NCBI RefSeq assembly: GCF_902713615.1
Contig: NC_052146.1
Span: 69,460,555 to 69,523,237 of the forward strand
DNA length: 62,683 nucleotides
Origin: Scyliorhinus canicula
Taxonomy: Eukaryota
Direction of reading: 5' to 3'
The translations under genes and the position numbers were made by a program. Of this stretch, positions 1 to 62,683 are shown piece by piece (within the stretch, counting starts at the first letter, position 1; each line of letters opens with the position of its first letter). The notes under the pieces are model-generated. The model saw nothing but the letters and a program-made list of their open reading frames with translations. It did not search any database and was not told where the DNA came from.

Positions 1-51
1 GGGGCTGGGAGCAGACACATTTAGACAAATCCGTGACAGAACAGTGAGACA

Positions 52-303
52 CATAGAACATAGAACAGTACAGCACAGAACAGGCCCTTCAGCCCTCGAT
101 GTTGTGCCGAGCAATGATCACCCTACTTAAACCCACGTAACCCGTATCCCAACAATCCCCCCATTAACATTACACTACGGGCAATTTTAGCATGGCCAAT
201 CCACCTAACCTGCACATCTTTGGACTGTGGGAGGAAACCGGAGCACCCGGAGGAAACCCACGCACACACGGGGAGGACGTGCAGACTCCACACAGACAGT
301 GAC
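52..303 (-). mobile_element. HE1/V-SINE-like tRNA-derived SINE, 5'-truncated
   Basis: Reverse complement of the SINE body seen complete at 41265-41582 and 61198-61525, with (TTCTATG)n tail. Confidence 0.85.
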
Positions 304-1780
304 GAAATATATCCCAGGCTGTCGAGTGAGGCAAGGGAGGAAATAGCAGGGGCTCTAGCAAAAATATTCAATTCCTTTCCAGCCACAGGAGTGGTGCTGG
401 GGTGCTGGAGGATAGCCAATGTCATAACTTTATTTCAGAAGGGAAGAAGGGATAAACCAGGAAACCAAATGTCAGTCAGTCTAAACTCAGTGGTGGGGAA
501 ACTATTTGAAGGAATTCTGATAGACATAATTAATCTGCATTTGGAGATACAGGGATTAATCAAGAACAGTCAGCATAGTTGTGTTAAGGGGAAGTTGTGT
601 CTGACCAGATTGATTGAATTTTTCGAAGAGTGACCAGCTGTGTAGATGAGGGCAATGCATTTGCCGTAGTCTACTTGGTCTTCCGTAAGGCTTTTGACAA
701 GCCGCTTGAGGGGACTGATAGTGAATGGATTCAAGGGAATTTGGTAAATTGGTTCCAGAATTGGCTGAATGTTGTGAAGCAGAGGGAGTTGGTCGAGGGG
801 TGTTTTTCTTACTGGAAGCCTGTGTCCAGTGGGGTCTCGCAGGGATCACATTTGGGGCCCTTGATGTTTGTGGTTTATATAAATAACTTAGAATTGAATG
901 TAGGAGGATTGAATAGTAAGTTCACGGATGATCCAAACATTGTTGAGGTGGTAAATAGTGAGGAGGATAGCCTAAGAGTACAGGAGAATATAGATGGGCT
1001 CGTCAGATGAGCTGACCAGTGGCAAATGGAATTTAATCTGGATAAGTATGAGTGATGCACTTGGGCAGGGAAAACAAAGCAAGGGAATACATGATCTTGG
1101 TGTGCAAGTGCACAGGTCCCTAGGCACAGCAGTGCAGGGAGATAAGATTGTAAAGAAGGCACATGGAATACCCTCCTTCATTGGCAGAAGTATAGAATAT
1201 AAAAGGAGAGGTATAATGATGGAACTGTGAAAGACTCTGGTGAGGACACAACTGCAGTATTGTGTGCAGTTCTGGGCACCACATTGCGGGAAGGATTTAA
1301 TTGCTCTGGAAAGAGTGCAGAGAAGATTTACTAAAATGTTGCCTGGGCTGGAGAATTGTAGCTATGAAGAGAGATTGGAGAGGTTGGGAGTTTCTTTGCA
1401 TTGGAACAGAGAAAGCTGAGGGGTGACATGATTGAGGTATTCACAATTGTGAGGGATAGAGATAGAATAGACAGGAGGAACCTGTTGCCCCTGGCAGAGG
1501 TTTCAAAAACCAGGGATCATAGATTCAAGCAAAGTGGCAGAAAGAGGGTCACGAGGAAGAACATTTTTATGCAGAAGTTATGGGTGTCTGGACTTCACTG
1601 CCTGAGTTGGTGGTAGTAGCAGAGACCCTAAACTCTTTGAAAAAGTACTTGGATCTGCACCTTAAATGCGGCAAGCGGCAGGGCCATGGACCTTGTGCAG
1701 GAAAGGGCATCTGGGTATCTTTGGAGCTGCATGGACAAGTTGGGCTGAATGGTCCCCTTCTGTGCTGTATCACTTCTATC
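304..1780 (+). mobile_element. CR1 LINE, decayed RT half and 3' end
   Basis: ORF fragments 220-633, 630-1010, 994-1230, 1401-1616 give CR1 RT motifs (ANVITLFQKG, YLVFRKAFDK, SGVSQGSHLGP, KFTDD) broken by stops and frameshifts. Confidence 0.9.
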
Positions 1781-2460
1781 GGTCACTCCTTTTACTCTAT
1801 GATGAACGGCAGGACCCAGGGAAGCACCAAGAGTCAAAAGAACCTTGGTGTGCATGTACACTGGTCCCTTAAGTTCGCAGAGCAGGTGGATAAGGTTGTT
1901 ACGAAGGCATATGGTATATGTGCCTTTATTAGCTGAGCCATAGAGTTTAAGAGCAGTGATGTCATGTATAAAATGTTGGTTAGGCTACAGCTAGTGTGCA
2001 GTTCTGGAATCCACATTATAGGAGGGATGTGATAACACTGGAAAGTGTACAGAGGAGATTTACCAGGATATTGACTGGGCTGGAGAATTTTAGTTATGAA
2101 GAGAGACTGGATAGACTGGGGTCGTTTTCCTTGTAGCAAAGGAGATTGAATGCGTGGGGGGGGGGGGGGGGGGGGGGCACGGGTATGATTGAAATGCATG
2201 AACCTATGTGGGACATAGATATAGTAGAAAGGAAGAAATCTTCCCTCCAGGTGGAGGGATCAATGACCAGGGGGCATAGATTTAAGGTGAGGGGCAGGAG
2301 ATTTTGAGGGGATATGAGGGAATATTGTTTCACCCAGAGGGTTTTGGGACTCTGGACCTCAGAAGGTGGTGGAGGCAGAGACTCTCACTACATTTAAGAA
2401 GTATTTAGATGAGCACTTGTGATGCCAAGCCATACAAGACTGTGGGCCAAGTACCTGCAA
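1781..2460 (+). mobile_element. CR1 LINE 3' fragment
   Basis: KNLGVHVHWSLKFAEQVDKVVTKAYGICAFIS and downstream CR1 C-terminal sequence; internal poly-G run at about 2155-2177. Confidence 0.85.
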
Positions 2461-2904
2461 CTTACATTGTAGTTCCAGCCTCTCCTCTCCCCAGTTTTCA
2501 TGTTTTCTCACAAAATTGAATAAAGCTGAGGGAGGCCACTGTATCAGTCTAGCCAATTCTTTCATACAAATTTTACCACCATCACCTCAAAATGACTTTT
2601 GATTAATTCCATAGATCTGAACTTCATTAGCCAGTAGTTCATTACTGATAATGGTTTTCTTTGCCTAACCAAAAGCTCCAGGTAGCCATACAAGCCTCTC
2701 ACTTACCCCTTGCTTTTCAATGATGGTTTAACTTGAATTAGTACTGTATTTGAATTTTTCATGCAAGTTTCTTACATAAATATAAATAATGTCCTCATTT
2801 TAGCTTTGCTGAGTCTGAATTGTTCTAGCATTTCTCAATAGCTCTTTTCAGAAACCAGGAATCAGGCTTTTGAGCATTCTCTACATTGACCTTGAAGGCA
2901 ATTT

Positions 2905-3003
2905 TAAATAAAAACTGTGCTGAAAAAACTCAGCGGGTCTGGCAGCATCTATGGAGAAAGAAGCAGAGTTAATGTTTGGAGTCCCGTATGATACTTCTTT
3001 GGG
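2905..3003. mobile_element. Short Penelope-type shark repeat, single arm
   Basis: CTCAGCGGGTCTGGCAGCATCTATGGAGAAAGAAGCAGAGTTAATGTTT matches the arms of the palindrome at 31130-31280. Confidence 0.5.
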
Positions 3004-3599
3004 ATTGAAGACAATTTTAAGCTGTCTTGTTTCTTTCATTCATAAACACTCTTGAGTTTTACATTGCTCTGCTCCAATTGGTTTTTATGTGGTTCCAGAA
3101 TTATCATCACAACTGTTATGTCTGCAAATCTATCATGCATTGACTATTTTTTATGCGAAGGAACCATCTTGTTGCTAATTCTGAATTTCCAATGCATTGC
3201 TTTCAAACTGATTCCCCATTGCCTATTCACAACTTTGCTAAAGATAATTTTTTGCATTCATGCAGAGATTTACAGCGACATTCACTCTTTGTTCGAGCAA
3301 TTGACCAGCAGATCAAATTGTTATTTTATTCCACATTCAGGGTATTTCCCTCAATAAGCACATGTTCAATTTTCTCAAAGAGAGCAATAATCTTCCTTTG
3401 AACTATGGTCAGTGATGAAGCAATACATATTCCAGTAACCATTTTCACAAATGGCTTTATCCTAACCTCTGTCTTTAGATTTTTAGCAACAATTTTAACT
3501 GGATGTCTCTTGTCACTAATTTCTAAATAGAGAAATATTGTTTATCCATGTATAGTCACTTGGTCGTGCAGAACTTGAGTATTGCTGAAACAAGGCACT

Positions 3600-3635
3600 T
3601 TGTCGAAGCTTTTCATCTGGCACTCATCGGGACAA
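3600..3635 (-). ncRNA. Degenerate minimal type I hammerhead ribozyme motif (Penelope-like element relic)
   Basis: Minus strand reads TTGTC-CCGATGA-GTGCCAGAT-GAAA-AGCT-TC-GACAA: stem I TTGTC/GACAA, palindromic stem III, UUC cleavage triplet, two core substitutions. Confidence 0.55.
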
Positions 3636-4179
3636 GCATACAAATACTACTTTCAGTGGAAACAACAATTGCATACTGCAAGAAAAGGGAGTGCTAATTT
3701 GTTGGCAAGCCGACTCTGACTGGCAGAGACATTGCCAAGGAGCATGCACAGGTTAATTGAGATTGACCTGATGAATGCAAGAGGAAATGTTTTGACAACA
3801 TATATTTTTTCAGCAATACGAATGCCCATCAAAATCCTTCTGAGTTAACTATATAAGAGAACTTTACTTTGTTAATTAATCAATTGAGGCTCATATTTCC
3901 CATCCGATTAAAATTACATGTCTTTAAACATAGAACTAAAATCAAATTTACAGATGATATCCAGCCAGTCCAGAATAATTTATGAAGCATTTTTCAAAAG
4001 AATGGAGTTGAGTGGAACCATGGCAGATGCTTATTAAGTATAACAGTGCGAGATCAAATATATTGGATCGGAAAATAGCTGATCAAAATATAGTCTCAAT
4101 AGAAATATACAGATTCACAAACAACGGATTCAGGGTCCAAATAAATATGTGATTAAAAGCCACCATGTCATTAAATTAC

Positions 4180-4615
4180 CAGACAAAAGTTAACATAGTG
4201 CTGATTGTCTTCTACAATAGATAAAGAATGTGAAGGTAAGAATATATTACTGCTGTTATTAACGTGTTGATCACAGGAGCATTGCTTTCAGTTTGGTTGA
4301 TTCATGCTAAGAAGATTGCAATGGTCTCGGAGAAGGTTCCGTGAACAGTTATCAACATGAAGAGGGCTTAGCTATGGCAAGAATTGAGATAATTATGGAC
4401 ATCAGTGGGTGGACATGAGGAAACAAATTATTTACCTGATTTGGGTGATTCTAATAATGAATTACATGGTAGAATCCAGAACAAAGCGACGTAATTCTTA
4501 AAATTTTAGTTGAATTGATTATAATGAAACAGTGCAAAATTCACAGTACAAAGGATTTGATGATTCGGAATGTGCATGTCCTCGAGGTCATAGATACAGA
4601 ATGAATGAAAAAATG
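4180..4615 (+). mobile_element. Highly decayed CR1 3' fragment
   Basis: Residual nucleotide similarity to CR1 C-terminal segments elsewhere in the window. Confidence 0.45.
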
Positions 4616-4834
4616 TTTTAAGGGCAAGAGGTTCTGCTCATTTCGTAAAGTGAAGATGGAATTACCCAAGATAACGAAAGACAATCTGTGGAAAGCAGAA
4701 GCTTTTTTGGAGGCCCGTTGGTTAGAATGCTCAACTCATCAGCACAAGGAACGGTAACAATAAAGAAAATGTTGAATTGCATAGGGACTGTTACGTAAGG
4801 TATTGTATACCACGGCACAGTCATGGCCCACTCG

Positions 4835-5100
4835 CCCAATTGCTCTGCAAAGAAATAGATGGAATCTGGCGTTTCACAATCAATTTTTCAAAACTAAATT
4901 TGGCTAAATCAGCCCGTCTTCCAGATCAGGTCCTATCAGTCTGTGAACCATCTGACTGTCCAATGCTCATTGTGTGTACGCTCCCACACACTTACTAAGG
5001 ACTTCTTTCACAGGTTTTGTTCTCACCCTACTCCGGATAATTGTTCAGCCATTTTCCCAGTATTTTACCGAAGGAACATTGCACTGTTTTTGGACGAGGT
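4835..5100 (+). mobile_element. Possible decayed LTR-element RT fragment
   Basis: LLCKEIDGIWRFTINFSKLN loosely resembles the Gypsy/retroviral RT motif vlvkKxDGxWRxxvDyRxLN; weak. Confidence 0.25.
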
Positions 5101-5249
5101 GTTAAACCAAAGTCATATCTGCCTCTGATCCCCAAAAAGCCCAGGAAACAATGTGTGATAGAGCCTATTTTATAACTCAGGTCAAGTGGCATACTGGTTG
5201 TATTTGATTTGACAATTTAATGCTTCATCTGGGAGTGGGTGATAATCAC

Positions 5250-6035
5250 AATGAAGATCGTGCTTAAAGGGAATCACAACGTTATCTATAGGCATATCAA
5301 TAGTGAAAGGGTGGTAAAGAGGAGTAGAGATCAACACGGGATTAAGGAATGGAGGCAGAGCACCCAACTGAGGTATTAAATTATTTCTTACATCTGGTTG
5401 TACCAAGGATAAAGATGCTGCCCAGGTCATGGCGAAAGAGGAGGTGATTTTGATATGTGGAGGGTTAAAAACTGAGAAGGAGGAGGTATTGGACTGGCTA
5501 TCTGTACTGAAAGTTAAAAAGACACCAGAACCAGATGAGATACTTGCAAGGATACTCAGAGAAGCGAGAGTGCAAATTGTGGAGGCACTGGCCATAAATT
5601 TTCAGAATTCCTTAGATCCAGGAGTGGTCAGAGGACTGGAGAATTACAAAGGTTACACCCTTGTTCATAAAAGGATCTAAAGATAAGGTCAACACTCAAG
5701 ACCAGGCAGTTTAACTTTGTTGGTGGGAACCGTCAAAAGACAGCATTTTGTAATACATTTAATTGTTACTTGGGCAAATGTGAGTCAATGAAGAGCAGTT
5801 GGCATAGATTTCTGAAGCAAAATCGTTTTAAACTAATTTGCTGGAGTTTTTTTGAAGAGACAACAAAAGAGCGTTCAGGAGGGTGATGCTCCTGATGTAA
5901 TGCCCATGGACACCAAAAAGGCACATGATAAAGTGCTGCTCAAATGACTTACAGGCAAAGTTATAGCTCACTGAATAAAAGGGAGGGTAGCAACATGGAT
6001 ATGGAATTGACTGAGTGACAAAAAACAGAGAGTAG
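5250..6035 (+). mobile_element. CR1 LINE fragment (pre-RT linker and RT N-terminus)
   Basis: ORF 5429-5680: KVKKTPEPDEILARILREARVQIVEALAINFQNSLDPGVV. Confidence 0.85.
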
Positions 6036-7075
6036 ACCATAAGATGTAAGAGGAGAAATAGGCAATTCGGCCCATCGAGTCTGCTCCACCATTTAATGAG
6101 ATCATGACCAATTTGACATGCTAACTCCCAACTTCACTTTCTTGCCTTATGTCCACAACCCCTAATTCCCCTGATGATTTTTTTTATAAAGCCCTGAACA
6201 TGCTGAATGACCCAGTCTCTGCAGTTCTCTGTAGCAAAGAATTCCGCAGACTCACTACGTTCTGAGAGAAGAAAGTTGTCCTCATCTCTGTCTTAAATGG
6301 GTGATCCCTTACTCTGAGGTTATGCCATCTTGTCCTGGACTCTCCCACACCGAGAAACAACCTCTCAGCATCTACCCTGTCAAGCCCCTGGAGAATCCTA
6401 TTTTTAAAAAAAAGATCACAACTCATTCTTCCAAACTCTAATGAGTACATTCCCAACCTTCTCAACCTCGCCTCATCAGGAAATCCCTCCATACCCGGGA
6501 TCAACTGGCTGGACCTTTTGCTGACTGCCTCCAATGCCAGTATATCTCTCCTTAGATAAGCGGATGATAACTGTTCACAGTATTCCAGGTGGTCCAAATA
6601 GTGCCTTGTATAGTTTTCTAAAGACTCCCCAATTTCTATACTCTTTTCCCTTTGGAATAATGACTAATATTCCATTTGCCTTCACTATTAACTTCTGAAT
6701 TTGCATGCTAGATTTTGTGACGTATGCACTGAAGTAATATTCAGCTCCACTATTCTTCCAAACAAAGTGCATAACTTCACATTTTCCTACACTATCCTGC
6801 ATTTGCCAAGTTTCTGCCCACTCATTCACCTGTCCACATCCCTCCGTCGACTCTTTGTGTCATCCTCTCTACTTGCCTTTCCACTTATTTTTGTGTCATC
6901 CACAAATGTGGCATTAGTGCATTCACTTTCCTCATCCAAGCTATTGATATAGATTGTAAATAATTGTGGTCCCAGCACTGATCCCTGTGGCACTACACTA
7001 CTCACTGCTGCCATCCTGAAAATTCTTCTCTTACCCCAACTCTCTGTCTTTTATTAGTTAGCCAATCCTATATTG
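6036..7075 (-). mobile_element. CR1 LINE 3' portion
   Basis: ORFs 6826-7014 (SVVPQGSVLGPQLFTIYIN, FVDD), 6575-6829, 6184-6597 and CR1 3' UTR at the left end. Confidence 0.9.
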
Positions 7076-7579
7076 GTGTTAATATACCGTTACGCCACCC
7101 TGGACTAATCCATGCTCAATTCCAACCCCACAGTCAGTGAAGTCCCAACATAAGTGAATGAACCAATAATTCATATATTTTCCTGAGTTCTTTGACTGCT
7201 CCTGTGACTTACAGGATTTGCAAGTAAAACATTAAAAAACTGTTTTCTATAATAAGATAAGAGATAAACATGCAATGGAAATAATAGAACAATGGTCTAC
7301 TATTCTAACTATTCCACAAACCCGTCCCACCCTCCACCCAGACACACACAAGAAAGACACATGGTGAGTGGAAGGAAAGGTTCAAGAGTAACAGGGATTA
7401 AAAGGGCTGAGATGAAATCTTGCTACTGAGGTGGCAGTCATTTAGTCGGCATTCTTGAAATCAATGGTTGGTTTGGATCTTCTAATATTTGTCTCCAACT
7501 AGAACTTTCAGGCTCTAAGGCTTCCTCTGGGAAGTTACCTTCGCTTCCACTGACATGGGCTTTCATAGAGAAGATTGCC

Positions 7580-8250
7580 CTCTGGTCCGTGCAATTCTAA
7601 CTTTAATGCAGAGAAATGTGAGGTGTTTGATTCTAGTAAGAGCAACATGGAGAGACAGCATAAAATAAAGAATACAACTCTAAAGGGCAAGCAGAAGCAG
7701 TGGTTTCTGGGTCCATATGTGCATACGTCATTAAAGGTGGCATAACACAAATGGTTAATAAAGCATACAATATGCTTGGGTTTAATAATAGGATACAGAG
7801 TACAAGAGCAAGGTGGTTACTTTCAAGTTATATAAAATTCTGGTTCAGTATCAAGTGGTGTACTACATCCAGTTCTGGACACCACATTTTGGGAAAGAAA
7901 TGCAGGCATTAGAGGGAGTACTGAAAGAGCCATGAGAATGGTTCCACGTATAAGGAACTTTAGGTACGTAGTTAGGTTGGGGAAATTGGGACTGCTTATT
8001 TTGAGAAGAGAAGGTTGCAAGAAGTTTTGAATGAAGTATAAGGTATATAGTGGGAAGATTTTTTGAAAAAGATCAGCGAGACAGAATAAATCTTCATTTG
8101 TGGAGGCTAAAAAGGCAAAGCAATACATAATAAATGTTAGGATACTGAGAAATGTAGAGTAACTGAGGGACCTTGGGGTGCTTGCCCAGGTCCCTGAATG
8201 TAGCTGTACAGTTACATAGGGTGTTAAAGAAGGCATATCGAGTGCTTGGA
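7580..8250 (+). mobile_element. CR1 LINE 3' fragments, decayed
   Basis: ITQMVNKAYNMLGF and GVLAQVP-type CR1 segments. Confidence 0.7.
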
Positions 8251-8294
8251 ATAAAAACAGCAAATTCTGATAATACTCAGCAGGTTACAGAATG

Positions 8295-10320
8295 GCAAAA
8301 TCGTAGAATCTTAACAGTGCACAAGGAGGTAATTTGCCCATAGTGTCTCACTAGCTCTTAAAAGCATTCTATCTGCCTTATCTCTATAGCCTTGTACATT
8401 CTTTATGTCCAGATAGCAATCCAGTTAGTTTTTAAATACCTCAATCAAAGCTTTCACTACCACCCTCTCAGGAAGTTCATTCCAGACTCCAAGCACTCTG
8501 TGGGATAGCTTGCTTTTTCTTGACATCACTTCTAAACCTTTTGCCCATTATTTTGAATCTATGTCTTGTAGTTCCTGATGTTCTTTTGAGTGAGAACAGT
8601 TTCTCACTATTTACCATGCCCATACCCTTCAGGATCTTGAGGTTCCTCTCAGCCTCTTTTCTCAAAGGAAAACAGCCACATTCTCTCCAGTCTATCCTCA
8701 GAGCTACAGTTCTTTATCCCTGAAATCATTCTGCTGAATCTCCAATGTACTCTCTCCAATGCCTTCACATGCCTCTTGTCTCGCCTTCACAAGTATAACA
8801 TCCAGAACTGGATGCTGTACTCCAGATATTGCCTAAATAGTGTCCTAAACAAGTTCAACATTACTTCCTTACTCTTTTACTTAATTCCTCCATTAATAAA
8901 TCATAGGATACAAAATGCTTTAATAACTACTCTCCGAACATGCCATGCCACCTTCAATGACTTATGCACAAATATACCAATGTCACTTTGTTCCTGAACT
9001 TTCTTTAGAGTTTCTCCCTTTATTTTATACTATCATTCCATATTCTTTCTGCCAAAATGAATCACCTCACACTTCTCTGCATTGAACCTCACCTGCCATT
9101 TGACTGCTCAATTCACCAATATGTATATGTCCTTTCAAGCTGAAGACTATCCTCAACACAGTTCACAATGCTTTCAATCTTCGTATCATCAACAAATTTT
9201 GAAACCATGCCCTACACTACAGAGTCTATGCCATTCATATATACCAAGAAGAGCAAGGATCCCAATACTGACCGGTGGGGAACTTCAATACAAATGTTCC
9301 TCCAATCCAAGAAAACTGTTCCTGTCACTCAGCCAATTTCTTGCCCAAATTTCTAGTTTCACGTTTATTCCATGAGCTGCAATTTTGCTCACAGGTCTGT
9401 TGTGTGGCAATGTATCAAATGTTTTTGAAAATCCACATACGTCATAATAACAGCATTGCCTTTATCAACGTTCCCTGGTACCTCCTCACTGAAACTGCAG
9501 CAAGTTAGTTAAACATGATTTCCCCTTAATGAACCCATGTTGACATTCCTTAAGAACTTGTCTATGCGACTATTGATTTTGTCCCGAATTAGTTTCCAGA
9601 TGTCTCTCTACCAATGAAGTCAAACTGGCTGGTCTGTCGTTGCATTTTTGAACAAGGGTTAGCATTCACAATTCTCCAGTCCTCGGCATCACCCTTCTGT
9701 CTAAGGAAGTTTGCAAGATTATCAACAGTGCTTCAGCAATTTCTATTCTCACCTCTCTCTCTGTATCATTGGATGCAACTCACACAGTGCTGGTATCAAT
9801 TTTAGTAAAGGTTCCTTTCTTGCACTTTCTCAATTGTAAGTTCGTTGAATGAACCAATTACCTCTTCTCTCACCTCAGTCTGGGTAGCATCATCTTCCTT
9901 TTCGGAAGACAAATGCAAAGTAATCATTGAATATCTCCACTGTTTTCCCTGTCTCCATGTACAAGACTCATTAAAAAAATCTCTAATCATTTTCCTTTTC
10001 CACCCTTCTATTATTTACATGCTTGTATAAGGCCTTGACATTCAATGCTATGTAAGCTTCCAGTCTCATTTTATGCTCCCACCTTACTTTTATTATTAGT
10101 TTCTTCACCTCCCCTCTGGTTCTTCTATATTCAGCCTGATGCTCCACTGTATTTTCTACCAGCCATTTGTCATATGTGCAGTTCTTCATTTTCATCTCAC
10201 CTCTTTCTATCTTGTCATCCAGGGGGCTCTAGATTTATTTCCCCTTCAAGGGAATACACCTTGGCTTGTCTTCAGTGCTATTTCTTTGAAGGTGGCCTGT
10301 TATTCTGCCAGATTCTTCAT
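8295..10320 (-). mobile_element. CR1 LINE, about 2 kb decayed RT-to-3' segment
   Basis: ORFs 8477-8665, 9802-9990, 9983-10195 are CR1-like; CR1 3' tail at about 8295. Confidence 0.85.
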
Positions 10321-10324
10321 GTAC

Positions 10325-11004
10325 ACCCGAAGGCTCAGCACGCTGCCCTCAGAGTGGCTGTGGGGGAAATTAAATGGTCACCCACCTCCTTGTGGAATGT
10401 GCCTTTGCAAAGAAGGTCTGGAGAGAAATGCAGTGATATTTGTCAAGGTTCATCCCGAGCAGCTCTGTGACACAGGACTCTGCTCTACCGACTGTTTCCG
10501 GGGACACACAGCGAAACAAACATCAACTGCTCCTGGAAGGTCATCAATACAGTGAAAGACGCTCTTTGGTCTGCCTGTAACCTGCTGATCTTCCAGTGCA
10601 AAGAATTGTCCTCGACCAAGTGTTGCAGACTGGCACATTCCAAGGTCCAGGACTACCTGCTGAGGGATGCACTCAAGCTTGGGGCAGCTGCCCCCAAGGC
10701 GCAATGGGGAAAGGCCACTGTGTAAGGTCTTACCAGCAAATGTACACCGAGGGGTGGGTAACAGTGTAAAACCCCTCGGTCTGGGTCATTAAAACTCCAA
10801 TGTAAAAGAAACATGACAATGTAAACATTTAAGAAAGAATTGTAATGTAAAGAGGGATATATGTGTGTAATGTCATCCCAATTGAATGGAAGAAAGTCAA
10901 GGGAATGTGTAACTTTGATGGGAATGTACAGTCAAGACAATTCAAAATGTTCTGTAATGTTTATTATAGATTTTATGAATAAAGTATATTTTTTGAAAAA
11001 AAAA
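10325..11004 (+). mobile_element. Tx1-clade (L1-like) LINE, 5'-truncated 3' end
   Basis: Zinc-knuckle C-terminus ending KAQWGKATV* (TAA 10723-10725), TGTAA-rich 3' UTR, AATAAA 10978-10983, poly(A) 10996-11004. Confidence 0.8.
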
Positions 11005-11009
11005 TTGCG

Positions 11010-11420
11010 AGGACTAGATCGCACAGGTTTTGCTTCATTTTAGTTCTCAAGCCAGCTGGCATAAACCCAATCTGGCAACTATACACTTCAGGACACGGCC
11101 AGCTCGGTCAGTCGAGGCACTTCCGAGTGACTTTTGGTCAATTAAATACCCCATCCAGATTGCGTTCTGAACCCTTGTTATCCTCAGCGCTTGATGCATG
11201 AAGATTGTTTCATCACCTGCAGGTCGTAAACAACGACGAGAATTCGCAGGGCCCGTTGTCACTGTCAAGGGCTCCCAGGGTCACTCCGTCTCGATATATC
11301 CCTGTGACATTGTGAGACCAAGTCTGGTGGGCCTGGCCTGCCGGCGGGACAAGGTGCACCCAATAATAGCGATGGAGGAGTCTGAGATTTTGTCTGTAAT
11401 GCCTTATTTTGTGAGATTGA
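11010..11420 (-). mobile_element. L2/CR1-group LINE, AP-endonuclease fragment
   Basis: ORF 11047-11268: TRVQNAIWMG...LGSASTDRAGRVLKCIVARLGLCQL, an APE-domain pattern. Confidence 0.7.
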
Positions 11421-11629
11421 ATATGCCAGTCAGTTGGATGTCTATTTGTGAGGCAGCCCTTTAACTTTGGCTCGAATTACTGAAGAGGATGTTTTAAGGT
11501 GGAGGGGCCTGTGTGAGTCTTTGTTGTGTGCCCAGTGTCTGTGTCGATGTTGCGTGTATTCGTATTAAACTGTTTTCTGATGGTTTGTTGTAAATGAAAG
11601 GATTACTGGCCCATTTCAGAAGGAAACTA

Positions 11630-11870
11630 ACAGACAGTTAGACTGTTTGGGGTCTGGGGTGACAGAAAGGCCAGACCAGCTAAGGATAGCACATTTCCAT
11701 TCCTTAGTGACATTAGTGAAGGATTTTAATGAAAGTCAAATGGCTTCACTTTCACCATTACTGAGGTAGATTTTCTTTAGCATTCAAGTTTATTGAATGG
11801 GATTCCGCAGGTGGGATTTGAAACCATGTATTTTAAATTAGTAATCCAGGCCTCTGGGCTACCGATCCAC
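11630..11870 (-). mobile_element. Deu-domain (SacSINE1-like) SINE relic
   Basis: tRNA-like head and central domain similar to 12240-12590. Confidence 0.5.
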
Positions 11871-11949
11871 GATCACGATCCGACCGCAATCGCCATGTCC
11901 CTGCATATTTCCCGCTGCCTCTCCAGGATGCTCCGGGCCCTACATCTGC

Positions 11950-12235
11950 CGTCATAATTCTTGAAATGGAGAGTGAAGGTATTGATGAAACATCTGGTGA
12001 AAATATGTAAGAGTAAATTGACCAAACGAAGCACTCCTTCATCCTTAGCCCGTGTCCATTCAATATGATGTTGTACCTTGATGATTCTAGCATTATTTGT
12101 TAAACGGAACATTCTATTATCCTGCACACACCTTGCATTGGATTCATACTACTGACTACTCCAATGTGTATGCAATTACCCGTTGCAAGAAATAGTTCTG
12201 CATCTACCACCAGCAATTTCCTCGAGGTCTTCCCA
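11950..12235 (-). mobile_element. Decayed L2/CR1-group LINE RT C-terminal relic
   Basis: HHIEWTRAKDEGVLRLVNLLLH resembles the SHINxxATRAGQRLGILRRVxHLL segment; part is shared with 42540-42640. Confidence 0.45.
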
Positions 12236-12239
12236 CTCC

Positions 12240-12590
12240 ACTATAATTCATTCATGGGATGCGGGCGTAGTTGGCAGGTCCACCCTTAATTTCCCTTGAA
12301 CTGAATAACTTGCCCATTTTCAGAGGGCTTTTAAGAGTCAACCACTATTATGTGGATCTGGAGTCACATGTAAGCCAGACAAGAACGTTGGTGGCAGATA
12401 TCCTTCCTTAAATAGCATCAATGCACCCGATGGCTTTTTAGGACCATCATCATAAAACCTTAAATTACAGATTTTTAAAATCGAATTCAAATGTTACCGT
12501 TTGCCGTGGTGGGATTCAAACCCCCCAGTGTATTATCTTGGGTCTCTGGATGACCAGTCCAGTGACAGTGCAACTAGCCACCGCCTTCGC
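12240..12590 (-). mobile_element. Deu-domain (SacSINE1-like) tRNA SINE
   Basis: Contains the reverse complement of GGCTTACATGTGACTCCAGATCCACATAATAGTGGTTGACTCTTAA...CTCTGAAA, a Deu-domain-like core, with a tRNA-like head at the right end. Confidence 0.7.
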
Positions 12591-12879
12591 ACAACTCAGG
12601 CGGACTCTTAGAAGAAACTCATCTAAACTACAGGGTGAAATTGATTTTAGATCTTGGCACTAAACAGGCAATAGCTGCAAAAGCTGCGGTGCAGTGGTGG
12701 AACCCCAGAGGATATTCCCATTCCACAATTCCAGTGATCGTGCCATTATGTCAAGGTGATGACAGTATCTCATCTGTCAATTTTTTTCTTTAGTAAACCA
12801 GAGCCGAGAAACCATAAGGGTTATCTGACTTATCTTTACCAACTAATGATAACACTCTTGATGGTAGACGCAAGATTTA

Positions 12880-13935
12880 TACGAACATAAAAAATAGGAG
12901 CAGAAGTAGGTAATTCAATCCCTCGAATCTATTCCGCTATTTGATAAGATCATGGCTGATCACTTTGTTTCTACTTTTAAATTCCCATCTGCTCCCAGTA
13001 ACCTTAGATTCCCTTACTGAGCAAGAATATATCTGCGTATATCTGCTTTCCTCTTAAAAATATTCAATGACCCCGCCTCTACCACCTTCTGAGGCAGAGA
13101 GTTCCAAACGTTCTGAGAGAAAACACATTCTCCTCACATCTGTCCTAAAGGGGCCACCTCTAATTTTAAAACTGTGCCCCCTAGTTCTGGTCTCACCCAC
13201 AGGAGGAAATATCATTTCCATATCTACCTTGTCAAGGCTATTCAGGATCTTATATACTTCAATCAAGTCACCCCTCACGTTTCTAAATTCCAGTGGAAAC
13301 AAGATAAGGGTGTCCATCCTTTCCTCAGAAGACAACCTGCTCAATCTATGTATCAATCTAGGAAACCTCCGTTGAACTTTCTCCAATGCATTTACATTCT
13401 TCCTTCAATAAGGAGATCACAACTGCACACAGTGTTCAAGATGGACTTTCACCAATACACTGGTATTGTGAAGCATTACTTCCTTACTTGTATGTTCAAT
13501 TCTTCTCATAACAAAAGGTGGAATTCAATTCACCTTCTTACTTCCTTGCTGTACCTGCAGAAGTTTTTTGTGGCACATGCACGAGAACGCCTAGATCCTT
13601 CTACAGCCCAGAATTCTGCAGCTGTTTTCCACTTAAGTAATAATCTACTTTTTAAATCTTCCTCCCAAATTGAACAACTTCACATTTTCCCACATTATAC
13701 TCCATGTGCCAAATGTTTGCCCACTCAACCTATCTATGCCGTCTGTAACCTCCTTATGTCCTCTTCATAATCTACTTTCCTACCTATCTGTGTGTCATCT
13801 ATAAATTTAGCTACTATGTCCTCACTCCCCTCATTTAAGTCAATTATATAATTTGTAACACGTTGAGGCCCCAGCACAGAACCCTGGGGGACTCTACTCC
13901 TCACACCTAGACAATCAGAAAAAGGACCCATTTAT
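12880..13935 (-). mobile_element. CR1 LINE 3' portion
   Basis: ORFs 13734-13931 (RVPQGSVLGPQ, AKFIDD) and 13054-13386; CR1 3' UTR at the left. Confidence 0.9.
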
Positions 13936-14079
13936 GCATACTCTTCGTTTTCTGTCAGCCGACTGCTTACGTGCAGATTATCCATTGGTCAGGTATGTGT
14001 TTAGACCTCAACAGACAGCACACAAAGCTGAATCCAACAATTCAGTACAACAGCAGCTGATTTACTTCAAACCGGTTGG

Positions 14080-14310
14080 CTCTAAGGGGGCCATATCCTG
14101 CCTGTGCCATATGTTACTGCATCAGTAGGCGTCCATAACACCTCTGTGTTATATGTTACATGACCAGCAGGTGGCCACATCACCTCTGTGTCATATATTA
14201 CAGAACCAGCAGGTGGCCACATCACCTCTGTGTTGTATGTTACATGACCAGCAGGTGGCCATAATACCTCTGTGTTATATGTTGCTGCCCCAATAGGTGG
14301 CAATGTTGCA
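14080..14310 (+). repeat. 42-bp tandem array, about 5.5 units
   Basis: Unit about CACCTCTGTGTYATATGTTACATGACCAGCAGGTGGCCACAT; cores start at 14080, 14122, 14164, 14206, 14248, 14290 (exact 42-bp period). Confidence 0.95.
14164..14301 (+). promoter_or_regulatory. Cluster of candidate CTCF-binding elements (each perfect unit also holds a CAGGTG E-box)
   Basis: CCAGCAGGTGGC x3 (14164, 14206, 14248) and CCAATAGGTGGC (14290) versus CTCF core CCASYAGRKGGC. Confidence 0.65.
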
Positions 14311-14509
14311 TCACATACACAGGATCAGCAGAAATGTGAAATAAATACCTTATCCGATATCTCATCAGTAGAAAGAACATCCCGCCGTTAAATATATAAA
14401 TTTTAACCAGAATATTAACAACTTAAAGACATTTGACTTCGTATTCACCATAATTATTCATACAAACTATTTGATATTTCTGATATTTTTGTCTTGAACT
14501 AACATTTCT

Positions 14510-14640
14510 TGTTCTCTCCTGGTTCTTATTCTCTCCATGCTCTTCTCTCGCCATGCACCTTCTATCTCTGTGTTTGTTCACTCCATGTTTCTCTCCCTCC
14601 GTGCCTTGCTCTCTCTATGCTCTTCTCTCTGCCCACTCCT
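14510..14640. repeat. Degenerate CT-rich pyrimidine tract
   Basis: Repeated CTCTCCATG / CTCTTCTCT-like units. Confidence 0.5.
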
Positions 14641-14899
14641 TCGAAGAACAGACAATGAGAAGCAAACACTGCCATCTCGCTGACTTCTGTAGCTGAGTAT
14701 CTGTCATTTAAAAAGCATTATTTAAACAATCTGCATGCAGTATCATAAAATTGCAAATATTAGATATGAGTTTAATTTAGACGGTGGCCCATGACTACTA
14801 ATTCATTTGAAACGGGGTTATTCAGCGAAAAACAAACAGCGACGTGAGAAACTAAGCATGTTCTCTTCAGAGCAGGCCTGGTTTAGCATTTGATGGAGG

Positions 14900-15115
14900 A
14901 CTTCTTGCAAGTGTTTTAGTTGTGTAAATGAGCAGAAACTATTTCCTGGGGTAAAAGGCTCCAGATCACAGAATTAAAGTAATTTATGGTAATAAACTGA
15001 AGAGAGAGGATAAAATAATCCATCGAGAGGTTATATGATCTAGATTGAAATAGCACACAGAGTGATGGAGGAGGATTCAATAACAACTTATATAGGATAT
15101 GGGGATTTTCGGATA
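14900..15115 (+). mobile_element. Decayed CR1 3' fragment
   Basis: Residual KLFPGVKGSRSQN-type CR1 terminal sequence. Confidence 0.4.
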
Positions 15116-17228
15116 TGACCACAGAGTGAGTGGTCACACACAGGGCAGCTCCTGCTTAAAGGCACAGAAAATAACTCTTTTTACCCGATACTGGTGGAAT
15201 TTTGATGAAAAGGCAGATGTGAATGTTGGAGGAGTAGTTTCCCCCGAGAGTGGTATGTCTGTTGGCTATCAGGCCCAGCACAAAACAGTGAGAGATTTGC
15301 ATGAAACGTTTGAGGGAGCCTTTGCTGCAGCAGCCACTGTAAACATGCAGGTGCGGGAAGGGCTGATGCAAGCTGGAAGGCCACAGATGGAGGAGCTGAT
15401 GGCGTTTATTAAAGATGAATTCTGCCGGCAAAGAAAGGAAAGGTGTGAGGATCACTCAAAGGCCATCGTAGGAGCTGTGGCACCCCTGAGGAGTTCTCTG
15501 GAACGGGTGGAGAGGTGTTTGGAGGTGAAAAATTCACAGATTCGGGAGATCAAAGGAGAGATATCAAACTACAGCGATCATGTGGTGGCTCTGGAGGCGA
15601 AGGTGAGGCTCCTAGGGGACCTGTGTAAAATGTTGAGGGCAAAGTTGGAGGAGCAGGAGAATGCCTCAAAAAGACAGAACCTGCAAATTGTGGGCCTGCC
15701 TGAAGGAGTGGAAGGTGTGAGGCCACGAGGTACATCTCAAAGGTGCTGAAGGGCTGGCAGCAGAAGGGGAGCTACATGAGGCTCCTGAAGTGGATCGAGG
15801 GCATAGGTCCCTGAAGCAGAAGCCTAGAGCTGGGGAACCACCATGGGCGGTGATCATGAAACTTCACAAATTTGTGGAAAAAGAGAAGATTCTACGATGG
15901 GCCACGGAGAACCGTATCTGTGACTGGGAGGGGAATAGCATCTGAATTTATCAGGACGTCAGAGCCGAGTTGGCAAAGCGATGGGCAAGCTTCAACAAGG
16001 CCAAGACGGTGCTGTACCAGTGGCAGGTCAGGTTTGGGGTGCTCTACCCGGCGAAATTATCGGTGATGTTCAGAGACCGGGGGATTTATTTCAACACCCA
16101 AGGAGACTTCATTAAGGAGCATAAACTGGAGAAGAACTGAGCGGATAATGCTTGGGAACTGGGGTGCTGGCACATTGTAATAGTTGGGAGCATGTTTGAA
16201 GTGGGGGTAGGGATTGGGGGATTTTCGTCTGTTTTGGGGGATGGGTTTGCTGTTTAATGTTGAGATTGTAAGGGGTCGTAGGGGTGAAGAGTTTATGTGG
16301 GGATGGATGTTCCCATCGCCTCCTCCTGTTGTATGGGACTGGTTGTGTTTAACACCTGTTTTTTGCTTTTGGAGAAGACTACCTGGAGTTCAGAAGTCCG
16401 TGTTTGGTTGGGGGAGGAGGGTAAGGTCAGCAGGGAATCTTCCTCCTTAAGCTGAGGAGTGGGGGTGGGATGGAAGGGGAGATCATTGGGAGGTGCATTT
16501 GGACTGGGGCAGCTGTGCTAGTAATTTACGCTGGTGAACGGAGGTGAGGTGATGTGGGAGAATGCCTCAAAAGGGGTGGCCGTGTGCCGAGGGGAGGGGG
16601 AAAGGGGGCCTGTTGGGGAGGGGGAGGGGCGCAAGGTTGTTGCAACATGGCAGGGGGTGAGAAATTACATGGTCAGGGCGGCAGAGGGGCCTATCTGGGA
16701 TGAGCTAGGTATAGGGTGGGAGTTAAGTCGGCAAGATGATGGACGGTCGAGGGGATTGGAGGCATAATCCTACTGTAAGGCTGGTAACGTGGAACGTACG
16801 GGGATTACATGGGCCAGTTAAAAGGTTACGGGTGTTCACGCACCTCAGGAGCTTGAAAGCGGGACTGGTTTTTCTGCAGGAGACGCACCTCATTGTGAAG
16901 GACAAGTTAGGTTAAGGAAGGGGTGAGTCGGGCAGGTTTTTCACTCGGGGTTTGATTTGAAATCGAGGGGAGTGGTGATTTTAATGGGCAAATAAATGGG
17001 ATTTGTGAGTGCGAAGCAGTTGAGGGATCCAGGTGGGAGATATGTGATTGTGAGTGGGGTATTGGAAGGAGCACCGGTAGTGTTGGTAAATGTGTATGCC
17101 CCAAATTGGGATGATGTGGGTTTTATGAAGGGGTTGCTGACAGCGATCCCAGGTTTGGCCATGTACCAGTTGATCATGGGAGGAGATTTTAACTGAATTC
17201 TAGATAGGTCGAACCGCAGGACGAATGG

Positions 17229-18260
17229 TGTAGCCACCTAAGATGGACACTGGGCTAACAAAATGGAGAACTGCTAAGACTGTAGGGAGAAAACAGTCTT
17301 AGCCAGGACAAGCAGTCTGCAAAAGGCTAATTAGCATTCTGCACGTATCGAAACTAGTTTATGGCCAGGTGAAAAATCTCAACCTAAGGTATAAATAGCA
17401 AAACGCTTTGCATAGTAATGAGGCGATCCAGATCTGGGCCCACACAATAGCAACATTTGGGTTTGAATGGATACTTTGAGTGGAGGCCCAGACGAAACGG
17501 CACCAGAAGTATCCATCACAAAAGACCCTAGAGACCGCCCCACCCATCGAGAAGAGACCCTCAGATTGGGGGATTTGTAAGACATCGATTGAGAAATGAC
17601 CCAATCGATACATGGCAGGTAGAGGCCCGCCCCGAAAAGGCACGGACATTGGGGGACCTATAAAGGCACATGGTTCTGTCTGTTGACTCCGGCCCAGGTC
17701 TGTTGACTCCGGCTCCATTGCTGTTTTGCTCCGGCCTCGCTGTCTGTTGTTGCTCCGGCTTGCTGTTTCGACTCCGACTCCAGCCTCCAGATCCTGTCTT
17801 CCATCACCAGCCGTTGAGCACCAGCCATCATTCAGTAAGTGCCAAAACGACGCTCGCTACGTGAACCCGGCATTGCTTATACATTATTCGACTATTAGTG
17901 AACAGAAGGTGCAGCCCAGAAAGGAACAAAGGCCTTGTCCCCTCACCTTGCTGGCTCCTACTTAGATAAGTATTTAGTCGTCTAATAGTAGAAATAGGTA
18001 TTAGTCTTTAGCGTATGCATGCGTATTTATTATATTTGTATAATAAATATTGATCGTTTGAACTTACTGATCGGTGTATAGTTTTATTACTTTGAACCTG
18101 ACCTTGAAATACTTGTGAGGTGTCTAAATACGGCACCTGGCGACTCCGAGCTGAAAATACACACACAGAGCTGTAGCAGTGTTAAGCACACGGCCTTTAA
18201 ACGGAGGCGTGTTAATACACTCCAATAAACGCGTAATACACTCAAGTAAAACGTGCAACA
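17229..18260 (+). mobile_element. Solo LTR (1032 bp), Gypsy/ERV-type
   Basis: TGTAGC...GCAACA termini, 4-bp TSD ATGG/ATGT; removal restores L1 APE reading M-A-R-E; TATAAA 17659-17664; tandem CTGTTGACTCCGGC-like repeats; AATAAA near the 3' end. Confidence 0.85.
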
Positions 18261-20565
18261 ATGTCGAGGGAGCTGGGGGGGGGGGTTATGGGGAGGATGG
18301 GTATGGTGGACCCATGGCATTTTCAGAACCCGGGGGAAGGGAGTATTCCTTCTTTTCACAAGAAGGTGTATTTGAGGATTGATTACTTTGTAGTGAGTTG
18401 GGAGATTTTGGTTGGGGTGGAGGGGGCAGAGTATGCGGGGATAGTTATCTCGGACCATGCACCCCACTGGCGGGAGATTTGGTTTAAAATGGGGCAAGAG
18501 CAGAGGCCGGGGTGGAGGTTTAACTTTGGGTTGTTGGCGGATGCAGGTTTTTGTGATAAGGTGCTGGTGGCGATTAAGGAGTATATGGAGATGAATCAGA
18601 ATGGGAAGGTGTCGGCAGCCACTTTTAGGGAAGCACTTAAGGCAGTGGTCCAGGAGGAAATTATTTTGTTATAGGCTCGTGCTGATAGGGAATGGAGGGA
18701 GGAACATGACCATCTAGTGAGTGAGATAGTGGAGGTGGACAGGGAATATTCGAGGATACCCACCGTGGAGGGATTGGCAAGGAGGAAAAAGTTGCAGGGG
18801 CAAATTGACAGGCTGACAGCAGGGAGGGCGGCAGGGCAACTGCTTAGGGCAAAGGGGGATGCAGTATAAGTATGGGGAGTATGAGTATGAGACGCATCCA
18901 GGTGCACCAACTGCAGAAGCAGGCTGCGTCCAGGGAAATAGTGAAGATATGGACTGAGACTCGGGATGGGGTGTCGGAGCCAGGGAAGGAGGCATTTAGG
19001 GAGTACGACCAGGGACTTTCTGATGCGGGCCCAGGGTGGAAAGAAGGGGACATGTGGCGGTTTCTGGACGAGCTGGAAATTCCCCAGGTGGAGAAAGCAA
19101 AGAGGCAGGTGTTGGAGGAGCCCCTGGGGCTGAGGGAGGTGCTGGATAGTATCAAGGGTATGATGTTGGGCAAGGCTCCTGGGCCAGATGGATACCCAAC
19201 GGAACTTTAGAAGGAATTTGTGACGGATCTGGCACCACATCTGTTGGGGGCGTTTAATGAAGCACTGAAGAAGGGGGAGTTGCTGGAGATGATGATGCAG
19301 GCAATTATCACACTAATCCCCAAAAAAGAGAAGGACCCTGTGGAATATGGGTTGTATAGACTCATATCACTATTGAAAGTATTGGTAAAGTTGTTGGCAG
19401 GGAGGATGGAGGACTGTGTCCCGGGGTGGTTCCAGAAGATCAAACAGGCTTTGTGAAGGGCAGGCATCTAGCGAGTAATATAAGACGGCTGTTGAATGTG
19501 GTGATGCATCCGTTAGGGGCTCTGGTACTGGAGGTGGTGGTGTCCATAGATGCAGAGAAGGCTTTTCATCGGGTGGAGTGGTACATCGAGTACTTGTTCG
19601 AGGTTTTGGGAAAGTTTGCTTTGGGCCGAGATTTGTGGCATGGGTGCGGATGCTGTATGTGGCATCCAGGGCGAGGGTGAGGACAAATGATATGAGAACA
19701 ACAAGCTTTGACTTACACAGGGGATGTCTGCTGTTGCTGCTGCTGTTTGCGCACACCATAGAGCCATTGGCGATCACTCCCAGGGGGTTGGCGGAATGGT
19801 GAGGGATTATGGGAGGAATGAGAGAGCATCGGGTATTGCTGTAAGCCGATCGCCTCTTACTGTATGTTTTGGGTCCGTTGGAGAGTATGGGAAGGATTGT
19901 GGGCCTGCTGGGCAGGTATGGAGTGTTCTCGGGGTACAAACTGAATGTAGGGAAAAGCGAGGTATTCCCGGTGAATGAGCTGGGACAGCGGTCTAATTAT
20001 GGGGTTGCCATTTACGGTAGTGAGGGATAGGTTTAGGTATTAGGTGATTCAGGTAGCAGGGGAATGGATAGGGCTCCATAAGTGGAACTTAACAAAGCTG
20101 GTGGAGGAGGCCAGGGAGGATCTTAAGAGGTGGGATCCACTGCACTTAACGTTGGCGGGTAGGGTCCAGATGGTGAAAATGAATATTCTGCCGAGGTTCT
20201 TGTTTATCTTTCAGGCTCTCCCGATCTTTAGACCAAAGGCCTTTATTCAGAAAGTGGACAGGATCATTTTGGACATTGTATGGGGGGGGGAAGATGCCGA
20301 GCATGGGGAGGACCCTGTCACCGAGGCAGAAGCAGCAGGGGGTTTGGCATTGCTGAACTTGCTTCATTATTATTGGGCGGCGAATGTGGACAAGGTGCGG
20401 CGGTGGTGGGAAGGAGAAGGGGTAGAGTGGGTTAGGATGGAGGAGGATCTTGTAATGGGTCTAGTTTGAGGGCTATGGTGAAGGCAGTGTTGCCAATGGC
20501 TCCGAGTAGGTATTCAGGGAGCCTAATGGTGCAGGCCATAGAACCAGCTGGGGAGGCATTTTGGG

Positions 20566-21111
20566 TTTTTTAAAATGTATTTTATTACAAGCATATATCA
20601 AAACAGGTTACAGTGAATAAACACCCTGGCAAACATACTTCCCAACAATCATCCATATAGTCTGTACAGGTTTTTTAAACACGGTCCCCACAAAGCATTT
20701 TTGTCCGTGGCCAGAAACTTATATGGAATATTGGACGTCATAAATAGAAGCATTGAGTATCAAAGAAGGGAAGGTGTGTGTGGCTCTGATTAGGCCAGAA
20801 CTGGGGATTTACGTCCAGTTCTGATCACCACACTTTAGCGACGATATGAACGTCCTTAAGATGGTACAGATGGGATGTACCAGAATGGTACATCCCCACA
20901 TTTCCTCAAACACCCTGAAGAGCTGCTTAACTCATACTTTATCTTCTCTAATCGCAGGAAGTCGTGCAGGTCACCCAACCAAGCCGCTATCCCCAGTGGC
21001 GATGCCGACCGCCACTCCAGCAAACTTCACCGCCGTGCAATCAGAGAGTCGAAGGCCAAGACATAGGACTTCCGCCTCTCCATGAGCTCTGGCTCCATGA
21101 GCTCCGGCTCA
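20566..21111 (-). mobile_element. 5'-truncated L1 inserted antisense into the host L1
   Basis: T-rich 3' end at left, ORF2 C-terminal sequence 20890-21100; flanked by an 18-bp imperfect TSD (20548-20565 / 21112-21129, 15/18). Confidence 0.85.
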
Positions 21112-22584
21112 CTGAGGAGGCATATTAGGATGGAAAGGATGTCAGTGCTAACGCCACTGTGCGAGAATCATGGGTTTGAGCCGGGGCGGGGGTGGGGGGG
21201 GGGGGGGGGGGGGAATGGATAGTGTATACAGGAGGTAGAGGGAATGGGACTGGTCAAGGTGAGGGATTTGTATTTGGAGGACGGGTTCGCCAGTCTGGAG
21301 GAGCTAAGGAAGAAGGTAGAATTGCCGAGGGGGAGTGAGTTCAGGTATCTGCAGGTTCGGGTGAAAGTTCTGGAGGGGGTTCCTTAGGTTGCTGGGATCA
21401 CCCTGCTGGAGCGACTGCTACTTCCGGATTTGTAAGGGGATGGAAGAATTGGGGATATATACAAGTGGCTGGGGGAGCAGGGAGGCGAGTGGGTGGTGAA
21501 GATCAAGGAGAAATGGGAACTGGAGTTGGGAGGAGAGATCAATTGGGGAATTCGGAGGGAGGCACTGCAAAGGGTAACAGGATCTCCTCTTGAGCAAGGA
21601 TGAGCCTGATACAGTTTAAGGTGGTGCACTGGGTGCATATAACTCGGCCGAGAATGAGTGGATGCTTTCAGGGGGTAGCAGATGAGTGCAAGAGGTTTCG
21701 GGCGCGGGCCAGCGAATCATGCGCACATGTTTTGGGGTTGCAAAAAATTGGGAAGATTCTGGGCGGGAATGTTTGCAGTCTTAGCCAGGGTAGTGGAGGA
21801 GCAGGTGGACCCGGACCCTTTGATGGCAATATTTGGGGTTTCAGAGACGCCGGAGCTCACGGAGAGGAGGAACACCGATGTTGGGGCCTTCACCTCGCTG
21901 ATTGCACGGCGGCAAATTTTGCTGGCATGGTAGTTGGCATCGAGGGTAGTGGCTTGGTTGGGTGACCCGTACGACTTCCTGTGGTTGGAGAAGATAAAGT
22001 ATGAGTTAAGGGGTTCAGCAGGGGGGTTTGAGAAAAAGTGAGGGATGTTTGTGACCGTGTTTGAGGAGCTGTCCATTGCAGGGGAGTGGGGGGAGGGGGC
22101 TGGAGGGAGCCTTGCAAGTATATTTTCATGAAGTAAATCTTCTTTCCTTTTGAAATAATTGATTGCCTCTGTTCCCAGAAACATTAATGCGTTCATTATC
22201 ACTAAAAGAATCTTACTCAGATCTTCCCTGTACGTCTTACCCAAAGTCCTAAATCTGTGTTTGCTACTCATTACATCTCTACCTCATAGAAAACTACCAT
22301 TGTCTTGTGCACTCCTATCAAATTCCCCTTTACTCCAGGTGAAAAACCCCTGTTATCCAACTTGTACCTAATATTCCTCATCCCTAGAACCATTCTGGTA
22401 CATCTCATCTGTACCATCTTAAGGACCTTCATATCGTCGCTAAAGTGTGGTGATCAGAACTGGATGTAACTCCCCAGTTCTGGCCTAATCAGAGCCACAC
22501 ACACCTTCCTTTCTTTGATACTCAATGCTTCTATTTATGACGTCCAATATTCCATATAAGTTTCTGGCCACGGACAAAAATGCT
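20694..22584. repeat. 196-bp inverted duplication (20694-20889 vs 22389-22584)
   Basis: Manual alignment of the reverse complement: 191/196 identical, ungapped. Confidence 0.95.
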
Positions 22585-22590
22585 ATGTCA
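22130..22590 (-). mobile_element. Decayed CR1 3' fragment
   Basis: CR1 C-terminal nucleotide pattern; donor of the 196-bp inverted copy. Confidence 0.75.
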
Positions 22591-22591
22591 G

Positions 22592-22985
22592 TGGGCAGCA
22601 CGGTGGCAGTGGGTGGCATGTGGCACAGTAGTTAGTACTGTTGCCTCACAGCGCCAGGGACCCACATTCAATTCTGACCTCGGGTGACTGCCTGTGTGGG
22701 ATTTGCACATTCTCCCTGTGTCTGCGTGGATTTCCTCCAGGTGCTCCGTCTTTCTCCCACAAAGGTGTGCATATTAGGTAGATTAGCCATGGCAAAATTG
22801 CTCTTTAGCATCCAATGATGTAGGTTAGATGGATTGACCATACCAGAGTACCACCTTAGTGTCCAAATAAGTCTGGGTTGGGTGGGGTTGCGGTGATAGG
22901 ATCGGGAGGGACACTCTTTCAGAGGTTGGCACAGCCTCCGTGGGCCTAACAGCATCAATCTGCACTGTAGGGATTCAATGGATGT
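22592..22985 (+). mobile_element. HE1/V-SINE-like SINE
   Basis: GGGCAGCACGGTGGC head, A/B-box-like segments, V-domain core, CR1-like tail. Confidence 0.85.
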
Positions 22986-23499
22986 GCACATTCCATGAAA
23001 GAAAAACAAACGAATCTCTTAGTGTGTCCTTGCAGTTTTAAAGATTAATGCACCAGAACACTCAGGACCCTCTGACTCTGCACAACCTTTCGAACTGTGC
23101 AATTTAAAAATCTAGTAAAGAGTGTATAAATACATACTGGCCAGTCCACAATTCCCACATTCCATGAATGAAAAGACAAAAATGTATTGACTCTCCATAT
23201 CCCTTCTGCCAAGATTCACCAGCTCACACAACTCTGTATCAAATACCATCTGCCACTTGTCTGCCCATTTTTCTCGTTAATTGCAGTGGATAGGGATCAT
23301 CATCACTTTAAGTTTCATACCGTGGCAAACTTTCCTGGTACTGGCAGTTGGGAAACACAACTGACTACCATCCTCCAGTCTAAAAAAGTACATGTTACAA
23401 TGACTCGCTGTTATCTTTCCTTAAGGCAGTTAAATTTAAAGTGAAATTAACCCTTCTATTCCACGATCCTCAATTTTGTTAATCAGCCTTTTTGAGTCA

Positions 23500-24930
23500 C
23501 AGTCACAGATGCCTACAAGACAGAAAAGGCTCTTTGGCCCATCACGTCTGCACCCGTCAAAAACAACCACCGAAGTAATCTAATCCCATTTTCCAGCACT
23601 TGGCCCATATCCTTGTATGCTGTGTCATTGCAAGTGTACATCTAAATACTTCTTAAATGTTCTGAGGGTCTCTGCCTCCATCACTCTTCCAGGCAGTGAG
23701 TTCAAGACTCCCACCAAAACGTTTTTCCTGACATCCTCTGAATCTCTTGCCCCTCACCTTAAATCTATGCCCCATGTCATTGATCCCTCTACCAAGGGGA
23801 AACGTTTCTTCCTGTCTGCTCTATCCATGCCACTCATAATTTTATGCATGGCCCCCTTCAACCCCAGTTTCCTCTGCTACAAGGAAAACAACCCTAGTCT
23901 ATCCAATCTCTCTTCATAGCTAAAACTCTCCAGCCCAGGCAACATCCTCTGCACTCTTTCCAGTGCTCTAAGATCCCTCCTATAATGTGAATTCCACAAC
24001 TGTACACAATACTCTAGCTGTGGTCTAACCAACGTTTTATATACTTCCAGCATAACCTCCCTGCCCTTAAACTCTATGCCTCGCCTAATAAAGGCAAATA
24101 TAATGAGGAGCACCGATAAGGTAGATAGTCAACATTTTCCCCCAAAGGTAGAGGAGTCTAGAACTAGAGGGCATAGGTTTAAGGTGAGAGGAGAGAGATA
24201 CAAAAGAGACCAAAGGGAAAATTTCTTCACACAGAGGGTGGTGAGCATCTGGAATGGGCTGCCAGAGGCAGTGGTAGAGGCGGGTACAATTTTGTCCTTT
24301 AAAAAGCAGTTAGACTGTTACATGGGCAGGGTGGGTATAGAGGGATATGGGCCAAATGCAGGCAAGTGGGCTGAATTTAGTGATAGAAACTGGGCTGCAT
24401 GGACCAGGTGGGCTGAAGGGCCCCTTTCCATGCTGTAAACACCTATGGCTCTATGACTCCATATGCATTCTTAACCACTATATCTATCTATCCTGCTACC
24501 TTAAAGGACCGATGTGCATGCACACCAAGGTCCCTCTGATCCTCAGTGCTTCCCAAGGTCTTGTCGTTTACTCTGTCCCCTTGCCTTGTTTATCCTGCCC
24601 AAATTCATCACCTCACGCTTATCCGATTGAATTCCATTTGCCTCTGATCAGCCCATCTGACCAACTGGTCTATAATCTCCTGTAATTTAAGGCTATCCTC
24701 TTCACCAGTTATTACAGTACCAATTTTCGTATCATCCACGAATTTACTGATCACCCCTCCAACCTTTCTATGTGATACTTTGCTAAATGATTTCTTAAAA
24801 TCTATGTAAACAGCATCCATTAAATTCCCTTCATGGGCCATTTTGTTACTTCAACAGAAAATTTAGTTTAACTAGTTAAATACAATTTGCAAGTACTAGC
24901 TCACTTTAATAAACTCAAATCTCTCGGATT
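23500..24930 (-). mobile_element. CR1 LINE 3' portion interrupted by a + strand CR1 3' end (about 24100-24460)
   Basis: ORFs 23877-24113 and 24608-24841 (minus); ORF 24076-24438 (plus; RTRGHRFKVRG...NFFTQRVVSIWNGLP). Confidence 0.85.
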
Positions 24931-25846
24931 ACTGCAATGTTTCACTCTTGGTTATTGTTTCTGAAATGTTATTCATCACTGATGTTAAACTGTCATGGCA
25001 GCTTTTTTCAGTGGTAAGTTGTCATTGCCTTCCACTCTCTGGGGCAGGGCGAGGCGGCTGTACCCGAGACCACCGCAGGTGGAACGGGAATAGAACCTGC
25101 GCTGTTGACTCGGCCGCCAAGTGCGTATGCACCTCGAGGAAAAAAACGAAAGATGCTGTCATTATTAGCTATTAATAGTTTAGTTTGTTTTGAACATTTA
25201 AAGATTTGTTAGAAATTTTCATTGATATTTTTAAACAAGGCGCGTATGGGATTTGGAATAATATTTTCTATATTAATATCTTCATCTTGAGTTTCCATTC
25301 CTACGTTTCATCTTGCAGTTTCCATAGCTATCACAATACTAATTAATAACTGCTACATTTGACTCATTCACCATTCATTCCTCAATACGTTGATACTATG
25401 AATTTGCAGTTTCCTGTGACATTAAGATTAATTAATGACTTTTTTTGCGAAAGGCTCCATCTCATCGTCTACATTTTTCTCAGAGCATCTAATTCACCGA
25501 GGCTTCTCAAGATTGTCACTTCACTAACATCCTAAGGAGGAACAAAATAAAACATTCCTGTGCGGGGTTGTCAATGAGGACAGTGCTCAATTTCTTTGAT
25601 TCCTCGCTATGTATAAATCAGATCACAACCTGCACTCTGCCCTACCAATTGAAGTTTCCAGGAATCTCAGAGACATTAACCAGCTTCCCCCTTTTATTCC
25701 TTAGGCTTCTAAAGCTCCAAAATGCCGTTCACCCAATCCCCATGTCTCACCTACCCTTGTATTTTCTGCTATTCAATTATTCCCGCTTTGCATTCTATTT
25801 TTTGGCATTTTGTTCCTCTCTTTCTAAAATAGCTTGCAAACGCTCT

Positions 25847-25916
25847 ATGCAAATATTAGTCAACTCAAATCTTATTGCCCGTTTTAGGTGATGGACATTT
25901 GCATGCATATTTAAAA
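25847..25916 (+). promoter_or_regulatory. Ig light-chain promoter: two inverted octamers and TATA-like box
   Basis: ATGCAAAT 25847-25854, ATTTGCAT 25897-25904, TATTTAAAA 25908-25916, 110-180 bp upstream of the leader ATG. Confidence 0.8.
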
Positions 25917-26025
25917 TTCAATGACGTTGTCAAGGTTCAAACGTCTTAAGGAGAGGGTTAGAAAGAGCCCAGCAACACATTGTGCCAGAAAGTATTTCAG
26001 TCTGAACCTCAATAGAACCTTCACC

Positions 26026-26074
26026 ATGGCTGAATGGGTTGGAGTTCTTGCAGCACTAATGCTTTGTCTCCACA
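26026..26074 (+). CDS. IGL: IgL leader exon
   Basis: Kozak CACCATGG, hydrophobic MAEWVGVLAALMLCLH, donor GTAAGT at 26075. Confidence 0.95.
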
Positions 26075-29000
26075 GTAAGTGTTACTTTAACCTTCCCTAT
26101 TGCTGCTATTTACATTGTTCCCGTTGTTTGTGCTTGGGTTTAACGTAGCTGAATAACAAACAATAGCGACAATTGTAGAGTTTGACAAATCAATAACTTA
26201 CTTATTTCACCAGGTACGATCGGAGACCCTGTCCTAACCCAGCCAGGATCCATCTCAACCTCCCCGGGGGAAAATGTCAAGATCACCTGTACCATGTCCG
26301 GAGGCAGCATCAGTAGCTACTACACGAGCTGGTACTGGCAGAAACCCGGCAGTGCCCCTGTGCTTGTGTGGAGTGAGTACAGTGGTAAACCTTCCAATAT
26401 CCCCGATCGGTTCATGGGTTCTGTGGACTCATCGAGTAACCAGATGCATTTAACGATCAGCAACGTGCAATCGGAGGACGCCCCAGATTATTACTGTGCT
26501 GTGGCGAGTTCAGGGATATACACCTTTGGAAGAGGAACCAAGCTGAACCTAGACAGTAAGTAAATTAATTGCCGCATTTCTGTAAACATTTTAAAAAACA
26601 CTTTAAAACTATTGGGATGGTTGATTAAATTGGAGCAAATTAAGACTGTTGCTCATAAAATATATTTAGACGCAGCTAACGAACCAGTCAGTGTCTTGCG
26701 ACACGGAAGAGAGTCAGGCACAATTGCGGCCAATTTTACAGGCAGTACCCATGCTTTAGAAAGTGTACAGGAGGAATTTTTTCTCAGATAAAACCTGACT
26801 GCCGAGTTTTAATTTGGAGAGAACCAGAGTGAAACCCGGTTCACCGGGAGCTTCCGGAATGGTGTGGCCGAAATTTGCTCCATTATCTTGCAGCATAATA
26901 GATGCTGAAATATTCACCTCCCGACCAATCAGTAACCCGAGGACGTCAACTAACTCTCATTGCGAGAAGTTTGAAGGGACAGGATAGGATATATTCTTTA
27001 GCCAAGGGACTGTTCGCACTGCTGACTCTTACCTATAATAACAGGGTGAGCAGAAACATCGCAATGTTTCAACGCAAAACGGAGAAACATTTATAGAAGG
27101 AAAAAACAATAGATTAGAAATAGACTCAATGCGCGGTCTTTTCAAAGACGGCGGTTCATTCTGTGTTCCAGAATTCCAAGATTGTATGGATCCCCCCAAA
27201 AAATAGATTGACTCACAGCCCCGGTTAAAAGGTGAAGACGCAAAATCAAAATTTCATTCCACTTCGAGCAATAGCGCACATCAAAACCCTTCTCGGATTC
27301 ATCAGGTTAACGTGACAACTTGCTGCAACTTAATTTCGGTTCTAAATCCAGAGCAAACCGTTCAGAGAAATATTCTCAATCTTCCATTTCGCAATAATCC
27401 CGGAGGAGAACAATAAACGTACTAGTAATCAACTCGTTATAATCATCCCTACTCCTCCAATATCAGCATAACGGAATAACAAGCACCCTAATTGACATTC
27501 CCTTAATATCTCACCGGTTCATTATCTTCCATCCGATTAAATGTGTGTGTATCTCAGACGAGGTTTTCAGATCTGTGTACCTGATTTTTGATTCACTCAG
27601 TTGAACTTCGCTGTTGGTTCTATAATTAGCCAGAAAGGAGTTGTGCTTTGAGTGTTCCGTTTACTCTATTGCCATTTTGATTTGACTTTCAGCTGGCATC
27701 ATGGTGAAAAGGGCTGAGATGAAATACAAAAGGGAAAAGGCTCAATCATATTTTCAGTTATTTATCTAATAATACACACCTGTCAGAAATGTTAGCGTAA
27801 AATCCCTTTCGTTTAGACAATATTATCAACTGATGTCAAAAGCTGCTCAATAATCCCACGGGCGGCACGTTCGCACCGTGGCTAGCACTACTACCTCACA
27901 GCGCAGCGCCAGGGACCGGGGTTCAATTCGGTGGAGATTTTCCATTTGCTCTCCGTGTCTCGGAGGGTTCTTCGGCTTCCTCCCATAGTCCAAAGATATG
28001 CAGTTTAGGTGGATAGGCCATGCGAAATTGGTCCTTAGTGTCCAAGGTGGATTGTCCCTTAGTGCCCAATGTTACGGGGGTAGGGCAGAGTGTGGGTCTA
28101 ACTGCCGGCTCGATGGATCGAACGGTCTCCTTCTGCCCTGAATGGATTATGTGAGTTTCAGATATTTCAGTATCACGGTGTTCATTATAAAGCTCCGATG
28201 ATAAAGGTCAACGGCACTTATCAGGCTGCCCGGAGTGTCAGCCTCCTAGATATAACGTTAAAAAAGTAAGACGAGCTTGTAGGTTCCAAGGAAAAATTCT
28301 CCCAATGTTAAACCGACACGGGGAGGTTTGGGACTGCCAAGACCCGTCCATAGTGCTGACACTGCATTTCAATATTACAACCAATCGTAGCGGCTGGCCT
28401 ATATTACAAAAACTGAACAAAGTAGTATTGTTTCAATCTTTTCTTACATTAAATTAACAATTTACCAGGAGTTTCTCATTGCAGCTGGTGCTTATATGCA
28501 CGGTGTAAACATTCAGTTAAAGAGAGTGTGGCAGTTTATCTTCAACCTCTTACATTGGGTGAAATGTTAGTATCATGGGGATATTTATTTTTAATAATAA
28601 ACTGAAAGAACTATCATTCCTGTAGCAACCCCTCGGGACATCCGAACTTGCTTTACAATCAATTGTGCGCATTTTATTTTCAGGATAGTCCTGTTTGGTG
28701 TGTAAGGAAAGCGGGAGCTGATTTCCGCGCAGCAAGACCCTCAAACACCAATCACCAATTATTCTGTTCAAGCGATATTGGCTGAGAGATAAATAGTGGC
28801 CAATTCATGTTGGTTGCATTGTTTGCATATTGAGGTTGTTGGTGGGTTAGTATTATAGAAAGCATGGGTTAAATAACATGGGTTATTTGTTGGAAACTGT
28901 TTCCTGTTTGGTGAAGATGTTAACACTTGCGACACTGTGAGCCCAAAGGGCCGTGATTAGGGAAGCATACGGTAGCATAGTGGTTAGCACAATTGCTTCA

Positions 29001-30242
29001 CAGCCCAGGGTCCCAGATTCCATTCCCGGCTTGGGTCACTGTGGGGAGTCTGCACGGTCTCCCGTTTGTGTAGGGCTTTCCTCCGGTTTCCTCCCACAGT
29101 CCAAAGATGTGCCGGTTAGGTGGATTGGCCATGCTAAATTGCCCTAAGTGTCCAAAATTGCCCTTAGTGTTGGGTGTGGTTGCTGGGTTATGGGAATAGG
29201 GACTTGGGTAGGGTGCTCTTTCCAAGAGCCGATGTAGACTCGATGGGCTGAATGGCCACCTTCTGCGCTGTAAATTCTATGATATCTATGATCTTCCCGA
29301 AGGGAGTAACTCTTGAATGTAGCCGAACAGTCTTCTGAAGTGTCACACATGAAACCATAGTCGGACCGTGGTTGGGGCTGTGGGGCGACTGGGTGTGAGA
29401 CCGGGAGAGAAACAGTGTGCAATCTACGAAAGAGCAGATCGGCCATGTTAGTGACAGAAATCCAGATATTAGCCCAATGTTTCCCACTTCCGTGAAAATA
29501 GATTCAAGTTGGAATTTTTTTAATCGTTTGTTTAACAGTAAATTGCTTAGAGTCGAGTGTTCTGAGTTTCATTTGCTACCAATCTGTCCTAAGATTTATT
29601 CCGAATGCCAATTATTTGCTTTATATATCCTGATATTATTTCCTGTTAAAATTGTCCGTTAAAATTCTATTTCCTCTTAAGATGTTGCAGGTGTTTACTG
29701 CCATGCAGAAAACGTCGGATATTTTAACAGGTTATATATTGTTCAGGACTGTTGGGACCAGTAGTTGTGCAGTTAACAGTAACGAGAGTTCCTTCTATTC
29801 CATTCACCATAGCTTTGTACAGTGACGTGCAATCTTCAAATATTTCAACAACGGAAAACAGTGGTTACGATTTTGTAGTCAATTAAGAATGAATCGCCTT
29901 TGTCTTATCTACTTTTCAGATCCACAACCCCCCTCGGTGTCCGTCCTTCCGCCGTCATCGGATCAAATCGCAGCGAAGGACACAGCGACCCTGGTGTGTT
30001 TGGTGAGCGGGTTTAACCCGGGAGCTGCGGAGATTGAATGGACTGTAGACGGCAGTGTCAGAGGGAATGGGGTTGAGACCAGTCGGATCCAGCAGCAGGC
30101 GGACAACACGTTCAGTGTGAGCAGCTATCTGACTCTGTCAGCCTCAGAGTGGAACTCACACGAGCTTTACTCCTGTCTGGTCAAACACGAAACTCAGGCC
30201 AATCCGCTGAAAACAAGTATCTCGCGATCCAGCTGTATGTGA
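26026..30242 (+). CDS. IGL: Immunoglobulin light chain, cartilaginous-fish type II (lambda), germline-joined VJ; join(26026-26074,26214-26555,29920-30242), 237 aa
   Basis: Three phase-1 exons with GT-AG introns splice to a 714-nt open frame: MAEWVGVLAALMLCLHSTIG-DPVLTQP...FGRGTKLNLD-NPQPPSV...SRSSCM*. Confidence 0.95.
26214..26555 (+). CDS. IGL: IgL pre-joined V-J exon
   Basis: Acceptor TTCACCAG; Cys23 (KITC), WYWQKP, YYC, CDR3 AVASSGIYT, FGRG J motif, donor GTAAGT at 26556; no RSS or spacer between V and J. Confidence 0.97.
27860..28150 (+). mobile_element. HE1-like SINE in the J-C intron, older copy
   Basis: GGGCGGCACG head, CCAAAGATATGCAG core, CR1-like tail. Confidence 0.8.
28965..29292 (+). 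mobile_element. HE1-like SINE in the J-C intron
   Basis: Closely similar to 42148-42505; tail GTAAATTCTATGAT. Confidence 0.88.
29920..30242 (+). CDS. IGL: IgL constant (C1-set) exon
   Basis: Acceptor CTTTTCAG; PSVSVLPPS, TLVCLVSGF, IEW, YSCLVKH, penultimate Cys (SSCM*) for the H-L disulfide. Confidence 0.97.
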
Positions 30243-30400
30243 TTTAAACATCTTATGCGCTGATTTGTTATACTTGCAGTAAAGAGGAATGTTTTAAATG
30301 AATCACCACTATTTGCAGTTTGTTGAACCAGTCTCGCTGTCTGTAATTAACGTGTTCACCCTGAACTGCTTCAGTGCAATGTTGCAAATACTCGCAACGT

Positions 30401-30406
30401 AATAAA
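30401..30406 (+). terminator. Polyadenylation signal of the IgL gene
   Basis: First AATAAA, 158 nt after the stop, followed by T/GT-rich sequence. Confidence 0.7.
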
Positions 30407-30559
30407 ATTATTTCTGTTATCTCATGTGCTGTTATTATTTTTTTATCTCCTTCTACGGAAACAATTGATAACTTCCTAATTGTGAGAAATCCCGAAGTTT
30501 TATTTTTTCTTACATTCTGCACATTTTATATCAAGTCAGTGACATCAGTCGGTATCAAG

Positions 30560-30760
30560 TCTAACGATGACCGTGAAACCATTATCCATTGTCCTAAGAA
30601 AACATCAGATTCACTGAAATCCCCAAGAGAAGGAAATCTGCCATCCTTATTGCTCTGGCCTACATGTGACTCCAGACCGACAACAATGTGGTTGACTCTT
30701 AACCTCCCTCTGAAATGACTTAGCAGCCATCTTAGCTCAAGTGCAATTAGGGATGGGCAG
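30560..30760 (+). mobile_element. Deu-domain SINE core
   Basis: GGAAATCTGCCATCCTT...CTGGCCTACATGTGACTCCAGACC...GTGGTTGACTCTTAACCTCCCTCTGAAATG. Confidence 0.7.
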
Positions 30761-31069
30761 AAAATTATACACACGTACACGTGGAAGTCATTTTGCAACA
30801 TATTTTTAAAGGTAACTCTGGCTGAATTTTGTCGTGTCAGAATAAAGGTGATCGCTATGTTCATGACAAGAGCTCACAGCACTTAGTGTCAGAGTTTCTA
30901 ACTCACCTAGTTACACATATTCAGGACCGATCTCCTGGCTTGTTTTTAAATTATCCGATGATCCGATTTAATTGGTTAGTAAAGCACATTTTGAAGCAAT
31001 TTCTATTAGTCGCAGTCATAACTATAGATTCTATGAGACATTGGCCCGAAAGCAGCTCAAATAAGATAA

Positions 31070-31281
31070 AGTCAAAGTATTGCGGATGCTGGAAAGTCCC
31101 AATAAGAGCACAAAGTGCTGGAACAACTCAGCAGGTCTGTCAGCCTCCTTGTCGAGAGGAACAGAGTTCATTTTCCGAGTCCAGTATGACTCCTCTTCCA
31201 GTATGACCCCGGAAAGAAGAGCTATATGGAGTTGAAAAATGAACTCTGTTTCTCTCTCCACAGATGCTGCCAGACCTGCTT
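31070..31281. repeat. Palindromic Penelope-type repeat
   Basis: 45-bp inverted arms 31130-31174 / 31236-31280, 38/45 complementary. Confidence 0.8.
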
Positions 31282-32849
31282 GGTCCCTCTTTTTAAAAAT
31301 TCAACCTCACACTAATCACAAATCATGGTGTCCCTTCAGTACAAAGTATTCTTTGATCAGACTGATTTCGTAATGGAATAAATAAATTGCTACAAGTGGA
31401 ATCGCACGCTGTTAAGGCTTGTAAAAATACAAACTGTAAGAAACTTAGGTGGTGATTTTTAGTATAAGGAAAACAATAATTCAACAGCCCAAATTTACTG
31501 ACGAACCCAACAGGGCCAAAGGGAGCCATGTTGGAAGTGACGTATGGTTTCCTGAAAAGAACTAATTCATGTATTGTTACTCTGGCAATGAATAAAGCAA
31601 ACCAACAGCAAACAATATTATAAACTGAACCTCGATTAATTCAACTTGAAGACTTTAGATTAATCAATAGTTATTCAAAAATGCGGAACTAAATTAACAC
31701 TCCTTATAATCTTTTTAAAACACATGTCACTGCAATTTTGAAAAAGTGTAAACTTAATTTTAGTGTAATATCATTCCTGCATGTACTTTACAGCAATATA
31801 ACGTATAACTATTTTTGAAACGTGTCTGTGACAACAGATTTCAAGCTGCATGCCTTGGCAATGATAGTAAAAGATCTAACCCTTGATAATCAAAATAATT
31901 TGCATTATTCGTTTACCTTTTTAAGTAACCTTTTATAAACTTAGCTGCATGATGTTACTTTTTAAAGTTTTCACATTTAAATCAGGCAATTTCCTTGGAG
32001 TCCATGGAGGGCTATAAGTCAAAAGAATGTCCCCAACAGTTTAAAAACAAAGACAAGGCTGCATATTGTAATGTTCGTGTTCATGGTAACAATAGATAAG
32101 GACCAGGCAACCCACAGAAATAGTTGAATTGATAGACACTGAAGTCAGGTGAACCTCGAATAAAAGATAACTAAAGAGTTATTAATTCATTGGTAGAATT
32201 GGCTTCTAAACTTAAACAAGTTGGCAGTGGGCGCGGTGCGAAAGGAAATTGCTTTTGGGCCGGACTGAAGTAATAGAACTAGGTATGTCCTCTTGGTGCA
32301 TCATTAAGTGGATTGGGCGAACAGATTATTTCAGAACTGGCAAAGCTGCTGTGCCGACTGAGCCAGAGGTGTGGATAAATCAGATTGCAGTAACTGGAAT
32401 CTCCCCCACTCCCCGCAAACCACCATCCCCGAACCCCCGCTCAGCGACCCCCCCCCCCCCCATCCTCCACAACGTTATTCGGTTTCCTGATGAGTGATCC
32501 AGCAGTAAAACTCTTGTTTTTTGGTTTTATATATGTTGCTGCGTTTAGTGTTTAATAGGAGATCACTAAATTTGAATTGGTTTAAGTGAGGTTAAAGATT
32601 TAGAGAGTAAAAAATGAATCCGCATCACTGACACCCACTGTCCTTTGTTGGGACATTTTGTCTCCGAGAACAGCGCCACGTACAAAGGTTCTGATAGAAT
32701 GATCGGAGACCACGTGGACAACTAGACCATGCTAAACAAAACTGAAGTATCACGATCAGAAAATCCAGAAAACAGATTTTCGGAATGAAGCTGATTTCAA
32801 TCCAGTGCAAAGAGAAGCAAGACTGCGTGCCTGATTCAGAAGAGGTGGC

Positions 32850-33125
32850 TGTAGGAATATAGTGGGTGCATTGGTGCTGGCCTTCCGAAATGAGATACAT
32901 TCTGGAACAGTGCCTACAGATTGTATAGTGGCAAATGTAATCTCACTATTTGAGAAATAAGGGAGGGAGAAACCTTTTAGTGTTCAGGGATGAGTAGTTT
33001 ATGTACGGGTACAAGGCCTGGTGGGCACTGGAATGAATCTAGGTAGAGTGCTCTTTCGGAGAGTCGGTGCAGGCTCGATGGGCACAATTGCCTCCTTCTG
33101 CACTGTAGGGTTTCTATGGATTACA
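32850..33125 (+). mobile_element. CR1 RT fragment followed by a SINE 3' tail
   Basis: GTVPTDCIVANVISLFEK-type segment, then GAGTCGGTGCAGGCTCGATGGG...CTTCTGCACTGTAGG tail. Confidence 0.55.
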
Positions 33126-33449
33126 ACGACAAGTGCACCAATGAAATGCTATAATATGACTTGCTGGGTTTGGAATCATTTGACTTTGCCTAAAGTCAAG
33201 GACTTCTGGTGGCACCATATAGGTGGAGGTTGCATGTTGGGTGGCTCCTGCTGGAGTCTTTGTTTTTCAGATCTTTATGCCCGGTCTCAGGGGTACTTTC
33301 TAGATGAGGTGTTGTGGGGAGTACTAAAGAATCGTTGGAATGTCATAGTTCCAGAAGAAAGATAAGTGAAGGAAGGGGGTGAGTGAATGTCCACCTGTGT
33401 GTGCTGTTGTGAGTCCAACAGGAGGAAAGATGGTAGTTTTTGGTTAGTC

Positions 33450-34203
33450 GGGTGGAGCCATTCCCATTAGGATTAAAACTCTGACTGAGGTGGTATCAGG
33501 GGAGTTTGAAAGGCTGTGTGTCTAGCACTTAGAGGTGCATTAGAGTGCGATGATGATCTCTCTCAAAGAATGAGTGGAGGAGACGTTTGCCCCAAATAAA
33601 GGCTGCATTGACGAAGGTGTTGATGGAGGTGCGGTAGCAAAGAGAGAAGGTGAAGGGAGTGGAGGAGGCATTATCGCAGCATAGCAACCTCGATGGACGA
33701 GCCACTGTGGAGGGTGGCGGAGGTCAATAAAGGGCTAAGAGCCAAGGTGGAGGACCCGGACAACAGTAAAGAGGTTGAATGCTTTCTCGCACTTGAAGAG
33801 TTTGAAAGCTGATGTGGTGATGCTGCAAGAGACCCATCTGAAGGTGAAGAATCAGATGAGGCTCAGGAAGGGTTGGGTGAGCCAGGTGTACCATTCAGGG
33901 TTTGATAGTAGGGCCCGGATTGTGGTGATTTTGGTGGCAAGCAGGTGAGGTTTCAGATGGAGAAGGTGATGGTGGATCAGCGGGGCAGGGACATGATCTT
34001 AACAGATGCACTGGAGGGGAGGTTGGTGGCGTTGGTTAGCGTATATGCCCCCAATTGGGCTAACATGGGGTTTGTAAAGAAAATGATGGCTGCCATTCTG
34101 AATCTGGATACCCATGAATTGATTATGGGGGCTTTTGGAACAGAGTGCTGGAAGCAATTTGGACAGGTCCCAGCTGTGCTCGCTGACCCCATCAGGAGGG
34201 GGT

Positions 34204-34237
<34 letters not shown>

Positions 34238-37200
34238 GGGGGGGGGGGGGGGAAGACATTGGCTGAGCTTATGAGGGAGATGGGAGTATGCAATTTCCTC
34301 CCCAGTCCACAAGGTGTTCTCGAGGGCTCTTTTTGTGATGGGGAAGGTGCTTTTTGCTTGAGGTAGGAGGGCAGAGAATTCGGTAATTGAGATTTTGGAT
34401 CATGCTTTACATTGGACGAATGTAGTACTGGAGAAGGGGCTGCCTCAGAAGCCATGCTGGAGGCTGGATGTGGGGTTGTTGGCAGACCAGAGATTCTGTA
34501 ATAGGATGGGGAAGGTGATTGAGGAGTATGTGGTGTTTAACCCTTCTGTGGAGATCTCACTGTGGATGGTTTTGAAGGCCCTGAAGGCAGTGATGAGGTG
34601 GGAGGTGATTTTCTTTAAGGCTAAGGTGGATAAGGAGGAGAACGTAGAATACCAACCATTGATAGAATAGACTTTTGGAAGTAGTCAGGAGGTACATGGG
34701 GGACGTGAGAAGGGTGAAAGGAGCTGTCTGTGAGTATGGGGAGAAGGCAGGTTATTTATTGGTCAGTCAGCTCTGCAGGCAAGCTGTGGCGAGGGAGATA
34801 GTTCAGATTCGGTATCGGGCGGGTGAGCTGGTGGTTGCTCTGGAGCGGATTTATAAGGTGTTTGAGGAGTTTTATAGGGATATATATAAGTCAGAACCAC
34901 CAGAGGCTGACTGAGAGATGAGGGTTTTTGGGAAGGTTAGAGTGCCAAAGGTAGTGAAGTAGAGTAGGCAGGGCTGGAGGACTCGGTGAAGGTAGAGAAG
35001 GTCAAGACAGCAATTGGGAAGATGCAGCTGGAGAAGGTGGCAGGGTCAGATGAGTTCCTTGTGGGATTTTACAAGAAACTTAAGGATAAACTGCTGCTGA
35101 TACTGGTGGAAACCTCCCTGACCGTTGTGTCAGGGAGGTTTTGCCAAAAAAGATGGGACAGACCTCCATCCCGTTGCTGCTAAAGAAGGATAAGGACCTA
35201 GTGGAGTGTGGGTCCTACAGGATCATATCTCTTCTGAATGTAGATGCCACAATATTAGCAAGGGTGCGGGCATTACATTTGGAGCTGTGCCTTCTGAGGA
35301 TGATTGGACAGCATGACATGGAGCTCTATAAGGGCAGACCATTGTCATCAAATGTGCAGTGCTTGCTGAATGTGGTGGTATTGGATGCGGAGAAGGCATT
35401 TGATTGGGTGGAGTGGAGTTATTTGATTGCGGTGTTCAATAAGTTTGGGATTGGGCCTAAGTTTGTGGCATGGGTGAAGTTGCTGAATAAGGAGACTCCT
35501 TACTTGAGAAAGGACGTACTGGCACTGGAGGGTGTGCAGAGGAGATTCACTAAGTTAATGCCAGAACTGAGGGGGTCGGATTACAAGGAGAGGTTGAGTA
35601 GACTGGGACTGTACTCGTTGGAATTTAGAAGGATGAGGGGGGGATCTTATAGAAACATATAAAATTATGAAGGGAATAGATAGGACAGATGTGGGTAGGT
35701 TGTTTCCACTGGCGGGTGAAAGCAGAACTAGGGGGCATGGCCTCAAAATAAGGGGAAGTAGATTTAGGACTGAGTTTAGGAGGAACTTCTTCACCCAAAG
35801 GGTTGTGAATCTATGGGATTCCTTGTCCAGTGAAGCAGTAGAGGCTCCTTCATTAAAAGTTTTAAAGATAAAGATAGATAGTTTTTTGAAGAATAAAGAG
35901 ATTAAGGGTTATGGTGTTCGGGCCGGAAAGTGGAGCTGAGTCCACAAAGATCAGCCATGATCTCATTGAATGGCGGAGCAGACTCGAGGGGCCAGATGGC
36001 CTCCTCCTGCTCCTAGTTCTTATGATACAATGGCGAGCATGTGCACGAGTGAATTGAATTCAAGGTATTTTAATTGCACCGGGGAACGAGGCAGGGATGC
36101 CCCATGTCCCCTTTCTGTTGCCGATAGAGCCTTTATCCATTGCGCCGAGGAGCTCAGAGTTGTTGGAGGGGATAGTGAAGAGGAAGGGGGCGTGGAACAT
36201 AGGGCGTTCTTGTATGTGGCTGATTTGCTGTTTTGCATCTTGGAGCCGGGTGCCCCAGTGGGGGACATAATGGGTTTGTTTCAAAGATTTGGGAAGATTT
36301 TTGGGATATAAGCTGGACTTGTGGACAAATGAGTATTTTGCGGATTCCACTCCAGGGACGGGAGTCAGTGTAGGGGGCTTCCCATTCTGTGTAGCAGGCT
36401 CTCATTTTAGGTATCTAGGGGAGCAGGTGGCCCGGGACTGGACAGGTCTTCGGAAGTTGAATTTTTCTAGCCTGGTGGGGAGGGTGAAGGCTGATTTGTT
36501 GAGGTGGATTTGTTAGGCCTCCCGAATTTGATGTATTATTACTGAGAAGTGAATACAGCGAAGGTCCGGGGTTGGAATAGGGTAGGCAGTGGCTTTTTGG
36601 GTAAGGATGGAGGTGACTTCACGCAGAGGGTCAGGGTTGCGGGCTCTGGCAGTGGTGCCACTCCCATTGACTCCAGGGAAGTATTCAGGAAGTCTGGTGG
36701 TGGTGTCCATGCGGAAGTTTTGGAGGTAGTTTCAGCAGCACTTTAGGTTAGGATTGGGGTTGAAAGTCATGCCGATCTGGCGGAATCACAGATTTGAGCA
36801 AGGGAGGAACGATGTGAGGTTCTAGGGATGGGAAGAAAGGGGGTTCAGGGAAATTAAGGATCTATTTCTGGAAGGGTAGTTTGTGAGCTTTGAGGAGTTG
36901 AATGAGAAGTTTGGGCTGGTGCGGGAGGAGAGTTTCTGTTACATGCAGGCGCAGGACTTTACGAGGGAGGTCTTTCTGATCTTTCCAATAACGCCTGCTC
37001 CTCTTTGCTGGAGGAGGTGTTGTCAGGTGGGAGGGTTGGAGTGGGAGGTCATCTCTATGGCAGGATATTGGAGGTGGACATGGTGTCCATGGAAGGGATT
37101 AAGGCTAAGTGGGAAGAGAAGTTGGGGACGGCATTGAAGGAGGGATTATGGTGTGAGGTGCTATGGACAGTGAATGCCTTGACCTAATGTGCGACACTGG

Positions 37201-37841
37201 GCCTGATACAGCTGAAGGTGGTGTACAGGGCGCACCTGACTCAGTCAAGGACGAGCCGGCTGTTTGAGCGAGTAGAGGACAGCTGTGAGCAGTGTGGGAG
37301 GGGCGAATACTTGTCATGTGCATATGTTCTCATCCTTCCCGAAGTTGGAAAGGTTCTGGAGGTTAGTTTTCAACAGCATCTCGGTGGTTTTGCACTGAGA
37401 TGTGGGGACCCGTCCCCTGGAGGCCATATTTGGGGTATCGGACCAGCTGGAGTTGCAGACGGGCGCGGGGGCTGATGTTTTAGACTTCACCTCACTGATT
37501 ACTCACAGGCAGGTCCTGTTGGGGTGGTGATCAGCTTCTCCATCATTTGCCTTGGCATGGCGAGGGGACCTATTGGAGCTCTTTGCCCTGGAGAAGGTGA
37601 CATTTGCCCTTGGGGGAAGGGGGGCGAGTGATGGGTTCCACAACAGTTGAGGTTTGTTCATTTTGTATTTTGGAGCGTTGGGTACCATCAAATGTTGGGG
37701 AGAGGGACGAGAGTGGGGTTCTTATTGTGTGTGTATGTGTGTGTGTGTGCGGGGATGGTTAATATAGTGGGTGTTTCTTTTGTTTTTGTTTTAAAATGTA
37801 AAATGTTGAAAATTGGAATAAAAGTACTTTTCAAATAAAAA
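33450..37841 (+). mobile_element. Decayed L1 (ORF2 to 3' end), interrupted by CR1
   Basis: ADVVMLQETHL, VSVYAPNW, SYRIISLLNVDA, LDAEKAFDWVEW, C-terminal segments, A-rich end AATAAAAGT...AAATAAAAA. Confidence 0.85.
35495..36023 (+). mobile_element. Younger CR1 3' end inserted in L1 RT
   Basis: PYLRKDVLALEGVQRRFTKLMPEL...RNFFTQRVVNLWDSL, intact 3' UTR ending TTCTTATG. Confidence 0.9.
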
Positions 37842-37871
37842 TTCTGCCTAAAGTCTCCTCCATTTCTCATG

Positions 37872-38002
37872 TAAGAGGATCAGGGGTTATGGGGAGAAGG
37901 CAGGAGAATGGGGATGAGAAAATATCAGCCATGATTAAATGGCGGAGCAGACTCGATGGGCCGAATGGCCTATTTCTGCTCCTATGTCTTACGGTCTTAT
38001 GG
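37872..38002 (+). mobile_element. CR1 3' terminal fragment
   Basis: GGCGGAGCAGACTCGATGGGCCGAATGGCC...TCTTATG tail. Confidence 0.8.
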
Positions 38003-40055
38003 TAGCCTTAATTTTCCTGGCAATCTTTGGCAGTCCTGCACATGATGTCCTAGGCATGCAATACAGTGCCACGCCCATTCGTGGGTCCTTCTGACTTCCA
38101 ACACCAGACTCATGAGGTTCCACATGGGATATTTGGATCGCCAGGTAGCAGAATTTGGTGTGGGCCCATTTGAATGGCAGGCCACCCAGCTCTGTCCCTT
38201 ACCCCTACAGTTTCACAGGCAAGATCTCGCTCCTGCGCAGGTTAAGCTTGTAACCGGAGAAACTCCTTTAGGAGTTTCATCTCTTCCATGCTGGCCTGGG
38301 TGCTCGAGATGTAGAGGAGCAGGTTGTCTGCACAGAGTGAGACTCTTTGCTGTCTCCCCTTTCGATACCTCTTCACCCTTTTGTTGCTCTGAGGATGATC
38401 ACCAATGGCTCGATACCATGGCAAACAGTGGCAGGGATAAAGGGCATCCCTGTCTCGAGCTTCTGGGCAGCCATAAGTCACTAGAGCTGGTGGTGTTTGC
38501 CCATATGATCTCCATTGCAGCACTGTACTGTAGTTTGACCCAGGAGTAGAACACTGGGTGTACCCAAACTGTTCCAGTACCTGTAGGAGGTACTTCCATT
38601 TGACTCTGTCAAAGACCTTTTCTGCTTCCAGGGAGATGAGCATGGTGTTCTCTTCCCAGATGGGGGTCATGATCACGTTCAGCAGGTGTTGCTACCTGCG
38701 CTTCATTAAGCCCGTCCCATTTTCTGCGATTACCTCTGGCATGCAGCTCTCCAGCCACCTTGCCAGGACCTTCGACAGGATCTTTGCATCAGCATTTTGG
38801 AGTGAGATGGGTCTGTAGGACCCGCATTCCATCGGATCTTTGCCTTTTTGGGTACAAGCGACATTGAGCCTTGGGCCAGTGTTAGTGGCAGCTACACATT
38901 ACTAGTGTGTCTATGAATATCTCCTGCAAGTGCAGGGCCAGTGCTGGTGCAAATTCTTTGTAGAAGTGAAGCGGAATAGATCTGGCTCTGGTGCCTTCCC
39001 CACCTGCATGAAGCTGATACTCTCCATGACTTGCCTCAGTTCTAGTAGTGCTTCCAGGCCCCGTCTCCTATATTCTCCCATGACGGGCATGACCAGTCCA
39101 TTGAGGAACTGCTTCATCTTCAAGTCCTCCTCTGGGGGCATGAAGGTGTGCAGCCCTGGGTATAAGGTTGCAAAGGCCTCATTGATCTGTTCCAGTGCTG
39201 TGACTAGCGTACCACATCTGTCTTTGACCGGAGCTATTTTTCTTGTGACTGCCTGCTTTCTCAGCTGGTGAGCCAGCAGGTGACTGGCTTTGTCTCCATG
39301 CTCATAAAAGGTCCCTTGTGCTGGTACATTGCTTTTCCAGTGGAGAGCAGGCCAAAGTACATTTCTATCTTTTTCCTCTCCGTCAGTCATTTCATGCTTG
39401 GGGCCATGGAGTGCCGCCAATCCACCTCCAGTATGGGGTTGACCAGCTGGTGCTTGGCCTCACTCTGTTTCCTGTTATGTGCGCACCATGAATGCAATAA
39501 TTTCTATCCTGATCACCACCTTCAATGCCTTCCACAATGTGGAGGGTGAGGCCTCCCTGTTCTGGTTGTTGGTAATGTACCCGCCTATGGCCTCTGATAT
39601 CCGATTGCAAAAGTGCCTTCTCGGCAAGGAGGGCCATGTTCAGCCTCCATGGGGGCAGTGAGCCTGGCCCGTCTCTAATCGCATATCCATATAGTGCGGA
39701 GTGTGGTCAGTGTTTACGATTGCTGAGTTTTCTGCTCCTACTACCCCGGAGCACCGATTTCCCAATTACAATAAGTTTATCCTAGAGTAGACCTTGTGGA
39801 CCTGGGAGAGGAAGTCGAACATTTTTGCCCTTGGGTGCATGAACCTCCAGGGATCAACTGCCCCCATATGCTCCATTAATACGTTCAGCTCTCTCGCCAT
39901 ATTTTTGTTTCCCTGATTAAGGCTGGATCTGCCTGTCCATGGGCCCTGTAGGCAGGTAAAGTCCCCTCCTTTGATTAGTTGGTGTGTGTCTATGTAGTGA
40001 TTTCTGCCAGGTTTTTTCCATGAATTCTGCGTCATCCCAGTTTGGCTGGGGCTGG
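38003..40055 (-). mobile_element. Decayed L1 ORF2 fragment (APE C-terminus to RT)
   Basis: ORFs 39766-40035, 38911-39420 (QVGKAPEPD), 38242-38676 (ISLEAEKVFDRVKW, SLCADNLLLY). Confidence 0.85.
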
Positions 40056-40057
40056 CG

Positions 40058-40550
40058 AATCATGTCCACATGTTCTGGAGATATGCGGGGCTGCTGGGAG
40101 GCGGCGTTCTGGACCCTTTCGAGGGCAGTCGGGTTGAGCTGAAGCCGGACCCTATGGTGGCGACCTTTGTGGTGTCGGAGCTGCTGGAGGGGAAGGAGGC
40201 CAATGTCGTGGCCTTTGCCTCTCTGAGTGCCCGGCAACAGCTTCTTTTGAATTAATGGTCGGTTACGCCACCGGCGGTCGCGGCTTGACTGGGGATTTAT
40301 GAGTTTCTCCAGTTGGGGAAGATCAAATTTGCCTTCAGGGGGTCGGAAGAGGGCTTCATGGTGTGAGGGAGGCGGTTCATGGCAATATTGGGGGGGGGGG
40401 GGGGGGGGGGGTGGGGGGGGGGGGGCTCTTCGTCGTCGGCCGGGGTGGGGGGCGGACGAAAAGGGGAAAAATGTAAAAACTGGAGATTTTGCTTTGTTCG
40501 GATGCAGAATTCATGTAATTTGGAATAATATCTGTATATATATATTTTAA
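40058..40550 (+). mobile_element. L1 3' end, 5'-truncated
   Basis: NHVHMFW zinc-knuckle remnant, KIKFAFRGS terminus, G-rich then A-rich 3' UTR. Confidence 0.8.
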
Positions 40551-40599
40551 AAATGCATGTGGGAAATAAGAATTATTGTGGTAGAGGACTGTCAAAAAG

Positions 40600-41210
40600 C
40601 TAATGTTATATATCTATTGAAGAACTTGGATCGAACATGTGCAGCAAATTATACACCAGTCAACCTAATGTCAGTCGCAAGAACGTAATGGTTACAAATG
40701 ATAAATGTAATAATGAATAGTCAACAAGGATTCCGTGGATCTTTGTTCAGCAACGTTAAGTTAAACAAATTAAGAAGAGGCGATTGGCCATTGGAATACC
40801 GTTCACAGTCGACATGATGTTCGTGGATTTTCCCATTGTGAGGAAGCAGAGAAGATTTAGAACATTATCTAAAATGCGAGTCCATGATATGGAAGAAGAT
40901 GGGCCTTTTTCTTCTGGGGACAATAGGCAGGGGTGGAACCTATCGAACCTTGAAAAGTTGAGCGGATGCACGGAGACAAAATTGCGCTTTTGAGAAACAA
41001 CTTAACTGGAGAATATCAGTATAGACCAGTCATCAAGAAATCCAATGGGCTATTCGGAAAAAAATATATCAGCCAACTAATGGTGAGAATGTGGAACTCC
41101 CCACCGAAGGGAGTGACTGGTGACTGAAGCATATATTACAGACGTAATTAATGGGATACTGGACGAGCATTTGTGCGGAAAGAGTGTTACGTTGATAGAA
41201 TATGATTAGT
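40600..41210 (+). mobile_element. Very old CR1 relics
   Basis: Patchy similarity (YTPVNLMSV; MVRMWNSP) to CR1. Confidence 0.4.
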
Positions 41211-41264
41211 GAATGGGCGAGGAGGTTCAGTGCAGCATAAAACCCATATCGACTGGGTCCATTT

Positions 41265-41582
41265 GGGGCCTCACGGTAGCATGGTGGTTAGCATCGATGC
41301 TTCACAGCTCCAGGGTCCCAGGTTCGATTCCTGGCTGGGTCACTGTCTGTGTGGAGTCTGCACGTCCTCCCCGTGTGTGCGTGGGTTTCCTCCGGGTGCT
41401 CCGGTTTCCTCCCACAGTCCAAAGATGTGCGGGTTAGGTGGATTGGCCATGCTAAATTGCCTGTAAGGTTAATGGGGGGATTGTTGGGTTGCGGGTATAC
41501 GGGTTACGTGGGTTTAAGTGGGGTGATCATTGCTCGGCACAACATCGAGGGCCGAAGGGCCTGTACTGTTCTATGTTCTATG
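41265..41582 (+). mobile_element. HE1-like SINE, young full-length
   Basis: Nearly identical to 61198-61525; tRNA-like head, (TTCTATG)n tail. Confidence 0.9.
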
Positions 41583-41759
41583 ACTGTTTAGGAGAATGGC
41601 CGACATTTTACTGTGTTCCCTATCTGTTAATAAGAGTGGCTAATCCGCCGCCTGTGACCGTCTGATTCTAAACAACCTTTTAAAAATATATAATGAATTA
41701 TTCAGTCGCTTTATTGGTGTACGTTGCTCGGACGATGTTCCAGTGGTTTTTTGCAACTG

Positions 41760-42010
41760 AGTGACATTTTGAACGTTTGCAGTGGGAAGCTGGGAGTCTC
41801 GGAAACGGTTTTAGGGTTGGAGTCGCATATATACTAATTAAGGATGGCCGATTTCCTGACCTGAAGAATGTGAATGAAGCAAATCGTTTTTTCAGCAATT
41901 GAGTGGTTCATAGTTAACATCACTATGAGCCTTTTTTTTTCTTCCAGATTTATTTATTAATTGACGAAGAAAGCCCTAGATGGCCACGCGCTTGGACCAT
42001 CAGTCCAGAA
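41760..42010 (-). mobile_element. Deu-domain SINE relic
   Basis: Weak similarity to 11630-11870 and 12240-12590. Confidence 0.4.
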
Positions 42011-42147
42011 CACCACCTTTCTTATTCAGTGGCTTAATCACTACACTTCCGACCCATTCATAGCACGTTGTACCACTTTCTGTTCCCTTGTTTGTCTCTT
42101 TGATGCTGATCCTACACTTGTCATCATAACGTTTGAAATGTCTCATA

Positions 42148-42505
42148 AGCGGCAGCACGGTAGCATTGTGGATAGCACAATTGCTTCACAGCTCCAGGGT
42201 CTCAGGTTTGATTCCCGCTTGGGTTACTGTCTGTGCGGAGTCTGCACATCCTCCCCGTGTGTGCGTGGGTTTCCTTCGGGTGCTCCGGTTTCCTCCCACA
42301 GTCCAAAGATGTGCAGGTTAGGTGATTGACCATGCTAAATTGCCCTTAGTGTCCAAAATTGCCCTTAGTGTTGGGTGGGGTTACTGGGTTATGGGGATAG
42401 GGTGGAGGTGTTGACCTTGGGAAGGGTGCTCTTTCCGAGAGCCGGTGCAGACTCGATGGGCCGAATGGCCTCCTTCTGCACTGTAAATTCTATGAATTCT
42501 ATGAT
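42148..42505 (+). mobile_element. HE1-like SINE, full-length
   Basis: GGCAGCACGGTAGC head, V-domain core, tail CTGTAAATTCTATGAATTCTATG. Confidence 0.9.
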
Positions 42506-43197
42506 AATTTGGCGATCTTTGTTAAAACTCCACGATAGCATCCTGAACACACTTTTCACTGCATTCATTCACAGACTCCAATGTGTGCGCGATGATTCGT
42601 CCTAGAAACCACGTGTGCAACCATGAACCAGGTATTTCCTCCACCTTTATCCATTCCAAAGTGGTAGCTACCGTATATGTTCGGAATAAACTGAGGGTTT
42701 TTAATTAGATCGTCCCGCTGAACGGACAATAGAGATTGATTCACAGTTTTTACTGCCTGCGCAAATACTCTGCGATTCATTGACCCGTGTTGCTCCATCA
42801 CCAAAGCCCAATTTCACTTCCCCCGGTTTCTACAAGATTGCGCACAAGTGGAAACTGCAATGTATCTCGCTGATGGTCCCGTTATTAAATCGGGACATAT
42901 TTTCTACCCTGTTTTCCCCAGCCTTTATTTATTAAACATCGCCGGAAAACCATCAGCCAACCCAAGAACTGCCATGTTTCCACTTAATGCTGATTTTCTG
43001 CACAACAGATGCAAGATGAAAAAAAAAATCAATTGGCCAGGTATGAGTTTACATATCACCAGGTGTTTCGCACTTGACTATATACTTGTGCCAATGTTCA
43101 CAAATAATTAAAAATCTGATGGGAAATTTAAAAAAAAATCAATGCTGCTGCAGAAGGCTTGCTTGAAATCCTACAGTTCGAATGCTGCTGTGTCATT

Positions 43198-43241
43198 CCT
43201 TTGTGTCATGTGCTACCGAACCACAAGATGGCAATGTTGCA
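43198..43241 (+). promoter_or_regulatory. Single candidate CTCF element homologous to the 42-bp array unit
   Basis: CCACAAGATGGCAA at 43221-43234; 27/35 ungapped identity to 14183-14217. Confidence 0.55.
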
Positions 43242-43759
43242 CTTCGTGTTCGCAAGGCCTTGAAAATATATTTCATGAAGAATGATTAAAATATTTCATA
43301 CCATTAACAACGCTAACAATCCGAGTTGGCTATCTACTATAATTGATTACGCCAACCCTTTGATTAGTCCGAAATTGACTTTAATCATGTTTTCCAGTTT
43401 CTTAGCTCTGCCTTTTAAAGTTTTAACATCATCCCCACAAACCACCCATAGGACATCTTTGCACACAACGCAACCGAAATATTTCACAAAGAAGCTTCGA
43501 GCCCTTCTGTTGAATTACGCTCAATAAAACCCTTCCATTATAGCCGTCGTTAAACGTATTTTAGCCACACCATGTCACTAACCAATATATTAAACACGAC
43601 CATGTTCTTTCCAGTGGTGGTAATCTGTTTCCCGGTGGATAATAGCGGTTACAATTTACACTAACCCCTGCTTTCCAAACAAGAAGTTGGAAGCCCATAC
43701 ACATAGTCGTGAGATTTCTTCAAGCCCACAACTAAACCCAGGCATTCTTTTTAGATCTG

Positions 43760-44820
43760 AGCGTACCTTTGCTCTGTTGTTGTCATGGATCATGATGCAT
43801 TTGTGACTGATTTCGAACCGTGATGCGCGAGTTGCAGAATAACGACTCCTAGACCATCTTTCCACGTATCTGTTGACAATTTAATCTGCTTAGATGGGTC
43901 AAAAATGTGAGGAATGGCATGGTGGTCAGTGAAGTCTTGAGCTTCTTCCACACTTGCTCATGTTGCTCAGCCCAAGTGGAATCCGTTGTCTTGTGCAAAA
44001 GATCACGTAGATGTGTTGTTCTTGCTAACGAGTTTGGAATGAATTTCCCTATAAAATTGATCATAGCCATCACTCTTAAGATGGCCTTCTTGTCGTTTGG
44101 TTTTGGCATCTTGAGAATTGCTTGGATTTTGTCCCTGTCAACTGCATTTATTTTAACTGGAGCATCAGTTTGCATTGTTTTTAAATGCTGGAGAAATTAT
44201 TCTTCTCTTTTATTACTCCAGCAAACAATGATCTTCCATCACTGGAGAATGTGTCTTCCACTGTGCTGACTGATCTGTGGTTGCAGTTAGATTAACAATT
44301 CTGAGCAACATGATTTTTTCCGTTGCATCTGGAATAAAACTTCCCAAATGCTGACACTGCCTTAATTTGTGCCTTTGACCACATATTTTACACAGAAACA
44401 CTTCGGCCTGAACTTTAACCTGTTTGTTGGCGTGCGAGGTGATGCAGGAACTTTTCCACCTTTTTTTGGAATTCTGCCGTCTTTTCGGAAAAAGGGCGGC
44501 AACCGGAATGCTTGCCTCGAAGAAGACTCCACCATTACTGAGAAACATTTCACAATGCTGTGCAGCTGGCTCGTGAGCCTGACAAACCTTAACTATTTGT
44601 TCCAATGACAACTCCGACTCTCTCGGCAACTATTCCTTCAGCTTATTTTCATTCACACCAAACACAATCTGGTCCCGAATCATGAAAGAATCCACCACAG
44701 AAATATTACAAATTTTAGCTTTTAACTTTATATCAGTGCTGAAATGATCTATGGACTCTTCTGTCTTCTGTAAACGTGATCTAAACGCATAGCGTCCAGA
44801 AATTTCAGTCTTTCTGGGGG
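43760..44820 (-). mobile_element. Ty3/Gypsy relic: gag joined to RT-connection region
   Basis: Gag (RSRLQK...MIRDQIVFGV...RESELSLEQIVKVCQAHE, CKICGQRH) and ORF 43849-44175 (DKIQAILKMPKPNDKKAILRVMAMINFIGKFIPN); protease and RT core missing. Confidence 0.8.
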
Positions 44821-45209
44821 TGCAGTGTGCATCAAACCTTCAGATTACTTTGTTAAAATCTTTACTATCTTCATCATTAGCAAACCTAAATACATTACAC
44901 ACAGCAATTCCTTCCACACGTGGTCTCACCAACGCGCTATAAAATTGTTGAAAAACTCCCTGACGTTTATATTTAATCCACTTTCATTAAATGACAATAT
45001 TCTAATGATAATGACAATCCCTTGCTGCACGTGCAAACAAATCTTTTGTGTTTTTTGTGCTAAAGCACTCAGATGTCTTTGTACTTTAGAGTTTTGGAAT
45101 CTTTCGATACTTAAATAAAATGCTGCTCTTCCATTCGTCCTGCCAAAGCGGATCAATTCACATTTTCCTCATATTTTGTCTGCCATTTTATGCTCAGTTG
45201 CTTAACTTA

Positions 45210-45913
45210 TCTAAACCAATTTGTTGATGGGGCAAAGTAGATGCAACCTACCAATACAATCCCCTGGATGACATCAGCTGATGATTTACAGCCTACAATG
45301 GAACCTATTTCATATGCGGCACTAAAGCATATCCGTGCCTCCCCATTGATTGAACAGGATCCTGCTTTTTGGGATATGTCATACCGCAAATGCATCACCG
45401 ACCCACCTTAAGCACTCCCACTAGCGAGCAAAAAGAACAATTTCTAAAACGGAACGGGCAAGGCATGAACGAACTGATCTACATGGCCTCAGCATTGGAA
45501 CATCTGGCAAACGTAACGGCAACAAAAGCCAGGGACACTGGACAGGCACTGGCCGAGGTCTCAGCTGAGCTAGTGACTGTCCGGACCGTGGCATTACAAA
45601 ATCGACTGGCTTTGGATTATCTGTTAGCCTCGCAGGGAGGAACGTGTGCTATTGTAGGCCAAGAGTGCTGTACTTACATTCCAGATGGCTCTGAAAATAT
45701 CACTAAACTGTCCGACCATATTAAGAGACAGGCTGCTCAAATTCAAGAAATTGGCAGTGAATTTCACGACTATAACCCGCCGGGTTGGCTAGGGTGGTTG
45801 GGTCATGGATTATTAAGGCCTTTATTCTACTACTACTAATGCTACTAGGGATAGGATTGCTTGCCTGCTTGTGTAAATGCATTTTCAAACAAATCATGGA
45901 TATACCTATTTAG
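45210..45913 (+). pseudogene. env: Endogenous retrovirus env relic (gamma-type TM)
   Basis: SU end GTYFICGTKAYPCLP, RAKR furin site in a shifted frame (45425-45436), ISD LQNRLALDYLLASQGGT (45594-45644), CX6CC, frameshifted TM anchor. Confidence 0.85.
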
Positions 45914-45932
45914 CTAGTTGTCATGATATGAC

Positions 45933-45960
45933 AAAAGGGGCGAGTGTGGTATTGTGTGAA
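45933..45960 (+). mobile_element. Polypurine tract and start of 3' LTR of the ERV relic
   Basis: AAAAGGGGCGAG (45933-45944) followed by TG at 45945, just after the env stop; LTR end not determined. Confidence 0.5.
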
Positions 45961-46274
45961 GCAAATAATGGCATGATGGGAAAACTAGTCAAGTCTTCTT
46001 GGTACAATTGAATTTAAACTGAGTTCACATAACCTAGGAATACAAACTTGACCAACTGGAGTCAGCCAGAGGTCTCGTGTCAAGGAGTGCAAACACCTCA
46101 TTGACTTTCCTACCGATATTTATGTCATTAACAAATGTAGCAACCATAATTTGGTACCCCCATCCAAAGTCTTTAGAAAAAATACATATACCTGAGGCCC
46201 CAGTAATCATCCCTGTTGCACTCCACTGGATTCAGCCTTGTAACACCAAATTGAACCAATTATGCACCGTCTGG

Positions 46275-46585
46275 GCGACATTGCAGCTCAGTTGTTATCA
46301 CTGTTGTTTCACAGCGCCAGGGACCAGTGTTTGATTCCTGGCCTGGGTCACTAGCTGTGCAGAGTCTGCACATTCTCCCCGTGTCTGTGTGGGTTTCCTC
46401 TAGGTGCTCTGATTTCCTCCCACAAGTCCCAGAAAAGGTGTTTTTTTAGGTGAATTCAACATTCTGAATTCTCCTTCAGTGTACCCAAAGAGGCGCCGGC
46501 GTGTGGTGACGAGGGGCTTTTCATGGTAGCTTCACTGTGGTGTTAATGTAAGCCTACTTGTGACACCAGTAAATATTATTATTAT
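46275..46585 (+). mobile_element. V-SINE-like SINE with alternative tail
   Basis: Same head/core as the HE1-like copies but tail GTGTTAATGTAAGCCTACTTGTGACAC plus (ATT)n. Confidence 0.8.
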
Positions 46586-47374
46586 CTTTGCTTTCTGATA
46601 GCCAACCAATCATCTATTCATGATAACATATGACTGCCTACACATGAGATGTTATGTGTCCATTAATTGCTAATGTGGTGTCTTATGAAATGTCTTTTGG
46701 AATTCTACAGGATCATTTTGATCCATATTATTAATAATAGATTCTAGTATTTCTACTATGACAGGTGGTAAGCTAAATGCCCTCTAGTTGCTTATTGTCT
46801 GTCTCTTTCTGTGTCTGAATAGAGAAGGTACATTTGATATTTCCCAATGCCACAGGGCTTTACAGAATTAAGGGAATTTTGGAAAAATAAAACCAATGCG
46901 TCAATTATGTCATCAGTCACGTCCTTTGTGACACTGGGATGAATTCTATCAGATCCTGGTCACTTGTTAGCCTCTGATTCTAATGAATTACTAAGCAACC
47001 TTTGCCTGGTTCTTTTTTTTTTAAAATAATTTTTATTGAAGAAATTTTTCAAAATACAAACATTTTAACCCCCCCTACATTTAAATTTAAATTATATCAA
47101 AACAAAGTCAAACCCCCCTACTTAACAAAAAGTCCCCCCCACCCCCTACTCGCGCGTCCCCCCCCCCCCCCCCCCCCCCCCGCCGGCGAACCGACAGTCA
47201 GACCAACTTATCATTTCTGGCAGTGTCCTCGGGCAGGCCTTGCCCGTGCCACCACCGCTACCGTACTTCCTTCGTTGTTGTCCCCCCTCCCCCCCCCTCC
47301 CCTCCCCCCCGCCCTCCCCCCCCTCCTCCCGCCCTCCCCTCCCCTCCCGGGTTGCTGCTGTCACGACCTCAGTT

Positions 47375-50300
47375 CTATCTCTGATCTAAGAGGTCCAGGA
47401 AGGGTTGCCATCGCCTGAGAAACCCCTGCACCGACCCTCTCAGGGCGAATTTGATCCTTTCCAATTGGATGAAGTTTGCCATGTCGTTTAACCAGGTGTT
47501 AACACTTGGAGGCCTTTCGTGCCCTCCACTGAATCAAGATCCTCCCTCCGAGCCACCAAGGACGCAAAGGCTAATATTCCAGCCTCCCTCGCCTCCTGTA
47601 CCCCCGGCTCCACCCCAACCCCGAAGATCGCAAGTCCCCATCCTGGCTTGACCCTGGACCCCACCACTCTCGACACCGTCCCTGCCACCCCCTTCCAGAA
47701 CTCCTCCAGTGCCGGACAGGCCCAAAACATATGTGCATGATTCGCAGGGCTTCCCGAACATCTATACACCTGTCTTCACCCCCGAAAAACCGACTCATCC
47801 TTGTCCCCGTCATGTGGGCTCTATGCAGTACCTTAAATTGAATGAGACTTAGTCTCGCACATGACGACGACGAGTTGACCCTCTCCAGGGCGTCTGCCCA
47901 TGTCCCGTCCTCTATCTGTTCCCCCAGCTCTAACTCCCACTTATCTTTCAGCTCCACTACTGGTACCTCATCCACCTCCTGCATAATCTTATAGATGTCC
48001 GAGATCTTCCCCTCCCCGACCCAGACCCCTGATAGCACCCTATCACTCGCCCCCCTGTCGGGAAGCGCGGGGAACCCCTCTACCTGTCGTCTGGCAAATG
48101 CCTTCACTTGGAGGTACCTGAACGTGTTCCCCGGGGGGAGCCCAAATTTCTCCTCCAGCTCTCCCAAGCTCGCAAACCTCCCCTCTATAAACAAGTCCCT
48201 CAGTTGTCTAATACCCACCCTCTGCCAGCTCTGGAATCCCCCTCCTGCATTTCCCGGTGCAAATCTGTGGTTCCCTCTTAATGGTGCCCCTATCAGACCT
48301 CCCACTTCCCCCCTGTGTCGCCTCCACTGCCCCCAGATCTTGAGGGTGGCCGCCACCAACCGGGCTCGTGGTATACCTCGTGGGAGGTAGCGGGCCATGG
48401 TGCCGTTACCAGTGCCCCTAAGCTTATGTTGCCGCAGGACGCCCTCTCCATGCGCTTCCAGGCTGCCCCTCCCTTCCATCATCCACTTTCGTACCATCGA
48501 TGTATTTGCCGCCCAGTAATATCCTGAAAGGTTGGGTAACGCCAGCCCTCCACTATCCCTACTCCGCTCCAAAAAGACCCTCTAACTCTAGGGGTGCCAT
48601 GTGCCCACACATACCCCATGATACTACTCGTTACCTTCTTGAAAAAGGCCCTGGGGAGGAAGATGGGCAGACACTGGAACAAAAACAAGAACCTCGGGGA
48701 GGACCGTCATTTTAACTGACTGCACCCTCCCTGCCAGCGACAGCGGCACCATGTCCCACCTCTTAAACTCCTCCTCCATCTGTTCCACCAGTCCAGAAAA
48801 GTTCAACTTGTGGAGGGTCCCCCAGTTCTTTGCCACCTGCACCCCCAAGTACCTAAAACTTTTAACTGCTCTTTTGAAGGGGAGCCTCCCAATTCCCTCC
48901 CCCTGGTCTCCCGGGTGTATTACAAAGACCTCACTTTTCCCCAGATTTAATTTATACCCCGAAAAGTCCCCGAACTCCGCTAGTATCCCCATTACCTCCG
49001 GCATTCCCCCCTCCGGGTCTGCCACATACAACAACAAATCATCCGCATAGAGCGAGACCCGATGTTCCTCCCCTCCCCTTGTCAGTCCTCTCCACCCCCC
49101 TGAACCCCTCAGTGCCATCGCCAACGGCTCAATCGCTAATGCAAAGAGTAAGGGGGATAGGGGACATCCCTGCCTAGTACCTCGATGGAGCCCAAAATAT
49201 TCTGACCTCCTCCCGTTTGTTACCACACTCGCCATCGGAGCTGAATAGAGCAGTTTTACCCACTTGACAAATCCCTCCCCAAACCCAAACCTTTCCAACG
49301 TCTCCCACAAGTATTCCCACTCCACCCTATCAAATGCCTTCTCCGCGTCCAGCGCTACCACTATCTCCGCCTCCCCCTCCACTGCTGGCATCATGATCAC
49401 GTTTAACAATCTCCGGACATTTGTGTTAAGTTGGCGTCCCTTCACGAACCCCGTCTGGTCTTCATGGATTACCCCTGGCACACAGTCCTCTATCCTGGTT
49501 GCCAGGACCTTTGCTAACAACTTGGCGTCAACATTCAGGAGGGAGATGGGCCTGTAGGACCCGCACTGGACCGGGTCCTTGTCCCGCTTCAAAATCAAGG
49601 AGATCAGGGCCTGCGACATTGTTGGGGGGCAGAACCCCCCCCTCGCGCGCCTCATTAAAGGCTCTCACCAGCACTGGGCCCACCAAGTCCACAAATTTCC
49701 TGTAAAACTCCACCGGGAACCCATCCGGCCCCGGCGCCTTCCCCGCCTGCATCTGGCCTATCCCTTTAATTAGCTCCTGCAGCTCTATCGGCGCCCCCAA
49801 CCCTTCTACCAGCTCCTCCTGTACCTTTGGGAACCTCAATTTCCCCCTCTCCTCTTCGGCGGTTCAGACCTATACAATTCCCTATAGAAGTCCCTAAAGA
49901 CCCTATTCACCTCTTGCCCCTTCTGCACTACGTCCCCACCCCTCTCTCTCACTCCCCCAATCTCTCTGGCTGCATCTCGCTTACGAAGCTGGTGTGCCAG
50001 CATCCTGCTCGCCTTTTCCCCGTACTCATACGCCGCACCCTGCGCCCTTCTCCACTGCGTTTCCGCCTTCCTAGTGGTCAGTAGGTCGAACCTGGCCTGC
50101 AAGCTACGCCGCTCCCTTAATAGCCCCTCCTCTGGTGCCGCCGCATATTTCCTATCCACTTCTAGGAGCTCCCCCACCAGCCTCTCCCTTTCCTGCCTCT
50201 CCTTCCTCTCTCTGTGTGCCCTTATGGAGATCAGCTCTCCTCTAATCACTGCTTTCAAGGCCTCCCAGACCGTCCCCACCTGCACCTCCCCTGTGTCATT

Positions 50301-51151
50301 CGTACCCAGATAGTTCTCAATGCCCGTTCTCACCCTTCTGCACACCTCTTCGTCCGCCAACAGCCCTACATCCAGGCGCCACAACGGGCGTTGATCCCGC
50401 GCCTCCCCCATTTCCACGTCCACCCAATGTGGTGCATGGTCCGATATCGCAATGGCCGAGTACTCCGTGTCCTGCACTCTCGGTATCAGCCCCCTGTTCA
50501 ATACGAAAAAATCTATCCTAGAGTACACTCTGTGGACGTGGGAGAAAAAAGAATACTCCCTCGCCCTAGGCCTACCAAATCTCCATGGGTCTACCCCTCC
50601 CATCTGCTCCATGAACCCCCTTAACACCTCTGCCGCTGCCGGCCTCCTATGCGTCCTGGAACTCGATCTATCCAGCCCAGGGTCTAACACCGTATTAAAG
50701 TCCCCTCCCATGATCAGGCCCCCTGCCTCCAGTCCCGGGATGAGGCCCAGCAGGCGCCTCATAAAACCCGCGTCGTCCCAGTTCGGGGCATACACATTTA
50801 CCAGTACCACATTCTCTCCCTGCAACCTACCCCTCACCATCACATACCTGCCCTCCTTATCTGCCACCACCTCTGCCGCCACAAACGACACCCTCTTTCC
50901 CACCAAATCGCCACCCCCCGGTTCTTGATATCCAAGCCTGAGTGGAACACCTGTCCCACCCACCCCCTTCTCAGGCGGACCTGATCTGCTACCCTCAAAT
51001 GAGTCTCCTGCAGCATTGCTACATCAGCCTTCAGGCCCTTCAGGTGTGAGAAGACCCTTGATCTTTTAACCGGCCCATTCAGCCCCCTTACGTTCCACGT
51101 GATCAATCGGATCGCTGAGCGACCCGTCCCTACTCCCTGTCGATTAGCCAT
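47375..51151 (-). pseudogene. L1 ORF2p (APE-RT-zinc knuckle) with frameshifts
   Basis: RLITWNVRG, QETHL, GGDFN, SDHAPH, DQTGFVKGR, LDAEKAFD, GTRQGCPLSP, YADD, NHAHMFWAC; stop TAG at 47375-47377. Confidence 0.9.
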
Positions 51152-52182
51152 GTCCTTGTCCCTTGCTCGCCCCGGGTCATCCCTCCTTTTCTGACCCGCT
51201 TCCCATAGCGATGCCCCCCCCCCCCCCCCGCTCTCCCCTTCTCGTCCCTGGTCTTTCCAGCAGCAACCCGGTGTCCCCCCCTAAACCCCCCCCCCCTTCC
51301 CCCCCCCCCCCCACCCCCCCCCTGGCTAGGACCCCTCCTAGCCGCGATGTACCCAACATCGTACTCCCGAGAGTCAGCTGGTCTCCTCTGACCCGGCTGC
51401 TCCTGCCACACATTCCGACTCCTCCCGGTTCAAGTGGGGGGGAGGGGCCTCCCCCCCCCCCGCCATTCCACTCTGACCCCGCTCCAGCGCGGGAAGGCCG
51501 CCATTACTGGCCCCGCCCCACTCTTCTCCCCTCCCCTCTCCTCCGTCCCGCGCGCGGGAAAAACAGAGAAAAGCCCGCGCTTTCTCCCGGCCACACCCCG
51601 CCCCGCCATCTTCCACTCCCCCCCATCCCCATCTGCGCCCGTGAAAGATCCCCTTAAAACCCCAGAGAAAGACCCGCATGATCAGCCCACTCCCCCCCGT
51701 CCCGTCTCCCCAACTTAACGATATAAATACCCAATGGCAAATAAATACATAAACACTTAACTACATACTTAAATAACAAAATAATTAACTAGCTGTCAAC
51801 TAACAGTGTGCTCAACCATCACCCTCCATCAAACAGTATAAATAACCACAGATAACCATAACCAGAAAAGAAAGAAAGAACAAAAAACAAGCACCCGAAG
51901 GAAAAGGGTAAAAGGGGTAAATAACTAAGGGAAATTGGAAACGGGAAGAAACACCCCATAAGAAGCCAACGACCCACAATAGAGATTTCAACAGTTCAAA
52001 TATACAGAAACACCCAACAACTCGAAACCTTCAAGATATTCAGAAAAGTCAAACGTTCGAGAAAAAACACCCCAAACAATCCACGAAACTGTTACCCAGT
52101 TCCAACCTGGCCTGAAAAAGAAAAGGGCCACTTGCTCAATCAAGAGTCCCCAGGCGGCTACGACCGCCGGTGCTCCCAGGTT

Positions 52183-53031
52183 TTAGTTCGTGTCCAACTT
52201 TTCCTCTTGTACAAAGGTCCAGGCCTCCTCTGGGGACTCGAAATAATGATGTTGGTCCTTGTAGGTGACCCACAAGCGCGCCGGCTGCAGCATTCCAAAT
52301 TTGATCTTTTTCGCGTTGTAGCACCGCCTTTGTCCGGTTGAACCGGGCCCGCCGCTTTGCCACCTCCGCACTCCAGTCCTGGTACAACCCTTACCGTCGA
52401 GTTCTGCCACTTGCTGCTTTTCTCCCTTTTTGCCCACCTCAGGACTTTCTCTCGATCACTTAGCCGCTGGAACCGCACCAGCACCGCCCTCGGGGGCTCG
52501 TTTGCCCTAGGCCTCCTGGCCATGACCCGGTATGCCTCTTCCAGTTCCAGGGGCGCCGGACCGGCCCCTTCCCCCATCAGGGAGCTCAGCATCTCCGCCA
52601 CATATCTCGGGAGATCCGACCCCTCCAGGCCTTCTTCCAGGCCCAGGATCCTCAAATTTTTCCTCCTCATCCGAGTGTCCAGCTCCTCGAAGCGGCTCTG
52701 CCACTTCATGTGGAGTGCCTCGTGCACCTCCACCTTTGCCCCGATGACTGTGGCCTCCTCCTCCCTCGCGGTCATCTCCTGCTGCAGCTCTCTGATCGAC
52801 GCCTCTTGGGTCGCCTGGGGCTCCCACCAACCTGGTGGTCGTCGCGTTCATGGACTCTAAGAGCTCCACTTTCAGCTCCGTGAAAAAACGGAGGAGAGCG
52901 GCCTGCTGCTCCTCCACCCATTTCCTCCAGTCCTCCGGTGCGCCGCCGGCCGCCATTTTGATTTTCTTCCCCCGCTTTTTTTGGGGAGCTGCTGCCGTTT
53001 TTCTTGCCGCTCCACTCCGGGTACCGACCAT
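52183..53031 (-). pseudogene. L1 ORF1p with three single-base frameshifts
   Basis: ORF pieces 52507-53031, 52158-52775, 52136-52387, 52183-52437 join to a coiled-coil/RRM/CTD protein (RRKNLRILGLEEG, YQDWSAEV, FGMLQPARL). Confidence 0.85.
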
Positions 53032-53354
53032 TAAATCGGTCTAGTTCTCCTCAGGGGACCTTCCCCCACCGGGATTCGTCTTTACTGCACCTTTGGGGCC
53101 CTCCAGCTGGCCCGAAAACACCTTTGTCGCAGGAGCTTCCAAGTGTGCGACTTAGCTGGTCATAGCCGCAACCGGAAGTCTGCCTGGTTCTTTTAATTGT
53201 TTTAGGTTCCTCGTTATTCACCACTATAGTATAGGTATTTCTGGGATGTTGTTTTCAGTTTTTATGTTGAAGACAGACGCTAAATACCTGTTCAGTGCTT
53301 TCACAATTTAGTTGTTTCCTATTTTTAATACCCAGGCACACTCTCTAGATGATT

Positions 53355-53790
53355 TGAGTTGATTTGATTTATCGTCACATGTACCGAAGTACAGTGAAAC
53401 ATATTTTTCTGCGGCCGAGGAATGTACACAGTAGACACAAGAATAACCAACAGAGATCATTGACAAATGGTACATCGACAAAACAGTGATTGGTTACAGT
53501 GCGGAACAAGGGAAACAAAGCAAATACCTGAGAAAGAGCAGTATAGGGCGTCGTGAATAGTGTTCTTACAGGGAAGAGATCAGTCCGAGAGGGAGTCGTT
53601 GAGGAGTATTGTAGCTGTGGGGAAGAAGCTGTCCCTATGTCTGGATGTGCGAGTCTTCAGACTTCTGTACCTTCTATGTGATGGAAGGGTCTGGAAGAGG
53701 GCAATGCCTGGGCGGGAGGGGCTCTGATAATGCTGTCTGCCTTCCTGTGGCTTTGTGAGGTGTATACAGAATCAGTGTGGGGGTGGCAAG
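53355..53790 (-). mobile_element. Rex1/Babar LINE 3' end
   Basis: Similar to 61862-62625; (GATTT)n-type tail at the left. Confidence 0.7.
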
Positions 53791-53799
53791 TTTGTGACA

Positions 53800-54010
53800 T
53801 TGATTAATCTTTTCCTTGTTAAAAGTTTCTAGAAACTCTTAAATCTCTGCTAGTAATAAATCTTATTTTAATGTATCATATCTCTTTCTGTGCATTGAAT
53901 CACTCCTGGAGCGTAGTATCTTTTCCTCACAGTGTTACAAATCAAATAAAATATTGCGGTGTCTGGCGGGTATCCTAGCAACTGGGGGTCTCGTCCAGGA
54001 CCATAATAAC
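53800..54010. mobile_element. Possible LTR 3'-end fragment
   Basis: AATAAA motifs and GGGGTCTCGTCCAGGACCATAA terminus resemble an LTR U5; no TSD found. Confidence 0.3.
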
Positions 54011-54559
54011 TTTTACTGATCTTTTTTTATCTCCATAAGAGTTTCTCAATTATTGTATGAAACAGGGGTTGTTGAGTTGTTGAGGATGGTGTTGTCCATT
54101 TTGACGGAGTGTCTGTGTCCACCTGAAGTCCGTTACAATCTTACTCATTGCTTACTGCGATTTTGAATTCCGTGCCATCTAAAAACTTTGACATCATACC
54201 ATGTATCCACAACTACGTCCTTGATAACGATTAAGAAATGTGCTGGTCACAACGGAATTCTGGAGACACCAGTGCACAATTACCTTCAGTCAGAAAATGC
54301 CATTCACTACGACTCACCAATCCCTACCCGGGGTTGTTTCCAAGCAGCAAATGGCCCTTTAATCCCATGCGGTTTTAATTTCGTTAACAAGTCCATTACC
54401 TCCTAAATTATCAATCATTTTATGAATGTCCGTGTGCACAGCACCAGCTGCACACCCTACAATTTCCCTCCTCATTGAGGATATGCAACACATCTTGTTT
54501 GTAATAAGTTGGCTTTATTCATGCATTATATGTGGGCTCCGCTAATTCGGTCAGTATTT

Positions 54560-54930
54560 TTTGTTTATACCTATCTGCCCTTGACAAAGTGGTGGTGAGC
54601 AGTAGGTACACTCATAATTCTTTTTGGGAGGGCTTTCAAGGATTTTCACGCAGGGGCAATATAGAATAGCGGTAGATTTCCAAGTCTAGATGGTGACTAG
54701 TTCTCAGGAGAGTTTTTGGGTGGTGCAGTTCCCTTCGGCCTGCTGCTCTTGTCCTTGTAGATTTTAGCACTCGTGTATTTGGAAGGCGCTGTCTAAGGAA
54801 TCTGTGTGAGTTCTTACAGAGAATCTTGCAGATGGTACACACTGCTGCAAAGTGCAGAGATGGTGGAGGGAATGAATATTTCTGGATGGGCATCAATCAA
54901 GCGAGCTGTTGAGGCCTGAATGGTCACAAG
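54560..54930 (-). mobile_element. L2/CR1-group LINE C-terminal fragment
   Basis: ORF 54636-54896: SLHFAAVCTICKILCKNSHRFLRQRLPN...RTRAAG. Confidence 0.65.
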
Positions 54931-55099
54931 CTCCCTGAATGTCAGGAAGTGACAGGAAGACTTTGCTTGTGTTAAGAACCCCGCAGATGTTAGACGCGAG
55001 GATATCCCAAAACCCCAAGGACAACTTGGAAGGCCGTTTCTTAACAGCGTACTTTTTCAATTTGATGTAATGTGAGGAAGATCATGCACACCAGTGTAA

Positions 55100-55210
55100 G
55101 CGTGGGTTTCACCCCCTCACCCAAAGATGTGCAGGGTAGGTGGATTGGCTACGCTAAATTGCCCCTTAATTGGAAAAAATGAATTGGGTACTCTAAATTT
55201 TAAAAAAAAC
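55100..55210 (+). mobile_element. 3' half of poly(A)-tailed V-SINE subfamily
   Basis: CCCAAAGATGTGCAGGG...GCCCCTTAATTGG...GGGTACTCTAAATTTTAAAAAAA, same type as 56528-56750. Confidence 0.75.
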
Positions 55211-55899
55211 TAACGTACACTGCACTACAATAATAGCTGTACACACACACACTGAAATTAACCCCGTCCCCATCAATATATGTTCTTGAATTCTGAACGA
55301 TCTCCCTGGTCCCAAACCAGCATGCGACAAAGTATAGGTCTATGAACTAAATTGTGCAACCACTTAGCATGCAGGAGTTATCATTAAATTCAGGGACCCT
55401 TACGTTCAGTGCGTTTCTTCTTTGAGATTTTCAATTAGCAGCATCTAGCATAGAATTCTGTTTTTGGAGAGTTTTTCTTTCCAGCTGGTCTTGCCTATGG
55501 TCGTAATTGTTTAGCAGCTGTTTCTCTCCTCCTTCCCTATCCTCTCATGTGAGCAGAGATACAGGTTACTGATATACCATATTTCCCCTTTGATCTCCTT
55601 CTACCTAAGCCTTAGAAGTTGGGGTTTTAGCATAGAAGTGTGAATTGCATTCTAATACTCCTCTGTAAACACATCTCTTCCGCAATTTTAACACCTGAAA
55701 TTCTACACTCCATTGTTCCCCACTTCACTTAAGTAAATACCTGTTTATCCTGCTGCTAATCTAATTGACAAATCAAATCCAATCCAAATACCTGTGCTCT
55801 TATCAATTCCTCTTTCAACCCATTCGTCAAACTTTATTTTATCCAAGTTTCTTTAATTTTTATTTAATCTAATTCTTAAATATTTACTTTATACAATAT

Positions 55900-56250
55900 T
55901 CTTAACTCCTGACACTTTTGGCGCGAATGTAACTTGCCACTTGTCAGCCCAAGCCTGGGTATTGCCCTGGTCTTGCTGCATTTGCACTCGATTGCTTCAA
56001 TGCCTGAAGAGCCGTAAATGGCGCTGAACATATGCAATCATCAGCAAATTATCCCACTTCTGACCTTATGATGGAAGGAATGTCATTAATGAAGCAGTTG
56101 GAGATTCCTCTGAGGAGCACCTGCAGTGATGTCCCAGACGTCGGATGATTACCACCCCACAACCACAACCATCTTCTCTTGTGCCAGGTATGACTCCAAT
56201 CAGATGAGAGTTCCCGATGTTTCCCGTTGACCTCAATCTTGCTGGAGATG
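55900..56250 (-). mobile_element. L2/CR1-group LINE RT fragment
   Basis: ORF 56049-56318 ends CFINDIPSIIRSEVG. Confidence 0.7.
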
Positions 56251-56527
56251 CTTGATCCCATAAACGTTAAACGCTGCTTTGATGCATATGGCAGTCTTGA
56301 TGGTTCACAGTTGTTCATCTACATTTTACCAGATGTCAAATACTTCAATCTAATTATCTTAAAATTGAGAGGAAAGAATGAGTTAAAGGAACACGTCAAT
56401 ATCTGGGAGAAAGTGAATTAACTAATCACATTCATCATCTTGTGCGAGGAAACTAACAGCGAGAAAGCAGCATTTTGTACATTTCACCCACTACTATTAA
56501 GACATGAAATGCGATGAACACATTGTT

Positions 56528-56750
56528 TTTTAAAAATAATTTAGTGTACCCAATTCATTTTTACAATTAAGGGGCAATTTAGCGTGGCCAATCCACCTAC
56601 CCTGCACATCTTTGTGTTGTGGGGGCGAAACCACGCAAACACAGGGAGAATGTGCAAACTCCACACGGACAGTGACCCAGAGCCGGGATCAAACCTGAGA
56701 CCACAGCGCCGTGAGACAGCAGTGCTAACCACTGTGCCACCGTGCTGCCC
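56528..56750 (-). mobile_element. Poly(A)-tailed V-SINE with long TSD
   Basis: CGATGAACACATTGTT at 56512-56527 and 56751-56766. Confidence 0.9.
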
Positions 56751-56774
56751 CGATGAACACATTGTTGAGAATAG

Positions 56775-59235
56775 CATTGGACAGGAAATCAGAGATGCAT
56801 GTGATAAAGGAACATATGTGATTATGGGGGACTTTAATCTGCATATAGATTGGGTGAGTCAAATTTATCATTGTACAATAGATGAGGAATTTTTGGAGTG
56901 TATACGGGATAGTTTTCTGAACCAGTATGAAAAGTGACCAACAAAGTAACAGGCCATCCTTGACAGGGTGTTGTGTAATGAGAAAAGATTCGTTGGTAAT
57001 CTAGTTGTGAGAGAAGCCTTGGGGATGAGTGACTACAATACAATAGAATTATTTATCAAGGTAGATAGTGACTTAGTTGATTCTGGGACGAGTGACCTGA
57101 AGGCTTAATAAAGGTAACTACGATGGCATGAGGTATGAGTTGGCTATGATGGACCGGGTAACATTACTGAAAGGAAGGACAGTGGCCAGGCAATGGCAGA
57201 CATTGAAGGAACATATAGGTGCTCTCCAAAAGTTATTTGTTCCTATCTGGCACAAGAGTAGAAAGGGAACTGTGGCCAAACCATGGCTTATAAGGTAAAT
57301 TAGATATAGTATTAGATTTAAAGCAGAGACGTACAAATTCACAACAAAAAAACAAGAGACCTGAGGATTGGAAATAGTTTAAAATTCCGCAAAGACAGAC
57401 CAATAAAGATTAAGAAGGGGAAAATACAACATAAAAGTAAATTAGCAGAGAACATAAAAACTGACTGTCAAAGTTTCTATAGCAATGTAAAGATAAAAAG
57501 ATTAATATGAACTAATGTAGGCCCCTTACAGTCAAAAACGGGGATTTCATAACAGGGAACGAAGAAATGGCAGCAGAACTAAATACGTACTTTGCTTCTG
57601 TCTTCACAAAGGAAAACATGAATAATATACCAGAGGTTCTGAGAAATCTTCATCTTCTCAGTGAGGAGATGAAGGAAATTAGTATTAGTAAATAAATGGT
57701 TTTGGGGAAACTAATAGGATTGAAGGCAGACATATCTCCAGGCCTGACAATCTTCTTCCCAGGGTACGTAAGGAAGTGGCCCTAGAAATAGTGGACCCAT
57801 TGGTGGTCATTTTCCAAAATTCTTTGAACACTAGAATGGTTCCAACAGATTGGAGGGTGGATAACATAACCCCACTATTCAAAACGGGAGGTAGAGAGAA
57901 AACAGGGAACTGTAGGCCAGTGAGTATAATGACAATGGTAGGTAAGTTGCTCTGGACCATTATTAAGGATTTCACAGCACAGTATTTGGAAACCAGTGGT
58001 CTAATCAGACAAAGTCAGCATGAATTTACAAAGCCAAAAATCACACTTGACAAATCTAGAAGAATTCTTTGAAGACTAGTAGAGTTGACCAGGGAGAACC
58101 TGTGGATGTGGTTTATTTAGACTTTCAGAAGGATTTCGACAAGGTCTCACAGAGCAGATTACCATGTAACGCTTAAGTGAATGGGATTACGGTAGTGTCT
58201 TGAGATGTATCTAAAGCTGGTTTGCAGACAAGCAGCAAACGGTTTGAATAAATGGGTCTTTTTTCTGATTGACAGGTAGTGACTAGTGTGGTACCACAGG
58301 GATCTGTGCTTGGACTCCGACTGTTCACGTTATACATTGATGATTTGTATGAGGTAACTAAATGTAGTATTTCCAAATTTGCCGATGGTACAAATTTGGG
58401 TGGGAGGATAAACTGTGAGGAGGATGCAGAGATTCTTCGGCGTGATTTGTGCAGGCTGAGTGAGTGGGCAAATGCATGACAGTTGCAGTATAACGTGGAT
58501 AAATGTGAAGTTATCCACTTTGGTAACAAAAATAGGAAGGCAGTTTGTTATTTGAATGGGTGTACATTGAGAGAGATGGATACACAGCGAGCCCTTGATG
58601 TCCTTGTCGCTGAAAGTATGTGCTCAGGTACAGCAGGCAGTAAAGAAGTAAAGACCCTTCAGAGCAAGAGGGTTTGAGTATAGGAATAGAGATGTTTTAC
58701 TGCAATTGTATAGGTCATTGATGAGGTCACACCTGGAGTATCTTGTGCAGTTAAGGTGTCATCATCTGAGGAAGGATGTTCTTGCTGTGGAGGGAGTGCA
58801 GCGAAGGTTTCCCAGGCCGATTCCTGGGGTGGCGGGACTGTCATATGAGGAGAGACTAAGCCGGGAAGGATTATATTCATTGGAGTTTAGAAAGTGAGAG
58901 GGGTCTCATAGAAACGTATTCAATTCTAACAGGATTAGACAGGGTTAATTCAGAAAGAATGTTCCCATTGGTGAGGGAGACCAGAACTAGGGGTCATAGT
59001 TTGAGGATAAGGAGTAAACATTTTAGGAACTTAAGTAAGGTGCTCTTTCCAAGGGCTGATGCAGACACGTTGGGCCGAATGGCCCCCTTTTGCACTCTAA
59101 ATTCTATGATTCTATCATTCTGAGGTGAGGAGAAATTTCTTCTGGTGAACCTCTGGAATTCACTACTACAGAAAGTAGTTGAGGCCAAAACGTTCTGTAA
59201 TTTCAAGAAGGAATTTCCCAAGCTCTTGGGACTAA
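56775..59235 (+). mobile_element. CR1 LINE, about 2.4 kb ORF2 (APE end to 3'), with a SINE tail inserted at about 59030-59120
   Basis: YVIMGDFNLHIDW, VPTDWRVDNITPLFK, VVPQGSVLG, SKFADG, KCEVIHFG, QRRFPRPIPG. Confidence 0.9.
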
Positions 59236-59339
59236 AGTGGTCCCAATTAAATCTTTGCCATACAAGGGTGCTGCTCTAAAACACTTAGTGGCCCAAAGCG
59301 AAGTGGGAAATCCAGAACACACTTCACCCAAAACGCCAT

Positions 59340-59620
59340 TGAAGATAATAATAATGGTTATTGTCACACGTAGGCTTGCGTTAACACTGCAATGAAGTTA
59401 CTGTGAAAATCCCCTTGTCACCACACTCTCAGTGTGTCCAATTCGCCTAACAAGCACGTCTTTTAGGCGGAAACCGGAGCACCCGGGAAACCCACGCAGA
59501 CACAGGGAGAACATACCGACTCCACACAGACAGTGACCCAAGACGGGAATCGAACCTAGAACACTGGCGCTGTGAAGCAACAGTGCTGACCATTGTGCTA
59601 CAGTGCGTAGGTCAATTTCT
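59340..59620 (-). mobile_element. V-SINE-like SINE with alternative tail
   Basis: Reverse complement of the 46275-46585 type. Confidence 0.8.
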
Positions 59621-59737
59621 TTCATTTAAATGAGTGTGCTGGATTTTTGTGAGGCAACGTTAGTAAGGTTAATTGGAGCATCTAACAAAGTTTCAGATCA
59701 GCGATGATCTAATTGACTGGAGGAACAAAGGGCTCAA

Positions 59738-59995
59738 CAACATAAGAAATAGCAGCAGGCGGAGGCAGGTTGACACCTGAACCTGCTCCAACATTCAATA
59801 AGGTTTTATTTTATCGCCTTAATTCTACTTTCCTGCCTGCCTCCCATTGCTATTGATGCTCCTGTAGATCAAAAATCTGTGTCACTCTGCCTTGAATGCA
59901 CACAATGATCCAGCGGATTTTAAAGGTTACTCATTCTCCGTGACCATAAATTATTCCTCGTCTCTGTCTCAAATGGGAGACACCTTATTTTGAGA
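59738..59995 (-). mobile_element. Decayed CR1 3' end
   Basis: AACATAAGAAATAG terminal motif and CR1 3' UTR remnants. Confidence 0.6.
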
Positions 59996-60314
59996 GGCAA
60001 TGGGAAGGGGGTACTGACACAGGCTTTGAGACAGGCTCCTTGCTGCTAAAGAACGCTAAAGATCCGACACGGTGTGAGTCGTACAGGCCTATAACGCTAA
60101 TGAATGTGGATGCAAAGATATTGGTGAAGGAGTTGGCAGTTAGTTTGGAGGAGTGCCCCCAGAAGGTGATAGAGGAGGACCAGATGGGGTTCGTGAAACG
60201 GAGGCCATTTTCGAATTTGAGGAGGGTTTTGAATGTGGTTATAGCACCAGCAGAGGGGAGAAAGAGAGAGGTGGTGGTTGCACTGGAGGCATTTGATCGG
60301 GTATTTAATGGCGG

Positions 60315-60914
60315 TGTTATGGGCCAGGGTTTAGAGAACCCCAAAGTGTATCATGGAATTCACCTGACCCACAACTTTTAATAGATTTTGGTATGGGGAG
60401 CACATGGCGCACTCTACGGGAGTAGTACAGCAGAAATGGAAAAATATTTTTTCAAGCAAAACAATGTTTATTCTATGAACTAAAGTCAACCTTTTAAAAC
60501 ATACAGTGAACATCTTTGCAACCATTAATTCAAATACAACCCCCAAAGAATACAAAACTATGTAACCCTTAATATCTTCCCAAACAACATCCAGAGGACA
60601 AAAGAAACACATTTTAACAGAAGCACATTAGGTTTACATTCACTACTGAGAATATTTATAATTCTAAATTCACCAAATGATCAAGAGATAGTATTTTGAT
60701 GGCAGAGAGAACAGCAGTACACCTGCTTGGTCTGACTTCAGCTCCAGCACTGAAAACGAAACTAAAACACACCCTGCAGCAAACAGCCTAAAATGAAAAT
60801 AAAAAGCTGACAGACATCCCAGCTCCACCCACACTCTGACATCACTGACAAACACCAATTTCTTAAAGGTACATTTCTTAAACACCCATTTCTTAACGGT
60901 ACTTTCACATGAGA
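60315..60914. mobile_element. Solo LTR (600 bp)
   Basis: TGTTAT...ATGAGA termini, perfect 4-bp TSD GCGG (60311-60314 / 60915-60918); removal restores the L1 RT frame. Confidence 0.8.
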
Positions 60915-61197
60915 GCGGTGTTACAGTGGTTTGGGATTGGACCACGATTTGTGGAGTGGGTACGGTTTGTTTAGCTTAAGGCGAGTGCCCGTCCAAATAA
61001 CATGAGTTTGGGATATTTTTCTCTGCATTTCTCTCCCTTCTGTTATTTACACCAGAGATTGAGCCTTTGGCCATCGCATCGAGTTTGGGTGTGTGAAATG
61101 GAATAGTGCAGAGGGGGGAGGGGATGAAACATAGGGTGTCTTTATGCGCGGATGATTTATTATTGTCCGTGTCAGAGCCGACTACGTCGATACGTTT

Positions 61198-61525
61198 GGG
61201 GCCTCACGGTAGCATGGTGGTTAGCATCAATGCTTCACAGCTCCAGGGTCCCAGGTTCGATTCCCGGCTGGGTCACTGTCTGTGTGGAGTCTGCACGTCC
61301 TCCCCGTGTGTGCGTGGGTTTCCTCCGGGTGCTCCGGTTTCCTCCCACAGTCCAAAGATGTGCGGGTTAGGTGGATTGGCCATGCTAAATTGCCCGTAGT
61401 GTAAGGTTAATGGGGGGATTGTTGGGTTACAGGTATAGGGTGGATACGTGGGTTTGAGTAGGGTGATCATTGTTCGGCACAACATTGAGGGCCGAAGGGC
61501 CTGTTCTGTGCTGTACTGTTCTATA
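61198..61525 (+). mobile_element. HE1-like SINE, young full-length
   Basis: Nearly identical to 41265-41582. Confidence 0.9.
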
Positions 61526-61861
61526 TCGGTGCAGACTGGAGCTGCTCCGAGCATTTGTGTCCTTTTCGTGGTACAAGTTAAATTTGGTCAAGAATGAATA
61601 CTTTGGGGTGTCCAAGCCGGTTGGGGGCAGGAGTGAAGGGGGCTGCTATTCCGTCGGGCGACGACCCACTTTAGATATCTGGTGGTGGATGTGGGGCGGG
61701 TCTGGGGGGGGGGGGGGGGGGCTCCGTAGGTACAATTTTCCTAGTTTGGTAGGGAAGGTGAACGCGGACATGGGAAGATGGAATGGTCTTCTCTGTCGCT
61801 GGCAAGTTGGATGCAGGTGATTAAAATTAATTTGTTTCCGCGTTATTTGTTGATATTTCAG

Positions 61862-62625
61862 TGGATTGGATTGGATTGGATTTGTTTATTGTCACGTGTA
61901 CTGAGGTACAGTGAAAAGTATTTTTCTGCGAGCAGCTCAACAGATCATTCAGTACATGGGAAGAAAAGGGAATTAAACAAAATTCAAGAAAATACAAGGA
62001 AATACATAATAGGCCAACACAAGATATACAATGTAACTACATAGCATTGGCATTGGATGGAGCATACAGGGTGTAGTGTTAATGAGGTCAGTCAATAAGA
62101 GGGTCATTTAGGAGTCTGGTGACAGTGGGGAAGAAGCTGCTTTTGAGTCTGTTCATGAGTGTTCTCAGACTTCTGTATCTCCTGCCTGATGGAAGAAGTT
62201 GGAAAAGTGAGTAAGCCGGGTGGGAGGGATCCTTGATTATGCTGCCCGCTTTCCCCCAGCAGCGGGAGGTGTAGATGGAGTCCATGGATGGGAGGCAGGT
62301 TCATGTGATGGACTGGGTGGTATTCACGACTCTCTGAAGTTCATTGCGTTCCTGGGCCGAGCAGTTGCCATACCAGACTGTGATGCAGCCCGATCGGATG
62401 CTTTTTATGGTGCATCTGTAAATGTTGGTAAGGGTTAAGGTGGACATGCCGAATTTCCTTAGTTTCCTGAGGAAATACAGGCGCTGTTGTGCTTTCTTGC
62501 TGATAGCGTCGACGTGCGTGGACCAGGACAAATTTTTGGTGACGTGCACCCCAAGGAATTTGAAACTGCTAACCATCTCCACCTCGGCCCCGTTGATGCT
62601 GACAGGGGTGTGTACAGTACTTTGC
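61862..62625 (-). mobile_element. Rex1/Babar LINE 3' portion
   Basis: ORF 62301-62582: FKFLGVHVTKNLSWSTH...KKAQQRLYFLRKLRKFG...GCITVWYGNCS; (GGATT)n tail. Confidence 0.85.
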
Positions 62626-62683
62626 AGTACAGTGTCTGCCTATCTTTTGACCAAATGCATCTTTTAAGGAGGTGGAGAAGATG

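What the first reader, a model, noticed from the sequence alone, without database searches (positions are those of the whole stretch)
11950..14480. Old colinear duplication brackets the IgL cluster (left copy; partner about 42050-43380)
Seen: at least five blocks match in the same order and orientation: 12119-12147 vs 42540-42568 (24/29), 12647-12674 vs 42705-42732 (21/28), 12789-12818 vs 42928-42956 (23/30), 13982-14014 vs 43030-43062 (26/33), 14183-14217 vs 43198-43232 (27/35). Weaker patches continue on both sides. The left copy was later interrupted by a Deu-SINE and a CR1, the right by an HE1 SINE. Most matches are in non-repeat DNA. Established: shark Ig genes occur as many independently rearranging or pre-joined clusters. 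Inference: this is the repeating unit of an ancestral tandem IgL cluster array, and the module marks cluster edges. It predicts another cluster (or its loss) to the right of the window.
Basis: partly seen in the sequence, partly recalled or inferred. Interest (0 to 1): 0.8.

Follow-up and report, generated by a model that had tools for sequence, protein, structure and literature searches.

The report
Old duplicated spacer in shark antibody locus
Two stretches of non-coding DNA on either side of a catshark antibody light-chain gene are real, very old copies of each other, with a third copy 50 kb further on; they are most likely neutral leftovers of the duplications that built this multi-gene locus, which is ordinary for shark antibody genes.

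Summary
The left stretch (about 11570-14530) and the right stretch (about 41735-43404) share a colinear, same-strand chain of blocks at 65-80% identity. The score is far above shuffled, reversed and real-sequence controls (48.5 against a null of 14.5 +/- 1.9, maximum 22). A LINE-like element, probably CR1-like, sits in the left copy exactly where the right copy is uninterrupted.

The picture is larger than two copies bracketing one cluster.
- A third copy (M3) lies outside the window at window-relative 90552-93610, 7.7 kb upstream of another plus-strand lambda cluster.
- The right copy (R) aligns with M3 continuously at about 72% identity. The left copy (L) is the outgroup.
- L and M3 each sit upstream of the sister clusters cl1 and cl3.
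- R starts a block colinear with the M3 block as far as the inverted clusters cl2 and cl4, but its own plus-strand cluster is missing.

The unique parts of the module match nothing else in the 4.2-Gb genome. Only 2 of at least 10 lambda clusters have a module upstream, so it is neither a transposon nor a one-per-cluster marker. No coding frame or Rfam RNA family was found.

Best reading: a neutral relic of two rounds of segmental duplication. Interest is low to moderate.

The parts
11570..14530 (+). Left module copy (L): ancient paralogue of R and M3, ending 11.5 kb upstream of the cl1 leader exon
   Evidence: Colinear local alignments to R and to M3. nhmmer E = 1.4e-13 and 1.8e-16. Real-sequence null.
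11581..11765 (+). Old SINE-like piece present at the colinear position in all three copies (R 41744-41903, M3 91722-91851), so it predates the duplications
   Evidence: It also has weak matches to other interspersed copies (30588-30756, loci L018 and L019). The family name was not verified.
12242..12609 (+).
12878..13979 (-). R is the empty site, with only 12 bases (GAAAAAAAAAAT) between the flanks.
   Evidence: At least 13 other diverged copies lie in the 232-kb region. Pfam recognises none of its ORFs, so the CR1 label rests on my memory of the ORF2 C-terminal motif.
14102..14301 (+). 42-bp tandem array (about 4.4 units, plus a further diverged unit to 14310). It is amplified only in L; R (43195-43241) and M3 (92943-92990) have a single unit.
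   Evidence: TRF. Three-way alignment of the unit shows an invariant run TGGCAATGTT. Motif scan.
26026..30242 (+). Lambda (type II/NS3) IgL cluster cl1: leader exon 26026-26076, germline-joined VJ exon about 26216-26556, C exon about 29920-30239, then the stop codon
   Evidence: Exact mapping of the NCBI-named S. canicula protein P0001. Pfam V-set and C1-set.
40560..43583 (+). Right module copy (R). It starts 10.3 kb downstream of the cl1 C exon. It is sister to M3 (one alignment, 72-73% identity). Only its right part, 41735-43404, is alignable with L.
   Evidence: A genome-wide search with 40560-41240 finds M3 as the only long match.
41227..41597 (+). R-specific HE1-type SINE insertion. It is not the same insertion as the SINE in M3 at 91395-91686: the sites are about 100 bp apart and the R copy is up to 93.6% identical to other genomic copies.
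42143..42513 (+). Young HE1-type SINE inserted in R. It replaces roughly 100-200 bp that L and M3 still have.
   Evidence: 5536 first-look candidates, best copies 94-97% identical. Three-way alignment. Junctions.
54093..54529 (+). Unique spacer piece paralogous to 126788-127235, colinear with R to M3 and cl2 to cl4; part of the larger duplicated block
   Evidence: E = 2e-26. No other long match in the genome.
56296..56484 (+). Second spacer piece paralogous to 127230-127437, in the same colinear chain
   Evidence: E = 1e-15.

Best explanation
The two stretches are paralogous copies of about 1.7-3 kb of non-coding spacer from the catshark (Scyliorhinus canicula) lambda light-chain multi-cluster locus. 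A third copy (M3) lies 50 kb to the right of R. They are relics of at least two rounds of local segmental duplication that also copied the germline-joined VJ-C clusters.

Inferred history:
- An older duplication gave [L + cl1] and [proto-module + proto-cl3].
- A younger duplication of a block of about 50-64 kb, containing module, plus-strand cluster, spacer and inverted cluster, gave [R ... cl2(-)] and [M3, cl3(+) ... cl4(-)].
- The plus-strand cluster expected after R was then lost.
- Each copy later took its own SINE or LINE insertions, and L amplified one 42-bp unit into a tandem array.

Shown: the paralogy, the copy number, the tree (R,M3),L, the empty-site relationship and the positions relative to the clusters. 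Inferred: the order of events, the loss of a cluster, and the view that the module survives by slow neutral decay rather than by function.
For: - Significance.
- Colinearity on the same strand among all three pairs.
- Copy-specific TE insertions with an exact empty site in the partner. An older SINE-like piece is shared at the same position by all three copies.
- Not a repeat family. The unique parts of L, R and M3 hit only each other in the 4.2-Gb genome. A profile of the best-conserved core scores the three copies at 114-119 bits and the next hit at 24 bits. No further copy lies in 332 kb of held sequence.
- Non-coding. tblastx matches between R and M3 are short and spread over several frames on both strands. 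There is no Rfam family.
- Tree. Among three-way aligned sites R=M3 at 181, L=R at 104 and L=M3 at 86. K2P is about 0.46 for R-M3 and 0.69-0.75 for L against either.
- Same geometry for two copies. L ends 11.5 kb upstream of the cl1 leader exon, and M3 ends 7.7 kb upstream of the cl3 leader exon. cl1 and cl3 are each other's closest plus-strand clusters.
- Divergence matches the neighbouring genes. R-M3 is 72-73% identical. cl2-cl4 non-coding DNA is alignable throughout at 71-78%. L-M3 is patchy at 65-84% per block. cl1-cl3 is alignable only near the exons, at 69-70%.
- Extended colinear chain: R, 54093-54529, 56296-56484, cl2 against M3, 126788-127235, 127230-127437, cl4.
- Background: multi-cluster shark IgL loci are held to arise by duplication of whole V-J-C units (PMC2193156). 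All lambda genes studied so far are germline-joined (PMC4279169).
Against: - No Ig remnant lies between 30.6 and 73.3 kb, so the lost cluster after R is inferred, not seen. R could instead come from a duplication that never included a plus-strand cluster.
- The cl1-cl3 J-C introns are almost unalignable, while about 40% of the TE-free L copy still aligns with M3. This could hint at constraint on the module, or it could reflect heavier TE turnover in the introns.
- R-M3 identity per 100 columns is over-dispersed (chi-square p = 0.001), though the highest window is flanked by large gaps and is probably inflated.
- Sensitivity is limited. The genome search missed copies at about 62% identity in one case, and only 150 of about 41,564 profile candidates were scored. 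More diverged copies near other clusters cannot be excluded.
- No other species could be examined.
Confidence: 0.75

Rival explanations
1. The module is kept by selection as a cis-regulatory or boundary element of lambda clusters, for example an insulator or enhancer carrying the CCAGCAGGTGGC-type unit (CTCF-like core containing an E-box). That would explain why it is still recognisable when most surrounding spacer is not.
For: - The single 42-bp unit is present in all three copies, with a 10-base invariant run TGGCAATGTT. It is amplified about five-fold in L.
- Two copies sit at similar distances upstream of plus-strand clusters.
- Spacer between the module and the V exon, and the cl1-cl3 introns, are mostly unalignable.
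- Identity along R-M3 is mildly uneven.
Against: - The exact CTCF-like core occurs only in L. M3 has one mismatch and R has two, which also break the E-box.
- R-M3 similarity is spread over the whole 3 kb at the same level as cl2-cl4 introns, as neutral decay predicts.
- At least 8 of 10 lambda clusters have no detectable module.
- R has no cluster to regulate.
- Nothing here tests binding or chromatin state.
Confidence: 0.15
2. One reading: a regular tandem array in which each IgL cluster is flanked by one module that marks the unit edge, so that L and R are the two edges of the cl1 unit.
For: - L and R flank cl1 at similar distances, 11.5 kb upstream and 10.3 kb downstream.
- Further clusters exist to the right.
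Against: - Only three copies exist for at least 10 clusters.
- Spacing is 30.4 kb and then 50.0 kb.
- No cluster follows R at the expected place.
- The next cluster is inverted.
- R is sister to M3, and its block is colinear with the M3 block up to cl2 and cl4.
Confidence: 0.05
3. The similarity comes from an old low-copy transposable element, or from a chance mosaic of old repeats, inserted three times near each other.
For: - Parts of the module are old interspersed repeats: R 40970-41190 has about 96 weak genomic matches, and the SINE-like piece at 11581-11765 has other copies.
- The search tools miss very diverged copies.
Against: - The unique parts have no matches outside the three copies.
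- All three copies are on the same strand within 80 kb of one chromosome in a 4.2-Gb genome.
- Unique DNA and nested repeats occur in the same order in each copy.
- Neighbouring genes and spacer pieces are co-duplicated.
- There is no coding capacity.
Confidence: 0.04

Closest known systems
Multi-cluster organisation of cartilaginous-fish Ig light-chain genes, generated by duplication of whole V-J-C units (review PMC4279169; Lee et al. 2000, PMC2193156)
   Same: - Several lambda (type II/NS3) clusters lie on one chromosome, each with a germline-joined VJ exon and one C exon.
- Paralogous non-coding DNA travels with the clusters.
   Different: The duplicated non-coding piece lies 8-12 kb from the gene. 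It survives in only three copies. One copy has no cluster. Clusters are in mixed orientation rather than a uniform tandem array.
Segmental duplications and degenerate duplicons in vertebrate antigen-receptor and other multigene loci
   Same: - Same-strand colinear paralogy.
- Copy-specific transposon insertions with empty sites in the partner.
- Divergence similar to that of the neighbouring paralogous genes.
   Different: It is very old (K2P about 0.5-0.75) and short. Most of the original duplicated unit has been overwritten by transposon turnover.
CTCF-binding boundary elements of mammalian Ig loci (IGCR1, Cer/Sis, 3' CBEs); named from my own knowledge, not tested
   Same: A CTCF-like core motif lies in intergenic DNA between antigen-receptor gene units.
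   Different: The exact motif is present only in the left copy. There is no binding, orientation or function data. Most clusters lack the module.

Membership tests
Segmental (local) duplication relic | Similarity significantly above shuffled and real-sequence controls | tested here: met
Segmental (local) duplication relic | Colinear blocks in the same order and orientation, consistent across all copy pairs | tested here: met
Segmental (local) duplication relic | Low copy number and confined to one locus, not dispersed | tested here: met
   Three copies, all within 82 kb. Sensitivity is limited to about 65% identity.
Segmental (local) duplication relic | Later insertions in one copy face an uninterrupted site in another | tested here: met
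   LINE-like insert 12878-13979 against R 43017-43030. SINE-like insert 12242-12609 against M3 92465-92489. HE1 at 42143-42513.
Segmental (local) duplication relic | Neighbouring genes or spacer co-duplicated with comparable divergence | tested here: met
   L+cl1 against M3+cl3, and the R block against the M3 block up to cl2 and cl4. The plus-strand cluster after R is absent.
   At least 10 lambda C exons on C1 against three module copies. Nothing was found near cl2, cl4 or the 70.94-71.10 Mb array.
Transposable element family | Many dispersed copies unlinked to the locus | tested here: not met
   Only embedded SINE-type pieces have dispersed copies.
Transposable element family | Coding capacity or terminal repeats of its own | tested here: not met
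   No conserved frame. Terminal repeats and target-site duplications of the whole module were not searched systematically.
CTCF-type insulator or Ig enhancer | Conserved binding motif in all copies | tested here: inconclusive
   Exact CCASYAGRKGGY core three times in L, none exact in R or M3. The neighbouring run TGGCAATGTT is invariant.
CTCF-type insulator or Ig enhancer | Protein occupancy, or insulating or enhancing activity | not testable with these tools
   Needs ChIP, ATAC or reporter assays in catshark lymphoid tissue.

The most novel reading that the evidence does not exclude
The module is a conserved cis-acting element of lambda light-chain clusters in sharks: a boundary or enhancer built around the E-box/CTCF-like unit, tandemly amplified upstream of cl1. 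It would then be retained by selection since before the cl1/cl3 split, and would be the first regulatory element defined for a cartilaginous-fish Ig cluster.
Probability: 0.12. Interest if true: 0.6.

Novelty: new member of a known kind. Interest (0 to 1): 0.25.

Why it matters
It gives a concrete, dated-by-order sketch of how one catshark lambda light-chain locus grew. There were two rounds of block duplication, clusters ended up in mixed orientation, and one cluster was probably lost. It also shows that recognisable intergenic paralogy can outlast the introns of the genes themselves. That is useful for annotating shark Ig loci, but it does not change how these loci are understood. The only route to wider interest is if the shared 42-bp unit proves to be a functional regulatory site.

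Tried and rejected
- I first took the SINEs at R 41227-41597 and M3 91395-91686 for a shared pre-duplication insertion. I rejected this. With the R SINE removed, the M3 SINE aligns about 100 bp away as an M3-specific insert, and the R copy is up to 93.6% identical to other genomic copies, too young for the R-M3 split.
- Cluster remnant after R: nhmmer with leader/VJ and C DNA of four clusters, and tblastn at E up to 20, over 30.6-73.3 kb found only SINE hits and noise.
- Coding or RNA function: no conserved ORF, no Rfam family in the window, L041 or L042. Pfam finds nothing in the LINE-like ORFs.
I tested it only indirectly, through genome-wide DNA and profile searches.
- Cross-species test: the Scyliorhinus torazame orthologue contig (proteins P0002, P0028, P0045) returned no DNA because the file was too large.
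- The first genome search with the whole right copy was swamped by the HE1 SINE.
- 46440-47060 could not be judged as paralogous spacer, because its first 146 bases are a high-copy SINE.
- One search failed because the machine was busy. I repeated it.

Full report
**Observation**

Four have the stated ungapped identities: 24/29, 21/28, 26/33 and 27/35. The third needs a one-base gap. I removed the obvious interspersed repeats from the left stretch and aligned it locally against 42000-43500. The best score was 43.5. One hundred dinucleotide shuffles gave 14.8 +/- 1.8 (maximum 22), the reversed sequence 13 and the reverse complement 15. A real-sequence control gave the same picture: 144 other 1.5-kb windows of the surrounding 232 kb scored 14.5 +/- 1.9 (maximum 22), against 48.5 for the right copy. 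nhmmer gave E = 1.4e-13. Iterated local alignment recovers a same-strand colinear chain:
- 11920-11968 / 42095-42140
- 12042-12240 / 42471-42658
- 12785-12893 / 42924-43028
- 13980-14014 / 43028-43062
- 14264-14528 / 43195-43404

**Anatomy**

- The left copy (L) is broken at 12878-13979 by a LINE-like repeat with at least 13 diverged copies nearby. The flanks on either side of it abut in the right copy (R), separated only by GAAAAAAAAAAT. R is therefore the empty site.
- A SINE-like insert at 12242-12609 is also specific to L.
- R carries a young HE1-type SINE at 42143-42513, with 5536 first-look candidates and best copies 94-97% identical. It carries a second R-specific SINE at 41227-41597.
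- An older SINE-like piece sits at the same relative position in every copy: 11581-11765, 41744-41903 and 91722-91851.
- L has a 42-bp tandem array at 14102-14301 where the other copies have one unit.

**Context**

The genome is Scyliorhinus canicula. The gene between the copies is a lambda (type II/NS3) light-chain cluster. Its leader exon is at 26026-26076, its germline-joined VJ exon at about 26216-26556 and its C exon at about 29920-30239. It matches an NCBI-named protein exactly, and Pfam reports V-set and C1-set domains.

I fetched 70 kb upstream and 100 kb downstream. In window-relative coordinates I found:
- cl0, a different isotype on the minus strand, at -16.8 to -12.1 kb.
- cl2, minus strand, C at 73634-73948 and VJ at 77224-77553.
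- cl3, plus strand, VJ at 101853-102173 and C at 105826-106140.
- cl4, minus strand, C at 134744-135055 and VJ at 141188-141520.

A genome-wide search with the C domain adds a partial C at about 172.8 kb and five more minus-strand clusters at C1:70.94-71.10 Mb.

**A third copy**

Self-comparison of the 232 kb shows that R has a much better partner than L. R 40560-43238 aligns in one piece with 90552-92978 (M3), at 72% identity over 2253 columns, or 72.9% over 1790 columns once the R SINEs are removed. Further colinear patches reach 43583 / 93610. L aligns colinearly with M3 as well, from 11570-11706 / 91722-91851 through 12697-12858 / 92662-92824 and 14295-14324 / 92966-92997 (nhmmer E = 1.8e-16). 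All three copies are on the plus strand. M3 ends 7.7 kb upstream of the cl3 leader exon and L ends 11.5 kb upstream of the cl1 leader exon. R starts 10.3 kb downstream of the cl1 C exon.

**Not a transposon, not coding**

- Whole-genome searches with the unique parts of R (42515-43450; 40560-41240), M3 (91690-92683) and L (11900-12245; 13965-14600) return only the local paralogues, plus short hits to embedded old repeats.
- A sequence-only profile of the best-conserved 157 positions scores the three copies at 114-119 bits and the next genomic hit at 24 bits. Nothing appears near any other lambda cluster.
- nhmmer over 332 kb of held sequence finds no fourth copy.
- tblastx between R and M3 gives only short hits in several frames on both strands.
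- Rfam finds nothing.

Caveats: the genome tool missed a partner at about 62% identity once, and it scored only 150 of about 41,564 profile candidates.

**History**

Among three-way aligned sites, R and M3 share the state 181 times, L and R 104 times and L and M3 86 times. K2P is about 0.46 for R-M3 and about 0.7 for L against either. L is therefore the outgroup.

With the same aligner, cl2 and cl4 are alignable through the promoter, the J-C intron and the 3' flank at 71-78% identity. cl1 and cl3 are alignable only close to the exons, at 69-70%. R-M3 thus matches cl2-cl4 in age, and L-M3 matches cl1-cl3.

Two spacer pieces continue the R-to-M3 chain up to cl2 and cl4. They are 54093-54529 with 126788-127235, and 56296-56484 with 127230-127437. 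The first has no other genomic match.

The simplest account has two steps:
- An older duplication of [module + plus-strand cluster] gave L-cl1 and the ancestor of M3-cl3.
- A younger duplication of a 50-64-kb block gave [R ... cl2] and [M3, cl3 ... cl4].

Between R and cl2 there is no trace of V, J, C or promoter sequence. The plus-strand cluster of the R block was therefore either deleted or never copied. This step is inference.

**Function**

I found no evidence that the module does anything. R-M3 similarity runs through the whole 3 kb at the level seen in cl2-cl4 introns. The over-dispersion of identity (p = 0.001) is driven by a window bounded by large gaps. The one feature worth a test is the 42-bp unit. 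L has three exact CCAGCAGGTGGC cores, M3 has one mismatch and R has two. A 10-base run, TGGCAATGTT, is invariant in all three copies. I give about 0.15 to selection on a regulatory or boundary element.

**Comparison with what is known**

Shark light-chain genes are known to lie in multiple V-J-C clusters produced by duplication of whole units (PMC2193156). [quoted passage not shown] This finding is a new example of that process with some locus-specific detail. It is not a new kind of element.

It is wrong in treating the module as a regular cluster-edge marker.

**Limits**

I could not fetch the second lambda array or any other shark's DNA. Conservation across species and very diverged extra copies therefore remain untested.

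Noticed in passing
window 14102-14310; 43195-43241; L042:260-307: The 42-bp unit amplified in L contains CCAGCAGGTGGC, a CTCF-like core that also holds an E-box (CAGGTG). From memory it resembles the kappa-E2 site of mammalian Ig enhancers. The adjacent TGGCAATGTT is invariant in all three module copies.
   Followed up: partly
L042:318-407 (window-relative 93001-93090); also -12005..-11917 and -63573..-63484: An 89-bp element just after M3 has copies 93-99% identical inside the leader intron region of the upstream cluster cl0 and 63 kb upstream. The Rfam gathering scan of L042 did not report any family.
   Followed up: partly
window 29922-30236 against cl2, cl3 and cl4 C exons: C exons of the four clusters are 91-94% identical in DNA (K2P 0.06-0.09). 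V exons are 69-79% identical and flanking non-coding DNA about 70%. This means strong purifying selection or gene conversion on C.
   Followed up: partly
window 16000-22000, 32000-38000 (G-rich) and 46000-52000 (C-rich): Three blocks of about 6 kb have 50-57% G+C and strong GC skew, with homopolymer tracts (G55 at 34198-34252, C-rich at 47282-47348 and 51286-51322). They are probably large transposons in opposite orientations. I did not identify them.
   Followed up: no
window 20690-20889 and 22389-22588: Inverted repeat arms of 200 bp, 97% identical and about 1.5 kb apart. Possibly the ends of a DNA transposon or a recent local inversion-duplication.
   Followed up: no
G000:C1:69443738-69448468 (window-relative -16.8 to -12.1 kb): A minus-strand light-chain cluster of another isotype lies head-to-head with cl1. 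Its C is 54% and its V 50% identical to cl1, and the V match stops before J. The L module lies between them.
   Followed up: partly
G000:C1:69633363-69633584: A partial lambda C exon (residues 1-74, 95% identical) on the plus strand about 110 kb right of the window. Either a truncated cluster or a frameshifted one.
   Followed up: no
protein P0003: A 125-aa 'hypothetical protein' deposited under Aeromonas veronii, on a 652-bp contig, is 92% identical to the catshark lambda C domain. This is almost certainly shark DNA contaminating a bacterial assembly.
   Followed up: no
window-relative 63732-64518 and 71912-72706 (L039/L040): Direct repeats of about 790 bp, 85% identical and 8.2 kb apart, just downstream of the cl2 tail. 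The geometry fits the two LTRs of a retrotransposon.
   Followed up: no

Follow-up and report, generated by a model that had tools for sequence, protein, structure and literature searches.

A short tandem array of repeat-derived CTCF-type motifs located between head-to-head IgL clusters in Scyliorhinus canicula

Introduction

In sharks, the antibody genes are organized in numerous small V-J-C clusters, which raises the question of how each of them is kept independent of the others in transcription and recombination. Mammalian antigen-receptor loci contain clusters of CTCF sites, such as the Igh 3′ CBE cluster, IGCR1, and Igk Cer/Sis. Upstream of an IgL gene of S. canicula, a short array of 42-bp repeats contains CTCF-like cores that all point in the same direction, and an earlier note on this DNA proposed that the array insulates the Ig cluster. 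The question raised by this locus is whether the array is a CTCF platform that could serve as a boundary or a minisatellite that resembles one. Here, we establish the structure, origin, stability, and motif quality of the array and consider what it may do at the IgL locus.

Materials and Methods

The window, that is, the whole stretch of DNA analyzed, is 62,683 nucleotides long (C1:69460555-69523237) and belongs to a genome of 4.22 Gb. The flanking region was rebuilt to 263 kb. Positions refer to the window, and those outside it are given as window equivalents. CTCF-type motifs were scored with an approximate 19-position CTCF matrix (PWM), and all scores are approximate; a score of 12 corresponds to about 1.6e-5 per position and a score of 16 to about 1e-6 on this matrix. 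Paralogs were sought by pattern searches and by local blastn and nhmmer on the 263-kb reconstruction. Genome-wide BLAST-type searches with the array and its flanks returned the query alone and are insensitive at about 70% identity; they were judged too insensitive for the question because they missed a paralog located within the window. For comparison between individuals and species, contigs from public runs covering 13700-14750 were used, which came from a second individual and from a sister species that is about 10% diverged.

Results

Structure and location of the array

The array was found to be a 42-bp minisatellite that occupies 14102-14311 on the + strand and consists of five units (n = 5), preceded by a decayed sixth unit (Table 1). 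Printed in phase, the units started at 14102, 14144, 14186, 14228, and 14270. They lie head to tail and fall within the 10-100 bp range of minisatellite units, and TRF called a period of 42 with 4.4 copies, 81% matches, and a score of 224 over 14102-14287. A TRF row with a period of 84 had a score of 274, higher than that of the 42-bp period, and extended to 14301. Units 2 and 4 were more alike than neighboring units; the array thus has a higher-order alternation of 84 bp and grew partly by way of an 84-bp dimer.

The core CCAGCAGGTGGC occurred three times in the whole 62.7-kb window, at 14164, 14206, and 14248, on the + strand in all cases and 42 bp apart. When up to one mismatch was allowed, four matches were obtained against 0.28 expected, a number that was reached in 0 of 100 shuffles. 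The amplified 29-mer, searched with up to three mismatches, had the array itself as its sole genome match. The phased + strand motif positions listed in the earlier note were all recovered, namely three copies of CCAGCAGGTGGC, one CCAATAGGTGGC, a degenerate position at 14122, and a very weak one at 14080.

Six IgL clusters were mapped in the 263-kb region, and the array sits between clusters 0 and 1, which are arranged head to head and differ in isotype. A second group of IgL clusters lies at 70.9-71.1 Mb. The V exon of cluster 1 lies at 26288-26497 and the C exon at about 29928-30236; the array therefore precedes IgL by some 12 kb, and the start of the V exon at 26288 agrees with the distance claimed previously. 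Roughly 7 kb of the DNA between the array and the V exon belongs to an inserted L1-like LINE. The dispersed repeat at 12880-13961 had several further copies in the window and contained a LINE-tail-like ORF at 13054-13386 on the - strand. About 540 bp around the array (13962 to ~14500) gave no second genome match at the sensitivity used. The earlier description of the array as lying in non-TE sequence is correct only in part, since the unit itself comes from a dispersed low-copy family as described below.

As a separate observation, window position 14022 is A, and G was found there in all runs compared, including a possible source-sample run. The discrepancy reflects either a difference between haplotypes or an error in the assembled base.

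Table 1. Coordinates of the array, its relatives, and the surrounding features of the IgL region (window coordinates or window equivalents)
Feature	Position	Strand	Remarks
Decayed leading unit	14060-14101	+	Phased print; self-alignment reaches 14085; outside the TRF call; motif position 14080; PWM <9
Unit 1 core, degenerate	14122-14133	+	CATCAGTAGGCG; family-type CAGTAG kept; CC and GGC positions lost
Unit 2 core	14164-14175	+	CCAGCAGGTGGC; PWM ~16.7
Unit 3 core	14206-14217	+	CCAGCAGGTGGC; PWM ~12.8
Unit 4 core	14248-14259	+	CCAGCAGGTGGC; PWM ~16.8
Unit 5 core	14290-14301	+	CCAATAGGTGGC; PWM ~10.9; ancestral right flank AATGTTGCAT kept
Left-flank block	13980-14014	+	Paralogous to 43028-43062; 80% identity over 35 bp
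Copy B, single unit	43198-43241	+	Core CCACAAGATGGC; 13 kb downstream of IgL C exon (cluster 1); nhmmer E 1e-18
Copy C, single unit	Window-equivalent 92936-92980		Core GCAGCAGGTGGC; 78.7 kb from the array in the downstream direction; 8.9 kb before V3
Dispersed repeat (TE fragment)	12880-13961		Borders the unique interval on its left; the equivalent of ~13961 is the end point of at least 40 copies in the genome
L1-like LINE	15099-22000	+	Coiled-coil ORF1-type ORF at 15099-15749; GC-rich, G-skewed ORF2 remnants
IgL V exon, cluster 1	26288-26497	+	tblastn with V sequences of neighboring clusters
IgL constant exon, cluster 1	29913-30239	+	ORF and tblastn; ~10 same-isotype copies on the chromosome
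IgL cluster 0	V at -12.2 kb	-	Other isotype
IgL cluster 1	V at 26.3 kb	+	Downstream of the array
IgL cluster 2	V at 77.4 kb	-	
IgL cluster 3	V at 101.9 kb	+	
IgL cluster 4	V at 141.4 kb	-	
IgL cluster 5	V at 168.2 kb	+	Broken
Large tandem array	Window-equivalent -59937 to -53528		54 bp x 118
Large tandem array	Window-equivalent -35940 to -31675		21 bp x 204
Large tandem array	Window-equivalent 136413-139060		43 bp x 60; inside cluster 4, separating C from V
Large tandem array	Window-equivalent 177637-180044		18 bp x 136

Quality of the CTCF-type motifs

Units 2-4 matched the CTCF core consensus CCASYAGRKGGC at 12 of 12 positions and unit 5 at 11 of 12; unit 1 and the leading unit failed to match. 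The core match asserted previously was therefore upheld over all 12 positions in three units, but it did not extend to positions 13-14, which read CA in units 2-4 and do not fit RS. In addition, the internal units have C at extended-motif position 16, a base disfavored by the matrix. The approximate scores of units 2-5 (Table 1) correspond to per-position p values of about 1e-6 to 4e-5, and the relatives of the unit scored 14.5 (copy B), 11.9 (copy C), and 15.5 (consensus of the dispersed family) on the same approximate scale.

The four forward motifs form a co-oriented group beside the receptor gene, at a distance of 12 kb on the upstream side of V1 and between clusters 0 and 1. A matrix scan had been suggested in the earlier note; with the approximate matrix, it supported units 2-5, which scored 10.9-16.8, but not a convergent arrangement, as the motif scan revealed no strong reverse partner near cluster 1. 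The best reverse motif there scored 14.4 at 37408 and sits in a GC-rich LINE-like stretch, and strong reverse CTCF-type motifs were found only farther off, at window-equivalent 123-131 kb. The full footprint of CTCF is about the size of the 42-bp center-to-center spacing, so that neighboring units may not be bound simultaneously.

In a study of the skate, a CTCF threshold of 8 was used with MA0139.1, and oriented CTCF motifs were reported at elasmobranch TAD boundaries (PMC10115646). Units 2-5 of the array exceed this threshold, as far as scores from our approximate matrix can be compared with it. Shark CTCF is conserved, and a CTCF-binding landscape of the cloudy catshark has been published, according to a statement in PMC7471279 that cites Hara 2018.

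Origin of the repeat unit

Two single-unit paralogs of the array (copy A) were identified in the IgL region and named copies B and C. By blastn, 14264-14310 matched 43195-43241 (copy B) with 74% identity, and this match was collinear with that of the left-flank block and with a match between 12119-12169 and 42540-42586, giving three HSPs in the same order. A global alignment of copies A and B with cheap gaps scored 149 and was not clearly higher than the shuffle maximum of 130; the paralogy rests on the collinear HSPs. Copies B and C were collinear over at least 2.4 kb, with the copy C segment at window-equivalent 90.6-93.0 kb. Copies A and C are comparably placed, the former 12.0 kb before V1 and the latter 8.9 kb before V3. 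The invariant CTCF positions were kept in the old paralogs B and C, the flanks of which are just about 70% identical.

The flank AATGTT was present in copies B and C and, within the array, was kept by the last unit alone; the internal units are devoid of the 10-mer AATGTTGCAT. Because copies B and C are single units that share AATGTT with only the last unit of the array, we conclude that one ancestral unit was amplified locally, in agreement with the minisatellite amplification assumed in the earlier note.

Relatives of the unit were also found on many chromosomes. A 35-place degenerate pattern derived from copies A-C had 17 genome matches, compared with 1 for a reversed-pattern control; the consensus pattern of the unit family had 17 matches against 0 in the control, and a pattern extended into the right flank had 30 against 3. 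The copies agreed at unconstrained positions and over 17 bp more to the right. The center of the dispersed family, CACCAGTAGATGGCAATG, is a good CTCF core (the consensus center is given as CCAGTAGATGGC), and the core of unit 5, CCAATAGGTGGC, fits the family pattern exactly. Three of the 17 strict pattern matches are copies A, B, and C themselves, as a consequence of local segmental duplication. These results indicate that the array unit is a member of a low-copy family dispersed over many chromosomes and not a de novo sequence.

No array of the amplified 42-bp unit was found elsewhere in the genome, including at other Ig clusters, and no family copy was recognizable upstream of cluster 2, 4, or 5 in the 263 kb searched. 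The earlier note had listed a lack of association of the unit with other Ig clusters among the observations that would refute its reading; no such array was found there, and single-copy paralogs are located near two neighboring positions only.

Two further candidates, at window-equivalent 160.2 kb and 130.7 kb, showed no homology to the flanks of copy A, B, or C. The former was rejected, and the latter, for which the nhmmer E value was 0.067, is described next.

Two other sequences deserve mention beside the family. An isolated CTCF-type site on the - strand at window-equivalent 130718-130771 (CCGCCAGAAGAGGGCAGCA, ~19.8), which follows the cluster 4 C exon at a distance of about 4 kb, has a left side (CTGTGTCGT...) that resembles the dispersed unit family, and this site may be another member of it. 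Among the matches of the right-flank pattern, there was also a second repeat family, distinct from that of the array unit, that shares CCAGTAGATG(C/G)CAATGTT and then continues with GTAGCTGTACTGGAACA (examples at C4:95070615, C7:59121126, C12:23631683, and C14:32710699). It may be another repeat with a CTCF-like core.

Stability between individuals and between species

Gap-free contigs of the second individual covered 13700-14268, 14135-14381, and 14244-14549 (units 1-4 and units 2-5). Within the array, they differed from the window at 14197 and 14204 alone, both of which lie outside the cores. A sister-species contig covering 13815-14443 had 56 substitutions and three single-base gaps. It contained no 42-bp indel, indicating that the five-unit array is older than the species split and is not hypervariable. 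Typing of the repeat number across individuals had been suggested in the earlier note; the unit count was the same in the two individuals and in the sister species, and the array did not show the copy-number polymorphism of a VNTR.

In a post hoc test with a marginal outcome, the counts of which cover the substitutions listed, 1 of 48 core positions had changed in the sister species versus 39 of 364 positions elsewhere in 13972-14383 (one-sided Fisher test, p = 0.037). Within units 2-5, the corresponding counts among the substitutions listed were 1 of 48 for the cores and 15 of 120 for the rest (p = 0.028). The cores may thus be somewhat better conserved than the remainder between the two species, an indication that is suggestive only. 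The sole core change among those listed was T>C at 14214 in unit 3, by which the score was lowered from 12.8 to about 8.4. On the approximate matrix, units 2-5 of the sister species scored 16.7, 8.4, 12.9, and 10.9, respectively; the core of unit 4 was unchanged, although the score of this unit fell to about 12.9. For unit 1, the score was -0.5, compared with 2.2 for its sister-species counterpart. Among the substitutions listed, none was located at 14152-14190, around the core of unit 2, or at 14277-14327, around that of unit 5.

Three small libraries of the sister species (three samples, 53-59 M contig letters), the library type of which is not on record, contained the conserved array words that were also present in the whole-genome runs. 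Contigs amounting to about 1% of the genome are unlikely to share a unique locus by chance, which points to a reproducible peak of an enrichment assay or to transcription. The presence of the locus in these libraries fits a ChIP or ATAC peak, or transcription, and is regarded here as a lead.

Other tandem arrays and CTCF-like motifs in the region

Of the 26 minisatellites in the 263 kb, three had a CTCF-like match of at least 12, whereas 0.03 were expected; these were the array itself, a 131-bp satellite, and a GC-rich 42-bp repeat. A 131-bp satellite comprising 16.7 near-identical units was located between IgL clusters 3 and 4 at C1:69583575-69585760 (window-equivalent 123021-125206). Its unit contains a very strong CTCF-type motif on the - strand (CATCCAGCAGAGGGCAGCA, ~20.1), the octamer ATTTGCAT, and a CCAAT-like box. 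The motif is stronger than those of the 42-bp array, and arrays of this satellite were present on at least 12 contigs with 86-97% identity. Tandem arrays with CTCF motifs are therefore not Ig-specific in this genome. Since CTCF-like motifs are common in its tandem arrays, the association of the 42-bp array with Ig genes may be incidental, and a mutational or TE-driven cause is possible. In view of the genome-wide dispersal of its family, the unit did not originate as something peculiar to Ig clusters. In the four large tandem arrays of the IgL region, with units of 54, 21, 43, and 18 bp, no CTCF-like motif was found.

A GC-rich 42-bp repeat with 3.4 copies at window-equivalent -39610 to -39467 on the - strand, about 39.5 kb before the window, was considered as a second phased CTCF array and rejected. 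Its host TE is high-copy, with 4560 first-look candidates and copies that are 91-94% identical. Because the repeat is internal to this TE and carries the YY1-like AAGATGGCGGC, the shared 42-bp period is a coincidence.

The constant exons of IgL clusters 2, 3, and 4 contained a CTCF-like GATCCAGCAGGAGGCGGAC (~13.8) at window-equivalent 73766 (-), 105990 (+), and 134876 (-), respectively. The constant exon of cluster 1, in which the codons differ at this place, is without it, and the motif is probably a coincidence of coding sequence. Cluster 5 (window-equivalent 168209-173121) has an in-frame stop in the V exon and a C exon spread over two frames with stops, and looks like a pseudogene.

Discussion

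The array upstream of IgL cluster 1 is a repeat-derived tandem cluster of CTCF-type motifs, and its position and conservation are notable. Its history is best reconstructed as follows. One old dispersed element of about 55 bp, with a CTCF core at its center, was situated between the genes of an ancestral IgL cluster and was copied by cluster duplications, giving rise to copies A, B, and C. A 42-bp piece of copy A, corresponding to the element minus AATGTTGCAT, was then duplicated in tandem, partly as an 84-bp dimer, until five units were formed; this amplification predates the split of the two catshark-like species. The outcome is three strong cores and one moderate core of CTCF type, all forward and spaced by 42 bp, between head-to-head clusters. 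The activity that we consider most probable is the binding of CTCF to at least one of the units; the array would then be a redundant forward cohesin-blocking site, acting as a boundary or as a left loop anchor upstream of the IgL cluster.

The strength with which these steps can be proposed differs. The chance that CTCF binds the array is about even, and the same balance applies to the view that the array is a cluster of CTCF-binding sites and possibly a boundary. That it would insulate the cluster is unlikely on the evidence at hand. More doubtful again is the most complete proposal, in which the array would be occupied by CTCF at several sites and form a forward boundary separating the head-to-head IgL clusters, which differ in isotype, would derive from an amplified repeat-borne site that spread with the cluster duplications, and would be an instance of a shark habit of using tandem CTCF-motif anchors (cf. 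the 131-bp satellite).

A neutral origin is nearly as likely as a functional CTCF platform, although we rate it somewhat below an even chance. According to this explanation, a fragment of an old dispersed element, probably TE-derived, was duplicated by slippage or unequal exchange, its likeness to CTCF sites is inherited or fortuitous, and IgL is not affected. The membership of the unit in a dispersed family and the setting of the array among TE insertions are consistent with this, as are the decay of unit 1 in S. canicula and that of unit 3 in the sister species. None of the other Ig clusters carries the amplified unit, clusters 2, 4, and 5 are without a recognizable upstream copy, and the remaining tandem arrays in which CTCF-like motifs occur either lie inside a TE or belong to satellite families. 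Furthermore, GCAGGTGG is similar to the classical G-rich minisatellite core. However, a unit count that is constant over about 10% divergence and between individuals is unusual for a neutral minisatellite. The lower divergence of the cores than of the rest (p ~0.03-0.04, among the substitutions listed), the retention of the invariant CTCF positions by two old paralogs with flanks of about 70% identity, and the finding of the locus in three small libraries also argue against neutrality.

The last of these observations could be explained in another way if the array were part of a transcribed element, either a non-coding RNA or a TE-driven transcript, and if the small libraries were RNA libraries. 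Their unrecorded type leaves room for this, and the size of the contig sets is also compatible with RNA-seq. Such an explanation is improbable, because no library with array words is recorded as RNA, the automatic type guess was DNA, and the array has no match in Rfam, an ordinary folding stability (z = -1.2), and neither an ORF nor a recognizable gene structure. A structured RNA or hairpin was rejected in view of the zero Rfam matches and the z value of -1.2 in single-strand folding.

Least probable of all is an enhancer or silencer of E-box type (E2A/ZEB/Snail), which the earlier note, in the form of an E2A/ZEB enhancer, gave as its alternative and in which CAGGTG would recruit bHLH or zinc-finger factors acting on the IgL cluster: the hexamer is present in units 2-4, and E2A sites are a typical feature of Ig enhancers, but it is missing from the family consensus (CAGTAGATGG), paralog B (CACAAGATGG), and unit 5 (AATAGGTG), the sister species no longer has it in unit 3, which reads CAGGCG there, the paralogs have the CTCF-type spacing CCA..AG.TGGC and not the E-box in common, and 31 occurrences on the + strand of the window leave CAGGTG with little information.

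Taken as a candidate cluster of CTCF-binding sites, the array can be compared with several known systems. As at the mammalian antigen-receptor loci, several co-oriented CTCF motifs flank a receptor gene, and a role as boundary or loop anchor is proposed. The mammalian sites are separate and non-repetitive, are hundreds to thousands of bp apart, belong to translocon loci, and have demonstrated occupancy and function, whereas the array, a candidate at present, is a minisatellite next to a V-J-C cluster of a shark, and its motifs are spaced by 42 bp. Tandem units with co-oriented CTCF motifs are also characteristic of DXZ4/Dxz4 and related mammalian repeats (PMC3491370; bioRxiv 10.1101/165340), with which the array may further share a concentration of conservation on the CTCF motif. 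For Dxz4, an orientation-dependent architectural function has been shown (PMC3491370; bioRxiv 10.1101/165340). DXZ4 has tens to hundreds of kilobase units and experimentally detected CTCF binding, in contrast to the 42-bp units and the three to four usable, predicted motifs of the array.

TE-borne CTCF sites, e.g., those spread by waves of SINE B2 (Schmidt et al. 2012, as cited in PMC7471279), resemble the present case in that the core is carried by a dispersed element with copies across many chromosomes. Some tens of copies are recognizable here, compared with tens of thousands in mammals, and local tandem amplification is an extra step in the array. In the human HRNR VNTR (PMC10234305), as in the array, the number of predicted CTCF motifs scales with the number of repeat copies, and for both an effect on neighboring genes mediated by folding is conjectured. 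The HRNR VNTR is polymorphic in copy number, whereas the count of five units in the array was constant across two individuals and the sister species.

The array is a well-characterized candidate and not a demonstrated insulator, and the broader question of whether shark CTCF binds tandem arrays of CTCF motifs genome-wide is perhaps the better one to ask. A conserved block of co-oriented CTCF sites between adjoining clusters would be a concrete candidate for insulation. The array clearly illustrates one way in which a block of this kind can originate, with a repeat-borne CTCF core copied along with the clusters and then amplified locally. If the boundary reading is true, it would provide a physical basis for the cluster-by-cluster independence of the multi-cluster Ig genes of cartilaginous fish.

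What the first reader, a model, noticed from the sequence alone, without database searches (positions are those of the whole stretch)
43198..43241. Downstream paralog holds one CTCF-like unit where the upstream copy has an array
Seen: CCTTTGTGTCATGTGCTACCGAACCACAAGATGGCAATGTTGCA aligns ungapped to an array unit (27/35) and shares GGCAATGTTGCA with the last array unit (14299-14310). The three differences within the core (GC>CA, G>A) leave a plausible CTCF site. Inference: the ancestral module had one or two sites that expanded to about six on the left. Both face the same way, so the L-VJ-C unit lies between tandem-oriented anchors of unequal strength. Site copy number could tune which clusters are used.
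Basis: partly seen in the sequence, partly recalled or inferred. Interest (0 to 1): 0.7.

Follow-up and report, generated by a model that had tools for sequence, protein, structure and literature searches.

The report
Single-copy partner of CTCF-motif repeat
A 44-base stretch downstream of a catshark antibody lambda light-chain gene is a true old copy of one unit of a five-unit repeat upstream of the gene. It still carries a good, same-direction binding motif for the genome-folding protein CTCF, but nobody has shown that CTCF binds it.

Summary
43198-43241 matches the last unit of the 42-bp array (14267-14310) at 33/44 without gaps. That is the best match in the window outside the array: 60 simulated windows reached at most 29/44, and the nhmmer unit profile gave E 1.5e-4. 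Homologous blocks flank it on both sides in the same order as around the array, so it is the positional counterpart: one unit on the right, five plus a partial unit on the left. No second unit is detectable on the right.

The unit's motif, CCACAAGATGGCAA, has 2 mismatches to the 14-base CTCF consensus, the same as the array units. It scores 14.6 bits, fourth best in the window, on the + strand like the array. Its differences from the array units avoid the informative motif positions (nominal P 0.002-0.04). Neutral decay at the flank rate would keep such a score in 0.2-6.5% of trials. This is suggestive of constraint, not decisive.

Not shown: CTCF binding, the direction of the copy-number change, and any effect on cluster use. 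Two sites facing the same way do not pair under loop extrusion, and this one faces the next cluster.

The scan found a similar CTCF-motif minisatellite before, between kappa clusters on other DNA of this genome. I rate this a new member of a known kind, of modest interest.

The parts
43198..43241 (+). Single unit, the paralogue of one 42-bp array unit plus the array's 3' flank
   Evidence: 33/44 to 14267-14310. nhmmer unit profile E 1.5e-4. Identical in two individuals.
43218..43236 (+). CTCF-type motif. The 19-mer PWM span is GAACCACAAGATGGCAATG and the 12-base core is 43221-43232.
   Evidence: 1 mismatch to CCASYAGRKGGC and 2 to the 14-mer. 14.6 bits, fourth best in the window.
14102..14311 (+). 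Left-hand 42-bp minisatellite of five units, with a 22-bp partial unit at 14080-14101
   Evidence: TRF period 42, 4.4 copies, 81% matches. Units in register. Three exact 12-base cores. PWM 16.9, 16.9, 13.0 and 11.1 bits.
43028..43062 (+). Upstream flank block, homologous to 13980-14014
   Evidence: 28/35 identical; score 21 against 9.9+-1.6 in shuffles. nhmmer 43026-43235 to 13978-14136, E 1.4e-3.
43268..43409 (+). Downstream flank block, homologous to 14357-14534
   Evidence: Score 26 against 14.6+-2.3, marginal. nhmmer 14271-14509 to 43202-43395, E 6e-4.
42502..42658 (+). Module block homologous to 12079-12240
   Evidence: 109/164 identical; score 44.5 against 12.7+-1.8. blastn E 6e-12.
41744..41920 (+). 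Module block homologous to 11581-11783
   Evidence: Score 30 against 14.5+-1.9.
26027..30242 (+). Germline-joined Ig lambda cluster between the two module copies. L exon 26027-26075, VJ exon from about 26214, C exon inside ORF 29826-30242.
   Evidence: V-set 7e-17 and C1-set 3e-25. Octamers and leader read. Best relatives are Scyliorhinus canicula 'immunoglobulin lambda-1 light chain-like' proteins.

Best explanation
43198-43241 is the single-copy, positionally homologous counterpart of the 42-bp minisatellite at 14102-14311. Both lie at the same place in an old duplicated piece of spacer in the small-spotted catshark Ig lambda multi-cluster locus. That piece spans about 1.7 kb on the right and about 3 kb on the left.

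The ancestral spacer most likely already held a CTCF-type site. The right copy kept one unit. The left copy now has five, and its central three were made or homogenised after the duplication.

The right-hand site (CCACAAGATGGCAA, + strand) is as close to the consensus as the array units. It differs from them only at weakly informative motif positions. I therefore take it as a probable, single CTCF site, at about even odds.

If it is bound, it would be a permeable, forward-facing barrier to cohesin loop extrusion. It would sit at the upstream edge of the next cluster's domain. It would not be the closing anchor of a loop around this L-VJ-C.

Shown: homology, copy number, motif quality, orientation and substitution pattern. 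Inferred: binding, barrier function and the history of the copy number.
For: Homology:
- 33/44 against a null maximum of 29.
- Five colinear same-strand blocks each beat their shuffles.
- nhmmer finds the left module as the only significant partner of the right one, with both flanks of the unit aligned.

One unit only.

Motif:
- 1 mismatch in 12, where exact cores occur only in the array.
- 2 mismatches in 14, the same as the array units. The consensus is taken from PMC6746451.
- 14.6 bits, against about 1.2 sites of 14 bits or more expected per window.

Constraint:
- Differences fall on low-information positions, P 0.002-0.037.
- Random substitutions keep 14.6 bits or more in 0.1-0.9% of trials. 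At flank-like divergence of 25-42% the figure is 0.2-6.5%.
- The true motif register ranks 1 of 26 for information lost per mismatch.

Other:
- The central units are 30-34/35 alike, against 58-66% identity in the long flank blocks, so they are younger than the duplication.
- The region is single-copy at 80% likeness or more, and the unit is identical in two individuals.
- Loop-extrusion signatures are reported in a skate (bioRxiv 10.64898/2026.10.19.759930).
Against: - There are no occupancy data.
- The core is not conserved at a higher rate than its flanks (9/12 against 24/32).
- A neighbouring 35-bp block is conserved as well or better (80%).
- One-mismatch matches to the 12-base core are expected 4.3 times per window by chance.
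- The graded matrix was recalled from memory.
- The constraint tests rest on 5-8 differences, the array units are not independent of each other, and the finding was selected because it looked like a motif.
- No third copy and no orthologue could be fetched.
Confidence: 0.45

Rival explanations
1. Neutral relic. The stretch is a true paralogue of the array unit, but the motif survived by luck. It is not bound and does nothing. The module is leftover spacer from the duplications that built the multi-cluster locus.
For: - The rate of change in the core equals that in the flanks.
- Other module blocks are equally or better conserved.
- About one site of this score is expected per window by chance.
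- The outer array units u1 (-0.4 bits) and u0 have decayed, so the motif is not kept everywhere.
- The constraint tests are small and post hoc.
Against: Neutral decay at flank-like divergence keeps 14.6 bits or more in only 0.2-6.5% of simulations. All differences avoid the informative positions.
Confidence: 0.4
2. The array and the single unit are anchors of unequal strength, and the number of sites tunes which lambda clusters a B cell uses. This would resemble the tandem CTCF sites that balance promoter choice in the Pcdh and Igh loci.
For: - Same orientation and unequal numbers of sites.
- The principle is established in mammals (PMC7087399).
- Shark lambda genes are reported as germline-joined (PMC4279169), so choice among them would be transcriptional.
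Against: - There are no expression, binding or contact data.
- Only two copies could be examined.
- Two forward sites do not form a loop with each other.
- No copy-number polymorphism was seen at the right-hand unit in two individuals.
Confidence: 0.1
3. The left array is a multimerised E-box element rather than a CTCF element. Its core contains CAGGTG, and GCAGGTGGCC resembles the kappa-E2 site of the mouse Ig kappa enhancer (recalled from memory). It could be bound by E2A-type factors. The right-hand unit lacks the E-box and would then be a dead copy.
For: CAGGTG is present in units 2-4 only. The right-hand unit reads CAAGATG and unit 5 reads TAGGTG.
Against: The right-hand unit kept the CTCF-informative positions but not the E-box, which fits CTCF better than E2A as the conserved feature. 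Many CTCF sites contain CAGGTG simply because the consensus allows it.
Confidence: 0.08
4. Independent insertions of the same old mobile element, not a segmental duplication. On this view the shared motif comes from the element's consensus.
For: - The unit profile gives faint sub-threshold hits on the heads of a SINE-like family in the window (E 0.31 to 37). An ungapped 27/44 match occurs at 35990(-).
Against: - A profile of that family does not hit the array or 43198 at E up to 10.
- Unique flanks on both sides are colinear over 1.7-3 kb.
- The region is single-copy at 80% likeness or more in four runs.
Confidence: 0.05
5. Chance resemblance, with no homology.
For: The stretch is short, at 44 bases.
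Against: all reject this.
Confidence: 0.02

Closest known systems
Tandem same-orientation CTCF sites in clustered gene families (mouse and human Pcdh and Igh; Jia et al. 2020, PMC7087399)
   Same: There are several co-oriented CTCF-type motifs between repeated gene units of an antigen-receptor locus. The idea that the number of sites balances promoter or cluster choice is the same.
   Different: Here only motifs are known, not binding. The sites on the left are units of a 42-bp minisatellite. The subject of this report is a single site. The genes are germline-joined mini-loci, not a translocon.
CTCF-bound tandem repeats (DXZ4/Dxz4 macrosatellite, PMC3491370; CTCF motifs in human VNTRs, PMC10234305)
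   Same: A CTCF motif is carried by a repeat unit, so copy number changes the number of sites.
   Different: Those repeats have kilobase units or are polymorphic human VNTRs. Here the unit is 42 bp, the comparison is between old paralogues (1 versus 5 units), and the right-hand unit showed no polymorphism in two individuals.
CTCF sites at mammalian antigen-receptor loci (VH-associated and intergenic sites, PMC6746451)
   Same: The core consensus, CCASYAGRKGGCRS, is the same, and so is the setting in an Ig locus.
   Different: Those sites are ChIP-verified and tied to V(D)J recombination. This lambda cluster is already joined in the germline, so any role would be in transcription or insulation.
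CTCF-motif minisatellite between catshark kappa clusters
   Same: The genome is the same, and so is the kind of object: a short tandem repeat of same-direction CTCF motifs between light-chain clusters, with a single weaker unit in a related sequence.
   Different: It is a different locus (kappa) and a different repeat. There the 1-versus-many contrast is between species; here it is between paralogues in one genome.

Membership tests
Vertebrate CTCF binding site | Match to the core consensus CCASYAGRKGGCRS or its weight matrix | tested here: met
   1 mismatch of 12 and 2 of 14, equal to the array units. 14.6 of 27.4 bits, fourth in the window. The matrix was recalled from memory; the consensus is cited from PMC6746451.
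Vertebrate CTCF binding site | Occupancy by CTCF in vivo (ChIP-seq, CUT&RUN or footprint) | not testable with these tools
   Only whole-genome DNA runs of the same organism were offered.
Vertebrate CTCF binding site | Informative motif positions kept better than the rest across related copies | tested here: inconclusive
   Differences avoid high-information positions (P 0.002-0.037; register rank 1 of 26). The rate in the core equals the rate in the flank (9/12 against 24/32), and only two loci are available.
Vertebrate CTCF binding site | Conservation in orthologous loci of other species | not testable with these tools
   No DNA was served for the S. canicula or S. torazame assemblies. No other species appeared in the run search.
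Paralogue by segmental duplication | Colinear, same-strand homology of unique flanks on both sides | tested here: met
   Five blocks in order, each above its shuffles. nhmmer E 5.5e-5, 1.4e-3 and 6e-4.
Minisatellite (tandem repeat) | Two or more head-to-tail units at this place | tested here: not met
   TRF reports nothing at 43.2 kb. There is no second unit in 43063-43194 or 43242-43400. The left partner does meet this feature.
Transposon-derived CTCF site (SINE-borne motif) | Significant similarity of the site and its flanks to a dispersed repeat family | tested here: not met
   The SINE-like family profile has no hit at E up to 10. The reverse search gives only sub-threshold hits. Depth is single-copy at 80% likeness or more. 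Older families outside the window could not be examined.
Loop anchor pair around the L-VJ-C | Convergent orientation of the two anchors | tested here: not met
   Both motifs are on the + strand. The only reverse candidate between them is 37408-37426 (14.7 bits, 2 core mismatches).

The most novel reading that the evidence does not exclude
Inter-cluster CTCF sites are an ancestral, selected part of the repeat unit of shark light-chain loci. Their number, changed by minisatellite gain and loss, would set graded insulation between neighbouring germline-joined lambda clusters. That would bias which cluster a B cell transcribes. It would be a Pcdh-like stochastic choice system in a locus that cannot use V(D)J recombination to achieve exclusion.
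Probability: 0.1. Interest if true: 0.7.

Novelty: new member of a known kind. Interest (0 to 1): 0.33.

Why it matters
Shark light-chain genes sit in many separate clusters, and shark lambda clusters are reported as already joined in the germline (PMC4279169). How a B cell restricts expression to one or a few of them is therefore open; heavy-chain exclusion has been studied in shark (PMC2435157).

A CTCF-type site that was already in the ancestral spacer, and is kept in two old copies, would be a concrete candidate for the boundary between clusters. The 1-versus-5 contrast is a natural experiment on site number. One CTCF ChIP or CUT&RUN experiment plus per-cluster RNA counts would test it.

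If the site is not bound, this is ordinary leftover spacer.

Tried and rejected
1. Origin from a dispersed element. A profile of the SINE-like family, built from six window copies, hits 14 places in the window at E below 0.01. It hits neither the array nor 43198. The reverse search gives only sub-threshold hits on SINE heads. I rejected this as unsupported from this window.
2. A second, degenerate unit on the right. The alignments do not rise above shuffles.
3. The module as a relic of a leader exon or promoter. The real promoter and leader (25849-26075) are unlike the conserved 35-bp block.
4. Other copies and orthologues.
   - The run search returned only the same organism.
   - The C-exon search named five S. 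canicula lambda genes on one 313.6-Mb chromosome and three S. torazame genes on one 202-kb scaffold.
   - The look-up of encoding contigs served no DNA for either assembly, so I stopped.
   - Even with DNA, the module lies 12-13 kb from the gene, beyond the 10-kb flank.
5. Polarising the copy-number change by unit identities. It stays unresolved without an outgroup.
6. Polymorphism as a test of constraint. Five differences lie in 42937-43480 and none in the unit, but only 0.4 were expected there, so this is uninformative.

The exons were searched one at a time by reference.

Full report
**Setting**

The window holds one complete, germline-joined Ig lambda light-chain cluster on the + strand.
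- Two octamer motifs lie at 25849-25856 and 25899-25906, and the leader exon at 26027-26075.
- The VJ exon lies in ORF 26186-26561 (V-set, 7e-17). The C exon lies in ORF 29826-30242 (C1-set, 3e-25).
- The C-exon ORF, searched alone by reference, finds 'immunoglobulin lambda-1 light chain-like' proteins of Scyliorhinus canicula on a 313.6-Mb chromosome at 87-92% identity. It also finds lambda chains of many other sharks and rays.
- A review states that cartilaginous-fish light chains lie in many V-J-C clusters, and that all lambda genes studied so far are germline-joined (PMC4279169).
- An L1-like LINE fills 47.5-53 kb on the minus strand.

**The observation**

The 44-mer stands at 43198-43241 as quoted. 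The array at 14102-14311 is real. TRF gives period 42, 4.4 copies and 81% matches. In register there are five units plus a 22-bp partial unit before them.

How the 44-mer matches the array:
- It matches the last unit (14267-14310) at 33/44 without gaps, unit 3 at 30/44 and units 2 and 4 at 28/44.
- The last nine columns are identical to the last unit only. Those columns are the unique 3' flank of the array.

Why this is more than chance:
- 33/44 is the best match in the window outside the array. The maximum in 60 simulated windows, over both strands and five units, was 29.
- The local alignment scores 23 against 10.7+-1.5 in shuffles.
- An nhmmer profile of the five units finds 43199-43240 at E 1.5e-4, the only significant hit outside the array.

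**Homology of the surroundings**

Five blocks lie in the same order and on the same strand.

| Left | Right | Score | Shuffles |
|---|---|---|---|
| 11581-11783 | 41744-41920 | 30 | 14.5+-1.9 |
| 12079-12240 | 42502-42658 | 44.5 | 12.7+-1.8 |
| 13980-14014 | 43028-43062 | 21 | 9.9+-1.6 |
| the unit itself | the unit itself | 23 | 10.7+-1.5 |
| 14357-14534 | 43268-43409 | 26 (marginal) | 14.6+-2.3 |

- Window-wide nhmmer searches with the right module return only the left module (E 5.5e-5, 1.4e-3, 0.0037).
- The left post-array flank returns 43202-43395 (E 6e-4).
- Both flanks of the single unit are therefore homologous to the flanks of the array. The right copy has one unit where the left has five.
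- No second unit can be found on the right.
- Each copy has taken up its own SINE-like insertion since the duplication, at 12876-13017 on the left and 42370-42528 on the right.
- Contigs from four DNA runs of two samples from two studies cover the unit. They show no difference inside it and no 42-bp indel. Depth is single-copy at 80% likeness or more.

**Motif quality**

The consensus CCASYAGRKGGCRS is quoted from PMC6746451.
- The 12-base core matches exactly only at array units 2-4. Shuffles give 0.22 exact matches.
- With one mismatch allowed, five further sites appear, among them the last array unit and 43221-43232. Eight matches in all were found against 4.3 expected.
- Over 14 bases, the right-hand unit and array units 2-5 all have two mismatches.
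- I also used a graded matrix recalled from memory. It is JASPAR MA0139-like and should be treated as approximate.
- On that matrix the right-hand site scores 14.6 of 27.4 bits, fourth in the window. The array units score 16.9, 16.9, 13.0 and 11.1, and unit 1 scores -0.4.
- About 1.2 sites of 14 bits or more are expected per window.
- All of these motifs are on the + strand.

**Is the motif kept by selection?**

By rate, no. Identity to the last unit is 9/12 in the core and 24/32 outside it. A 35-bp block 133 bp upstream is 80% identical.

By kind of change, there is a signal.
- The three core differences all fall on the degenerate S, Y and R positions.
- The summed information at the differing positions is lower than for random placement (P 0.002, 0.037 and 0.037 against units 2/4, 3 and 5).
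- The same number of random substitutions keeps 14.6 bits or more in 0.1-0.9% of trials.
- Per-site decay at the flank-like divergence of 25-42% keeps that score in 0.2-6.5% of trials.
- As a control that keeps the real pattern of mismatches, I slid the matrix across the 44 aligned columns. The true register ranks 1 of 26 for information lost per mismatch in all four comparisons.

These tests rest on five to eight differences. The array units are not independent of each other. The finding was also chosen because it looked like a motif. I read the result as suggestive: about even odds that the site is a real CTCF site kept from the ancestral spacer.

**History of the copy number**

- The central units are 30-34/35 alike, far above the 58-66% identity of the long flank blocks. 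They were made or homogenised after the duplication.
- The outer units are about as far from the central ones (u1 22-24/35, u5 27-28/35) as the right-hand unit is (24-27/35).
- With no outgroup, 'one unit that expanded on the left' and 'a small old array that collapsed on the right' both remain open. The first is somewhat simpler.

**Mechanism**

If the site is bound, it is one forward-facing, permeable barrier to cohesin. Under the convergent rule, as summarised in bioRxiv 10.64898/2026.10.19.759930, it cannot pair with the forward array. It looks towards the next cluster.

The module therefore reads better as the upstream boundary element of each repeat unit of the locus than as a pair of anchors around this gene. 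The only reverse candidate between the two is 37408-37426. It scores 14.7 bits but has two core mismatches.

Tandem same-direction CTCF sites are known to act as insulators and to balance promoter choice in the Pcdh and Igh loci (PMC7087399).

**Rivals**

- A neutral relic is nearly as likely as a functional site.
- An E-box reading of the array (CAGGTG in units 2-4) leaves the right-hand unit dead. It fits the conserved positions less well.
- Independent transposon insertions and chance are rejected by the colinear unique flanks and by the profile searches.

**Literature and novelty**

A full-text search for CTCF together with shark immunoglobulin clusters found no paper on the subject. CTCF-bearing tandem repeats are known elsewhere.

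Earlier notes of this scan had already followed up the array (s1-249191) and the duplicated spacer (s1-249190). They also hold a similar CTCF-motif minisatellite between kappa clusters on other DNA of this genome (s1-286366).

My tests agree with the first two on structure and homology. I could not reproduce the stated origin from a dispersed element with the repeats present in this window.

**Limits**

- The third copy of the module, mentioned in s1-249190, lies outside the window.
- The run search returned one species only.

Noticed in passing
window 13980-14014 and 43028-43062: This is the best-conserved block of the duplicated module, at 28/35 identical. Both copies keep a CCAAT box on the minus strand (ATTGG) followed by CAG|GTATG, which looks like a splice donor. 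It is unlike the real leader exon at 26027-26075.
   Followed up: partly
window 37408-37426 (-): A reverse-strand CTCF-like site of 14.7 bits with 2 core mismatches lies 7 kb downstream of the C exon. It would be convergent with the array and divergent with the unit at 43218.
   Followed up: partly
window 12876-13017 (+) and 42370-42528 (-): Copies of a SINE-like family have been inserted independently into the left and right module copies. The family's head reads ...GCAGAAGGAGGCCATTCGGCCCATCGAGTCTGC... and has at least 14 copies in the window.
   Followed up: yes
window 43684-43800: A high-copy dispersed repeat starts here. Summed contig depth rises from about 5 to 1000-1900 in all four runs.
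   Followed up: no
window 43232-43315: There is a small extra depth, one more contig in three of four runs, just after the unit. It could be a diverged paralogue such as the third copy of the module.
   Followed up: no
window 47571-53031 (-): An L1-like LINE with ORF1 (Transposase_22, weak), an endonuclease (Exo_endo_phos) and a reverse transcriptase (RVT_1, 9e-41), in several ORF pieces.
   Followed up: partly
window 20690-20889 and 22389-22588: A 200-bp inverted repeat pair at 97% identity, 1.5 kb apart. It could be the ends of a young DNA transposon or a local inverted duplication.
   Followed up: no
protein P0004: A 125-aa 'hypothetical protein' of Aeromonas veronii on a 652-bp contig is 88% identical to this shark lambda C exon. 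It is most likely host (shark) DNA contaminating a bacterial assembly.
   Followed up: no
window 29826-30242: No database protein matches this C exon exactly. The best S. canicula lambda proteins are 87-92% identical. This cluster may therefore be unannotated, or annotated outside the length range that was searched.
   Followed up: no
window 34198-34252, 40390-40425, 47282-47348, 51286-51322: Long poly-G and poly-C tracts of 36-67 bases.
   Followed up: no
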